This document shows positions 1-64,000 of a stretch of DNA of 64,000 bases, piece by piece (positions within the stretch are counted from its first letter, which is position 1; every line of letters begins with the position of its first letter). Origin of the DNA: Auanema rhodensis. Taxonomy: Eukaryota; Animalia; Nematoda. Below the pieces are notes generated by a model that saw only the letters and a list, made by a program, of their open reading frames with translations, made no database searches and had not been told where the DNA came from. Position numbers and translations under genes: made by a program. The stretch spans positions 9,300,001 to 9,364,000 of the forward strand of contig OZ059897.1 in NCBI GenBank assembly GCA_964057225.1. The letters run 5' to 3'.

Positions 1-2274
1 GGCTTTTTCTACAGAAATATTAAAAAATGTGTAAACGAAAACATGGATAAGTATGGTGAAATTCCCTTAACAAATGATCCAAGTCTTCATTTCGGTGAAA
101 TTGACTTTTACAAATTTCCCCACCCGGTATGATATGGTGGTTTTTAAATTGTATCTGCTCTCATTCTTTTAAGAGTGGAAGTGGTAATGTAGGTGATATT
201 CTCTCAAAATTATTCGCGGCAGAATTGGATGAAAAAGTTCTTCGAGCTTCAAGGTATGAAGAGGAATTTGAAAAGGTTTTACTATCTCTTCGTTCCACCA
301 GATTTTGGACTAGCTACAGGTAAAAAAAAATGAACAGTGAAAAAAAAATTTTTTTTAAGGGAAAGATACCATTCTGAGGTTCCTATTTGGTATGAAGACG
401 GCGGCGAGAGTGATAATATGATAGGTGCTATTGCTCCAGCTATTGTACCAGCTGGTACAGTTTCACGAAGAAGTGTGCATAAACTTTGGGTTACTCTTAC
501 TAACTCTGCGGTAGCTCCCCATTTTCTAAACTGTTTGATAGTTTTATTTAGTCTGATAAAAACTTCGGAACAGGAATTAAGAGCATGATTCAAGCCCCAC
601 CAGGGTATCGTCTCGTGGGTGCAGATGTAGATTCTCAAGAACAGTGGTTAGCTGGACTATTTGGAGATGCTAGCGCCGCTAAATGTTTACGTTAGACATG
701 CAATTTGCAAGAAATTAAAATATAATATTCCTTATAGCATTGGAAGAAAGAAAAGCAGGAGTTACCCCATTTAGTAAGATGATGCTGGTTGGAACTAAGA
801 ACGATGGTACTGACTTGCATACTGTTGTTGCAAAGCAATTGGGTATAAATAGGAATAGTGCCAAGGTTAATAAAAAAAGTAGAAATCTTAAAGCCAAGAA
901 ACTTTAAATCAATAATCTGTTCTAATCTGAACGTTTTTTTCCTAGTTTTAGGTAGTTTTGAAATTATCTGCAATATAATAGTTACAAAAATATTTCGTTA
1001 TTTTTGTATTCCCAATTCTGTTTTAGATATTAAATTATGCTCGATTATATGGATCTGGTCAACGTCATGCTGAGCTTTCACTTGTTCAAAGTGGAGTACC
1101 TCCTAACGATGCTAAAAAAATCAGTAGAGATCTATTTGCTCTTACAAAGGGGACTATATCATTGTATATTATTGTTTTTAACGTAATATGTAAGTTTAAT
1201 GTTTAGTTGGCGTCGACTGCAATCATCTTTGGTACCTTTGCTGGATCAATTTAAACATGATGGAGGGACTGTTACAACTTTAGGGTTTGATGGAAATTTC
1301 TATTTACCTTCATATTCCAATATGTTTAAGTATGAGTTTTAACTATATCTTTCATTTGTTATTTATTGAATATAGAGATGGTGTTATAAAATTTGAAGAT
1401 TGGTTATTAACAAAGTTGAACGAGGGAGGGGTCATGTACAATCCCGAAGATGTTCTTCCACTAATTTATGAAAATTTTGGAAAGGAATATTCATTATATT
1501 ACGGGGGATAGTGAGTCAATATTATTATCCTCCTTATTTATTTATTTAGCGAGTCAGCAACATTTAATTTCCTCGAAGAAGAAACAAGAAAAAAATTATT
1601 AAGAACTCCAGTGCTGGACTGTCAATTAGGCGATTCATTAGCCCAATTATCAGAAGATGTTCCAGATAGGTATGCATTTAATGCTAAGTATAAGCGCTCT
1701 GTAATGAACTGGGTAACTCAGGAATAGTTTTAAAAACTGTAATATAAATTTTAAGCTAGTGCAATCTTCTGCAGTAGATTTCTTACATTTGCTACTCCTC
1801 TGCATGGAAGGATTTTGTTCAACATATGATATTAAATGCCGTTTCGTGATATCTATACATGATGAGGTATTCCAAAATTGAAATTTGTATATTCAATTAA
1901 TATCGTTTTAGATACGATATCTCTGTCCTAATGAGGAAGCAGCTCGTGTTGGTTTGGCATTAATGTTAAGTAATCTGTATGTGAGAGCTTTCATAACTGA
2001 AAAAGTTGGAATATCTCAATTACCTATGGTAAAAAATGCAATATATAATTTACTTAAAATTTATTTTAAGACAGTAGCATTCTTTTCTCAAGTGGATTGT
2101 GACGTTGTTCTTAGGAAGGAAGTAGACAGTCATTTTTCTAATCCTGATGGTAGCACCGTTGAAGATGGTAGTGTTTTTACAATTTAAATTAGATAAAATT
2201 ACTGTGGTTAAGGCATTGCGTGGACTATTGATGATCTCATGAAACTAACTAAAGGCACTTTGAAAATGAAATAA
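1..2274 (+). CDS. polg-1: Mitochondrial DNA polymerase gamma catalytic subunit, 3' part (multi-exon; 5' end lies outside the window)
   Basis: Spliced translation gives family-A/POLG motifs: [19 protein letters not shown], motif [15 protein letters not shown] (~605-650), motif B AK|[11 protein letters not shown] (~860-1060), motif C SIHDE|IRY (~1850-1920) and [16 protein letters not shown]. Introns are short GT-AG; stop TAA at 2272-2274. Confidence 0.93.
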
Positions 2275-2865
2275 AACTGAATTCCATTATTTCTTACTAT
2301 AGTTGAGAAATACTAGTTGACATAGATATGCAAAATTGAAATAAATACTACTATGATTTTTAATATATTAAAGATATTATTGAAATGATTATAAAATCTC
2401 TAGCACTTTAAATCTTTGTTAAAGATTTCGGACATACGACAAATGATCAAATAAGCTATTGCCTTAAAAGTTAAACCTCTCATTAATATTTTATTGTTAA
2501 AATTGAGATGATTGGTACATCCTTGTTTAATATCGTTTTCAGATTAAAATATACTCATTACGTCAATATCTGTTGTATTACAGACACACGCTGAAACATT
2601 ATTTCTCCCAATTGTTGATTATAGAAAAAAACAGGTGAAAACTATCGGTTATGAATGAAATATTTTCGAAATACAAATGTATTCTATTTGTTCACTTGCT
2701 TAATTGTAAAAATTTTTAATCCTTGTTCATGATTCCAGCTTTCTATGATTCGTTCAGCTCGAAAAGATCACTACGAAAATCCTCTTTTCCAATGAACTTT
2801 GTCTGATCAGAATATTATATTTACTTTCAGTACTTACATTAAATGCTCTTATTACTTGTACTCAG

Positions 2866-3975
2866 AATTGGTGGGGCTGTTTCAGTAGCCTGTTTATTTA
2901 TATCTTTTTTCTGTATATTATGTCATACTCCTGTAAGTATGGGAAGGGAATTTAAATGTTTATTATGTTTACAATGTTTTTGGTAAGTCATGTTTTTAAT
3001 CCACCTTACTAAAAAATAACTTTTGAAGTGGTTTTTGTTTTGTTTTCCTTGTATCTTGTGGTGGTACCCCCATTACCGTCGCTCCTTGCTTTGGTGGATA
3101 TTGCGAAGGGTTTTTGACGTTGTTTGATTTAACGATGTCAACAATAATTCTTGTCATTATTTCGTTCATTTATCGTAAGCTTTCATAGAAATAACATATA
3201 TTAAAAAGTGAACTAAGATTACGGTGGCTTAACTCTAATGTTGTTATATCTGCGATATCATGCTTTAATAATATTTCCACCAGAAAAAATGAAATACATT
3301 GCATATATTGCATCATTTCTGATATATTACGTATTACCATGGATACTTTGTGTAATCACAAAATTTGAAAATGTAGAAGCTCTCAAACAGAAATGTTTGA
3401 AGGTTTGTTTCACATCAAGCTGAAAGTTAATTAATATTTAGAAGTATCCTGGAGACCCACACGATATTTTAAGAGATGACACTTTAATTATATCAGTGTC
3501 CGAATCTGGCGTATATGCAATTATTTATATCATTTGTTGTGTTAGTGCCATGATTATATTCTTTATTAAAATAATTATACTAGTAATGCTTATTATGAAC
3601 AGGTTAACCCTACTAAAAAAGACAATGTCTGAGAAAACATTGAATACACACAAGCTTTTTCTTAAAGTCACTTTCATACAGGTCTTAAGTGTTTTAGTTT
3701 CAAATTCCTGAATGTGAATTTAAGGGTTTTACATTACTAATTGGTGCCGGACTGTGTATATTATTTTGGGTGTTAGGATATTTCGAAAGTTCCATAACAG
3801 GTCAATACACGAATGTTTCGTTTATATAAACATAACTTTTCAGAAGTACAAAACTTTATTTTACTCTCAATGGTTACAATCTTTATAATTGGGCCTATGT
3901 ACGCTGTTTACATTGTACCTTCCTATCAAAAAGCGGTTTTCAATCTTTTTAATATAACACGATATAAGAACAGGT
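2866..3975 (+). CDS. Serpentine (7TM) chemoreceptor, Str superfamily (Srh/Sri-like); first and last exons unresolved
   Basis: Exons translate to FCILCHTPVSMGREFKCLLCLQCF, TPITVAPCFGGYCEG, MSEKTLNTHKLFLKVTFIQ and VYIVPSYQKAV. This fits the recalled Srh-type pattern (TP..M, P....P..GY..G, S..T....FL....Q, Y...Y..AV), with several hydrophobic segments. Confidence 0.7.
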
Positions 3976-4792
3976 TTGTAAAATCTTCATTCAAAGTGCT
4001 TCACGTGGATTATGCAAATTGCACGTGCTGTCTTTTGAGTTCACGCATATGTTAACTGATTTATTTTAAATAAAATGAATGTAGAAAGGTAATTAATAAA
4101 GCTCACTTTACACATTACCTAAAATTATTTGAATAATTGTCAATACATCATTAAATATCGTTTTAGAGTTAGAACGATTATTGAGAATACTAGTAAAAAC
4201 ATTTCAAATGTTATATAATACAATACATCGGAGAAGAAGCCTTTTGTAGCAGCATGCTTGTTCTATTCAAAATTACTTGTGTTTTCTGACCATTCTTCTT
4301 CGAAATAAAAATTAGATATTTTCTTATTAAGTTTATTGACAGGTTAACTTTATATAATAATAACCTCAATAAAAATAAACATTAACAACTATGTATATAT
4401 GTAGCTTCGGAATCAGTAGCAGAATGACAATATATGTATGTCTCTTCAAGCTATTTGTTTTTTTTTCACTAACATAATGCAATATTATTCTCTTTTTAGA
4501 GCAAGAAATAAGTCTAAAAGAGACGGTTTTTGTTGATAAACATTTGCTTTGCTAAACAAATATATAAATATATTTAGATATCCATTTTTTCGCGTCACAC
4601 TTCATTTTCACCTGGTTTAATAATTAAACATCTTTATCTAATTTCTTGTTTTCATTTCCTTTAAAATTAAAGTATTGTAATATATTTTCAATCCAAAATA
4701 TTGTAATTTATTATTAATGAACTTCATTTTCTTCAACTTCGAATTATTCCTTAAAGTTTTAACCATTGTTTTGTTAGATTTATTTGCCAGTG

Positions 4793-5090
4793 GGACTTAG
4801 CTTTGAAATTTCGAGTATTTATAGTTGAATCAGACGTCAAAGAAATAATATATAGCATTATAAATATGCAGGAATGAAATTTTTTGGTTTAAACTTTCTG
4901 AATATGAATTTAAATTCAAATTCTTCATGTGATATTAATTAGGACATAGCTTTGAAATTTCGAGCAGTTCTAATTGAATCAGACGTCAAAGAAATAATAT
5001 ATAGCAATATAAATATGCAGGAATGAAATGCTTTTTTTAAAACTTTCTGAATATGAATTTAAACTTAAATTCATCGTGTGATATCAATTA
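4793..5090. repeat. Direct tandem duplication, 149-bp period, 2 slightly diverged copies
   Basis: ctttgaaatttcgag...gaatcagacgtcaaagaaataatatatagca...aaactttctgaatatgaattt starts at 4801 and again at 4950. Confidence 0.9.
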
Positions 5091-5452
5091 ATTAGAAGGT
5101 TATTACGTTGTTATAATATATTGAAGTTAAAATTTATTTACTGTTCTCTATCACAAACGAATTGTTATCGATGCATATACATAAATGTTTTCATAGTATC
5201 TTAATAACTAAAGGGAGAGTAACTGTTTATCTCCTGATTTCCGGCACGTGTGATTGGTAGTAAGATGAACATGGAAAATTATATGCATACATATAATATA
5301 TTACTGTCCTTAGCTATTTTCTATAGAACTTGGATTTGATGAATTGATCAAATAAGAATTATTTGTTGAACTGGACCTAGCAACATTTTTTCTGACATTT
5401 TTTGCAAGTAGGCTTATTAATTTGACTTGGTATACAGCCCAGAGCTACTAAA

Positions 5453-6632
5453 CTAAGTATACCCCAAGGGAACAAAGATAAGATCAAACAAAATGCCACA
5501 ATTAATAGAAAGAGAATAGCCCAATAATTAGTTTTTCTACGTGCTGTAAATCTTCTTTTCTGAAAAAAATTGTTTATAAATTTTGATCTCTTGCTTATTT
5601 TCCATGCATCACTCTTCTTTATTTTTGCTTTTTTACAATAAATATTACTAACCGTATTTTGGAATATTGGCTAGGTTATTTACAACTAGATTAGAAAATA
5701 AACTTACACATGAATGGCATCTGTTTAATCCTTTTAGCAAGGGGTTTGCTTCTTCTTCTACGCTCATTCTGATTATACTATCACTTTCTCCAGAATTCAC
5801 CGCTTAAATGAATGAGTTAGTATACCTCATTTGAATCTAATCTGATTTAAATTGAGGTGATTTTTTTACAAAAACAACACAATTTTGAAACGTTTTTTAA
5901 AAGCCTACTCGAATGTCCGTACGTAGGTGGAGGGATCCAATAATGTGGTGGCTCTATTTTACTGTTAGATGGCAGAATTGCATAATCCGGCCTGGTTAAA
6001 TTCCATCGACCTTCTTGAATTACATTTAATACACCGTAATTAATTGGTCCAGACTGTTTTGGATTTTGGAGGGTGCCTGACTCCGGTGAGTATTGGCAAG
6101 CCGCATAGTTTGGAAGGGAAGCAGGATCATTAACAATATGTATTGGAGGTTCATAATTACTTGTATTTGCCGTATTTTGATACTGCCTGTAACTGTGATT
6201 TTATGAAGAATTCTTGTGCATTCCCAAATGCATGAAAAATGAATTATTGATAGCCTTAGTAGCTCTCTACATTTATTTTATCAAGTAAATTTTATCATTA
6301 AAAATTGACACTCTAGACCTTCGAGAAAAAAAAGGTTGAACTTCAAAATTAAGATCGGGAGCGCAGAAATGAAAAGAATTTTATGACCTCTCAGTCGTAC
6401 TTTATATTTGAATATTAATGCGGGGTTGATAAGAATTAGAAGTAGTACCTATTATATTGATGATATGACATATGGCAAACCATTACTTCTTCCTCTTTTG
6501 GTAATTCTGTTTTTGGATAACATGTGGCTTCTTGATGTAATTGTGGATATCTCACATCGGGAGAATCAGGACGATCAGCATTAGATGATGTTGTGGACTC
6601 ATCGTCAGAAAATGCGTTTAACATGCTGTATG
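5453..6632 (-). CDS. Multi-exon protein of unknown function, possibly tail-anchored; exon structure partly uncertain
   Basis: Open exon-like blocks with splice signals at ~6480-6630 (NAFSDDESTTSSNADRPDSP), ~5910-6186 (QYQNTANTSNYEPPIH...YWIPPTYVRTF) and ~5453-5560 (KRRFTARRKTNYWAILFLLIVAFCLILSLFPLGYT*). Confidence 0.45.
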
Positions 6633-9600
6633 CTGTAAAGAAACATATAAGCTAGGTTGGAAAGTGAATTTGATAAGATTGTAAAGTTATGTATCATCAC
6701 TGTGCCTAATAAGATGCTCACATAACTAATACAAACAGAATGTAAGTAAACATAATAAAGAAAACCATGTAATCATATTCGATTGAGATTATTTGATACA
6801 TTTTACAGTAATGCTATAATGAATAAGATGCAATCAAATTTAAGAATTGATAAAATACTCTGTAATTAAATTATTAAAGAAATGGAATGAAAGCTTTGAA
6901 CAAGCAGTGGTCAGTAAATTAGGAAAAAATCACATTGTCCTTCTTATAAAAGGGAACATATTTATTTCTGATAAGAGTAAAAGTATGATACTAACATGTG
7001 ACATAAGTAAAGTTTCACGGGATCAGTAATTTCAAAATAATAGTGTGATTCAAAAGGAGAAAGTGAAAACTAATGTTGTTTTTGATTTGAATGTCTAACA
7101 ATGTCAACAATTCTCCTCGTTTGGTTTATCAGTTTTAGCCAGTTCAATATTAAATGTTATAGAAGCAAAGTTCAGCACGGTAAAATAAAGTTTGATGTAA
7201 CCACTTCAAAGGAATATGTTTGAGAATAGGATAGCACACAGTAGTAACAACAATGATACTTTATTTCCTTATCAATAGCGAATTGTAGCTAAAAGATAAT
7301 TGAGAAGATTATCTCGAATTTTCGTTTTTTTTGTGTCTTAACATTGCTTCTCTGATATAAAGATTTTTTTTGTGTTGGGGTGTAAAACCGTTAAAGTGTT
7401 AAGAATAGGTAGCTTACACAGAGAAATTCCTTACCATTCAGTAGTATTGAAAGGCAGAGGAGAGAATGGAGAAAAAAAGAAAAATTAGTGAGAGGAACTA
7501 GACAAAGAGAGATAAATACATGAGAGAGTGAAGGATGTGAAAATAGAGGAGGTTGATAACAACGACTAAGATAAGAAATACAGGACACTAATCTGTGGGT
7601 CGGAACAGAATAGTTAGGCAGATATCATATGAAAACACACTAGTCCACTTAATAAATAAATAGATTTAATTAGAACTGCTCATGATCACTGGTTACAAGA
7701 CCAATGCTCATGCTGCGTTTAATGAGAAAATATATTGAAACCTTGAATGCATGAGAATATGAAACTCGTATAATTCCATAGTTGTACTTATCGGCTGATA
7801 TTTTAAAATATTTTCTTTCAAAGAATTCCATTCTTTTAATCTCTCACATTGTATTCCTATACTACAGGCTTTTTGATGTTAATACGATGAAGACAGAACT
7901 GACTAGTTCTTCAATGAATGCTGCATTCCGCCCCAATAATCGACTACCACTTAAACAGTTTTGGAGTTTATTTGGAGTTTATTACTTTTTTTATTCCATT
8001 TTTAAAACACCAAAAATTATCAGGTATATGATCACGTTTATTACGAAACCACTACAATACCTGAAACATGTATATATCTCAGCTGTATCAACAATCTCAA
8101 AAACCTATGTTAATAAATATAGATAAAAGAGTTTTTTTTCTGTGAATGATGTAAGGAATCTCTTTCTATTATTTCAAATAGAAACCAACAATTTTTTTCA
8201 AAACCTATTTTGTTTTCATATAAAGTTTCTCCAAGCATGATGCTCGAATAGAAAACCAACCACGTCTGTTTGAATCAATTTCATACTTACGTTACATTGA
8301 ACACAGAAAAAAAAATAGTTGAATTTACATATTTTAGGTTATTGCTTGTTTGTTTTATAGTATGGCCTTGAGCAGAAATTAAATAAAATAGTACTAAAAC
8401 AAAATCTTTATGCCCGAAAAATCAAGACGCTATTTGCATAACTTATTTTAATGAACTATTAGAATTGACTTAGAAAAATGCTCGATATATGTATATATAT
8501 ATATATTTGCTTTCACTTGTTTTTATTATATAACATCTATTCTCGACCACTTTTAGCTTTATCGTTATTGTCGTTGCTATGGTATAGATTTTTTGAAAGT
8601 TGAGATTATGCATAGTAGATTTGTTTTTCCTTTCCGTTATAGTTTCTAGCAATTAGCATTGCAATTTTTTATGATATTTCTTCATTCAACACACTATTTC
8701 TTTAACACAGAATAATAATAATATTAAAAAAATCAGTTTTGAAAAAAATTCGTATTTAGTAGTATGTTATTAAAAAATCGGAAATAAAAACCTTTTAAAT
8801 ATTTGTATAATATATATTGTGAACTAAATGCACATATATAGTATAAGTGTACGCTACATGTGATTTGAGTTAGTAGATTGAGCAAGGCAAGCTTTTCTCT
8901 CCTGAAGAGAATTATGCTAATTACTGTTGGCCTTGCTTCATCGCTTGAAAATGGTCTTAGTCCACCTGGCTGTCTAATTCTCACAAAGCTTATACGACCT
9001 TTCTCGTATGCCTGGTCCATGGAAACATATGCCAGTCTTGGTTCTATTTTCTACCTCGTGATGACGTAAAAAACGTGGCACAACATGTTTTTTTATTATT
9101 TCTGTTGTTAATAATATTTTACAGTATGATTATCAGAATCAGCTTATAAGGGAATTAAACTTTATTTGTTAAAACTAGTAAAACCTCCAATTTATGAGGA
9201 AATTCCTCCTTTCACCTTTCTCTCAATATCCCGTGCAACACTTTCTTTTTTCCAATAGCGCACGCATTTATATTCACATTTGTTTACATAAAATTTGACA
9301 TAACAAATCACAGACAATATCCTCATTTACTTGCTCGACATTACATGAATCGTTTGTTCCTCAACTGTTTCCTTTACATGCTCTCTCCTCCATATACTTC
9401 TACTCTCTGTCTATGCCTACTTCACGCACAATGTTAGAATTACACTTCATCGTTTTGAAAATGACTCATTCCTCCGGACAGTAAATTCCTCTGTGATACA
9501 AAACTAACAACGATAATGTGTATATACATGTATGTATGTACAAATACGAATATCTACACATGTGTCGGTATTATTTAATATAACAATAATAATACAAAAT

Positions 9601-12274
9601 ATATATTTTATTAATTTTCTTTATCTTGATATTCTTCTTATTTCTTCTTTAAAATAGCGGTCAATACGCAGTTCTCTCACAAGAAAAAAAAAACAAGGTC
9701 ATCCTCACTCATCAAACTGTACGATATTTTCATTCTGATGGTATAATGCTAGTTCTATCTCCAGTTCTATATATTTTTTTGCATATATTTAAATTAATAT
9801 ATTTTTGATTTGTGCAAAAATATTTGAATTTTATCTACTCACATACAACTCATCAAATAATATAATTATTTCTTTGAAAAATGAATTCAACATGTATTTC
9901 TCTGCATTAAACATCTCGTTATAGCGATGAAGCCAAATTGCAATATATAATATTTACGCAGATACAAATTTGCTTTTTGAATCTTGAAACTCCATTGTTT
10001 TTTTTGTCGAGATCTCGCCTTCCATCATTTGCTTCCATTTAATAGCATAGTATTGTGTGGGTATTTTTTTCAATCAACATCCTCTTACCTAGTTGCACAT
10101 ATAGTCGCTGGACTGACTTGACTTACATTCATACATACGTACATATATGAATGTCCTTGAACTCATCTTCACTTTGCTTAAGAGAGTAGTGGAAACATTT
10201 TATTAGCTCAGCACAAAATTAAATTAATACTATTTTTCGAAAAAAAAAAGTGTATTATTTATTCTATATCATTGTTATCATTATTATGCTAATCCAAACG
10301 TATGTATTACGAGCTACTATAATCTTCCATTTACGGATGAAATAGTTTTGGTGAACCGCATTTGCTTTTAGTCACTGCTATTGATTCAAAATTGCTTAAA
10401 AACTTTTCTTCTGCATAATTGTGTTGCTGAGGAAATCTAAAAATGAATAGATTTCTGCGTCACAGCAAGTAATGCTTTAATGCCATTTCTACAAAAAAAA
10501 TAGCTTGTTTATAAATTGTACTAGTATTATAATAAAATCAAGCTTATAGTGAACGGCTGGAAGAGCGGTTCTCTTCTAATCATCAATTCATTTCGAATTT
10601 TATATATGTATATACATATAATTCTTATCAATTTGAAGCTTTGTATGTAAATATGAATCGTTAACTATACAACATATAAGTTATGAAGTGAGTTTTTTAT
10701 GAATCGTGCTTTATTTCTTGGAAAACATACAATTATATGATAATTTTGTTGTTGCTATACATTTTTTTTTCAAATATTATTTATGATTTTTTTCATTTTG
10801 TATAATACAACTAGTATGTGTTTCGAGTATGTTTTCTTCAATACTAGCCTGCTATTTACACAATATTACCTGAATGATAGAAGAAGCTGCCCAATGTTTT
10901 TTCAAACCCAGCATTCGGATCACTTTCTTATTGCCTTGCTATATAACTTTACTAACTATATTCTTTTGTCTTATATATGAAAATATTTATGATAATGTCC
11001 ATGCTGAGGTGTGACAAGCACAATGAACTATTTCTATTTTGGCATTTTATGCGTTAATCATAACTATGTTGAGCATTGGAGAAAAAAAAACGTTTTGTAT
11101 GGAATATTCATATCAATATTTTACTATTTCCTCCTTTTGAATTATAAAATAGCCAAGTACTATGTACCCTTCTGTATGTTTGCTTAGATATTTGAGATTG
11201 TAATAACAATGACAGTTGACCATTTTGCGTTTCTTTTGATTTTCTTATTTTTACTTTTTCCATTTTTAATATTTTAATATATAATATAAAAAAATTTAAT
11301 AATTTCATATACAATTACTGTATAACTGTATATTAGTGTTCTGTAAATATTTCAAAATTTAAACTTCATACTGCATATCTTTTCTTTTTTTCTCAAAACA
11401 TATGTTTCTGTATTTTCTGCTGTATGCCGTTCATTTATTTTTTAAACCATTGCTTCAGCTTATTTTAAGGTATTTAAGTAATGTTTTCATGTACTATGAT
11501 CATTATTTTCCAATAGGATTAATATGCTCATCGATTTTAAAGATTGAAAACTCTGAACAAGTTCAAATTGAAGTTCATTTCACCAAATACTTTGTTTGTT
11601 CAGATAGCATTTGAAATCATTGGCAGCTGAAATGATTTCACAGAGACTTGATCTAAGCCGCTTATTGTCATCGTCGATTTGCTGCCATCTCTCATTCATT
11701 TTAAATTTTTGTTTGAGTTGAGTCGTCTCTCATTAAATATTTTCAATCATTTTGTAGAATTTGTTTCAATTTTTCACTTCTCTTTAAGATTTGAATTCAT
11801 GTTTGAAATTTGAAGTTGTATGTAAGATGCTAAAATTTCAAACCGCAATTACTTTTCATTTTTTATAAAGGGCATGTTTGTCCATGAAGAATTTTATGAC
11901 TTTTAACGAAAAAAGATCTTTGACGACAAAAACCTCACTGTAAAATCTCATTATATTCTATAGTCTTTCTTTTTCTTTCCTCGACATTTAGTTTTATGGA
12001 AAACTCGATGAATGAATGCCCTTTGCAAACTTTAAATTCTTCATTTTTGTTTCTAATAGTAAATTCTAATTTTAGAATGAATAATTCCAATGATATCAGA
12101 GATGCTGATAATACTCGGAACTCTACTAGAAGTTGCCCAGAGAGGTAATTAACAATATACACATTAATTAACCTTTTATTTGAAGTTTTTCCTCGTTACC
12201 AAATAAACGGACCCAATTTCCAAGAAGATCGTTAAAGAATTTGAGAATTTCAGTTGGTAGAGACCTTCAGCCAT

Positions 12275-13667
12275 ATGTTCAAGGGTATTCCTTTTTTTAA
12301 TTTTCATATTAAACAAAAATGTGCAGAGACAGAGCTGGTTGCTTAGAAAGAATAGGAGAATGTAAAGAATTTGATGATCCATCAGTGAACAAGGTATTTC
12401 CAAAGTAATTTTTCAATTCAGCATTTAGTTTTTAGGAAATCGACGAAGAGTCTGGAATAGTCCATTCACCAGCCGGAAGTGTTCGTAGTCTTCACGTTAG
12501 GCTAGAAGAGCAAATTCACAAACATTACTATACAATAGCCTATTCGTTGGTCATAATAGCTGTGAGTTCAATAAGTTGTGAAGAAATAACTTGAATGTTT
12601 CAGTATTTAATTGGTTTTACGGAATATCTATATTTACGTCTAGTTTCATTGTTAGTTCCTGATCACACATATCATCATCCTTCTTGTGAAGGGAAAGCTA
12701 ATAGGCGAATAGGAAAAGATGGTTTTCACTACGGCGTGTCCTTAGCAGCCTTTATAGTTTTTGCTCTATTTCAACTTATTGTAAGATCTTTCTAACACAA
12801 ACGACTGCTGATTGCTAAACATTTTAGTGTTTTTTTGGCTTAACTATATCAGAAAATTGGACTGTCTGTAATTTACCACAGTCGGATGACGAAACCATTA
12901 AGATGAAGCATGATATAGCTGCTCATGTTCGCAAAATGATAGGACAAACTATATATAGAGTTTTCAGTAAGTTAAAAAAAACTTATTTTCAAAAAAAAAT
13001 CTTTACAACGTTATAACATACTGCTTTTGTTGTTATAAAGTAGAATATATAATTTGCATATACGTTAGTAATATATGAGTAACCAGTTGTTGTGTACAAA
13101 TTGTGCAACACTACATATTTATACAAAACCGTATCTTCTTGTTGTACAGGAAATTGATTGAATATCTCAATTTTTTTCTGTTTGTAAAAAACAAAGAGTG
13201 CTATGAACACTTTTATTCGATCTACAATACCACTTATAGCATGCTATGGAATATGCTCTGCTATCAACTGCGGAATTATTTTTTATATGGTTGGGATTCA
13301 GGTTTAGCTTATACAATATTCTTAATAAATTATTAAAAACTGTTGTAGGATTCCCTGGGAGATACAGTATCAACTGTGTTCTTATATATGTTTGACGCAG
13401 TTGTTATTTTGTACTTTATCGCCTTTCCCTTAACAACTGTTATATATCATCCTCAAGTTCAATGTTTTAGAGTGTGAGCTGTTAATTTTTGTTATCATAG
13501 TTTTTTAAAATTATTTTAGAGAGCCATCTATTGCTCAACTTGCTCCGAATCTTGTTCCAACTATACAAGCTCGATCTCAATCCAGTACCTTGGAAAGTAC
13601 TGTAGGTGGTTTAGAAGAATATGCACACAGCCCTCGCAGACCACACAGAACAACAACAGTAGTCTGA
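12275..13667 (+). CDS. Multi-pass membrane protein of unknown family; start uncertain
   Basis: GT-AG bounded exons give [12 protein letters not shown]...[11 protein letters not shown]|[17 protein letters not shown]...[16 protein letters not shown]|CFFGLT..., then [26 protein letters not shown], ending RPHRTTTVV* (TGA 13665-13667). Confidence 0.6.
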
Positions 13668-14393
13668 TTATGAATAATTACCTTTCCATTAATAAATTAC
13701 AACAACAAATCTTCATACTAAACTTCTTATAAATCTGTGATCTCAATAATATCAGTTCTACGTGTATTAATCTTAGTTAAAAGTATATTCATGCTTCATT
13801 AAATTGTAAATTGTTACCCAATAAACATTAAAAATTCTATATCAATTTATTTTTCGAGAATTTGATCTATCTAAGACTCAAAACTTGACCTATCAATGAT
13901 TTGTCGAATGCTACTTATATTTCCCTTAAAGTTTACTTCAAACAAATAACTGATTTAAAAGAAATAGCTTATGTTGTGAAGATTGTTATGTTCTTCTGAA
14001 TATAGATTGTGTTTGTTTAGGAAGTTCTAACATTGCATATTTGCTTATGTAGATTGCTACTTAATATTTATAGAGCTAAGAAGTTCTTCTTTGGCTTCTA
14101 ACTATATTGAACTGTATTAATATCCAACCATATATGTATGTATATGGTTAGAAGTAATTGAACTATCCAATAAGATATCACAACTTTGAAGACAGTTAAA
14201 ATTTCAAATTAATTTCTTTATGAAATTTGATTTTTTAAAACAGAATTGCAAAACTCTAAAAATATCTGGAAGAATAAGCACTTTTTTTACACCATGAAAA
14301 CTAAAATTTCATTTGTAGCTGAGAATTTATTGTTTAAATTCTTTTATGTATGTAAGGTATGTTGAAGACTTCTCATTTATAATGATTTGAGCT

Positions 14394-16770
14394 ATGTATG
14401 GCGAAGTAGGCGTGCCAGCTTCTACAAGACAGTTTCAACGATACATACGATTTGTAAATTGAACTATCCTCAACTTGGCTCGAAATATTCACTAACATTC
14501 TAAATATTCATATTATATTTATGCTATAACTGTTATAAAATATATAATCTAAAAAATAAGATAATGTATACAAAGAAATCGTATACACCATGGTCTGTAA
14601 TATGGTTGATAAATTGTATATTTGGAGCAACTTTACTTATGAATGTTTACATGATATATTACATAAAGGTATGGTCTAGTGAAAAAATATTATTTTAAAC
14701 TTCTTTTAAGGTATATTTAGATAAATTTAAAATGGACCCAGGCTGGTTAGAAAGTGTTGACTTTTCAATTTCATTTAACGTAGAAAAGGTATTTATAACA
14801 TTTAATTTACTTTCCTAAGTAAAAAATTAAACTTTTATAGTTGATACCTGATAGATTTATATTTAATCCACATCATCTTGATTACATACAGTCATTTTTA
14901 TTATTTTGGACTACATTTAATGATCCTATTCTAGGGTTCATGCAGGTATTTTCTCATTTTACTATTTTACTCATTGCTATTTAGAACTTGCTTTTTTTAT
15001 TTTTTAAATTTTAAATTAATATATTTAAGGATCTTGGCTTCTGTGGAATGAAATGGATAACAAGTCGACGAAAAGTTCTTTTATATGTCGGACCAGCTTT
15101 GTCTATATCTTTTTTAATTTTTTGGTTTCCATGGGCTATGTTAGTAAATAATTTTTCTTCCCAGTATTTAAAGTTATTTAGAGATGATGGGTTGATAGTT
15201 GCTTTTCAATTACTCTTTTGTCAGTTTTTCTTTGACGCTTTCCAAGTTCTGATTATGTCCGCATACTTCGGGCTATGTGTCGAAAAATTTCGAGGACATG
15301 AGGATCGTGTAAGAATTTTCGTTTACGGAGAAATGATTGCAGGATTGGGTGTGTTTTATTTTTCATAATTGTCAAAATTATGCTTCTATCAATGTACATA
15401 TAAAATCTAATCAAACAAATATTTTTCAGCTGGATTTGTTGTTTTACCAATTGAAACGCTAACCGACAGCCTTGAAAGATATAACGTTTTTCAAGTATTC
15501 GTTGTTGGAATTGCTTTGATATCAGGCTTTTGTATATTATTCGGTTCATGGAACCTCAAGAACACCGAAAATGAAGAAAAAGATGAGGAAGAGGAAGATT
15601 TAGTATGATCCTTAATTTTAATTTTATGAAAAAAAATATTTTTAACCTTGTAGGATGTTGAAGATATTGGCCAACATTGGAGATCTGTCGTTCAAATTTC
15701 CTGGCAAATTATAAAAGAATTTCGGTTCATATCTTTAGTCGGTTCACAGTTTTTTAAAATGCTTAGGTATGAATAATAAATATTTTTTTGTAATTTGGAA
15801 AAATTCAGATATATGGCTAACGAGCAATTTTTACTAATTTATGTGGAAATTCTCCTTGCAGACTACGGAATATTACAAAGAGGAAGTACAAAACTTGGAC
15901 TGTATTATGTTTTTGTGAGAATTCTAGGAAATGTATGTAAAGTTCAGTTTATTACATAATACAATGGAATTTTAGATTCTTTTTTTATTGTTATGGATCC
16001 CAGTTAATAAACTTGGATGTCAATGGGTCATACAAGGAATCAATTTAGTCACACTGATTAATTGCTTTGTGGCTTATATGGCAGGATCAAATAATTTCTG
16101 GTTCATAGCTATATTCATCATCATTGAAAAGTAAATTAATAAAATATAAATTTTGAAAATTTCAATTCCATTTCTGAATCAATGGAGAGTCGAGAAATAT
16201 ATTATATTGTTTTCAGTACTTTATCACGATGTGGATGGCAAGGATTCTATATGATTATATCTGGAGAAGTTATTGATGCAGATCGTGAGATTTATCATAG
16301 AAAGTAATATAAACATTTATTGTCAAGCGCAATTTAAAATTATTCAGACTTCCCTTTTCGACTATAATTTTCACTTTGAAAACTTTATTCACTAAACCGG
16401 CTGATCAATTTGCATCGGTTGTAATACTTGGAATTTTGGAAACAAGCGCCTATAATGAATTTAAAACTTATTGTTGGCCTGATTCTAATACACCGACTAT
16501 GAAAATGCATGATTTCCATCCAACAGGAGTGATGTCCATTAATGACCTGTAAGCTCATTTTGTTCCAATGCTTTTATAAAAACTAGTTTCAGCGATATAC
16601 GATGTACGAACATAAAGCAAACAGCATTTCTAGCATTAGTAATTTTACCTGCCGTGTGTGCTATATGTGAATCGTTATTCATCCTCTTAGATCAATTCAT
16701 TGTATGGAGAACAAAGCAGAATAGATATGCTGACAAATATCTATTCAAGCTCAAAAATTATTTTTTTTAA
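14394..16770 (+). CDS. MFS transporter, MFSD13A/TMEM180-like (multi-exon)
   Basis: Motifs FWTTFNDPILGFMQD and RRKVLLYVGPALSISFLIFWFPW resemble the recalled MFS_2/TMEM180 W...NDP..G...D and GP..A.SF..FW.PW. Many TM exons are separated by short introns; stop TAA at 16768-16770. Confidence 0.75.
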
Positions 16771-16945
16771 TTGTAAATATGTTGTTTTGTGTTTGCTTGT
16801 AGATAAATTGTATATAAATAATAACAAATTTAAAAGGGTCATCACTATTTTAATAATGTCAATATTTTCATTTTCATGTAGCATTATATACCAAAGAACT
16901 GAAAGATTATATTTATCTAATATTGAGATTATTCCTCAAATACAT

Positions 16946-17711
16946 CTAACAATGATAAGCCATATCGAAGTTATTAATGAGCATGTACATTGGAGCATCC
17001 TTGGAAACGATATTCCACTCATTTTCAGACATCGAGCACTTAACCAAATCAACAACCTTCTGTCCGTAAGTTTTGCTCCAATATTCCTCGAATTTTTTGA
17101 AAGTGAAACTGCTGATTTCAGATTCTTTTCCACTGGTCCTAAGATCTGTCATTGCAGCGCGATCCTGAAACATTGAATAATAAAAGTTTATACATTAGAT
17201 ATGTAACTCACTTGTGTGAGTTGTGGGTTGAAGAATTCAATGAACTTGTCAAGAGTGCGGAAAACCAAATCTCGGAGCTTGTCAACACCTCCAAGTCTGA
17301 AATAAATTAAGCTTAGTTTTTAAGAAATTAAAGAAAAAGTTTACGCTTCTGCTGCATCAGAAATGCTCTTGGTGACTTGAATTCTTTGTTCAGAAGTAAT
17401 TACTTCATCCCTCACTTTCTTGAAAAGATCTGAAACAGAAGTTAGTACATATACAAGAACGTTTTTAAGCATCTCACCAATTGCAGCAGTTTTAATGTCG
17501 ACGGTACTTTCATAGTATTGGAGAAGATCTGTGAAAATCTTGAAAGAAACCTTATTGTTTTGGAAAGATTAAGAAAAAAAACCTTTTTGAGTTGAGCATC
17601 ATCCAGGTAGGTGCTGAGATCGCTATGGATTTGGTTTGTTAACTTAGTAAGTTCTTCTTCAGTTGCACATATAGTTCCAACAAGAGCAAGAGCCAAAAGA
17701 ACAAACTTCAT
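16946..17711 (-). CDS. Secreted, predicted all-helical protein of ~200 aa (5 exons), function unknown
   Basis: Signal peptide MKFVLLALALVGTICA followed by in-frame exons ...IFTDLLQYYES..., DLFKKVRDEV..., LGGVDKLRDLVFRTLDKF..., DRAAMTDLRTSG...FDMAYHC*, joined by short GT-AG introns. Confidence 0.75.
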
Positions 17712-18162
17712 TATCTGAAAATATTACTACTATTTTGTTTATTTTATTTAACGAAGCCGATAAAATATTAAAATAACAGTTAGGCAAATAAATGAAGAAC
17801 TAGAACTGGTATATCATCTAGACACAAATATTCTTTTATATATGTATCAGGTGTTCAGTTAATCTACTTTAATTGGGAACAAGAAAGCTTTACAGTTAGT
17901 TTTAATCTTCCTTCATTAATACATATAGAATGATCATTTAGATATTATGTTTTTATTTCTAATCCAAATCTCTTTATTTTCAATGAAATTATTTCATATC
18001 TAATTTAGTAATTCCTGTTTCCCTTCTTTAATATCATCTTTTTTTCAACAGAATATTATAAAACGTTTTCCTATAATCAACTATATTTTATTGAATTTAT
18101 ATATGAATATATTGAAATCGAAGTTTATATATCAATAAAATGTTTAAATTATGGAAAAATGT

Positions 18163-19852
18163 TTATTTTTTAGTTCCTACAGTACGAGGACGAAGTTGTC
18201 TCATTGGAACGTCTTTTTCAATCTTACTATAATATATTGGATATACATCTAGAAAAAAAGTTCTAAAAACCTATTAGTAGTTTTTCCTTTTTCAATTTTC
18301 AATTCGTCTTCTCTAGTAGGATTACTGAAATCAATTCATATGATCGCAAGCTACATAATAGTCATCTTACCAAGAGTTTGGTTTTGTTTTTACTTTGTTT
18401 TCATTTTTCAAACTGGAAGTCCTGAATGAGAAACAGTTCAACACATCAACGTCAATAAGTTCTTACTTTTCAGATTTACAAGAATTCATGTTTTTTCGTG
18501 TTTGTCTGGAAAAAAATAACTAATGATTGAAATGAAAATGAACACCTTGCTGATATTGACACTGAACTGTTTCCAAACGATTTTCTACTTTAAACATAAG
18601 ATTGACGCTTTTATTTATTAAACTAAATAAATACCTTTGGCACTTCTGATGTGGTGATACATGGAAGGTGCGTCTATAACAATGATATATCTTCAAAGTT
18701 ATTCACATATGCTTATTTCTAACCTATTTGGTGAAGAGTTCAGCGGAACTACTTGAACATTTACAGGTTTAATAAGATTTCTGAACATGTTTTAAAAATT
18801 TTTTAATGTTCCACTATGGCTTGAAAAATTACTTCGAAATTATTTTTTCGGTTACTCTTTTCTCTATAATAGTATTTCTATTTTTCTCCCTAAATTAGAA
18901 CAATAAAATAGCTAAACTAAACCAACGACAAATGCCTTGTTTTTCTAGATTCATCATTTCGACGTTTTATGTTTTGTTGAAGAATATCTGTATTGTTAGT
19001 TATGATTTCATTTTTTTTTCTTTGGTATTCCACATGTGTACTGAAATAGGCTCAAAAAGTTTAGATCACCCTTCTCGTATGTAGCAACCTATATTGTACG
19101 TTATTGTTTTCTTCACAAGTTCTGCGTGTGCTCTGGGGGACAACAGTTTTTCCTCTGAAAAGATATACATTCAGTTTGATAAAACTGAAGAAAAAACCTA
19201 AGCTTAGTAATAGGTTTGTCGTTCTTCAAACTGAGAGACGAGGGGGCGACTGACCGCCCTCTGAAATGTATAATATTGAAATAAAAGTATTAGAATTCTA
19301 ACCGAAATGGAATATTAACTCTTGTGATTGGCGCATTTGATTTGCATCTATAAGATATCGATTAAAACAATGAAACATCTTCTTATATATTATATTTAAA
19401 TGACACTTTTCACAACCTGCAGTTAGAACATGTGGCTATTGAAGCATTGAATAGTTGAGTAGGAACCTCAGAACGTCCTCTAAGAAAAAGATAAATGATT
19501 AAGTTTTGATTTTACCGGGAAGGAATAGCGCGATACATTGATTTATCTCTTGAAGCTTCACGTGGTCTGAAAAAATAGTGTGGAAAAATGTATGTACATA
19601 ATCACATTGACAAGACCTAGTTACATCGTCAACACTAAAAACTTCATGGCCTATACTCTTTCTTTGACATGCTCTTCGAACAGTGAAAGTTCTATTTAGA
19701 AGTTTCTTGTCGACGCTTGAAGACGAACTATCAGGTTTTTTAAGCTTGAAAACGAGCTTCTGAGGTGGATATGTAACCATTTTATCTCCACTAATAGTTA
19801 AAGGAATTAATCTTTGAATATGGTTGTTCATATCACAGACCGGTGAAGACAT
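18163..19852 (-). CDS. Multi-exon protein of unknown function (basic/Ser-rich, many small exons)
   Basis: 117-codon ORF at 19499-19852 followed by a series of short exons with ag/gt boundaries; last exon reads DVYPIYYSKIEKDVPMRQLRPRTVGTKK*. Confidence 0.5.
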
Positions 19853-20044
19853 ATCGATAACAACGAATGAAAACTAATCCGATACTAAAATTACGTGAAA
19901 CAATAATTTGATACTCACGCTTGACAATTTTACGCTAAACTCTTATATATGTAACATATACTACTTTAAACTTTAAATATTATTTGAGGCGCTAATCGGT
20001 CTTATGTCAGCCCTCTTTTTTTTAAATTTTTCAGCAAATGTTTA

Positions 20045-20157
20045 CACCAGAGTCTTAATCTGAATATCGCGGTTTCGAGCTTAATCTGGATATCGCGGTT
20101 TCGAGCTTAATCTGGATATCGCGGTTTCGAGCTTAATCTGAATATCGCCGTTTCGAG
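20045..20157 (+). repeat. 26-bp x4 minisatellite derived from the anticodon-to-T-arm part of tRNA-Lys(CUU)
   Basis: caccagagt followed by (cttaatctgRatatcgcggtttcgag)x4 at 20054, 20080, 20106 and 20132; compare tRNA caccagactcttaatctggctgtcgcgggttcgag. Confidence 0.85.
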
Positions 20158-20346
20158 AGAAGAGAAATGAATTTATAATCGAGATAGAACACTTCTAAGA
20201 TCTCGATCCAAAGTTTTTCTGACGGACTGAGCCATTAGAAGCCATTATTAAGAGAACTATTCTGATTTCCCCTGTTAATAGATCGAGTTCAAAATTACGT
20301 TAAGCTCTGAGCATCTAAATGATTCAATACAATATCAGAAATCACA

Positions 20347-23300
20347 GCCGGGTTAGCTCAGTCGGTAGAGCACCAGACTCTTAATCTGGCTGTCGCGGGT
20401 TCGAGCCCCGCATCGGGCTTGAAGTTTTACCTTTTATTTGAAATTTGAAAGTTTATTTTGAAAATTCATTTCTAACCTCTTTCTGATCAGATAGAATTCT
20501 GTAGATGTAACATTGTTTCAGTTCTGAGAACTCTGTTTAAGTGTTTTCAAACTTTGTATAGATACCAAGAAAAATGAAATGAGAGAGATAGAACACTTCT
20601 AAGATCTTGATCTAAGGTTTTTCTGACGGACTGAGCCATTAGAACCAAAGATTACAAGAATTATTCTGATTTCACCTGCATAAAGATCCAGTAGAAAATT
20701 ACCTTTGCTCCGAGCATCTAAATGCTTCAATACAATATTAGAAATCACAGCCCGGTTAGCTCAGTCGGTAGAGCACCAGACTCTTAATCTGGCTGTCGCG
20801 GGTTGGAGCCCCGCATCGGGCTTCAAGTTTTACCTTTTATTTGAAATTATAACGTTTATTTTGAAAATTCATTTCTAACCTCTTTCTGATCAGATAGAAT
20901 TCTGTGGATGTAACATTGCTTCTGCCCTTTGAACTTTGTTTAAGTGTTTTCAAACTTTGTATAGATAACAAGAAAAATAAAATGATAGAGATAGAACACT
21001 TCTAAGATCTTGATCTAAGGTTTTTCTGACGGACTGATCCATTAGAACCAAAGATTACAAGAATTATTCTGATTTCACCTGCATAAAGATCCAGTAGAAA
21101 ATTACCTTTGCTCCGAGCATCTAAATGCTTCAATACAATATTAGAAATCACAGCCCGGTTAGCTCAGTCGGTAGAGCACCAGACTCTTAATCTGGCTGTC
21201 GCGGGTTCGAGCCCCGCATCGGGCTTTAAGTTTTACCTTTTATTTGAAATTATAACGTTTATTTTGAAAATTCATTTCTAACCTCTTTCTGATCAGATAG
21301 AATTCTGTGGATGTAACATTGCTTCTGCCCTTTGAACTTTGTTTAAGTGTTTTTAAACTTTGTTTAGATAACAAGAAAAATAAAATGATAGAGATAGAAC
21401 ACTTCTAAGATCTTGATCTAAGGTTTTTCTGACGGACTGATCCATTAGAACCAAAGATTACAAGAATTATTCTGATTTCACCTGCATAAAGATCCAGTAG
21501 AAAATTACCTTTGCTCCGAGCATCTAAATGCTTCAATACAATATTAGAAATCACAGCCCGGTTAGCTCAGTCGGTAGAGCACCAGACTCTTAATCTGGCT
21601 GTCGCGGGTTCGAGCCCCGCATCGGGCTTCAAGTTTTACCTTTTATTTGAAATTATAACGTTTATTTTGAAAATTCATTTCTAACCTCTTTCTGATCAGA
21701 TAGAATTCTGTGGATGTAACATTGCTTCTGCCCTTTGAACTTTGTTTAAGTGTTTTTAAACTTTGTTTAGATAACAAGAAAAATAAAATGATAGAGATAG
21801 AACACTTCTAAGATCTTGATCTAAGGTTTTTCTGACGGAATGAGCCATTAGAACCAAAGATTACAAGAATTATTCTGATTTCACCTGCATAAAGATCCAG
21901 TAGAAAATTACGTTATGCTGTGAACATCTAAATGATTCAATACAATATTAGAAATCACAGCCCGGTTAGCTCAGTCGGTAGAGCACCAGACTCTTAATCT
22001 GGCTGTCGCGGGTTCGAGCCCCGCATCGGGCTTGAAGTTTTACCTTTTATTTGAAATTATAACGTTTATTTTGAAAATTCATTCCTAACCTCTTTCTGAT
22101 CTGATAGAATTCTGTAGATGTAACATTGTTTCAGTTTTTGAAACTCTGTTTAAGTGTTTTCAAACTTTGTATAGATAACAAGAAAAATAAAATGATAGAG
22201 ATAGAACACTTCTAAGATCTTGATCTAAGGTTTTTCTGACGGACTGAGCCATTAGAACCAAAGATTACAAGAATTATTCTGATTTTACCTGCATAAAGAT
22301 TCAGTAGAAAATTACATTATGCTCTGAACATCTAAATGATTCAATACAATATTAGAAATCACAGCCCGGTTAGCTCAGTCGGTAGAGCACCAGACTCTTA
22401 ATCTGGCTGTCGCGGGTTCGAGCCCCGCATCGGGCTTGAAGTTTTACCTTTTATTTGAAATTATAACGTTTATTTTGAAAATTCATTTCTAACCTCTTTC
22501 TGATCAGATAGAATTCTGTGGATGTAACATTGCTTCTGCCCTTTGAACTTTGTTTAAGTGTTTTTAAACTTTGTTTAGATAACAAGAAAAATAAAATGAT
22601 AGAGATAGAACACTTCTAAGATCTTGATCTAAGGTTTTTCTGACGGAATGAGCCATTAGAACCAAAGATTACAAGAATTATTCTGATTTCACCTGCATAA
22701 AGATCCAGTAGAAAATTACGTTATGCTGTGAACATCTAAATGATTCAATACAATATTAGAAATCACAGCCCGGTTAGCTCAGTCGGTAGAGCACCAGACT
22801 CTTAATCTGGCTGTCGCGGGTTCGAGCCCCGCATCGGGCTTGAAGTTTTACCTTTTATTTGAAATTATAACGTTTATTTTGAAAATTCATTCCTAACCTC
22901 TTTCTGATCTGATAGAATTCTGTAGATGTAACATTGTTTCAGTTTTTGAAACTCTGTTTAAGTGTTTTCAAACTTTGTATAGATAACAAGAAAAATAAAA
23001 TGATAGAGATAGAACACTTCTAAGATCTTGATCTAAGGTTTTTCTGACGGACTGATCCATTAGAACCAAAGATTACAAGAATTATTCTGATTTCACCTGC
23101 ATAAAGATCCAGTAGAAAATTACCTTTGCTCCGAGCATCTAAATGCTTCAATACAATATTAGAAATCACAGCCCGGTTAGCTCAGTCGGTAGAGCACCAG
23201 ACTCTTAATCTGGCTGTCGCGGGTTCGAGCCCCGCATCGGGCTTGAAGTTTTACCTTTTATTTGAAATTTGAAAGTTTATTTTGAAAATTCATTTCTAAC

Positions 23301-26300
23301 CTCTTTCTGATCAGATAGAATTCTGTAGATGTAACATTGTTTCAGTTTTTGAAACTCTGTTTAAGTGTTTTCAAACTTTGTATAGATAACAAGAAAAATA
23401 AAATGATAGAGATAGAACACTTCTAAGATCTTGATCTAAGGTTTTTCTGACGGACTGAGCCATTAGAACCAAAGATTACAAGAATTATTCTGATTTTACC
23501 TGCATAAAGATCCAGTAGAAAATTACGTTATGCTCTGAACATCTAAATGATTCAATACAATATTAGAAATCACAGCCCGGTTAGCTCAGTCGGTAGAGCA
23601 CCAGACTCTTAATCTGGCTGTCGCGGGTTCGAGCCCCGCATCGGGCTTTAAGTTTTACCTTTTATTTGAAATTTGAAAGTTTATTTTGAAAATTCATTCC
23701 TAACCTCTTTCTGATCTGATAGAATTCTGTAGATGTAACATTGTTTCAGTTTTTGAAACTCTGTTTAAGTGTTTTCAAACTTTGTATAGATAACAAGAAA
23801 AATAAAATGATAGAGATAGAACACTTCTAAGATCTTGATCTAAGGTTTTTCTGACGGACTGATCCATTAGAACCAAAGATTACAAGAATTATTCTGATTT
23901 CACCTGCATAAAGATCCAGTAGAAAATTACCTTTGCTCCGAGCATCTAAATGCTTCAATACAATATTAGAAATCACAGCCCGGTTAGCTCAGTCGGTAGA
24001 GCACCAGACTCTTAATCTGGCTGTCGCGGGTTCGAGCCCCGCATCGGGCTTGAAGTTTTACCTTTTATTTGAAATTTGAAAGTTTATTTTGAAAATTCAT
24101 TTCTAACCTCTTTCTGATCAGATAGAATTCTGTAGATGTAACATTGTTTCAGTTTTTGAAACTCTGTTTAAGTGTTTTCAAACTTTGTATAGATAACAAG
24201 AAAAATAAAATGATAGAGATAGAACACTTCTAAGATCTTGATCTAAGGTTTTTCTGACGGAATGAGCCATTAGAACCAAAGATTACAAGAATTATTCTGA
24301 TTTCACCTGCATAAAGATCCAGTAGAAAATTACGTTATGCTGTGAACATCTAAATGATTCAATACAATATTAGAAATCACAGCCCGGTTAGCTCAGTCGG
24401 TAGAGCACCAGACTCTTAATCTGGCTGTCGCGGGTTCGAGCCCCGCATCGGGCTTGAAGTTTTACCTTTTATTTGAAATTATAACGTTTATTTTGAAAAT
24501 TCATTTCTAACCTCTTTCTGATCTGATAGAATTCTGTGGATGTAACATTGCTTCTGCCCTTTGAACTCTGTTTAAGTGTTTTCAAACTTTGTATAAATAA
24601 CAAGAAAAATAAAATGATAGAGATAGAACACTTCTAAGATCTCGATCCAAAATATTCCCGACGGACTGAGCCATTAGAACCAAAGATTACAAGAATTATT
24701 CTGATTTCACCTGCATAAAGATCCAGTAGAAAATTACGTTATGCTCTGAACATCTAAATGATTCAATACAATATTAGAAATCACAGCCCGGTTAGCTCAG
24801 TCGGTAGAGCACCAGACTCTTAATCTGGCTGTCGCGGGTTCGAGCCCCGCATCGGGCTTTAAGTTTTACCTTTTATTTGAAATTATAACGTTTATTTTGA
24901 AAATTCATTTCTAACCTCTTTCTGATCTGATAGAATTCTGTGGATGTAACATTGTTTCAGTTTTTGAAACTCTGTTTAAGTGTTTTCAAACTTTGTATAG
25001 ATAACAAGAAAAATAAAATGATAGAGATAGAACACTTCTAAGATCTTGATCTAAGGTTTTTCTGACGGACTGATCCATTAGAACCAAAGATTACAAGAAT
25101 TATTCTGATTTCACCTGCATAAAGATCCAGTAGAAAATTACCTTTGCTCCGAGCATCTAAATGCTTCAATACAATATTAGAAATCACAGCCCGGTTAGCT
25201 CAGTCGGTAGAGCACCAGACTCTTAATCTGGCTGTCGCGGGTTCGAGCCCCGCATCGGGCTTGAAGTTTTACCTTTTATTTGAAATTTGAAAGTTTATTT
25301 TGAAAATTCATTTCTAACCTCTTTCTGATCAGATAGAATTCTGTAGATGTAACATTGTTTCAGTTTTTGAAACTCTGTTTAAGTGTTTTCAAACTTTGTA
25401 TAGATAACAAGAAAAATAAAATGATAGAGATAGAACACTTCTAAGATCTTGATCTAAGGTTTTTCTGACGGAATGAGCCATTAGAACCAAAGATTACAAG
25501 AATTATTCTGATTTCACCTGCATAAAGATCCAGTAGAAAATTACGTTATGCTGTGAACATCTAAATGATTCAATACAATATTAGAAATCACAGCCCGGTT
25601 AGCTCAGTCGGTAGAGCACCAGACTCTTAATCTGGCTGTCGCGGGTTCGAGCCCCGCATCGGGCTTGAAGTTTTACCTTTTATTTGAAATTATAACGTTT
25701 ATTTTGAAAATTCATTTCTAACCTCTTTCTGATCTGATAGAATTCTGTGGATGTAACATTGCTTCTGCCCTTTGAACTCTGTTTAAGTGTTTTCAAACTT
25801 TGTATAAATAACAAGAAAAATAAAATGATAGAGATAGAACACTTCTAAGATCTCGATCCAAAATATTCCCGACGGACTGAGCCATTAGAACCAAAGATTA
25901 CAAGAATTATTCTGATTTCACCTGCATAAAGATCCAGTAGAAAATTACGTTATGCTCTGAACATCTAAATGATTCAATACAATATTAGAAATCACAGCCC
26001 GGTTAGCTCAGTCGGTAGAGCACCAGACTCTTAATCTGGCTGTCGCGGGTTCGAGCCCCGCATCGGGCTTTAAGTTTTACCTTTTATTTGAAATTTGAAA
26101 GTTTATTTTGAAAATTCATTCCTAACCTCTTTCTGATCTGATAGAATTCTGTAGATGTAACATTGTTTCAGTTTTTGAAACTCTGTTTAAGTGTTTTCAA
26201 ACTTTGTATAGATAACAAGAAAAATAAAATGATAGAGATAGAACACTTCTAAGATCTTGATCTAAGGTTTTTCTGACGGACTGATCCATTAGAACCAAAG

Positions 26301-29300
26301 ATTACAAGAATTATTCTGATTTCACCTGCATAAAGATCCAGTAGAAAATTACCTTTGCTCCGAGCATCTAAATGCTTCAATACAATATTAGAAATCACAG
26401 CCCGGTTAGCTCAGTCGGTAGAGCACCAGACTCTTAATCTGGCTGTCGCGGGTTCGAGCCCCGCATCGGGCTTGAAGTTTTACCTTTTATTTGAAATTTG
26501 AAAGTTTATTTTGAAAATTCATTTCTAACCTCTTTCTGATCAGATAGAATTCTGTAGATGTAACATTGTTTCAGTTTTTGAAACTCTGTTTAAGTGTTTT
26601 CAAACTTTGTATAGATAACAAGAAAAATAAAATGATAGAGATAGAACACTTCTAAGATCTTGATCTAAGGTTTTTCTGACGGAATGAGCCATTAGAACCA
26701 AAGATTACAAGAATTATTCTGATTTCACCTGCATAAAGATCCAGTAGAAAATTACGTTATGCTGTGAACATCTAAATGATTCAATACAATATTAGAAATC
26801 ACAGCCCGGTTAGCTCAGTCGGTAGAGCACCAGACTCTTAATCTGGCTGTCGCGGGTTCGAGCCCCGCATCGGGCTTGAAGTTTTACCTTTTATTTGAAA
26901 TTATAACGTTTATTTTGAAAATTCATTTCTAACCTCTTTCTGATCTGATAGAATTCTGTGGATGTAACATTGCTTCTGCCCTTTGAACTCTGTTTAAGTG
27001 TTTTCAAACTTTGTATAAATAACAAGAAAAATAAAATGATAGAGATAGAACACTTCTAAGATCTCGATCCAAAATATTCCCGACGGACTGAGTCATTAGA
27101 ACCAAAGATTACAAGAATTATTCTGATTTCACCTGCATAAAGATCCAGTAGAAAATTACGTTATGCTCTGAACATCTAAATGATTCAATACAATATTAGA
27201 AATCACAGCCCGGTTAGCTCAGTCGGTAGAGCACCAGACTCTTAATCTGGCTGTCGCGGGTTCGAGCCCCGCATCGGGCTTTAAGTTTTACCTTTTATTT
27301 GAAATTTGAAAGTTTATTTTGAAAATTCATTTCTAACCTCTTTCTGATCAGATAGAATTCTGTAGATGTAACATTGTTTCAGTTTTTGAAACTCTGTTTA
27401 AGTGTTTTCAAACTTTGTATAGATAACAAGAAAAATAAAATGATAGAGATAGAACACTTCTAAGATCTTGATCTAAGGTTTTTCTGACGGACTGATCCAT
27501 TAGAACCAAAGATTACAAGAATTATTCTGATTTCACCTGCATAAAGATCCAGTAGAAAATTACCTTTGCTCCGAGCATCTAAATGCTTCAATACAATATT
27601 AGAAATCACAGCCCGGTTAGCTCAGTCGGTAGAGCACCAGACTCTTAATCTGGCTGTCGCGGGTTCGAGCCCCGCATCGGGCTTGAAGTTTTACCTTTTA
27701 TTTGAAATTTGAAAGTTTATTTTGAAAATTCATTTCTAACCTCTTTCTGATCAGATAGAATTCTGTAGATGTAACATTGTTTCAGTTCTTAGAACTCTGT
27801 TTAAGTGTTTTCAAACTTTGTATAGATAACAAGAAAAATAAAATGATAGAGATAGAACACTTCTAAGATCTTGATCTAAGGTTTTTCTGACGGACTGAGC
27901 CATTAGAACCAAAGATTACAAGAATTATTCTGATTTCACCTGCATAAAGATCCAGTAGAAAATTACCTTTGCTCCGAGCATCTAAATGGTTCAATACAAT
28001 ATTAGAAATCACAGCCCGGTTAGCTCAGTCGGTAGAGCACCAGACTCTTAATCTGGCTGTCGCGGGTTCGAGCCCCGCATCGGGCTTTAAGTTTTACCTT
28101 TTATTTGAAATTTGAAAGTTTATTTTGAAAATTCATTTCTAACCTCTTTCTGATCTGATAGAATTCTGTGGATGTAACATTGCTTCTGCCCTTTGAACTC
28201 TGTTTAAGTGTTTTCAAACTTTGTATAAATAACAAGAAAAATAAAATGATAGAGATAGAACACTTCTAAGATCTCGATCCAAAATATTCCCGACGGACTG
28301 AGCCATTAGAACCAAAGATTACAAGAATTATTCTGATTTCACCTGCATAAAGATCCAGTAGAAAATTACGTTATGCTCTGAACATCTAAATGATTCAATA
28401 CAATATTAGAAATCACAGCCCGGTTAGCTCAGTCGGTAGAGCACCAGACTCTTAATCTGGCTGTCGCGGGTTCGAGCCCCGCATCGGGCTTTAAGTTTTA
28501 CCTTTTATTTGAAATTTGAAAGTTTATTTTGAAAATTCATTTCTAACCTCTTTCTGATCAGATAGAATTCTGTAGATGTAACATTGTTTCAGTTTTTGAA
28601 ACTCTGTTTAAGTGTTTTCAAACTTTGTATAGATAACAAGAAAAATAAAATGATAGAGATAGAACACTTCTAAGATCTTGATCTAAGGTTTTTCTGACGG
28701 ACTGATCCATTAGAACCAAAGATTACAAGAATTATTCTGATTTCACCTGCATAAAGATCCAGTAGAAAATTACCTTTGCTCCGAGCATCTAAATGCTTCA
28801 ATACAATATTAGAAATCACAGCCCGGTTAGCTCAGTCGGTAGAGCACCAGACTCTTAATCTGGCTGTCGCGGGTTCGAGCCCCGCATCGGGCTTGAAGTT
28901 TTACCTTTTATTTGAAATTTGAAAGTTTATTTTGAAAATTCATTTCTAACCTCTTTCTGATCAGATAGAATTCTGTAGATGTAACATTGTTTCAGTTCTT
29001 AGAACTCTGTTTAAGTGTTTTCAAACTTTGTATAGATAACAAGAAAAATAAAATGATAGAGATAGAACACTTCTAAGATCTTGATCTAAGGTTTTTCTGA
29101 CGGACTGAGCCATTAGAACCAAAGATTACAAGAATTATTCTGATTTCACCTGCATAAAGATCCAGTAGAAAATTACCTTTGCTCCGAGCATCTAAATGGT
29201 TCAATACAATATTAGAAATCACAGCCCGGTTAGCTCAGTCGGTAGAGCACCAGACTCTTAATCTGGCTGTCGCGGGTTCGAGCCCCGCATCGGGCTTTAA

Positions 29301-31315
29301 GTTTTACCTTTTATTTGAAATTTGAAAGTTTATTTTGAAAATTCATTTCTAACCTCTTTCTGATCAGATAGAATTCTGTAGATGTAACATTGTTTCAGTT
29401 CTTAGAACTCTGTTTAAGTGTTTTCAAACTTTGTATAGATAACAAGAAAAATAAAATGATAGAGATAGAACACTTCTAAGATCTCGATCCAAAGTATTCC
29501 CGACGGACTGAGCCATTAGAACCAAAGATTACAAGAATTATTCTGATTTCACCTGCATAAAGATCCAGTAGAAAATTACGTTATGCTCTGAACATCTAAA
29601 TGATTCAATACAATATTAGAAATCACAGCCCGGTTAGCTCAGTCGGTAGAGCACCAGACTCTTAATCTGGCTGTCGCGGGTTCGAGCCCCGCATCGGGCT
29701 TTAAGTTTTACCTTTTATTTGAAATTTGAAAGTTTATTTTGAAAATTCATTTCTAACCTCTTTCTGATCAGATAGAATTCTGTAGATGTAACATTGTTTC
29801 AGTTCTTAGAACTCTGTTTAAGTGTTTTCAAACTTTGTATAGATAACAAGAAAAATAAAATGATAGAGATAGAACACTTCTAAGATCTTGATCTAAGGTT
29901 TTTCTGACGGACTGAGCCATTAGAACCAAAGATTACAAGAATTATTCTGATTTCACCTGCATAAAGATCCAGTAGAAAATTACCTTTGCTCCGAGCATCT
30001 AAATGGTTCAATACAATATTAGAAATCACAGCCCGGTTAGCTCAGTCGGTAGAGCACCAGACTCTTAATCTGGCTGTCGCGGGTTCGAGTCCCGCATCGG
30101 GCTTTAAGTTTTACCTTTTATTTGAAATTTGAAAGTTTATTTTGAAAATTCATTTCTAACCTCTTTCTGATCAGATAGAATTCTGTAGATGTAACATTGT
30201 TTCAGTTCTTAGAACTCTGTTTAAGTGTTTTCAAACTTTGTATAGATAACAAGAAAAATAAAATGATAGAGATAGAACACTTCTAAGATCTCGATCCAAA
30301 GTATTCCCGACGGACTGAGCCATTAGAACCAAAGATTACAAGAATTATTCTGATTTCACCTGCATAAAGATCCAGTAGAAAATTACGTTATGCTCTGAAC
30401 ATCTAAATGATTCAATACAATATTAGAAATCACAGCCCGGTTAGCTCAGTCGGTAGAGCACCAGACTCTTAATCTGGCTGTCGCGGGTTCGAGCCCCGCA
30501 TCGGGCTTTAAGTTTTACCTTTTATTTGAAATTATAACGTTTATTTTGAAATTTCATTTCTAACCTCTTTCTGATCAGATAGAATTCTGTAGATGTAACA
30601 TTGTTTCAGTTCTTAGAACTCTGTTTAAGTGTTTTCAAACTTTGTATAGATAACAAGAAAAATAAAATGATAGAGATAGAACACTTCTAAGATCTTGATC
30701 TAAAATTTTTCTGACGGACGGAGCCATTAGAACCAAAGATTACAAGAATTATTCTGATTTCACCTGCATAAAGATCCAGTAGAAAATTACGTTTTGCTCT
30801 GAACATCTAAATGATTCAATACAATATTAGAAATCACAGCCCGGTTAGCTCAGTCGGTAGAGCACCAGACTCTTAATCTGGCTGTCGCGGGTTCGAGCCC
30901 CGCATCGGGCTTTAAGTTTTACCTTTTATTTGAAATTATAACGTTTATTTTGAAAATTCATTTCTAACCTCTTTCTGATCAGATAGAATTCTGTAGATGT
31001 AACATTGTTTCAGTTCTTAGAACTCTGTTTAAGTGTTTTCAAACTTTGTATAGATAACAAGAAAAATAAAATGATAGAGATAGAACACTTCTAAGATCTT
31101 GATCTAAAATTTTTCTGACGGACTGATCCATTAGAACCAAAGATTACAAGAATTATTCTGATTTCACCTGCATAAAGATCCAGTAGAAAATTACGTTATG
31201 CTCTGAACATCTAAATGATTCAATACAATATTAGAAATCACAGCCCGGTTAGCTCAGTCGGTAGAGCACCAGACTCTTAATCTGGCTGTCGCGGGTTCGA
31301 GCCCCGCATCGGGCT
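20347..31315 (+). tRNA. tRNA-Lys(CUU) x28 (array segment 1)
   Basis: GCCCGGTTAGCTCAGTCGGTAGAGCACCAGACTCTTAATCTGGCTGTCGCGGGTTCGAGCCCCGCATCGGGCT: cloverleaf, CTT anticodon, A and B boxes, downstream TTTT terminator. Starts: 20347, 20750, 21153, 21556, 21960, 22364, 22768, 23171, 23575, 23978, 24382, 24786, 25189, 25593, 25997, 26400, 26804, 27208, 27611, 28014, 28418, 28821, 29224, 29628, 30031, 30435, 30839, 31243. Confidence 0.97.
20750..20822 (+). pseudogene. tRNA-Lys copy with B-box/T-loop mutation C56G
   Basis: GGTTGGAGCC instead of GGTTCGAGCC (position 20805); C56 is essentially invariant. Confidence 0.6.
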
Positions 31316-31390
31316 TTAAGTTTTACCTTTTATTTGAAATTATAACGTTTATTTTGAAATTTCATTTCTAACCTCTTTCTGATCAGATAG

Positions 31391-31756
31391 CGTTCCATTA
31401 TGCTCCTACGTATATTGAACAGACCATTGTAGTCTGCTCAACTACGCGTATAGTATTCCATAAGTGTAGCGGTATGGAAACAGAGCATAAGGATTACATA
31501 AGATAAGGAAATATATAGGTTTATTATACACAATACAATATCATTACAATACAATAACACAAGGATAAAGTAAACTACATTTACAAGACAAAGACTAATA
31601 TATAAGATTAACTAAGTTAGATGCAAACCGTCCATGGGCTTGCAAAGGGGCGAACTCCCGAATAGAGGCATGAGGGAAGGCGGTGCCATTCCACATTCCT
31701 CTAGTCGGTCTGGCTCTAACCCTGCAGTTACATATATAGAGTCTCCGAATGGAACG
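31391..31756 (-). repeat. Element 1 3' LTR (366 bp)
   Basis: Termini CGTTCCATT...AATGGAACG (9-bp inverted repeat). Sense-strand AATAAA at 31520-31525. Two substitutions relative to the 5' LTR. Confidence 0.97.
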
Positions 31757-31767
31757 TGCCCTTTTTC
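31757..31767 (-). promoter_or_regulatory. Element 1 polypurine tract
   Basis: Sense GAAAAAGGG-CA immediately before the 3' LTR. Confidence 0.7.
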
Positions 31768-32454
31768 AAAGATTGTCGCGACCTCGCGATATTTTAAACA
31801 AAAATTTGGGCTTATATGTAACTGAGTTTTAGAGTTCAATTGTTTTAGCTTCACAATAACTATAGTATGATAGAGTTTTAATTAGTATAAAAACAAAATT
31901 ACAATAATTTATAAGAAGGGTTCGATATAATATAAAGTAACGATGAATTAGAATATTATTAATTTCATAAATTAATTCTCTTAATATTGAAGCATTTCCT
32001 AATAGAGATTGTAGAATAAGGGTCTAGTAATGAATGGGAATATGTTATTATTTTGACTAATGGTCTCAAGAAGTACTCATTTCTAAATTGAACCGAGATT
32101 ATGATTTAATAATGTGTCTCCATATGTCTCCCAGAGTGAATCCTTGATTACTAATGGAGACTACCACTTAAGATGAAATTGTGGTTGATACGCCTACCAG
32201 TGTTTATCTCATCTTATTTGGAGAGGCACATGGAGCTCGGAAGGTTGTCAAAATGTCCTCTAGTCCGCATAGGATTACGGTAACTTGGAACCATTAGTCA
32301 TAACATCTCCTCGTTTAGAATTTGCCTTATTTTTCCTTTCTCAATCTCTATTAAATGCTATTTTTATTTTGAATGTTATTTAGCATTAATTTTTTTTTTC
32401 TAATTCATCGTTATTTTGTTACAATAATTTAAATAACGTAGCATTATCTTGTTG

Positions 32455-33282
32455 TTATTCTTCTTCATTCCTCGGAAGCCATATTTCGTCTTCATTTTCA
32501 TCTTCTGGCTCTGTATCTATGCTATCCTTGTTGTTCCTGTTGATCACTTCTATTATTTCGATGTCGCTATCTTCTTCTGCTTGACTTTCTCGAAACCTTG
32601 CGCGAGTGTTGTAAGAGATGTTTTGTGAAGCAGGAGAGAAGATTTTCAAGTTATCTTTGTGGATATCTTGTAGTTTTCCTGATGAATTTCTGATTTGAAC
32701 TTTTGATCCTTCTACGTTGATGACTTCGTATGGTCCATCATAGCTTTTCCGAAGCTTTTGGCCGATTTGGTGTGATTTTATAGTCGTCATCACCATGTCG
32801 CCCGATTGAATGTCTCTATGGTGTGTTCTTTGCGTTCTATCCTTCTTCTTTTTTGCATTTTCTTGATTTTTAGCTATGCGGTTCTTTATTATTTCGTCTC
32901 TCTTGTCCATATCTGGTCTTCTTTGGAGTAATTCTTCAGAAATTTCTTGAATCTGAGTGATCGTTTCTGGTAATTCAGCGTCCATTGACATTCTGCATTC
33001 TTTACCAAATAATGCAATGTATGGCGCAATCCCTGTAGTCGCGTGCTGAATATTGTTGATAGCAAAAGTGATTTTTGGTAATACAGTATCCCAGTCACTA
33101 AGGTCCTCTTTTAAGTAGTGGGTTAATCCTTCTTCGAGGGTTCTGTGAAGTCTTTCCACTTGTCCATTTGAGTTCTTTTGGTGTGGTAGTGTTGGTTCAT
33201 GTTTGATTCCAAGTTTAGTACACATTTCTTCGAACTTTTTAGATACAAAGTTCGAACCTCTATCGGTGATCAAGCGATGGGG
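32455..33282 (-). pseudogene. Element 1 integrase C-terminal half, out of frame after a ~101-bp deletion
   Basis: ITDRGSNF...NGQVERLHRTL...YDGPYEV lies in a different frame; 34 residues present in element 2 (DSFSKW...YIFGP) are missing. Confidence 0.9.
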
Positions 33283-36200
33283 CTTGCATGGTAATGACGT
33301 AGGTACAGTTTCTTTTTGAAGGGGGAAATGGTCCCATTACGTCCATGTGGACTCGTTCAAATGGCTTGCTTGGTATCTCAAAATGACCTATTGGTTGTAC
33401 CGTCATGGAATGTGGATCTTTTTTTCTTTGAGCACATTTAATGCAGTTCTTGATAAATATAGTAATGTCGTTCTGCATATTTGTCCAATAGAATCTTCTT
33501 AGAATTGCTTCTTTTGTTTTAATAATTCCTTGATGTGCTGCAATTGTAGGATCCTCATGAAAAACTTTGATTATTTCCTCAATTATGGGGTGTTCTTGTG
33601 GTATTACGATAGCGGGTTGTGGCTTTTTGTCTGTTGGTTTTGTATAGAGCAAGTCATTTATGACACAATATCTGTCATTAGCTGTCATGTTCTTTTGTGC
33701 TCTATATTCAATCTCCGCTATCGTCCGTTTAATCCAAGGGGTGTTTAGTTGAATTTCCTTTATTGTTGGTGTATTTATGGCGTTAATGTGAATTTCTTCT
33801 ATTTTCTTCTTCTTTGTTTCCGGCTTAGCATCGTTAGCTTCTTCACCTATATATCGAGATAGAGCATCGCATACTTTATTTAATTGGCCTGCGCGATATT
33901 TTATTTCAATATCATATTCTTGGATGACCAGCTGGAACTTCGCAAGACGACCAAATAAGTCTCTGCGTGTCATTAAGCTGGTAAGGGGTCGATGGTCCGT
34001 AATACATATAGTATGAGTTCCAAGAATGTATGTACGGAATTGATTTAATGCATATACAAGGCCTAATGCTTCTATCTCGATTGGTGCGTAGTTACGTTCG
34101 GCTTTAACTAGTTTTCTGCTTGCAAATGCGATAGGGTGTAGATTTTTCAGAGGTTGTTTTGGATCTTCCGGTTGTAATAATACAGCACCTATGGCGATGT
34201 TACTACCGTCGCTTTCAACTATAAACAAGCGGTCCGATTTAGGTGGGCTTAAAACGGGTGCCTGTATTAAACTTCTTTTAAGGAGGTCTAAAGCTTCTTT
34301 ATGTTTGTTTTCCCATTTGAATTCAGTATCTGCCTTTGTCAGATCGTATAAAGGGCTTGCGATACGTGCAAAATCTTTCATGAATTTGCGAAAGAATCCA
34401 ACCATTCCCAAGAATGCTCGTACACCTGTTGCATTCTTTGGTGCCGGATAATCTTGTATGGCGGCGACTTTTTGAGGGTCAGGTTTTATACCTTGACGTC
34501 CTACAATAAGTCCTAGAAATTTCACTTCTGGTTGAGCAAAAGCGCATTTCTTAAGCTTTATCTTCATTCCCAATTCTTCTACTGCTTGCAGTAAATCATC
34601 GATATCTTTGAGATGTTGTTCTCTTGTATCAGATATAACTAATAGATCGTCCAAATAAACAAATAGTTTACAAGAACATTTACTTTGCAAATACCTTACT
34701 GCTGTTTGAAAGGTATGAGGGGCTCCACAAAGGCCCATCGGCATCCGTTTGTACTGGTATGTGCCGGATGTGGTCGTAAATGCTGTTAGTGGTCGATCTG
34801 ATTTTCTCAAGGATATTTGAAAAAATCCTGACACTAAATCGAAGTTTGAGAAAAATTGGGCGCCTGCTGCCAAATCAACTATGTCAGAAATGCTTGGAAT
34901 GACATAAGTTTGCTTGCGTGTGACATTATTTAAAGCTCGAAAATCTGTCACAAACCTATACGTGTCATCTTTCTTCTTAACTAGTACTACAGGGCTATTA
35001 AATAGAGATGTAGAAGGCTCTATTATGCCTTGCTCAAGCATTTCTTTGACTTGTTTTTCAATTTCTTCCTGTTTTCCTAAGGGAATACGTGTTATTCTCG
35101 GCTTTGGCATATCCATATCTGTTCTCAATGGTATGGTATGCTCTATAGGACCTTTAAATAAGCCTATTTTCCTGTCCTCGTTAAGAAATGCCTCACGATA
35201 GCTTTCAATTATTTTTGTAAGCTCATGTTTTTCTTCTTTCGTGAGATCAGCATTCTCTAGATCAAGATCTTTTATGAAGTCTCTTGGAAAATATGGTAGT
35301 TTACTCTCCCAATCGGCTTCTGGCGGAACATATGGTAGAATTGGCTTATGCTTAAAGGGTTCACAAGCCGGAATTTCTCCAATTATTGCCTGTCCAATGA
35401 CTGAATTAGCTTCCATAGCTATTGTTTCATCGGTATCGTTACGGAACATAACATATACTCCACTGGTATCACGAAACGCAGTTGGATATAATGATTTTAA
35501 TGCGCTTCCACTATCCCCTAAGACAACCACTTCGTTAGATTCTAGTGGTTTATCTGTCTTTATTGGGATAGGTGCCTCTTCATCAGGCTTTAATGTTTTT
35601 GTTCTTAAATTAATGATATTCACAGTTATCTCCGTATGCTTAATAGATTCGTTTCCTATTAATGGGATGGCATTGTTTCCAATCTCCAACCTCTTCTTGG
35701 ATGGTTTAAGGCTGACGTCGATGTTTTCGCTGTCAAGCGCTTTCATGAAATCTAGTCCAATTAAAGCGGGAGCAGGACAGTCATGATCGTTTGAGACCAA
35801 AAAGGTGTGTTCGATCTCGTAGCCGGCAATTTCAATTACAAGATTTATCTTTCCATAAAATGTGAAAGTGGACTTGTTGGCTGCCATCGCTACTAAATGT
35901 CTCTTCTTGACATTTTCGGCCATGTTCAGATATTTGAGGGTGGAGAGCCTAACATATGACACTGATGAGCCTGAATCCCATAAAGCTAAAATCAGTTTAT
36001 CTTCAACTGATATATATATTAATGGTAACTTTGTTTCCGCTGATGCAATAGAAGCAACAAATGGTATTGCGATTGGAATAAATGTTACTAAAGCAGGATA
36101 GGATTGCTTCATGATGTTATCTGGCATCTGTTGGTCTGGGCGGCTTACAAGTTCCAATGTTTCTTCATAGCCTGGGGGCTCATTATCTATTTCATGGACA

Positions 36201-39200
36201 TGCATTACGGTTAGTGGAGTGGCTCTGAAGAACCAAAATTTAGCAACAACGAAAAAAATTATTAATACTGCGGCAATCGTGACTATTGATCCTATAAAGA
36301 TGAGTGTTCTCTCAATTGAACCTATTAGAAATTGTTTTACGCTAGTCCAGGCGGAAGTTGTGAACTCAGCTGCTTTAGAGATATAGTCACTGCCCTTTTT
36401 CAAAAGATTAAAGGCTGACGTAATCTTTGGATCGTTGTGAATAGTATGTAAAACATGGTTCTGTCGTATGGATGCTAAACTTGCTCCATATGCAATAGCT
36501 GTTGACATTGAGTAAACTCTCAATGATAAATTGGTGTATAAGTTAGCGCCTGTGAACTTTAAAGGTGTTAATTGGTGGTATTGCGCTTTATCAAAGAGTG
36601 ATATTGGTTTTACTTCAACCGATCCATTTATATTTATCCATTCTCCATTTTGATAGTTCACATCTGTTGGTACATGTTCGCAATCTATCTCTTTTCCATG
36701 TGTTAATAAGTCTCTTGATCCTGGAGCAGCAAAATATAATCTCTCATCTTCTGTTATTACTGGTGTTTCCAAATAGCATGTATCATTGATCTTATGATTA
36801 TGATAAACAGCTTTAGGTTGAAGAGGTAAGCATATATGAACATGAACTATATCGCTGCCTACGAAACGGGCTGCAATATCCTCTCTTCCTAAAATAGTCC
36901 TCATTGCTATTGTGGGTTCTATGTGTAAAATAGAACGCCATAGCTCGAGGTATCTATTTTGAATCTCACATATGGATTCATAAGATTCCATAAAATGTTT
37001 CTGTAGCTCTTCTTGTATGAGTGTTGTTGTATATTGTAGATGATCTTGAGCTATTCTGCGAGATACGTTGAGGTTGAATTGTATTTCGTTGTTCACTTTT
37101 GACGCTGTATACGTTGCCTGAGCCTGAATTTTTCTGGTTTCTACGGGTGGAGATGATGTTCTTTGTTTCCTTAAGGTTCGTGACGCCGTGTCAGTGACTG
37201 TTGCTAATGTTGTTGGCGAGAGAGTCGTAGTTATCACGGCTGTTATCGTGTCAACTATGGTTGTCGTCGGAATCCGAGTCGTATAGCTTATAGTTGTCTC
37301 CTGAACTAGTGAAGCGGGTTTGTCCGTTGTTGTCGTTAATGACAGTCTTCTAGTCAGATAAGGCGGTGTTTCAATATCCTCTAACAGTGGTAAAAATGTT
37401 TTTATAAGTAGCTGGCGTGTATCCGCGCTTGGGGTTTGAATGCGAGGGTGGGGGCCCATCGATATACCGTAGTTAGAATCTTTATCTCGATATAGTTTGT
37501 TGGTATCTGGCACATTGATTGTTAATTGTCGGAACTTTTCATCATCTACGGCTGCTGCTGTTTTATTTGGCCTTATTACTCGCAATGTCATCAAGTTATG
37601 GTATAAGTAAAGTGTATTTCTAAGTACTATACGCTCATCAGCATTGTCAGTTGTTAAAGTTGGTCGGATAGGCGGCATGTTCACAAAGGATTTTAAAACC
37701 TCTTGCCTTGATGGTACCGACAGATTGTTTTCAAATATTACCGGTGTATAAGCTAGCTCCATCGCTATGCTTTCGGCTCTTTCGCGGTAGGATCCGTCCT
37801 TTTCTAGTAGTTTTTCGTCAAATTCGTGTGCTGTTAATCTGTCACCTATCTGTTCTAATAATTGTTTTGAGGTTAAATACCGTATAGCGCCGCGAGTGGT
37901 TGCTGCCAGTTCCTTTTGCGCAAGAAAATAAAGTATTGCTTCCTCAGGGTCGTGTATTTCGTATGTTTGAAGGAAACGTTGTATGGATTTATCAGATACG
38001 GGACTTCTTAAGAAGAAATAAAACTTCTCGGGATGTGCTGAAACCCAATCAATAATTGAATATGAAGGGTTGACAGCTCGTCTGGCCTTTATAAGCGGTA
38101 TTATCTGATAAATACCAGGATTACTCATCACCGGTCGTAAGAAAGGATAAGGACAAATATTTAATATTAAAGTTTCAAAATCTTCCTGTTTTTGTATCCA
38201 CTCCTTGTTTAATTCAACCGTGCATTCCGCAATTGCTCTTTTATCTCTTTTCGCCGGAAGTTTCTTATATTCTCTCTCTATTAAAACATGGATATTGGTG
38301 TCATTTGGGTACTGTGGTAAGAGAATGTAATTGCCAGTTGTGGTGTGGAAGATTGGCTGTTTAAAACAAGAAGATATTTGCTTCGGTATCTCTTTTTGAT
38401 CGATTACAAGGGCTGATTGAGTGGTTGGTAACAGAATAATGCCGTCTCCAATTATCACATCATATTCACTCATGTCGATATAGTTGCATCGATATTCATA
38501 AGGCTGTTTCTCCCATATGATGATTGAGGTATCTGATGCACATTCTCCATGATGCGCTAAGCATCCTTCAGTATTTAGTATTAAATTGGAGATTATAGTT
38601 TCATCTGGCATCCGTGTCATAACCCCTTTTTCGATAACCAATCTGGCTTTCTCTTCACATAGTTCATTATTAAAAGATCGGCCTGGCGAGAAGGAAGGCT
38701 CGTCAGTTGCATATGTTATGCTGTCGATCTTCTTTAATTCACTCCAATTCCATCTTCTATCTCTCACTGCCAGTCTGCATTCTGCAGCTGGTATCTTTTC
38801 AATTCTCGCTATCGTTGTATTGGTATCTCTAAGGAACAAAAGGTCTCTGATACACATTTTATGAATTTCTTTGGAGCATCTCCATGCATCCCATTCATGT
38901 GCCGTTTGATTCCTTGTATAAAGATGAACTTTTGTTCGTAAGATATGCTTTATTGGTGGTAATAAGCATTTTCGGAGAGATGGGGGACGGAGAAGGGCTC
39001 CTCCAGTAGCTTTAGTACATAGCTGGTATGCTTCAGCTGTTGTAACCAGTGATAAGATTACTGATAAAGCTACGGCTAAAGTCAAAGGAGATATCAGAGT
39101 CAAATTATTGACTCTTGAGCCTCTACCTCTGCCTCTATTGTTGTTATTTCCCCTAAAGGTACTGTTATTTCTCTGTCTATTATTGCTCATTTCTTGATTT

Positions 39201-41113
39201 TGTGATGCATTATGGCTTCTTTGATACCCATTTTGATTTTGATTCTGATAATTTCGACCGCGGTCACCAAAATTGCGGTTCCTAGCAAATGGGTTTTGGA
39301 AATTCCAGCCTTTTTGATTTTTTGAAAATTTATGATAATTTTGATTGTTTTGAAAGTTTGGATGATAATTGTTATAATTATTATAATTTTGATAATTTTT
39401 ATTATTAAAAGATTGATAACCTCTTGCCATACCTCTCCCACCATTGTTTCTGCGCGGGGGGAAAGTTCTTTCAATTGCGTTAACCAATAGCGCCTGAGGG
39501 TCTGCTACTTGGTTTGCAATTGATTCCTCCCAGCGAGCACTATCAACAGCCTCAGCAAAAGTTTTGGGTTTTGCTCGAATTACCCCTGGGCGTATCGTAT
39601 TTTTCAAGCCTCTCAAAAATGTGGACCTCAGAATGTGATCTTTATGAGTATCACTATTAGAGAAAGCATTTAAGCTGAGGTTTCTTAACGTTTGTGCAAA
39701 ACCATCAATTGATAAATCGCCTTGAGTGCTGTTTTGAAGTGTGATAAGGGCAGGGTCTTGATTGTATTCGGGACACAGCTTGGATGTTAACTCTTCTATT
39801 AGGGTAACCCAAGGTCCAGCTGTTCTGACCTTGTCAGGTAGCTCTAAATAAGCTTCCTCTGCTCTATCATTTTTCAATAGTAATGGTAAAATAGTTAGTC
39901 TTTCGGGCATCACTAAGCCTAAGGCGTTAGAAAAGGTATTAAACTTTGCCACGAAATCTCTAAAGTTACGACTTCCGTCGTATATGGGGCAATAAGGTGA
40001 GCTTAATGCGTGCGCAATGGTAGATTTACCAGCTCCCGGAAGACGTGGTGTCTCCGTCATGGTTGGTATATCCTCAGGGTATGTGCGAGATGACGTAATC
40101 CCTTTACTGCCTGAGCTTCTCGCCGTTAAGTTCTTACCTCCCTTTTTCGAGTTACCAGATGTTGGATAACTAATGGTAGGGGCGGCTGAGGAGAACCGCT
40201 TCCCTGGGAGTTTGATAACTCGACTCGTTGCCTGAGGCGTCGAATGTATTGAAACGCTTGAGCTGGGTATAGCGCTATCTGACTTATTAAGGGCTGGGTT
40301 GGAGGATACGTGAAGAGAGTTATCAACTTGTTCTGTTGTTACCTCCCCTGGAGACAAATTCAAAACTTTTATTAAGCGAGCTGTTAAAGATTTCTTACTT
40401 TTGAACTTATCAGTAGTTAGTGATAAGGGCAAAACTTCGGTAATTTCCTGATTTGGTTCTACGGGATTATTAGAGGTTGAGCGCCTACGCGGTGTATTAG
40501 TTTTTCTTTTATTAATCTTTTTAGAATCAAGCTTTTTCGAATCAAGCTTATCAGTGATAACTGATAAGGGTGATTTGCGAATAGTGAGAGATGAGGTTTT
40601 ATTAAGTTGTGAGTTTTCTATCGGAGTGGAAAATGCCTGCGGTGTTAGAGTTAGTTCAAAAGAAGATGCAAGATCGTTATCAGTATTAACTGATAAAGTT
40701 GATAAGTTTAGGTGGGGGGTGGCTGGTGAAGTATTAGAGGTTATTTGTTTTGGTTTTTGAATTTTTTGAATCTTTTTATTACTTTTAAAAGAGTGTACCT
40801 TTGGAGTTGAAGCTGAAGTTTGAATATTGTAGTCCTGAATATAGAAATCAGGGTCCTCTTCGGTGTTGTCCGGAGGTGAATACGTGCCTTCTCGAGGAAT
40901 GAAGGTTTTCTCGACTTTGGGTTTTACCTCTTGTTCAGGCTCTTCAATCTGAACACTGAGGAGTCGAGTGCGGCTTCTGGTTCGACTGGCGACTGCGATG
41001 TCGTCACTGGACTCAGAAGGGTATAGAGCAGGGACGGCCGAAGAGTATCTTCGTGCCACTTTGGAATCACTCTTGGTTTGGAAAAACCGCGAGTGTTTCG
41101 TTATATGGGGGAT
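33260..41113 (-). CDS. Element 1 single-frame Gag-Env(gB-like)-PR-RT-RH-IN polyprotein, truncated in IN by a frameshift
   Basis: Capsid motif TFLRGLK...PKTFAEAVDSARWEE; signal peptide ~39029-39100; gB-like CEIQNRYLELW (~36970); TM ~36227-36304; protease LWDSGS (35969-35977); RT YLDD (34646-34657); RNase H; IN HHCC and HMDVMGP. Start placed at the conserved ATC by inference (ORF track uses GTG 41059; first ATG is 40060). Confidence 0.92.
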   Translation of the reverse strand: MPHITKHSRFFQTKSDSKVARRYSSAVPALYPSESSDDIAVASRTRSRTRLLSVQIEEPEQEVKPKVEKTFIPREGTYSPPDNTEEDPDFYIQDYNIQTSASTPKVHSFKSNKKIQKIQKPKQITSNTSPATPHLNLSTLSVNTDNDLASSFELTLTPQAFSTPIENSQLNKTSSLTIRKSPLSVITDKLDSKKLDSKKINKRKTNTPRRRSTSNNPVEPNQEITEVLPLSLTTDKFKSKKSLTARLIKVLNLSPGEVTTEQVDNSLHVSSNPALNKSDSAIPSSSVSIHSTPQATSRVIKLPGKRFSSAAPTISYPTSGNSKKGGKNLTARSSGSKGITSSRTYPEDIPTMTETPRLPGAGKSTIAHALSSPYCPIYDGSRNFRDFVAKFNTFSNALGLVMPERLTILPLLLKNDRAEEAYLELPDKVRTAGPWVTLIEELTSKLCPEYNQDPALITLQNSTQGDLSIDGFAQTLRNLSLNAFSNSDTHKDHILRSTFLRGLKNTIRPGVIRAKPKTFAEAVDSARWEESIANQVADPQALLVNAIERTFPPRRNNGGRGMARGYQSFNNKNYQNYNNYNNYHPNFQNNQNYHKFSKNQKGWNFQNPFARNRNFGDRGRNYQNQNQNGYQRSHNASQNQEMSNNRQRNNSTFRGNNNNRGRGRGSRVNNLTLISPLTLAVALSVILSLVTTAEAYQLCTKATGGALLRPPSLRKCLLPPIKHILRTKVHLYTRNQTAHEWDAWRCSKEIHKMCIRDLLFLRDTNTTIARIEKIPAAECRLAVRDRRWNWSELKKIDSITYATDEPSFSPGRSFNNELCEEKARLVIEKGVMTRMPDETIISNLILNTEGCLAHHGECASDTSIIIWEKQPYEYRCNYIDMSEYDVIIGDGIILLPTTQSALVIDQKEIPKQISSCFKQPIFHTTTGNYILLPQYPNDTNIHVLIEREYKKLPAKRDKRAIAECTVELNKEWIQKQEDFETLILNICPYPFLRPVMSNPGIYQIIPLIKARRAVNPSYSIIDWVSAHPEKFYFFLRSPVSDKSIQRFLQTYEIHDPEEAILYFLAQKELAATTRGAIRYLTSKQLLEQIGDRLTAHEFDEKLLEKDGSYRERAESIAMELAYTPVIFENNLSVPSRQEVLKSFVNMPPIRPTLTTDNADERIVLRNTLYLYHNLMTLRVIRPNKTAAAVDDEKFRQLTINVPDTNKLYRDKDSNYGISMGPHPRIQTPSADTRQLLIKTFLPLLEDIETPPYLTRRLSLTTTTDKPASLVQETTISYTTRIPTTTIVDTITAVITTTLSPTTLATVTDTASRTLRKQRTSSPPVETRKIQAQATYTASKVNNEIQFNLNVSRRIAQDHLQYTTTLIQEELQKHFMESYESICEIQNRYLELWRSILHIEPTIAMRTILGREDIAARFVGSDIVHVHICLPLQPKAVYHNHKINDTCYLETPVITEDERLYFAAPGSRDLLTHGKEIDCEHVPTDVNYQNGEWININGSVEVKPISLFDKAQYHQLTPLKFTGANLYTNLSLRVYSMSTAIAYGASLASIRQNHVLHTIHNDPKITSAFNLLKKGSDYISKAAEFTTSAWTSVKQFLIGSIERTLIFIGSIVTIAAVLIIFFVVAKFWFFRATPLTVMHVHEIDNEPPGYEETLELVSRPDQQMPDNIMKQSYPALVTFIPIAIPFVASIASAETKLPLIYISVEDKLILALWDSGSSVSYVRLSTLKYLNMAENVKKRHLVAMAANKSTFTFYGKINLVIEIAGYEIEHTFLVSNDHDCPAPALIGLDFMKALDSENIDVSLKPSKKRLEIGNNAIPLIGNESIKHTEITVNIINLRTKTLKPDEEAPIPIKTDKPLESNEVVVLGDSGSALKSLYPTAFRDTSGVYVMFRNDTDETIAMEANSVIGQAIIGEIPACEPFKHKPILPYVPPEADWESKLPYFPRDFIKDLDLENADLTKEEKHELTKIIESYREAFLNEDRKIGLFKGPIEHTIPLRTDMDMPKPRITRIPLGKQEEIEKQVKEMLEQGIIEPSTSLFNSPVVLVKKKDDTYRFVTDFRALNNVTRKQTYVIPSISDIVDLAAGAQFFSNFDLVSGFFQISLRKSDRPLTAFTTTSGTYQYKRMPMGLCGAPHTFQTAVRYLQSKCSCKLFVYLDDLLVISDTREQHLKDIDDLLQAVEELGMKIKLKKCAFAQPEVKFLGLIVGRQGIKPDPQKVAAIQDYPAPKNATGVRAFLGMVGFFRKFMKDFARIASPLYDLTKADTEFKWENKHKEALDLLKRSLIQAPVLSPPKSDRLFIVESDGSNIAIGAVLLQPEDPKQPLKNLHPIAFASRKLVKAERNYAPIEIEALGLVYALNQFRTYILGTHTICITDHRPLTSLMTRRDLFGRLAKFQLVIQEYDIEIKYRAGQLNKVCDALSRYIGEEANDAKPETKKKKIEEIHINAINTPTIKEIQLNTPWIKRTIAEIEYRAQKNMTANDRYCVINDLLYTKPTDKKPQPAIVIPQEHPIIEEIIKVFHEDPTIAAHQGIIKTKEAILRRFYWTNMQNDITIFIKNCIKCAQRKKDPHSMTVQPIGHFEIPSKPFERVHMDVMGPFPPSKRNCTYVITMQAPSLDHR

Positions 41114-41479
41114 GTTGACGTTGAATGAGTGACAAGAAATTCAGGTCGGTTATAGGGAAAAGTAAGAAAAGTTTGAAGATTGAGACGTGGCGTCTTTCGC
41201 CGAGAGTCGTTATTAGATGAGAAAGAGTTTTAAAATCTTGGCCTGAGATCTGGCTCCGCCTATCTACCGTATTCTCTTTTCTTTATTCTTTTTCACAGAT
41301 GTTCATCAATTATAAATTTTGTTGGTCTTCGCTCTTTCCAGCCTCAATCTTAATACTTTACTCTAATTAAATTTTTGAAAGTATGAGAGAGATTTTCAGT
41401 CGTTTTATGTCCCCTTTTTATGCATAAGATTCTTTATATTTGTAGAGCTGAAGAAGGAAAAAAAAAAAAAAATCAAAGA

Positions 41480-42019
41480 ATGGCTTATGAAGGTCTATCG
41501 GGAATGACTTTTGTCTTGAGAAAGCTGTACGCTGACCTCGTCTTGTATGATCAAGACGAAGTGTTAGCTTATAGGCCTCACCCAGACATGATTAAGATGG
41601 TTGGTTAAAACAAAGAAACATGTTATATTAATAATAAAAAAAAATTTTAGTTTATCGAGGATTTAAAAATGCATTATCTGGGGAGGGGATTAGTGAATTT
41701 CTCCCTAATGCAAGAAATAGCGGATGAGGTTGCAGCTATTGGGCGATGGTGCCTCACCGATTTGTGCGCGCATTGGTATGAAAACCCCAATTTAATCGCA
41801 TCCCCTTGGAATTGGTATGAGCATAAGCCTCATGATTTTTATGATTATATGTCTAAAATTTTGTTTAAAATTTATTTGTTTTATGAACAGTCTCCTATGG
41901 GCTTATTGCTAAGGACCTCTGCGGATTCAGAGTATTCGCAGTATTTAGAGCCTAGCAATGAGCCCATCTCACAGCCTATAGAATTTGTGAGACAGTTGCA
42001 TTTTAAATGGGGCTTTTAA
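41480..42019 (+). CDS. Putative spliced antisense accessory gene inside element 1 leader, join(41480..41599,41651..42019), 162 aa
   Basis: Two ORFs are joined exactly in frame by a 51-nt phase-0 intron GTTGGT...TTTTAG; AATAAA at 42036-42041 follows the stop. Confidence 0.65.
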
Positions 42020-42996
42020 CAATTGTTTTATATATAATAAATACTTAATTTCACTCATTTGTTCTCTCTCTCTCTTTTTTTTTTTCATAACACAAACTTT
42101 GGTCGAGCTTATTAATAAAGAAGGAGTGCGTGCGCCTTGGGAAAATGGCTCATGTGCACGTTGATTATTAAAAGCCGTGGGCGATTCTTTTCCGGAATGA
42201 TTTTGGCATGCTAATGAGATTCCGAGAATATTTAAAAAGATTGCTCATTTTACTAATGGACTGAGACCAAAGCTCGTTTATAAAACGCAATTTTTTTCTT
42301 TAAACCATTTTACTAATTTATAGAATATTACAATATGAAGACTACGGTAGGTGTGTGGGAATATCTTATGATGTTAGCAACAAAAATGAGCTGAGGAAGG
42401 TTACACATTCTACGGAGAAGAAAACATCCGTAGCCCATGTGCTTTCGCCAAAATGACCTGACAGGCAATAAAATTTGTGCCAGGATTTTTCGGACTAGTG
42501 TGGTCTATTCTCACAATCAAAAAAAATAAAATAAAATAAAAAACCGAATAACGGCTCCCGCAAAAATATTTAGTTAGCATGCTCTTTTACGCCTGAATTT
42601 AACTTTCAAATCTCTAGTCCTGACCACAATAAAATATTAAACTTTGTGCGCTTTCAAAATTTCATTCTAACTCCTCGTTGCCAAATAATAATGAAATCAA
42701 AATTTCGTTTGGTGAAATTGTCCCCTATTTCGATCCAAACGTCCTCAAAAAAAATGCAAGAGAAGCGGTGCAGGATACGATATTATAAGGGTGGACACTC
42801 AGACGGTTTTATGAGTGGGGACAGCGGGTAAAATTTCAAAATTATATAGTCCTAGCTCTCTAAAAGAGAGATCCCTTGTACCTGCACCTTATACAAGTTG
42901 GCGCCCTCATTATGTTGCTAACCGTGGAGGAAGTTTTAATTTAGATATCAAAATAAGGACTTTTTATGCGAGTTTTTGCGACAAAAATGAGTTCGA

Positions 42997-43009
42997 GGTG
43001 GAACCTCCA
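42997..43009 (-). promoter_or_regulatory. Element 1 primer-binding site (tRNA-Gln)
   Basis: Sense TGGAGGTTCCACC immediately after the 5' LTR, complementary to the tRNA-Gln 3' end ...GGTGGAACCT-CCA (recalled sequence). Confidence 0.88.
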
Positions 43010-43375
43010 CGTTCCATTATGCTCCTACGTATATTGAACAGACCATTGTAGTCTGCTCAACTACGCGTATAGTATTCCATAAGTGTAGCGGTATGGAAAC
43101 AGAGCATAAGGATTACATAAGATAAGGAAATATATAGGTTTATTATACACAATACAATATCATTACAATACAATAACACAAGGATAAAGTAAACTACACT
43201 TACAAGACAAAGACTAATATATAAGATTAACTAAGTTAGATGCAAACCGTCCATGGGCTTGCAAAGGGGCGAACTCCCGAATAGGGGCATGAGGGAAGGC
43301 GGTGCCATTCCACATTCCTCTAGTCGGTCTGGCTCTAACCCTGCAGTTACATATATAGAGTCTCCGAATGGAACG
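43010..43375 (-). repeat. Element 1 5' LTR (366 bp)
   Basis: Direct repeat of 31391-31756, directly abutting the PBS. Confidence 0.97.
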
Positions 43376-45216
43376 ATAGAATTCTGTAGATGTAACATTG
43401 TTTCAGTTCTTAGAACTCTGTTTAAGTGTTTTCAAACTTTGTATAGATAACAAGAAAAATAAAATGATAGAGATAGAACACTTCTAAGATCTTGATCTAA
43501 AATTTTTCTGACGGACGGAGCCATTAGAACCAAAGATTACAAGAATTATTCTGATTTCACCTGCATAAAGATCCAGTAGAAAATTACGTTATGCTCTGAA
43601 CATCTAAATGATTCAATACAATATTAGAAATCACAGCCCGGTTAGCTCAGTCGGTAGAGCACCAGACTCTTAATCTGGCTGTCGCGGGTTCGAGCCCCGC
43701 ATCGGGCTTCAAGTTTTACCTTTTATTTGAAATTTGAAAGTTTATTTTGAAAATTCATTTCTAACCTCTTTCTGATCAGATAGAATTCTGTAGATGTAAC
43801 ATTGTTTCAGTTCTTAGAACTCTGTTTAAGTGTTTTCAAACTTTGTATAGATAACAAGAAAAATAAAATGATAGAGATAGAACACTTCTAAGATCTTGAT
43901 CTAAGGTTTTTCTGACGGACTGAGCCATTAGAACCAAAGATTACAAGAAGAAAATTACCTTTGCTCCGAGCATCTAAATGCTTCAATACAATATTAGAAA
44001 TCACAGCCCGGTTAGCTCAGTCGGTAGAGCACCAGACTCTTAATCTGGCTGTCGCGGGTTCGAGCCCCGCATCGGGCTTCAAGTTTTACCTTTTATTTGA
44101 AATTTGAAAGTTTATTTTGAAAATTCATTTCTAACCTCTTTCTGATCAGATAGAATTCTGTAGATGTAACATTGTTTCAGTTCTTAGAACTCTGTTTAAG
44201 TGTTTTCAAACTTTGTATAGATAACAAGAAAAATAAAATGATAGAGATAGAACACTTCTAAGATCTTGATCTAAGGTTTTTCTGACGGACTGAGCCATTA
44301 GAACCAAAGATTACAAGAATTATTCTGATTTCACCTGCATAAAGATCCAGTAGAAAATTACATTATGCTCTGAACATCTAAATGATTCAATACAATATTA
44401 GAAATCACAGCCCGGTTAGCTCAGTCGGTAGAGCACCAGACTCTTAATCTGGCTGTCGCGGGTTCGAGCCCCGCATCGGGCTTCAAGTTTTACCTTTTAT
44501 TTGAAATTATAACGTTTATTTTGAAAATTCATTTCTAACCTCTTTCTGATCAGATAGAATTCTGTAGATGTAACATTGTTTCAGTTCTTAGAACTCTGTT
44601 TAAGTGTTTTCAAACTTTGTATAGATAACAAGAAAAATAAAATGATAGAGATAGAACACTTCTAAGATCTTGATCTAAGGTTTTTCTGACGGACTGATCC
44701 ATTAGAACCAAAGATTACAAGAATTATTCTGATTTCACCTGCATAAAGATCCAGTAAAAAATTACCTTTGCTCCGAGCATCTAAATGCTTCAATACAATA
44801 TTAGAAATCACAGCCCGGTTAGCTCAGTCGGTAGAGCACCAGACTCTTAATCTGGCTGTCGCGGGTTCGAGCCCCGCATCGGGCTTCAAGTTTTACCTTT
44901 TATTTGAAATTTGAAAGTTTATTTTGAAAATTCATTTCTAACCTCTTTCTGATCAGATAGAATTCTGTAGATGTAACATTGTTTCAGTTCTTAGAACTCT
45001 GTTTAAGTGTTTTCAAACTTTGTATAGATAACAAGAAAAATAAAATGATAGAGATAGAACACTTCTAAGATCTTGATCTAAAATTTTTCTGACGGACGGA
45101 GCCATTAGAACCAAAGATTACAAGAATTATTCTGATTTCACCTGCATAAAGATCCAGTAGAAAATTACGTTATGCTCTGAACATCTAAATGATTCAATAC
45201 AATATTAGAAATCACA

Positions 45217-45288
45217 GCCCGGTTAGCTCAGTCGGTAGAGCACAGACTCTTAATCTGGCTGTCGCGGGTTCGAGCCCCGCATCGGGCT
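45217..45288 (+). pseudogene. tRNA-Lys copy with a 1-nt deletion in the anticodon stem
   Basis: gagcacagactc vs gagcaccagactc; the same lesion recurs in the copy at 50466. Confidence 0.55.
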
Positions 45289-46427
45289 TCAAGTTTTACC
45301 TCTTATTTGAAATTTGAAAGTTTATTTTGAAAATTCATTTCTAACCTCTTTCTGATCAGATAGAATTCTGTAGATGTAACATTGTTTCAGTTCTTAGAAC
45401 TCTGTTTAAGTGTTTTCAAACTTTGTATAGATAACAAGAAAAATAAAATGATAGAGATAGAACACTTCTAAGATCTTGATCTAAGGTTTTTCTGACGGAC
45501 TGAGCCATTAGAACCAAAGATTACAAGAATTATTCTGATTTCACCTGCATAAAGATCCAGTAGAAAATTACGTTATGCTCTGAACATCTAAATGATTCAA
45601 TACAATATTAGAAATCACAGCCCGGTTAGCTCAGTCGGTAGAGCACCAGACTCTTAATCTGGCTGTCGCGGGTTCGAGCCCCGCATCGGGCTTCAAGTTT
45701 TACCTTTTATTTGAAATTATAACGTTTATTTTGAAAATTCATTTCTAACCTCTTTCTGATCAGATAGAATTCTGTAGATGTAACATTGTTTCAGTTCTTA
45801 GAACTTTGTTTAAGTGTTTTCAAACTTTGTATAGATAACAAGAAAAATAAAATGATAGAGATAGAACACTTCTAAGATCTTGATCTAAGGTTTTTCTGAC
45901 GGACTGATCCATTAGAACCAAAGATTACAAGAATTATTCTGATTTCACCTGCATAAAGATCCAGTAGAAAATTACGTTATGCTCCGAGCATCTAAATGCT
46001 TCAATACAATATTAGAAATCACAGCCCGGTTAGCTCAGTCGGTAGAGCACCAGACTCTTAATCTGGCTGTCGCGGGTTCGAGCCCCGCATCGGGCTTCAA
46101 GTTTTACCTTTTATTTGAAATTTGAAAGTTTATTTTGAAAATTCATTTCTAACCTCTTTCTGATCAGATAGAATTCTGTAGATGTAACATTGTTTCAGTT
46201 CTTAGAACTCTGTTTAAGTGTTTTCAAACTTTGTATAGATAACAAGAAAAATAAAATGATAGAGATAGAACACTTCTAAGATCTTGATCTAAGGTTTTTC
46301 TGACGGACTGAGCCATTAGAACCAAAGATTACAAGAATTATTCTGATTTCACCTGCATAAATATCCAGTAGAAAATTACGTTATGCTCCGAGCATCTAAA
46401 TGATTCAATACAATATTAGAAATCACA

Positions 46428-46500
46428 GCCCGGTTAGCTCAGTCGGTAGAGCACCAGACTCTTAATCTGGCTGTCGCGGGTTAGAGCCCCGCATCGGGCT
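46428..46500 (+). pseudogene. tRNA-Lys copy with B-box mutation C56A
   Basis: GGTTAGAGCC (position 46483). Confidence 0.6.
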
Positions 46501-49500
46501 TTAAGTTTTACCTTTTATTTGAAATTATAACGTTTATTTTGAAAATTCATTTCTAACCTCTTTCTGATCAGATAGAATTCTGTAGATGTAACATTGTTTC
46601 AGTTCTTAGAACTCTGTTTAAGTGTTTTCAAACTTTGTATAGATAACAAGAAAAATAAAATGATAGAGATAGAACACTTCTAAGATCTTGATCTAAGGTT
46701 TTTCTGACGGACTGATCCATTAGAACCAAAGATTACAAGAATTATTCTGATTTCACCTGCATAAAGATCCAGTAGAAAATTACCTTTTGCTCTGAACATC
46801 TAAATGATTCAATACAATATTAGAAATCACAGCCCGGTTAGCTCAGTCGGTAGAGCACCAGACTCTTAATCTGGCTGTCGCGGGTTCGAGCCCCGCATCG
46901 GGCTTTAAGTTTTACCTTTTATTTGAAATTATAACGTTTATTTTGAAAATTCATTTCTAACCTCTTTCTGATCAGATAGAATTCTGTAGATGTAACATTG
47001 TTTCAGTTCTTAGAACTCTGTTTAAGTGTTTTCAAACTTTGTATAGATAACAAGAAAAATAAAATGATAGAGATAGAACACTTCTAAGATCTTGATCTAA
47101 GGTTTTTCTGACGGACTGAGCCATTAGAACCAAAGATTACAAGAATTATTCTGATTTCACCTGCATAAATATCCAGTAGAAAATTACGTTATGCTCCGAG
47201 CATCTAAATGATTCAATACAATATTAGAAATCACAGCCCGGTTAGCTCAGTCGGTAGAGCACCAGACTCTTAATCTGGCTGTCGCGGGTTCGAGCCCCGC
47301 ATCGGGCTTTAAGTTTTACCTTTTATTTGAAATTATAACGTTTATTTTGAAAATTCATTTCTAACCTCTTTCTGATCAGATAGAATTCTGTAGATGTAAC
47401 ATTGTTTCAGTTCTTAGAACTCTGTTTAAGTGTTTTCAAACTTTGTATAGATAACAAGAAAAATAAAATGATAGAGATAGAACACTTCTAAGATCTTGAT
47501 CTAAGGTTTTTCTGACGGACTGATCCATTAGAACCAAAGATTACAAGAATTATTCTGATTTCACCTGCATAAAGATCCAGTAGAAAATTACGTTATGCTC
47601 CGAGCATCTAAATGATTCAATACAATATTAGAAATCACAGCCCGGTTAGCTCAGTCGGTAGAGCACCAGACTCTTAATCTGGCTGTCGCGGGTTCGAGCC
47701 CCGCATCGGGCTTCAAGTTTTACCTTTTATTTGAAATTTGAAAGTTTATTTTGAAAATTCATTTCTATCCTCTTTCTGATCAGATAGAATTCTGTAGATG
47801 TAACATTGTTTCAGTTCTTAGAACTCTGTTTAAGTGTTTTCAAACTTTGTATAGATAACAAGAAAAATAAAATGATAGAGATAGAACACTTCTAAGATCT
47901 TGATCTAAGGTTTTTCTGACGGACTGAGCCATTAGAACCAAAGATTACAAGAATTATTCTGATTTCACCTGCATAAAGATCCAGTAGAAAATTACCTTTG
48001 CTCCGAGCATCTAAATGCTTCAATACAATATTAGAAATCACAGCCCGGTTAGCTCAGTCGGTAGAGCACCAGACTCTTAATCTGGCTGTCGCGGGTTCGA
48101 GCCCCGCATCGGGCTTGAAGTTTTACCTTTTATTTGAAATTTGAAAGTTTATTTTGAAAATTCATTTCTAACCTCTTTCTGATCAGATAGAATTCTGTAG
48201 ATGTAACATTGTTTCAGTTCTTAGAACTCTGTTTAAGTGTTTTCAAACTTTGTATAGATAACAAGAAAAATAAAATGATAGAGATAGAACACTTCTAAGA
48301 TCTTGATCTAAGGTTTTTCTGACGGACTGAGCCATTAGAACCAAAGATTACAAGAATTATTCTGATTTCACCTGCATAAAGATCCAGTAGAAAATTACCT
48401 TTGCTCCGAGCATCTAAATGCTTCAATACAATATTAGAAATCACAGCCCGGTTAGCTCAGTCGGTAGAGCACCAGACTCTTAATCTGGCTGTCGCGGGTT
48501 CGAGCCCCGCATCGGGCTTCAAGTTTTACCTTTTATTTGAAATTTGAAAGTTTATTTTGAAAATTCATTTCTAACCTCTTTCTGATCAGATAGAATTCTG
48601 TAGATGTAACATTGTTTCAGTTCTTAGAACTCTGTTTAAGTGTTTTCAAACTTTGTATAGATAACAAGAAAAATAAAATGATAGAGATAGAACACTTCTA
48701 AGATCTTGATCTAAAATTTTTCTGACGGACGGAGCCATTAGAACCAAAGATTACAAGAATTATTCTGATTTCACCTGCATAAAGATCCAGTAGAAAATTA
48801 CGTTATGCTCTGAACATCTAAATGATTCAATACAATATTAGAAATCACAGCCCGGTTAGCTCAGTCGGTAGAGCACCAGACTCTTAATCTGGCTGTCGCG
48901 GGTTCGAGCCCCGCATCGGGCTTCAAGTTTTACCTTTTATTTGAAATTTGAAAGTTTATTTTGAAAATTCATTTCTAACCTCTTTCTGATCAGATAGAAT
49001 TCTGTAGATGTAACATTGTTTCAGTTCTTAGAACTCTGTTTAAGTGTTTTCAAACTTTGTATAGATAACAAGAAAAATAAAATGATAGAGATAGAACACT
49101 TCTAAGATCTTGATCTAAGGTTTTTCTGACGGACTGAGCCATTAGAACCAAAGATTACAAGAATTATTCTGATTTCACCTGCATAAAGATCCAGTAGAAA
49201 ATTACGTTATGCTCTGAACATCTAAATGATTCAATACAATATTAGAAATCACAGCCCGGTTAGCTCAGTCGGTAGAGCACCAGACTCTTAATCTGGCTGT
49301 CGCGGGTTCGAGCCCCGCATCGGGCTTCAAGTTTTACCTTTTATTTGAAATTTGAAAGTTTATTTTGAAAATTCATTTCTAACCTCTTTCTGATCAGATA
49401 GAATTCTGTAGATGTAACATTGTTTCAGTTCTTAGAACTCTGTTTAAGTGTTTTCAAACTTTGTATAGATAACAAGAAAAATAAAATGATAGAGATAGAA

Positions 49501-50465
49501 CACTTCTAAGATCTTGATCTAAAATTTTTCTGACGGACGGAGCCATTAGAACCAAAGATTACAAGAATTATTCTGATTTCACCTGCATAAAGATCCAGTA
49601 GAAAATTACGTTATGCTCTGAACATCTAAATGATTCAATACAATATTAGAAATCACAGCCCGGTTAGCTCAGTCGGTAGAGCACCAGACTCTTAATCTGG
49701 CTGTCGCGGGTTCGAGCCCCGCATCGGGCTTCAAGTTTTACCTTTTATTTGAAATTTGAAAGTTTATTTTGAAAATTCATTTCTAACCTCTTTCTGATCA
49801 GATAGAATTCTGTAGATGTAACATTGTTTCAGTTCTTAGAACTCTGTTTAAGTGTTTTCAAACTTTGTATAGATAACAAGAAAAATAAAATGATAGAGAT
49901 AGAACACTTCTAAGATCTTGATCTAAGGTTTTTCTGACGGACTGAGCCATTAGAACCAAAGATTACAAGAATTATTCTGATTTCACCTGCATAAAGATCC
50001 AGTAGAAAATTACGTTATGCTCTGAACATCTAAATGATTCAATACAATATTAGAAATCACAGCCCGGTTAGCTCAGTCGGTAGAGCACCAGACTCTTAAT
50101 CTGGCTGTCGCGGGTTCGAGCCCCGCATCGGGCTTCAAGTTTTACCTTTTATTTGAAATTTGAAAGTTTATTTTGAAAATTCATTTCTAACCTCTTTCTG
50201 ATCAGATAGAATTCTGTAGATGTAACATTGTTTCAGTTCTTAGAACTCTGTTTAAGTGTTTTCAAACTTTGTATAGATAACAAGAAAAATAAAATGATAG
50301 AGATAGAACACTTCTAAGATCTTGATCTAAAATTTTTCTGACGGACGGAGCCATTAGAACCAAAGATTACAAGAATTATTCTGATTTCATCTGCATAAAG
50401 ATCCAGTAGAAAATTACGTTATGCTCTGAACATCTAAATGATTCAATACAATATTAGAAATCACA

Positions 50466-50537
50466 GCCCGGTTAGCTCAGTCGGTAGAGCACAGACTCTT
50501 AATCTGGCTGTCGCGGGTTCGAGCCCCGCATCGGGCT
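50466..50537 (+). pseudogene. tRNA-Lys copy with a 1-nt deletion in the anticodon stem
   Basis: gagcacagactc, as in the copy at 45217. Confidence 0.55.
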
Positions 50538-51203
50538 TCAAGTTTTACCTTTTATTTGAAATTTGAAAGTTTATTTTGAAAATTCATTTCTAACCTCTTT
50601 CTGATCAGATAGAATTCTGTAGATGTAACATTGTTTCAGTTCTTAGAACTCTGTTTAAGTGTTTTCAAACTTTGTATAGATAACAAGAAAAATAAAATGA
50701 TAGAGATAGAACACTTCTAAGATCTTGATCTAAAATTTTTCTGACGGACGGAGCCATTAGAACCAAAGATTACAAGAATTATTCTGATTTCACCTGCATA
50801 AAGATTCAGTAGAAAATTACATTATGCTCTGAACATCTAAATGATTCAATACAATATTAGAAATCACAGCCCGGTTAGCTCAGTCGGTAGAGCACCAGAC
50901 TCTTAATCTGGCTGTCGCGGGTTCGAGCCCCGCATCGGGCTTTAAGTTTTACCTTTTATTTGAAATTATAACGTTTATTTTGAAAATTCATTTCTAACCT
51001 CTTTCTGATCAGATAGAATTCTGTGGATGTAACATTGCTTCTGCCCTTTGAACTTTGTTTAAGTGTTTTCAAACTTTGTATAGATAACAAGAAAAATAAA
51101 ATGATAGAGATAGAACACTTCTAAGATCTTGATCTAAGGTTTTTCTGACGGACTGATCCATTAGAACCAAAGATTACAAGAATTATTCTGATTTCACCTG
51201 CAT

Positions 51204-51540
51204 CGTTCCGTTATGCTCTCACATCGATCCTATAGACCAATAAAGCCTACAAGATGAGTGTGATAGTATTCCAGATGTAGCGGTAGATAAAGAGCATAAT
51301 GGATAAACATAAGACTCGAGAAAGAAAGGTTTATTATGTCTACATGATTACAATACGTTATATAAGTCTACATAAAGATATAAAGTGAAAGAGAGCTAAG
51401 AAAGGAAGACCAACCATCCATAGTCATTCCATAAGGCAAAGCTGAAGTCTGTGTTCCATATGAAGGGCGTGTCGTCCTCTCTCAGCCTCATGTCGTCTGA
51501 TTCTAACCCGCCTGCTACGCATTGATTTCCGAATGGAACG
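51204..51540 (-). repeat. Element 2 3' LTR (337 bp)
   Basis: Termini CGTTCC...GGAACG; sense-strand AATAAA at 51330-51335; no differences from the 5' LTR seen by eye. Confidence 0.97.
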
Positions 51541-51552
51541 TGCCATTTTTTC
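51541..51552 (-). promoter_or_regulatory. Element 2 polypurine tract (imperfect)
   Basis: Sense GAAAAAATGG-CA before the 3' LTR. Confidence 0.6.
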
Positions 51553-52236
51553 GAGTTTATGTCGCGTCCTCGCGAATAGCAAAATATGTGGCTTGTTCCA
51601 ATCGTAGCAGAAGGTTTAGTTTTAAAAAATAAAAATTACAATGTTAACATAAAAATAGTAAAGATAAATTACAATATAATGTTAAACAATATTATCTGAA
51701 AAGAATTTAATAAAAATTATTTGAAAATACATGAATATTAAGGAATAAAACAATCTTTTAGAATACCAGGGCTATATTTTGTCAGCGAGAGTGCGCAAAA
51801 TAGCTTTTTAGGCACGACGCTGCATGTCTAACTTGTTTGAGTATAGAGAAACGAGAGTCATGCTATATTATCGATGGAGCTAGCATGTTTCCTCAGCGTA
51901 TTCAAAGCGAATTGTAATAATAAAAAAAATTAAATTAAATCCCATATAATTTCCGGAATTGAATCATTAACTACTTGATAAGGACTGTTGCTCAGATGAA
52001 TATGCAATATAATGTCTCTTATCTTTCATTTCTTCTTTATTTACGGGAAATTATTTGAAATTGATGAAGTTTTATAATCATATATGCTTTGAAACTGAAA
52101 TGCTTTTTGATTATTAGCTTACATCTCGTCTTACTCAAGTTTTTCAATGATATAATAATATGAATAGCTCTGGTTTTTTAAAAGAGAGTTGATACAAGGT
52201 TTTACAATAATTTTATCAATCTCGAAGTTATTTCTT

Positions 52237-55200
52237 TCATCGTCTTCTTCTTGGTGGTAGCCAATTTTGGTCCGATGGGTCTTCTGGTTCTGTTTCTTCA
52301 GTAGAGTCATAGTTATCGTTACCATTTATGACTTTTATGATCTCAATATCGCTGTCGTCGTCCGTGTCATAAGTCGTTGTATTTGATCGCGTGTTTTGAG
52401 CGATTGTATGCTCCATTTTGCGTTCAAAAAGTTTGAGATTGTCTTTGTGTACGTCTTGAATTTTTCCAAATGGATTCTTGAGTTGTACCATGTTTCCTTC
52501 AACGTTGATGACTTCAAATGGTCCATCATATGATTTGCGAAGCTTTTGACCTGGTTTATGCGCTTTAATTGCTAACATAACTTGGTCTCCTTTTCGGATA
52601 TCTCTTTCTTCTATTCGTTGTCGTCCATCATGTTTTCTCTTCGCGGTTTCTTGATGTTTTGCAAGATTTTCTTGAATGATGGTTCTTCTTTCTCCTCTGA
52701 TATATTCGGTATTCTCAATTTCTTCCAAGATCTCTGGTTGTAATGTCTCGGGGAATAATTCTTTGTCTAATCTCATACGACTTTCTTTTCCGAATAATGC
52801 TATGTATGGAGAGATTCCTGTGGTTGCGTGTGTTATTGTATTTAACGCAAAAGTAATTTTTGGTAAATACATGTCCCAATCAGTTACGTCTTCGTTGAGA
52901 TAGTGTGTTAATCCTTCTTCTAGCGTTCTGTGTAGTCTTTCGACTTGTCCATTAGAGTTTTTCTGATGAGGGAGTGTTGGCTCGTGTTTAATGCCAAGTT
53001 TTTCACACATTTCTTCAAATTTCTTTGATACAAAATTAGATCCACGATCGGTTATTAAACGATTTGGTGGTCCAAAAATATATACGAAATTCCTGAGGAA
53101 TCTATCAATGATGACATCGGTGACAATTGTTGGTATAGCGATGGTTGTCGCCCATTTGGAGAATGAATCTTGTATTGTTAGGACATAATTGTTGTTTCTT
53201 TTTGAAGTAGGGAATGGTCCCATAATATCCATATGTATTCTCTCAAATGGTTTTGATGGTATTTCAAATTGACCCATAGGCTGAACGGTCATAGCGTGAG
53301 GATCTTTCTTCCTTTGTGCGCATTTAACGCATTGTTTCACAAAAATTGCTATGTCCGTTTGCATATTTGTCCAGCAAAATCTTCGTAGTATGGCTTCTTT
53401 AGTTTTGTTAATTCCTTGATGTGCTCCAATTGCTGGGTCTTCGTGAAATTCTTCGATAACCTTGTTGATAAGTTCGCTTTCCCTTGGTAAAATCAAAGCT
53501 GGGTGTGGTCGTTTTCTGCTTGGTTTTGTGTATAACATGTTGTCAATAACACAATAACGATCATTAGAAAGCATGTTCTTTTTCGCTCTGTATTCTATTT
53601 CGGCGATAGTTCTCTTTATCCAAGGTGTATCCTCTTGAATTGCTCTAATGTCAGGTACATTAACGAAATTAATTTGAGCTTTCGGAATTTCTTTTGTTTT
53701 CTTTTTCTTTTCCGGTTTAGGATCGTTTGCTTCATCTCCAATGTATCGTGAGAGAGCATCACAGACTTTGTTTAGTCTGCCTTCTCGGTATCTTATCTCG
53801 ATATCGTATTCCTGTATGACTAATTGAAATTTTGCTAGTCTTCCAAAAAGGTCTCTACGAGTCAATAAGCTTGTTAATGGTCGATGGTCTGTGATACAGA
53901 TTGTATGTGATCCAAGTATATATGTTCGAAACTGAGCTAAAGCGTATACGAGTCCTAACGCTTCTATTTCAATAGGAGCATAGTTGCGTTCCGCTTTTAC
54001 AAGTTTACGGCTTGCAAATGCAATTGGATGTAAATTTTTGAGTGGTTCATTGGGATCTTCAGGTTGTAATAACACTGCTCCCACTGCGATATTACTACCG
54101 TCACTTTCTATAATGAACATACGGTCTGATCTTGGTGGTTTTAAGACCGGTGCTTGGATCAATTTTCTTTTTAGTGTATCAACAGCTTGTTGACTTTTGT
54201 CATTCCATTGAAATTCCACATCAAGTTTTGTAAGGTCGTATAAAGGGCTTGCGATGTGTGCAAAATCCTTAATAAATTTCCGAAAGAATCCTACCATTCC
54301 CAAAAATGCTCTTACTCCTGTAGGTGACTTTGGAGCAGGATAGTCTTGAATGGCGGAGACTTTCTGTGGATCTGGTTTGACCCCATCTCTTCCGACAATT
54401 AAACCAAGAAATTTTACTTCAGGTCTTGCAAAAACGCATTTCTTGAGTTTTATTTTCATGCCTAATTTCTTTACTTCTCTGAGAATCTCAGCTATATCGT
54501 CAAGATGTTGTTCTGCAGTGTCTGATATAACGAGTAGATCATCCAAATAAACAAAGAGTCGGCATTTACATCGGCTTTGAAGGTATCGTACTGCTGTTTG
54601 AAAGGTATGTGGCGCTCCACATAACCCCATAGGCATCCTTCTATATTGATAAGTACCGGTGTTTGTTGTAAATGCTGTTAATGGTCGATCTGATTCCTTT
54701 AATGCTATTTGGAAGAATCCGGATACTAAATCAAAGTTAGAAAAATATTGTGATCCGGCTGCCATATCGACAATGTCAGAGATGTTAGGTATGATGTACG
54801 TTTGCTTGCGAGTGACGTTATTTAGAGCACGGAAATCGGTTACGAAACGGAATGTTTCATCTTTCTTTTTGACTAAAACTACAGGACTATTGAAAAGAGA
54901 TGTGGATGGTTCAATTATATTTTGCTTCAGCATCTCCTGTACCTGTCTTTCGACTTCTTCTTGTTTGCCTATAGGGATACGCGTTATACGCGGTCTAGGC
55001 ATGTCCATATCTGTTCTTAGAGGTATTGAATGCTCTACAGGTCCTTTAAATAGTCCTATTTGTTTATCCTCATTTAAAAATGCATCTCTATTACGGAGAA
55101 TACAAAGCTGAAGAAGATCTTTTTGTTCTTTAGTTAGGTCGGCGTCTTTTAAATCAAGATCGTTCATAAAGTCCTGAGGAAAATGAGGTAATTTATTTTC

Positions 55201-58200
55201 CCAATCTGCTTCTGGTGGTATATAGTCTGGATTGTGTTCGGTCGTAAAGATCTCGTATTGTGGCAGTACGCCTATTTTTGCTTTGTCAATAATGTTTCCG
55301 GGTGATAGATCTATAGGATGATCAGTGTTGTTTTTGAATGGCATGGTAATTGAATTGACGTCTCGAAATGCTGTTTCGTAGGTGGTAGATATCGTCTTTT
55401 CTTCATCGGGTTGTAGCACGGCGACTTCGTTGTGTGATATGGGTTCAGCTAACCTTACTGGTATTCTACAGGTCTGATGAGGAAAGATACATTGTGGATT
55501 TAAATTTATCAAATTAATGGCAAATGATGTTTTTCTGATATTCCCGTTATTTCCATTGGCTAACGGTACTACGCGGTTTCCGATTTCTAACGTTTGTTTG
55601 AATGGTCGAAGTTTCATACCGATATTTTGACGATCGAGTGTTTTCATAAAATCTAATCCACTTAATGCTGGTGATGGACAGTCTTCATCTCTTGAAATGA
55701 AGAATGTATGATCTATTTCATATCCAGCGATTTCTACGGTTAAATCAATTGTTCCCAGAAATCGAAATTCTGATCCGTTTGCTGTCGTTGCAACTGATTT
55801 ATCCTTTTTTACAAAATCATTCAAAGTTAAGTAATGTAATGTCGAGAGTCTGATATAACTAATCGATGATCCTGAATCCCAAAGAGTTAGGATTAGTCTA
55901 TCGTTAACAGTCATCAATAACAATGGTAGAGTTTGGTCTTTGCGATTGGAAACTGAACAAACTATGGGCATAGCTAGTGGAACTAAAGTGAGAAACGATG
56001 GATAGTACTGTTTCATTATGTTCCTTGGTATTGGCTGATCAGGTTGACTTACTAGCTCTAATGTTTCTTCGTATGTGGGAAGATCGTTGGTTTGATCTCG
56101 GAGTTCGATATGCATAACTTGCATGCCTATTGGTTTGAAAAAATATATTTTCGCAACGAAGGCTAGTACGATCAGTATAACTACAATAATTGTAATTGCT
56201 CCAATAGTGATGAGTGTTCGTTCAATCGTTCCTGCTATTGTATCGACAAATGAATTCCATGTACTTTTGGTGAATTCATTGGCTTTGGAGATGTAATCAC
56301 TACTTTTCTTCAATATGCTGAATGCTGATGATATTTTTGGATCATGATGAATTGTGTGAAGCACGTGATTTTGACGAATCGATGCTAAACTAGCACCATA
56401 AGCAATGGCTGTTGTCATTGAGTACACTCGAGATGATAAGTTGGTGTATAAGTGTGCTCCTGTGAATTTTAATGGCGTGATCTTTTCATGATGAAGTCCG
56501 TCCCACATGGATATAAGACTGACGTCTACAGTACCATTAATTCCTTTCCATTCACCGTCTGTTGACCATACGTCTGTTGGTACGTGATCACAGTTAATTT
56601 CTTTACCATGAGGTAATAGGTCTTTCGATCCTGGTGCGGCAAACAGTAATTGTCCTTCTTGTGTTAATACTGGGGTTTCGAGATAACATGTGCCATTCAC
56701 AGTGTGATTGTGATATATAGTCTTTTGTAATACTACCGGGCAAACATGTATATGTAATATCTCGCTGCCTACAAATCTTGCGGCTATATCTTCTCTTCCC
56801 AGTATTGTACGCATAGCTATTGTTGGTTCGATTTGTAAAATTGATCTCCATAATTCAAGATACCTATTTTGGATCTCACATATTGATTCGTATGACTCTT
56901 TAAAATGTTTCTGCAGTTCTTCTTGAATCATAGTTGTAGCATATTGCAAATGATCTTGTGCAATTCTGCTTGTTATGTTTTGGCGAAACTGTTGTTCAGA
57001 GTCAACTTTTGTGGCAATGTATTGAGCATTAGCCTGTACAGACTCTATATCGGTGGCTGTAGGCGTTGATGATGCTCTATGTTTACGAATCAAAGATATT
57101 GGTGTATATGTTGTTTCTTCCATTATTGGAATTTGTTGATCTTGATGAACAGCGTAGAGAATAGTAGTTGGCGGCGTGCGGGTCGATATTGTTGCGCGCG
57201 CGGTTGTCGTTGCGGTTGTATGGCGCGCCGTTGTTTCGGGCTGGGCCATCAATGAAGGCGCGCGCGCGGTAGTTGCTGCGGCTGCCCGAGGGCTTGTAGA
57301 TGTTTGCGGCAGTATTGCGGGATCTGTTGTGATCAGCGCCTCACGATCGATTATAGGGAGGGCTGCCATCTCGGCCGCGCCGCCTGCCGCGTTGCTTGGC
57401 GCACGCGTCGTGGTTTGCAACGATTTAAGATGGATTTTCTCTGTCATTAATCTTTTTAACTGTTCTGATGATATTCTACTAGATGTATTAGGCAAAATAT
57501 TATCGTTTAGTAGTGGTAAAAATATTTCCAATAATAAGTCCTTAGAGATGTTGTTGGGCTCTATGAGCTTGGGATGTGGTCCAATTGGTATTCCAAAATT
57601 ATTCTTGATGTCATAGAACAATTTATCAGTATCAAGTACAAACATTCGTGAAGATGGAAGGTTTATAAATTTTATGTCATCAATATCAGCTGCTGTTTTA
57701 TTTCTTCTAAGCGTAACGAGAGTTTTTAGCTCATGTACAAGGTCAATTGTATCTTTTATAAATTTGCTGTTTCTTTCTTCTTGATCAGTTAATAATTGTT
57801 TCCTTATTGGTGGCATTTTTACGAATGCTTTTAATATTTCTTGTCTTGATGGAACTGTTAATTTGTCTTCAATTATAACTGGTGTATTGGCTAAATCAAG
57901 AGCAATAGTTTCAGCACGCTCTCGATAAGTGCCTTCTTTTGTACGAATTAACCGATCAAATTCAATAACGGTCAAACGATCTGATATTTGTTGAAGAAGT
58001 TGCCTGGATGTTAAATAAGATATTCCAGCTTTTGTAGCTAAAGCTAATTCTCTTTGAGCAACATATTGTAAAATGGCTTCGTCTTTATCACGGAAATCAT
58101 ATTGCTTGAGAAAATGTCTTAAAGATTTCTCATAAATTTGAATTTTAAAGAAAAATTCAAAATTTTCACGATGGGCTATTATCCATTCTTTCAAGGAATA

Positions 58201-60975
58201 TGTAGGGTCTACCATACGTCTTCCTTTAATTAGAGGAATAATTTGTGTAATTCCTGGATTACTCATAAGTGGTCTTAAAAATGGATATGGACAAATTCGA
58301 AGCGTGTACGTTTCAAAATCTTCAACTTCATTTATTCTATCCTGATCGAATGGGAATGAGCATTTTGTAGAAGTTGCGCGTTTAGGTCTTTTGAACGGCA
58401 ATTTCTTAAATTCTCGTTCAATTAGGAGTGTGATATTGTTATCATTAGGATATTTGGGGAATGTTATATAATTTCCTGATGTTGTATGGAATGCTGGTTG
58501 TCTAAAGCAGGATGCAATTGGTTTTGGTGTTATTTTACTCGAAAGGATAAGCGCTGATTGTGTACTTGGAATCAAAATAGTTTCTTTGCTTATTATAGCA
58601 TCGTAGTAATGCATATCGATATAATTACAACGGGAATCCGATGTTTGGGGATCCCATATAATTATTGATGTATTTGATTTGCAATTACCATGATGAGCAC
58701 TACAACCTTCAGTGTTTAGTATTAAATTGGATAATATTGTATCATCGGGCATGCGGGTCATGACTCCGCGCTCTAGTACTAAACGCGGCCGCTCCTCGCA
58801 CTCGTCGCGGCTAAACGCGCGCGCCGGATCATAGGAGGGCTTTGGGGTTGCTTGTGCTATACTATCGATTCTCTCCAGCTCCATGTTATTCCATTTGCGA
58901 TCGCGAATCGCCTGCCTGCACTCGTGCGCCGCTATAGGCTGCACCCTATCGATTGTTCTGTTTGTGTCGCGGAGGAATAACAAATCGCGTACACACAGCT
59001 TGTGTACTTCCTTCGAGCAGCGCCACGCGTCCCACTCGTGAGCCGTGTGGTTTCGCGTGTATAAATGGATTTGTGTACGTAGCACATGATTTGTTTCTGT
59101 TAATTTACATTTCTTTACTACTGGTGGAACTAATAAGGCTCCTCCAGTTGCTTTTGTGCAAATTTGATATGAAGTTACACATGGCAGGAAAATTGCTACT
59201 GTGATTGCCATTACAACCGTTAGTGATAACGGTGAAAGGGTCACAGAGTTAATTCGTGGTGTGCTTCTATCTCGTCCTCTTGATTGATCTCTTTGATTGT
59301 TAAAATGGACTCTTCTTTGTCCGTTATGTTCATTAGTCCTTCCTCTTCTACTATTGTTTGAAGGATTAAAATTGTTTGAATGCCAGTTGTTATTAAATCG
59401 TCCCGAATTTCGTTCATAATTATTGTTACGGCGATAATTAGCAAAAGAGCCGTTACGATTTTGGTTGTTATTATATTTTGAAAAGTTTTTATTTTTCTGA
59501 TAATTTTGATAATTATGATAATTTTTATTGTTTTGGTTATCACGTGGATAATTACGGTCGAAATTTCGGTTATCTCGTCTCTCGTTTGTGCGCGCGAAAG
59601 GAGCTAGTGCTTTGTTTACAGCATTGACTAGCATGGACTGCGTGTCTGTTGTCTGGTTCATTATCGATTCTTCCCAGCGAGCGGCCTCAATCGCATCCGT
59701 GAAGGATTTTGGCTTCGCTCGAATCACAGCTGGTTTCAGAGTATTTTTCAGTCCTCTGAGGAAAGTTGATCTTAATATGTGATCTTTGTGAGGGTCATCC
59801 GTGGCAAAAGCGCTTAGTGCAATCGTTCTCAGTGATTGAGCGTAAGCGTCAATTGTCAGATCCCCTTGGGTTGTATTTTGGAGATTGATTAGCGCGGGGT
59901 CCTGATTATATTCAGGACACAGCTTAGATGTTAAAGCTCTTAACAGGTCATTCCATGAACCGGTGGTTTTTAATTGTTCAGGTACTTGCCTGTACGCTTC
60001 TTCCGCTGCTTCGTTTTTAAGAAGCAAAGGTAGAAGGGCTAATCTCTCCGGGATTACCAGACCTACAGCGTTGGCAAATAGGTTGAATTTAGCCGTGAAA
60101 TCTCGAAAGTTGCGACTGCCATCATAAGTTGGGCAGTAGGGTGATAACAAGGCTTGCGCTATGGTAGTTTTCCCTGCCCCAGGTAAAGAAGGTTCAGTTG
60201 CCATATTATTTGTACGGGCAGATGGCATTTTTATCACTCTGCCTGTTGTTAATGAGTTCTCAGACACAGGGGTTGTGTGTACTGAGCGGCTGGGTTGGTT
60301 TGGTGCTTTTGAACTTCCTGTTGTTGTATTTGGTAAAATTGGGGTTGAAGTTTGGTTATCAGTAATAGCAAGATGTGTATGTTCGGGTGGTTGTATGGGA
60401 GATAAATTAATGTTTGGAACCGACGAGTATCTATTCGTGTGGCTGGTGTTCAAGTTTCGATCTTTTGGTGAACGATTGAAGAGATCAGAAACTATGTTTT
60501 TAAAAGTTTGTAAACCGCCTGCACTAGTAGTGGCTACTGAAGGTGAAACTGTTGGTTCAGGGATGGACAGAGAGAGAGATGCGTCCGATTTGCTTGAGTT
60601 TTTATTTTTATTTTTCTTATTTTTATTTGAATTAGAGGAGCGTACCTTTTTAGCAGTAACTGGTGTTTGTTCTTCCACTATGATGGATGTTTCTTCTCCT
60701 CCTGGTGGTACGTAATCCTCGTCGCTTAATCGTTCAGTAGGTGAATAAGTGCCTGCACGAGGAGTAAAGAACTTGTCGGTTTTGTGCTCGGCTTTCTGCT
60801 CGTCTTCGATTATAGCGATGCTTTGTGCGCGAGCTCGGCTTCTGGTGAGTGGAGCTGAGTCTCGCAGATCAAAATCAGTTCGTGTACTGAGAGGTACAGC
60901 TGATCGGAATCGCTTATCCACTTTGGTAGCGCTCTTGGTTTGGAAAAACCTTGAGTGTTTAGTAACGTGGGGGAT
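52237..60975 (-). CDS. Element 2 single-frame Gag-Env(gB-like)-PR-RT-RH-IN polyprotein (~2912 aa from the inferred AUC start)
   Basis: Capsid domain; N/R-rich NC-like region; signal peptide ~59170-59241; RPKR 58378-58389; CEIQNRYLELW; TM ~56140-56215; LWDSGS 55870-55878; YLDD 54538-54549; RNase H; IN with HHCC, the D-D-E triad (HMDIMGP, ITDRG, VERL) and GPF. ORF track starts at GTG 60921; first ATG is 60228. Confidence 0.95.
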   Translation of the reverse strand: MPHVTKHSRFFQTKSATKVDKRFRSAVPLSTRTDFDLRDSAPLTRSRARAQSIAIIEDEQKAEHKTDKFFTPRAGTYSPTERLSDEDYVPPGGEETSIIVEEQTPVTAKKVRSSNSNKNKKNKNKNSSKSDASLSLSIPEPTVSPSVATTSAGGLQTFKNIVSDLFNRSPKDRNLNTSHTNRYSSVPNINLSPIQPPEHTHLAITDNQTSTPILPNTTTGSSKAPNQPSRSVHTTPVSENSLTTGRVIKMPSARTNNMATEPSLPGAGKTTIAQALLSPYCPTYDGSRNFRDFTAKFNLFANAVGLVIPERLALLPLLLKNEAAEEAYRQVPEQLKTTGSWNDLLRALTSKLCPEYNQDPALINLQNTTQGDLTIDAYAQSLRTIALSAFATDDPHKDHILRSTFLRGLKNTLKPAVIRAKPKSFTDAIEAARWEESIMNQTTDTQSMLVNAVNKALAPFARTNERRDNRNFDRNYPRDNQNNKNYHNYQNYQKNKNFSKYNNNQNRNGSFANYRRNNNYERNSGRFNNNWHSNNFNPSNNSRRGRTNEHNGQRRVHFNNQRDQSRGRDRSTPRINSVTLSPLSLTVVMAITVAIFLPCVTSYQICTKATGGALLVPPVVKKCKLTETNHVLRTQIHLYTRNHTAHEWDAWRCSKEVHKLCVRDLLFLRDTNRTIDRVQPIAAHECRQAIRDRKWNNMELERIDSIAQATPKPSYDPARAFSRDECEERPRLVLERGVMTRMPDDTILSNLILNTEGCSAHHGNCKSNTSIIIWDPQTSDSRCNYIDMHYYDAIISKETILIPSTQSALILSSKITPKPIASCFRQPAFHTTSGNYITFPKYPNDNNITLLIEREFKKLPFKRPKRATSTKCSFPFDQDRINEVEDFETYTLRICPYPFLRPLMSNPGITQIIPLIKGRRMVDPTYSLKEWIIAHRENFEFFFKIQIYEKSLRHFLKQYDFRDKDEAILQYVAQRELALATKAGISYLTSRQLLQQISDRLTVIEFDRLIRTKEGTYRERAETIALDLANTPVIIEDKLTVPSRQEILKAFVKMPPIRKQLLTDQEERNSKFIKDTIDLVHELKTLVTLRRNKTAADIDDIKFINLPSSRMFVLDTDKLFYDIKNNFGIPIGPHPKLIEPNNISKDLLLEIFLPLLNDNILPNTSSRISSEQLKRLMTEKIHLKSLQTTTRAPSNAAGGAAEMAALPIIDREALITTDPAILPQTSTSPRAAAATTARAPSLMAQPETTARHTTATTTARATISTRTPPTTILYAVHQDQQIPIMEETTYTPISLIRKHRASSTPTATDIESVQANAQYIATKVDSEQQFRQNITSRIAQDHLQYATTMIQEELQKHFKESYESICEIQNRYLELWRSILQIEPTIAMRTILGREDIAARFVGSEILHIHVCPVVLQKTIYHNHTVNGTCYLETPVLTQEGQLLFAAPGSKDLLPHGKEINCDHVPTDVWSTDGEWKGINGTVDVSLISMWDGLHHEKITPLKFTGAHLYTNLSSRVYSMTTAIAYGASLASIRQNHVLHTIHHDPKISSAFSILKKSSDYISKANEFTKSTWNSFVDTIAGTIERTLITIGAITIIVVILIVLAFVAKIYFFKPIGMQVMHIELRDQTNDLPTYEETLELVSQPDQPIPRNIMKQYYPSFLTLVPLAMPIVCSVSNRKDQTLPLLLMTVNDRLILTLWDSGSSISYIRLSTLHYLTLNDFVKKDKSVATTANGSEFRFLGTIDLTVEIAGYEIDHTFFISRDEDCPSPALSGLDFMKTLDRQNIGMKLRPFKQTLEIGNRVVPLANGNNGNIRKTSFAINLINLNPQCIFPHQTCRIPVRLAEPISHNEVAVLQPDEEKTISTTYETAFRDVNSITMPFKNNTDHPIDLSPGNIIDKAKIGVLPQYEIFTTEHNPDYIPPEADWENKLPHFPQDFMNDLDLKDADLTKEQKDLLQLCILRNRDAFLNEDKQIGLFKGPVEHSIPLRTDMDMPRPRITRIPIGKQEEVERQVQEMLKQNIIEPSTSLFNSPVVLVKKKDETFRFVTDFRALNNVTRKQTYIIPNISDIVDMAAGSQYFSNFDLVSGFFQIALKESDRPLTAFTTNTGTYQYRRMPMGLCGAPHTFQTAVRYLQSRCKCRLFVYLDDLLVISDTAEQHLDDIAEILREVKKLGMKIKLKKCVFARPEVKFLGLIVGRDGVKPDPQKVSAIQDYPAPKSPTGVRAFLGMVGFFRKFIKDFAHIASPLYDLTKLDVEFQWNDKSQQAVDTLKRKLIQAPVLKPPRSDRMFIIESDGSNIAVGAVLLQPEDPNEPLKNLHPIAFASRKLVKAERNYAPIEIEALGLVYALAQFRTYILGSHTICITDHRPLTSLLTRRDLFGRLAKFQLVIQEYDIEIRYREGRLNKVCDALSRYIGDEANDPKPEKKKKTKEIPKAQINFVNVPDIRAIQEDTPWIKRTIAEIEYRAKKNMLSNDRYCVIDNMLYTKPSRKRPHPALILPRESELINKVIEEFHEDPAIGAHQGINKTKEAILRRFCWTNMQTDIAIFVKQCVKCAQRKKDPHAMTVQPMGQFEIPSKPFERIHMDIMGPFPTSKRNNNYVLTIQDSFSKWATTIAIPTIVTDVIIDRFLRNFVYIFGPPNRLITDRGSNFVSKKFEEMCEKLGIKHEPTLPHQKNSNGQVERLHRTLEEGLTHYLNEDVTDWDMYLPKITFALNTITHATTGISPYIALFGKESRMRLDKELFPETLQPEILEEIENTEYIRGERRTIIQENLAKHQETAKRKHDGRQRIEERDIRKGDQVMLAIKAHKPGQKLRKSYDGPFEVINVEGNMVQLKNPFGKIQDVHKDNLKLFERKMEHTIAQNTRSNTTTYDTDDDSDIEIIKVINGNDNYDSTEETEPEDPSDQNWLPPRRRR

Positions 60976-62317
60976 TTTGAGACGTTAATGAGTGTTATGG
61001 ATAAGGAGTTTTGGAAAAGGGGTGAGAAAGCTGTGAGTAACTGGTTTGTATAGTCGGCGTTAAGGAATGAATCTAAGTTGTGGCCTTTAACAGAGATCCG
61101 CCTACTACCGTATGAAAATTTGGACTTTGTTCGCTTTCCAATTTAATATTCTTAAATGTATATAATTCAACCAGTTTGTATATGTTCAAAAAATGTTCAG
61201 TGCTTACTTGATTGATGCCTGAGCAATCTCATTAGTCCTTATTCCCATTTTTTTTCTTTTTCTGACGATTCTGATCTTCTTGGACTCACGAGTGATCGAA
61301 AATGCCACGAAAATGGACTTTGGTAAATGTTCAAAGGATTTTAGCGGTTTTCATAATGTACATTCGTAATAGCATTACTCTTTTAAGGAAGCAATTTGGA
61401 AAACGAATGAGTACCGTAGTCCCATCATGATCAGAAATCTAGTTTTAAAATTATGGCTAGGAATAGATGACTAAAGATTACAATAACTATATTTAAAGAA
61501 TTATGGTGTTTAGGAATGAGTCTTATGCTTCAAAACAACAATAACGGTATGAGGAAGGTGACATATAGTAAGGGGAGAAAATCCAAACTGATATGCTTAA
61601 GCCAACACGACCTGATAGACAATCACTAATAATAATTCAGTTCGTAAAATTGTACAGGATTTTTCGGACTATAGCGATCTTAAAATTCACTTTTCATAAT
61701 ATTCCTCCCATTTAGGTGAGGTTTCCCGTGTAAATTCAATGCGTTATCAAAATATTTTCGGATGTTAATGGCAAAAAGTTGTCTGAACAGAAATGTAACG
61801 CAAAATAAAATAGTCCTGATCGCAAAATATGAAATAATCTCAATTTGGTGCGCAAAATTGTTTCATCCACAAAAATAAAGAAATAACCGTGGCTATTCTT
61901 TCCTCGAAGCCAAAATCAATCCTTAAAAGGGGAAAGTGTGGGCATAAATCTCAATAAAAATTATCCTTGGGTGAATTTGTTCACTAATTCATCCTAGGGT
62001 CCTCAAAAATGCTTCGAGTTCGGGTAACAGAGTATTTGATGTTAACAGCAAGGATATAAAAATTGTTGGGTTCAGACAGACAGAAAATTGTGAACAAACG
62101 GGAAAATATAACTTCAGTTTCAAAAAATATAAAATCCATCTCCAAAAGGAGTGGTCCTTGCATCTGTTCCCTTTTAAACGTTGTTGGCCCCACCGTATTG
62201 TGTTAAGACATGGAGTAGATGGTGTAGAGATATAAGAGAATTCAGATTCAATGAAATGTAGTAAAAATAACGAAATATAAGAGAAAATAGTCAAGAAATC
62301 AAGATAAAAATGTTCGA

Positions 62318-62330
62318 GGTGGAACCTCCA
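62318..62330 (-). promoter_or_regulatory. Element 2 primer-binding site (tRNA-Gln)
   Basis: Sense TGGAGGTTCCACC abutting the 5' LTR, identical to element 1. Confidence 0.88.
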
Positions 62331-62667
62331 CGTTCCGTTATGCTCTCACATCGATCCTATAGACCAATAAAGCCTACAAGATGAGTGTGATAGTATTCCA
62401 GATGTAGCGGTAGATAAAGAGCATAATGGATAAACATAAGACTCGAGAAAGAAAGGTTTATTATGTCTACATGATTACAATACGTTATATAAGTCTACAT
62501 AAAGATATAAAGTGAAAGAGAGCTAAGAAAGGAAGACCAACCATCCATAGTCATTCCATAAGGCAAAGCTGAAGTCTGTGTTCCATATGAAGGGCGTGTC
62601 GTCCTCTCTCAGCCTCATGTCGTCTGATTCTAACCCGCCTGCTACGCATTGATTTCCGAATGGAACG
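62331..62667 (-). repeat. Element 2 5' LTR (337 bp)
   Basis: Direct repeat of 51204-51540. Confidence 0.97.
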
Positions 62668-62739
62668 GCATAAAGATCCAGTAGAAAATTACCTTTGCTC
62701 CGAGCATCTAAATGCTTCAATACAATATTAGAAATCACA

Positions 62740-64000
62740 GCCCGGTTAGCTCAGTCGGTAGAGCACCAGACTCTTAATCTGGCTGTCGCGGGTTCGAGCC
62801 CCGCATCGGGCTTCAAGTTTTACCTTTTATTTGAAATTTGAAAGTTTATTTTGAAAATTCATTTCTAACCTCTTTCTGATCAGATAGAATTCTGTAGATG
62901 TAACATTGTTTCAGTTCTTAGAACTCTGTTTAAGTGTTTTCAAACTTTGTATAGATAACAAGAAAAATAAAATGATAGAGATAGAACACTTCTAAGATCT
63001 TGATCTAAGGTTTTTCTGACGGACTGAGCCATTAGAACCAAAGATTACAAGAATTATTCTGATTTCACCTGCATAAAGATCCAGTAGAAAATTACATTAT
63101 GCTCTGAACATCTAAATGATTCAATACAATATTAGAAATCACAGCCCGGTTAGCTCAGTCGGTAGAGCACCACACTCTTAATCTGGCTGTCGCGGGTTCG
63201 AGCCCCGCATCGGGCTTTAAGTTTTACCTTTTATTTGAAATTATAACGTTTATTTTGAAAATTCATTTCTAACCTCTTTCTGATCAGATAGAATTCTGTG
63301 GATGTAACTATGCTTCTGCCCTTTGAACTTTGTTTAAGTGTTTTCAAACTTTGTTTAGATAACAAGAAAAATAAAATGATAGAGATAGAACACTTCTAAG
63401 ATCTCGATCCAAAATATTCCCGACGGACTGAGCCATTAGAACCAAAGATTACAAGAATTATTCTGATTTCACCTGCATAAATATCCAGTAGAAAATTACG
63501 TTATGCTCCGAGCATCTAAATGATTCAATACAATATTAGAAATCACAGCCCGGTTAGCTCAGTCGGTAGAGCACCAGACTCTTAATCTGGCTGTCGCGGG
63601 TTCGAGCCCCGCATCGGGCTTTAAGTTTTACCTTTTATTTGAAATTATAACGTTTATTTTGAAAATTCATTTCTAACCTCTTTCTGATCAGATAGAATTC
63701 TGTGGATGTAACATTGCTTCTGCCCTTTGAACTTTGTTTAAGTGTTTTCAAACTCTGTTTAGATAACAAGAAAAATGAAATGATAGAGATAGAACACTTC
63801 TAAGATCTCGATCCAAAATATTCCCGACGGACTGCGTCATTAGAACCAAAGATTACAAGAATTATTCTGATTTCACCTGCATAAAGATCCAGTACAAAAT
63901 TACGTTATGCTCTGAACATCTAAATGATTCAATACAATATTAGAAATCACAGCCCGGTTAGCTCAGTCGGTAGAGCACCAGACTCTTAATCTGGCTGTCG
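62740..64000 (+). tRNA. tRNA-Lys(CUU) x3 plus 1 copy truncated by the window end (array segment 3)
   Basis: Starts: 62740, 63144, 63548, 63952 (partial). Confidence 0.97.

Follow-up and report, generated by a model that had tools for sequence, protein, structure and literature searches.

The window analysed here, a stretch of 64,000 nucleotides from the nematode Auanema rhodensis, contains two LTR retroelements on the minus strand, referred to as A and B, both of which are inserted into a tandem array of tRNA-Lys(CTT) genes (Table 1). An earlier note on this DNA had described them as retroelements in which an envelope glycoprotein links Gag to PR-RT-RH-IN without a change of frame, a description which is borne out by the ORFs, the Pfam matches and the LTRs. 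The boundaries given there, however, enclosed less than the whole elements, which are larger once the LTRs are included. Besides the direct LTRs, a putative primer binding site (PBS) and a polypurine tract were found in both elements, and each insertion is bordered by a 4-bp target duplication, ATGC in A (51200-51203 and 62668-62671) and CTAT in B. The two LTRs of A are identical over 337 bp and those of B differ at 2 of 366 positions; A and B are recently inserted copies.

Table 1. Features of elements A and B and of the surrounding array in the window
Feature	Coordinates	Strand	Basis or remark
tRNA-Lys(CTT) tandem array, host of both insertions	20346..64000	+	404-bp unit
Element B, LTR retroelement of diverged family, 11,985 bp	31391..43375	-	LTR pair, exact ends
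B LTRs, 366 bp	31391-31756 and 43010-43375	-	
B Gag-Env-Pol gene	32455..41113	-	parts ordered as in A
Element A, complete LTR retroelement, 11,464 bp	51204..62667	-	LTR pair, exact ends
A 5' LTR, 337 bp	62331..62667	-	starts CGTTCC, ends GGAACG
A putative PBS	62312..62330	-	TGGAGGTTCCACCTCGAAC, immediately 3' of 5' LTR; same in B
A long leader	60976..62311	-	no conserved ORF
A single stop-free Gag-Env-Pol frame	52237..60975	-	stop codon included
A N-terminal extension	60205..60975	-	open, no ATG; conservation limited to A and B
A Gag capsid region, Ty3/Retrotrans_gag type	59587..60204	-	Pfam
A N/R-rich basic region, nucleocapsid-like	59257..59586	-	no zinc knuckle
A predicted internal hydrophobic signal sequence	59170..59253	-	hydropathy; ORF residues about 557-584
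A Env ectodomain, predicted class III fusion glycoprotein, ~990 aa	56212..59169	-	ORF residues 585-1570
A helical Env insert	57418..58251	-	3' of R-x-K-R site; lineage-specific
A disordered Ser/Thr/Ala/Pro-rich, mucin-like Env stretch	57049..57417	-	AF2 pLDDT about 30-37
A Env transmembrane anchor	56143..56211	-	hydropathy 3.18; ORF residues 1571-1593
A short tail between anchor and PR	55942..56142	-	LPTY in A, PPGY in B
A retropepsin (PR)	55642..55914	-	DSG motif; Pfam aspartyl protease, residues 1670-1760
A reverse transcriptase (RT)	54397..54873	-	YLDD motif; Pfam RVT_1, residues 2017-2175
A RNase H (RH)	53806..54207	-	Pfam, residues 2239-2372
A integrase (IN)	52240..53478	-	H2C2 zinc finger, DDE core, GPF motif, acidic C-terminal tail
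A 3' LTR	51204..51540	-	

The longest ORF of A encodes 2894 residues (52237..60921, minus strand) within a frame that is open from 60975 over ~2,900 codons. Judged from base composition, an open frame of such length would arise by chance with a probability of ~1e-83 in A and ~1e-75 in B; the remaining two sense frames contain 200-224 stops apiece. Along this frame follow a Ty3-type capsid, an N/R-rich stretch, the predicted internal signal, the ectodomain, a transmembrane (TM) anchor, a tail and PR-RT-RH-IN. The ORF of B (2599 aa) presents the parts in the same order, and every junction is common to the two proteins, which are 55% identical. The single stop-free frame that had been claimed for both elements thus holds for A, while a single frameshift within IN breaks that of B, albeit without any in-frame stop; A alone is therefore fully intact.

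On the Gag side, the capsid of A was recognized at residues 299-427 by the Pfam families Retrotrans_gag (25.3 bits, cutoff 24.1) and Ty3_capsid (18 bits, under its cutoff), and the last 88 residues of the following N/R-rich region (59257-59520) have no Pfam match. At the start of the frame, counted from a predicted GTG start, the first 231 codons in A and 333 in B contain no ATG. For this N-terminal extension no homolog was found in relatives other than A and B themselves; a conserved GUG, whose context is favourable for initiation, may serve as the start codon of its translation. An ATG directly ahead of the capsid is kept in both elements, and the predicted proteins of most relatives begin 3-150 residues ahead of the capsid. 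The leader upstream of the frame measures 1.35 kb in A and 1.9 kb in B, and that of a relative from Caenorhabditis nigoni 2.2 kb. Between A and B, similarity is confined to the PBS, one 29-nt block and the frame start, and neither an upstream ORF nor a start exon was found to be conserved between the two leaders. At the other end of the frame, the Pfam positions establish the order PR-RT-RH-IN in A and B, the integrase of A being matched by Integrase_H2C2 and rve at residues 2482-2652.

The envelope part was analysed by hydropathy, domain searches and structure prediction. A Kyte-Doolittle scan, which is cruder than dedicated signal and TM predictors, yielded only two strong hydrophobic segments in the entire A polyprotein (residues 565-583 and 1571-1589), and these flank the ectodomain as the internal signal and membrane anchor postulated earlier; a further, weak hydrophobic stretch precedes PR. 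On the basis of hydropathy, Env would accordingly possess a type I topology with a signal at the ectodomain N-terminus and a C-terminal anchor. Corresponding segments lie just upstream of Env in 29 and just downstream in 31 of 37 relatives; both sides are hydrophobic in 24, and at the threshold used here a strong TM segment after Env is absent in 6. The ectodomain comprises ~990 residues (900-1000 in the earlier note). Its designation as Cys-rich was an overstatement, as 15 cysteines in about 1050 residues amount to a density similar to that of Pol. Nine Cys positions are nonetheless invariant or nearly so over 53 aligned relatives.

With respect to the fold, Monjiviricetes_fusion (PF24664) matches residues 1325-1584 of A with 48 bits (cutoff 27) and Glycoprotein_B (PF00606) residues 1322-1405 with 34 bits, under its cutoff of 43. 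Sequence searches against the PDB gave marginal matches to herpesvirus gB (best E 1.4e-3), such that a fold search was needed. In the AF2 model of Env, of moderate confidence (mean pLDDT 69, pTM 0.38), a long central helix accompanies a β-rich N domain and a β domain, and a TM helix is also present. Foldseek related it to herpesvirus gB in the PDB (probability 1.0, E 5.5e-11) and to glycoprotein models of rhabdo-, nya- and chu-like viruses (probability 1.0, E down to 2.3e-15), with low TM-scores of 0.15-0.41 attributable to the insert and to the domain arrangement. The modelled structure of Env is thus that of a class III viral fusion glycoprotein. The combined helical and mucin-like insert, about 400-450 aa long, was seen only in A, B and one further Auanema protein (P0001). 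Its helical portion has no Pfam match and, modelled separately (pLDDT 61), no Foldseek match (best E 0.67). The module may represent a recent acquisition specific to the Auanema-like branch, with a role in receptor binding or shielding.

Neither A nor B is present in the protein database, where the best match, likewise from Auanema, is 48-50% identical. The closest relatives of Pol, as judged by best matches, are nematode polyproteins with gag and env domains (43-50% identity) from Caenorhabditis auriculariae, C. remanei, C. nigoni, C. brenneri, Diploscapter and Auanema, followed by arthropod Ty3/gypsy Pol proteins at ~30%, one of them named for transposon 412. The search with Env retrieved 301 relatives at E<=1e-3. 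Among the 151 examined, 65 combine Env in one protein with upstream Gag and/or downstream PR/RT, and only 2 show the order IN-ENV; those close relatives which bear names all derive from rhabditid or cephalobid nematodes. Together with the shared layout of A and B at 55% identity, these counts confirm the earlier view of two diverged families rather than a one-off insertion. The same Env family also occurs at the 3' end of two Bel/Pao ORFs (P0063 and P0150, with Peptidase_A17 and DUF1759).

The continuity of the gag/env and env/pol junctions was confirmed at the DNA level in three Gag-Env-Pol ORFs (P0017, P0108 and P0152), from C. nigoni, C. auriculariae and a metagenome contig. It does not extend to a relative in Diploscapter pachys, in which gag forms a separate ORF overlapping env-pol, so that not every member of the family has the single frame. 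No slippery heptamer was found at this overlap, which may reflect either a programmed -1 frameshift or decay of the element.

The location of both elements in a tRNA gene array is reminiscent of the Ty3-like targeting of Pol III genes. However, the two insertions differ in their position within the repeat unit, one being 68 nt upstream of a tRNA and the other 71 nt downstream of a different tRNA. Among the loci of six relatives (L001-L006, with 10-kb flanks for three), tRNA genes were found at only one, 5-9 kb distant. Such targeting is not supported as a family trait. Pairing of the PBS with the tRNA-Lys of the array was rejected for lack of complementarity, and Tf1-like self-priming because a PBS complement of at least 10 nt is absent from the LTR. 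The LTR termini of A and B, in both cases CGTTCC..GGAACG, do not conform to the 5'-TG..CA-3' pattern, which is typical of Ty3/gypsy elements rather than strictly defining; those of the C. nigoni relative are TG..TA.

Consistent with the conserved hydrophobic segments, we infer a scenario in which the genomic RNA would be translated into one polyprotein that threads the ER membrane. The hydrophobic stretch that follows the N/R-rich region would act as internal signal, and signal peptidase would cut ahead of the conserved Y-Q-(I/L)-C. The ectodomain would thereby enter the ER lumen and become glycosylated, with cleavage at R-x-K-R being possible, until the TM segment stops the transfer and returns the tail and PR-RT-RH-IN to the cytosol. 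There, the Pol enzymes would remain tethered to the Env tail until freed by the element's own protease, while Gag would stay on the cytosolic face. Membership in the nematode GAG-ENV-POL group, with this scenario as the putative mode of expression, is in our opinion the best overall explanation and somewhat more likely than not to be right. That the single threaded chain constitutes the main expression mode is a tentative proposal which we rate just short of evenly balanced. Most retroelements produce Gag in excess, and the 1:1:1 synthesis of Gag, Env and Pol implied by a single chain departs from this rule and counts against it. The far-reaching combination in which Pol would enter particles as a prolongation of the Env tail on the cytosolic side instead of a Gag-Pol fusion, the insert would serve receptor binding or shielding and translation would begin at the GUG appears doubtful as a whole. 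We found no paper showing such a route of Pol delivery for any retroelement, nor one testing ER threading, 1:1:1 synthesis or Pol tethering in elements of the A/B type. The conserved pattern of signal and anchor provides the first requirement for taking a membrane-threading polyprotein seriously; should the model prove true, Pol packaging and Gag:Pol stoichiometry would be solved otherwise than in retroviruses.

Alternatively, the frame might be continuous in the DNA while the proteins arise from separate RNAs, an env-skipping splice providing Gag-Pol and a subgenomic or SL-trans-spliced RNA providing Env or Env-Pol, such that the full chain is rarely or never made. Retroviruses and insect errantiviruses are established to make Env from spliced RNA, the leaders of A, B and the C. 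nigoni relative are unusually long, the ATG-less frame start hints at RNA processing or unusual initiation, and gag is set apart from env-pol in the Diploscapter relative. An open and in-phase sequence, however, is not required of an intron; the env of A and B nevertheless continues the frame on both sides, as it does in the ORFs from C. nigoni, C. auriculariae and the metagenome contig. Moreover, a conserved 'FFQ' at the frame start was considered as a trace of the nematode splice acceptor UUUUCAG, an idea given up since the underlying DNA (TTTTTCCAA) lacks a conserved AG; a UUUUCAG-type acceptor was not seen there either. We regard separate RNAs as the strongest of the alternatives, though an unlikely one.

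A second alternative retains the single frame but would generate an excess of Gag through a cryptic start or stop, for instance by initiation at the ATG before the capsid combined with ribosome drop-off or degradation, so that the ratio would not be 1:1:1. The conservation of this ATG in A and B and the starting points of most relatives' predicted proteins shortly ahead of the capsid would fit, and Tf1 and similar single-ORF Ty3/gypsy elements are indeed known to adjust Gag:Pol after translation. Nevertheless, the junctions are devoid of a 2A-like NPGP motif, the sole relative with overlapping frames is devoid of a slippery heptamer, and the idea is wholly inferential, which leaves it improbable. 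Finally, a dead or accidental chimera, in which a Gag-Pol element has come to enclose a glycoprotein gene, or an artefact of the assembly, in either case functionless, might be suspected from the IN frameshift of B and the repetitive, hard-to-assemble array around both elements, but is highly implausible given that families at 55% identity keep all junctions alike, that nothing is broken in A, whose LTRs are identical and whose 4-bp target duplications are clean, that dozens of relatives from several nematode genera have the order in common and that the cysteines and the signal/anchor pattern are conserved.

Among known glycoproteins, those of the Monjiviricetes and herpesvirus gB share with the Env of A the class III fold, as far as modelled, the N-terminal signal and the C-terminal anchor. 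The R-x-K-R site of A is situated between the N-terminal β domains and the central helix, and furin cleaves a number of herpesvirus gB proteins at the corresponding site. Env of A differs from both by a sequence identity of ~10-15%, by its location in a retroelement polyprotein, by the internal position of its signal and by the large insert without a known fold. In functional terms, the structural polyproteins of flaviviruses and alphaviruses offer an analogy, with a cytosolic capsid followed by an internal signal, by glycoprotein(s) on the lumenal side and by anchors that stop the transfer. Their processing falls to host signal peptidase together with furin and a viral protease. There is no homology to these polyproteins, and the analogous steps in A and B are putative.

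Among retroelements, Atlas virus, a nematode member of the Belpaoviridae with a 2828-residue Gag-Pol-Env single ORF, similarly carries Env within one intron-less and stop-free polyprotein (PMC9094657); its chain must therefore cross a membrane, as that of A and B would. In the nematode Belpaoviridae, however, Env is located 3' of Pol, and Pol is of the Bel/Pao type with Peptidase_A17 and DUF1759, two domains absent from A and B according to Pfam; the Env of Atlas virus belongs to the class II phlebovirus Gn-Gc type. Insect errantiviruses such as gypsy, ZAM and Idefix are Ty3/gypsy elements with env as well (PMC13524379), but their env forms an ORF of its own 3' of pol, expressed from spliced RNA and, in the classical Drosophila members, of the F type. 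The 5'-CG..CG-3' LTR termini brought Troyka into consideration (PMC12440569), whose elements have 3-bp target duplications and termini CGCCA/TGGCG, are without a GPF/Y motif and without env, and are not reported from nematodes. Membership of A and B was rejected in view of their 4-bp duplications, the termini CGTTC..GAACG, the GPF motif and the presence of env.

The closest correspondence exists to a group already on record. Errantivirus-like Ty3/gypsy elements whose ENV is of the HSV/gB type and whose order is GAG-ENV-POL have been described from Nematoda, Bryozoa and Platyhelminthes (Chary & Hayashi, eLife 2026, PMC13524379), and the credit for first reporting nematode elements in which ENV and POL have changed places goes there to Sacco et al. 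(2022, J Gen Virol 103:1739). The suggestion of a possibly undescribed lineage can therefore not be upheld: with the layout published for nematodes in 2022 and 2023/2026, A and B are further members of a known group and open no category of their own. The 2022 abstract by Sacco et al., on 'non-canonical nematode endogenous retroviruses', reportedly calls the arrangement a continuous gag-env-pro-pol ORF. Direct LTRs, 4-bp target duplications within the 4-6 bp expected, PR-RT-RH-IN and the Retrotrans_gag capsid identify A and B as of the Ty3/gypsy type (Metaviridae-like), and they very probably represent elements of the nematode GAG-ENV-POL group with a class III Env in frame. They share with it the LTRs, the Ty3/gypsy Pol, the gB-type class III Env between Gag and Pol and the exclusively nematode origin of their nearest relatives, but differ in the Env insert, the CG..CG termini and the ATG-less N-terminal extension. 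The insertion into a tRNA array, CG..CG termini outside Troyka and a lineage-specific Env insert constitute small leads for the classification of LTR elements, and element A, which is fully open and very young with identical LTRs, provides a clean specimen of the nematode group.

The ORF listing revealed two giant minus-strand ORFs in the window, one within each of two complete LTR retroelements, A and B, both with a purine-rich tract preceding the 3' LTR. The long frame of A extends over 2,912 codons without a stop, the other two sense frames containing 201 and 224 stops, and the computed chance of such an open frame is ~1e-83 at this base composition. The frame of B is the same apart from one frameshift in the integrase part and contains no in-frame stops. 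Both copies are young and the frame of A is intact. A and B are two families rather than two copies; their proteins share 55% identity over ~2,700 residues.

Coordinates and properties of the features of elements A and B and their surroundings (window positions unless residues are indicated)
Feature	Position	Strand	Remarks
Element A	51204-62667	minus	337-bp LTRs, identical to each other; 4-bp target duplication ATGC
Element B	31391-43375	minus	366-bp LTRs, 2 positions different; 4-bp target duplication CTAT
LTRs of A	62331-62667 and 51204-51540		
LTRs of B	43010-43375 and 31391-31756		
Putative PBS of A	62312-62330		
Putative PBS of B	42991-43009		
Leader of A	60976-62311		1.35 kb
Leader of B	41114-43009		1.9 kb
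N-terminal extension of A	60205-60975		
Capsid (Ty3/Retrotrans_gag) of A	residues 299-427		Pfam
First hydrophobic segment of A	residues 565-583		just before glycoprotein
Viral fusion glycoprotein of A	after capsid		Monjiviricetes_fusion, 48 bits (cutoff 27)
Second hydrophobic segment of A	residues 1571-1589		just after glycoprotein
Protease, then RVT_1, RNase H, integrase zinc finger and core of A	downstream of glycoprotein		Pfam; protease of aspartyl type
Modelled Env piece	56002-59256	minus	
Helical and mucin-like Env region	57049-58251	minus	~400-450 aa
Env-PR tail of A	55942-56142		LPTY
tRNA-Lys(CTT) array	20346-64000	plus	satellite-like 404-bp repeat

The motifs DSG, YLDD, H2C2, DDE and GPF are legible in the translation of A, and a basic N/R-rich stretch without a zinc knuckle lies between capsid and glycoprotein. 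In a hydropathy scan, A showed no more than two segments of strong hydrophobicity. Because these flank the glycoprotein and the Pfam matches follow the same succession, the layout described in the earlier note, an envelope glycoprotein (Env) in frame between Gag and Pol, is right in its order of parts; its label "Cys-rich" for the ectodomain and its unbroken frame for B had to be given up. The tails between Env and protease carry LPTY in A and PPGY in B, both resembling PPxY late-budding/WW-binding motifs.

The structure of the Env piece was modelled from 53 aligned sequences, those of A, B and 51 relatives from the databases, with a mean pLDDT of 69. The model begins with a well predicted β-rich N domain and a helical region. 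A Ser/Thr/Ala/Pro-rich stretch, disordered in the model, separates these from a long central helix, which is followed by a β domain and the TM helix. Foldseek searches retrieved herpesvirus gB from the PDB (E 5.5e-11, probability 1.0) and rhabdo-like, nya- and chu-like glycoproteins, which outrank gB, from a viral model library (E down to 2.3e-15); the Pfam score for Glycoprotein_B on A Env, 34 bits, is under the cutoff of 43. Across the alignment, nine cysteine positions vary little or not at all. On the Foldseek matches and the conserved cysteines, Env belongs to the class III fusogens of mononegaviral/gB type. Downstream of its N-terminal domains, A and B possess an R-x-K-R site, and furin cuts several gB proteins at the corresponding place. 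The helical and mucin-like region between this site and the central helix is otherwise present in a single Auanema relative among the 151 mapped, and it matched neither a Pfam family nor, by Foldseek, a known fold.

With the Env piece as query, a full HMMER scan yielded 301 cluster representatives (E<=1e-3), and the domains of A were mapped onto the best 151 of them. In 65 of these 151, the predicted protein that contains Env also has Gag upstream of it and/or PR/RT downstream, with both in 16; the named species are Acrobeloides nanus, Caenorhabditis remanei, C. nigoni and C. brenneri. The nearest Pol relatives (43-50% identity), all nematode polyproteins likewise endowed with gag and env domains, add C. 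auriculariae, Diploscapter pachys and Auanema. The claim that the layout is common to diverged elements is thus borne out by these 65 relatives and by the divergence of A and B. Integrase followed by Env occurs in only two of the best 151, one being P0063. This protein and P0150, from ENA and Logan contigs, are Bel/Pao Gag-Pol-Env ORFs (Peptidase_A17, DUF1759) carrying the same Env family as A/B at the 3' end of a single ORF of 2,681-3,293 aa; this fusogen family is therefore shared by two retroelement superfamilies and occupies two positions. Since eukaryotic gene models may conceal introns, the DNA of relatives was inspected. The gene order persists as an uninterrupted ORF in C. nigoni, C. 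auriculariae and one metagenome relative, but not in Diploscapter pachys, where gag is a separate ORF overlapping the env-pol ORF in the -1 frame; as no slippery heptamer was found in this overlap, a programmed frameshift is indistinguishable from decay. The C. remanei gene model is spliced. Among 37 relatives with Env-Pol fusions, a hydrophobic segment precedes Env in 29, follows it in 31 and occurs on both sides in 24, and the predicted signal/anchor pattern around Env is conserved.

The sequence is consistent with the earlier note's model of an ER-threaded polyprotein. Gag-Env-Pol would be synthesized as one chain, its Gag part in the cytosol, until the internal signal targets the nascent chain to the ER, where it would be cut ahead of the conserved Y-Q-(I/L)-C. 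Translocation and glycosylation of the Env ectodomain would follow, and the TM segment would act as transfer stop, leaving the short tail and PR-RT-RH-IN on the cytosolic side, attached to Env up to their release by the element's own protease. The main rival is the expression of Gag, Env and Pol from differently processed RNAs, which is left plausible by the unusually long leaders (2.2 kb in C. nigoni, L002:776-3000) and by a frame start without ATG, the first 231 (A) and 333 (B) codons being devoid of it. The strict in-frame conservation of env with both neighbours speaks against a mere intron. The ATG immediately 5' of the capsid is conserved. The N-terminal extension is conserved between A and B only, and neither 184 relatives nor 6 loci yielded a homolog. 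Where the frame starts, the nucleotides around CCAAAGTGG form a block more strongly conserved than its surroundings; no ORF is conserved between the two leaders. A and B share the putative PBS TGGAGGTTCCACCTCGAAC, directly 3' of the 5' LTR, letter for letter, and a similar one, TGGAGGTACCACCT, lies just after the 5' LTR in C. nigoni. The PBS of A and B is unlike a site expected to pair with the 3' end of a standard tRNA, the tRNA-Lys of the surrounding array is no match for it, and the LTR contains no sequence complementary to it.

Both elements are inserted, antisense to the tRNAs, in a tandem array with at least 50 tRNA-Lys(CTT) genes (ARAGORN; Rfam tRNA 69 bits), A 68 nt upstream of one tRNA and B 71 nt downstream of another, at different positions within the repeat unit; a consistent tRNA neighbourhood was not found in the relatives' loci. 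The adjoining part of the window (1-20300) is very AT-rich (GC 28-34%) with a single ORF of at least 120 aa. The LTRs of A and B start with CGTTCC and end with GGAACG (5'-CG..CG-3') instead of TG..CA, those of the C. nigoni relative having TG..TA termini. CG..CG termini have been called distinctive of Troyka (PMC12440569), an identity excluded for A and B by target-duplication length, terminal pentamers, GPF motif and env.

The nematode Atlas virus (Belpaoviridae) encodes a single Gag-Pol-Env polyprotein (PMC9094657). Chary & Hayashi (PMC13524379; preprint 2023) described Ty3/gypsy "errantiviruses" in Nematoda, Bryozoa and Platyhelminthes, which carry ENV of the HSV/gB type only, are arranged GAG-ENV-POL, do not form a single clade and are transmitted by a mechanism stated as unknown; Sacco et al. 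2022 are credited there with first reporting a flipped order of ENV and POL in nematode elements. The structure of A and B is confirmed as the earlier note read it, but not its proposal of an undescribed lineage: because nematode GAG-ENV-POL elements with gB-type ENV were published earlier, A and B are additional elements of an already known group. The title of Sacco et al. 2022 announces the capture of an RNA-virus glycoprotein by a metavirus, in agreement with the fold search on the Env of A/B.
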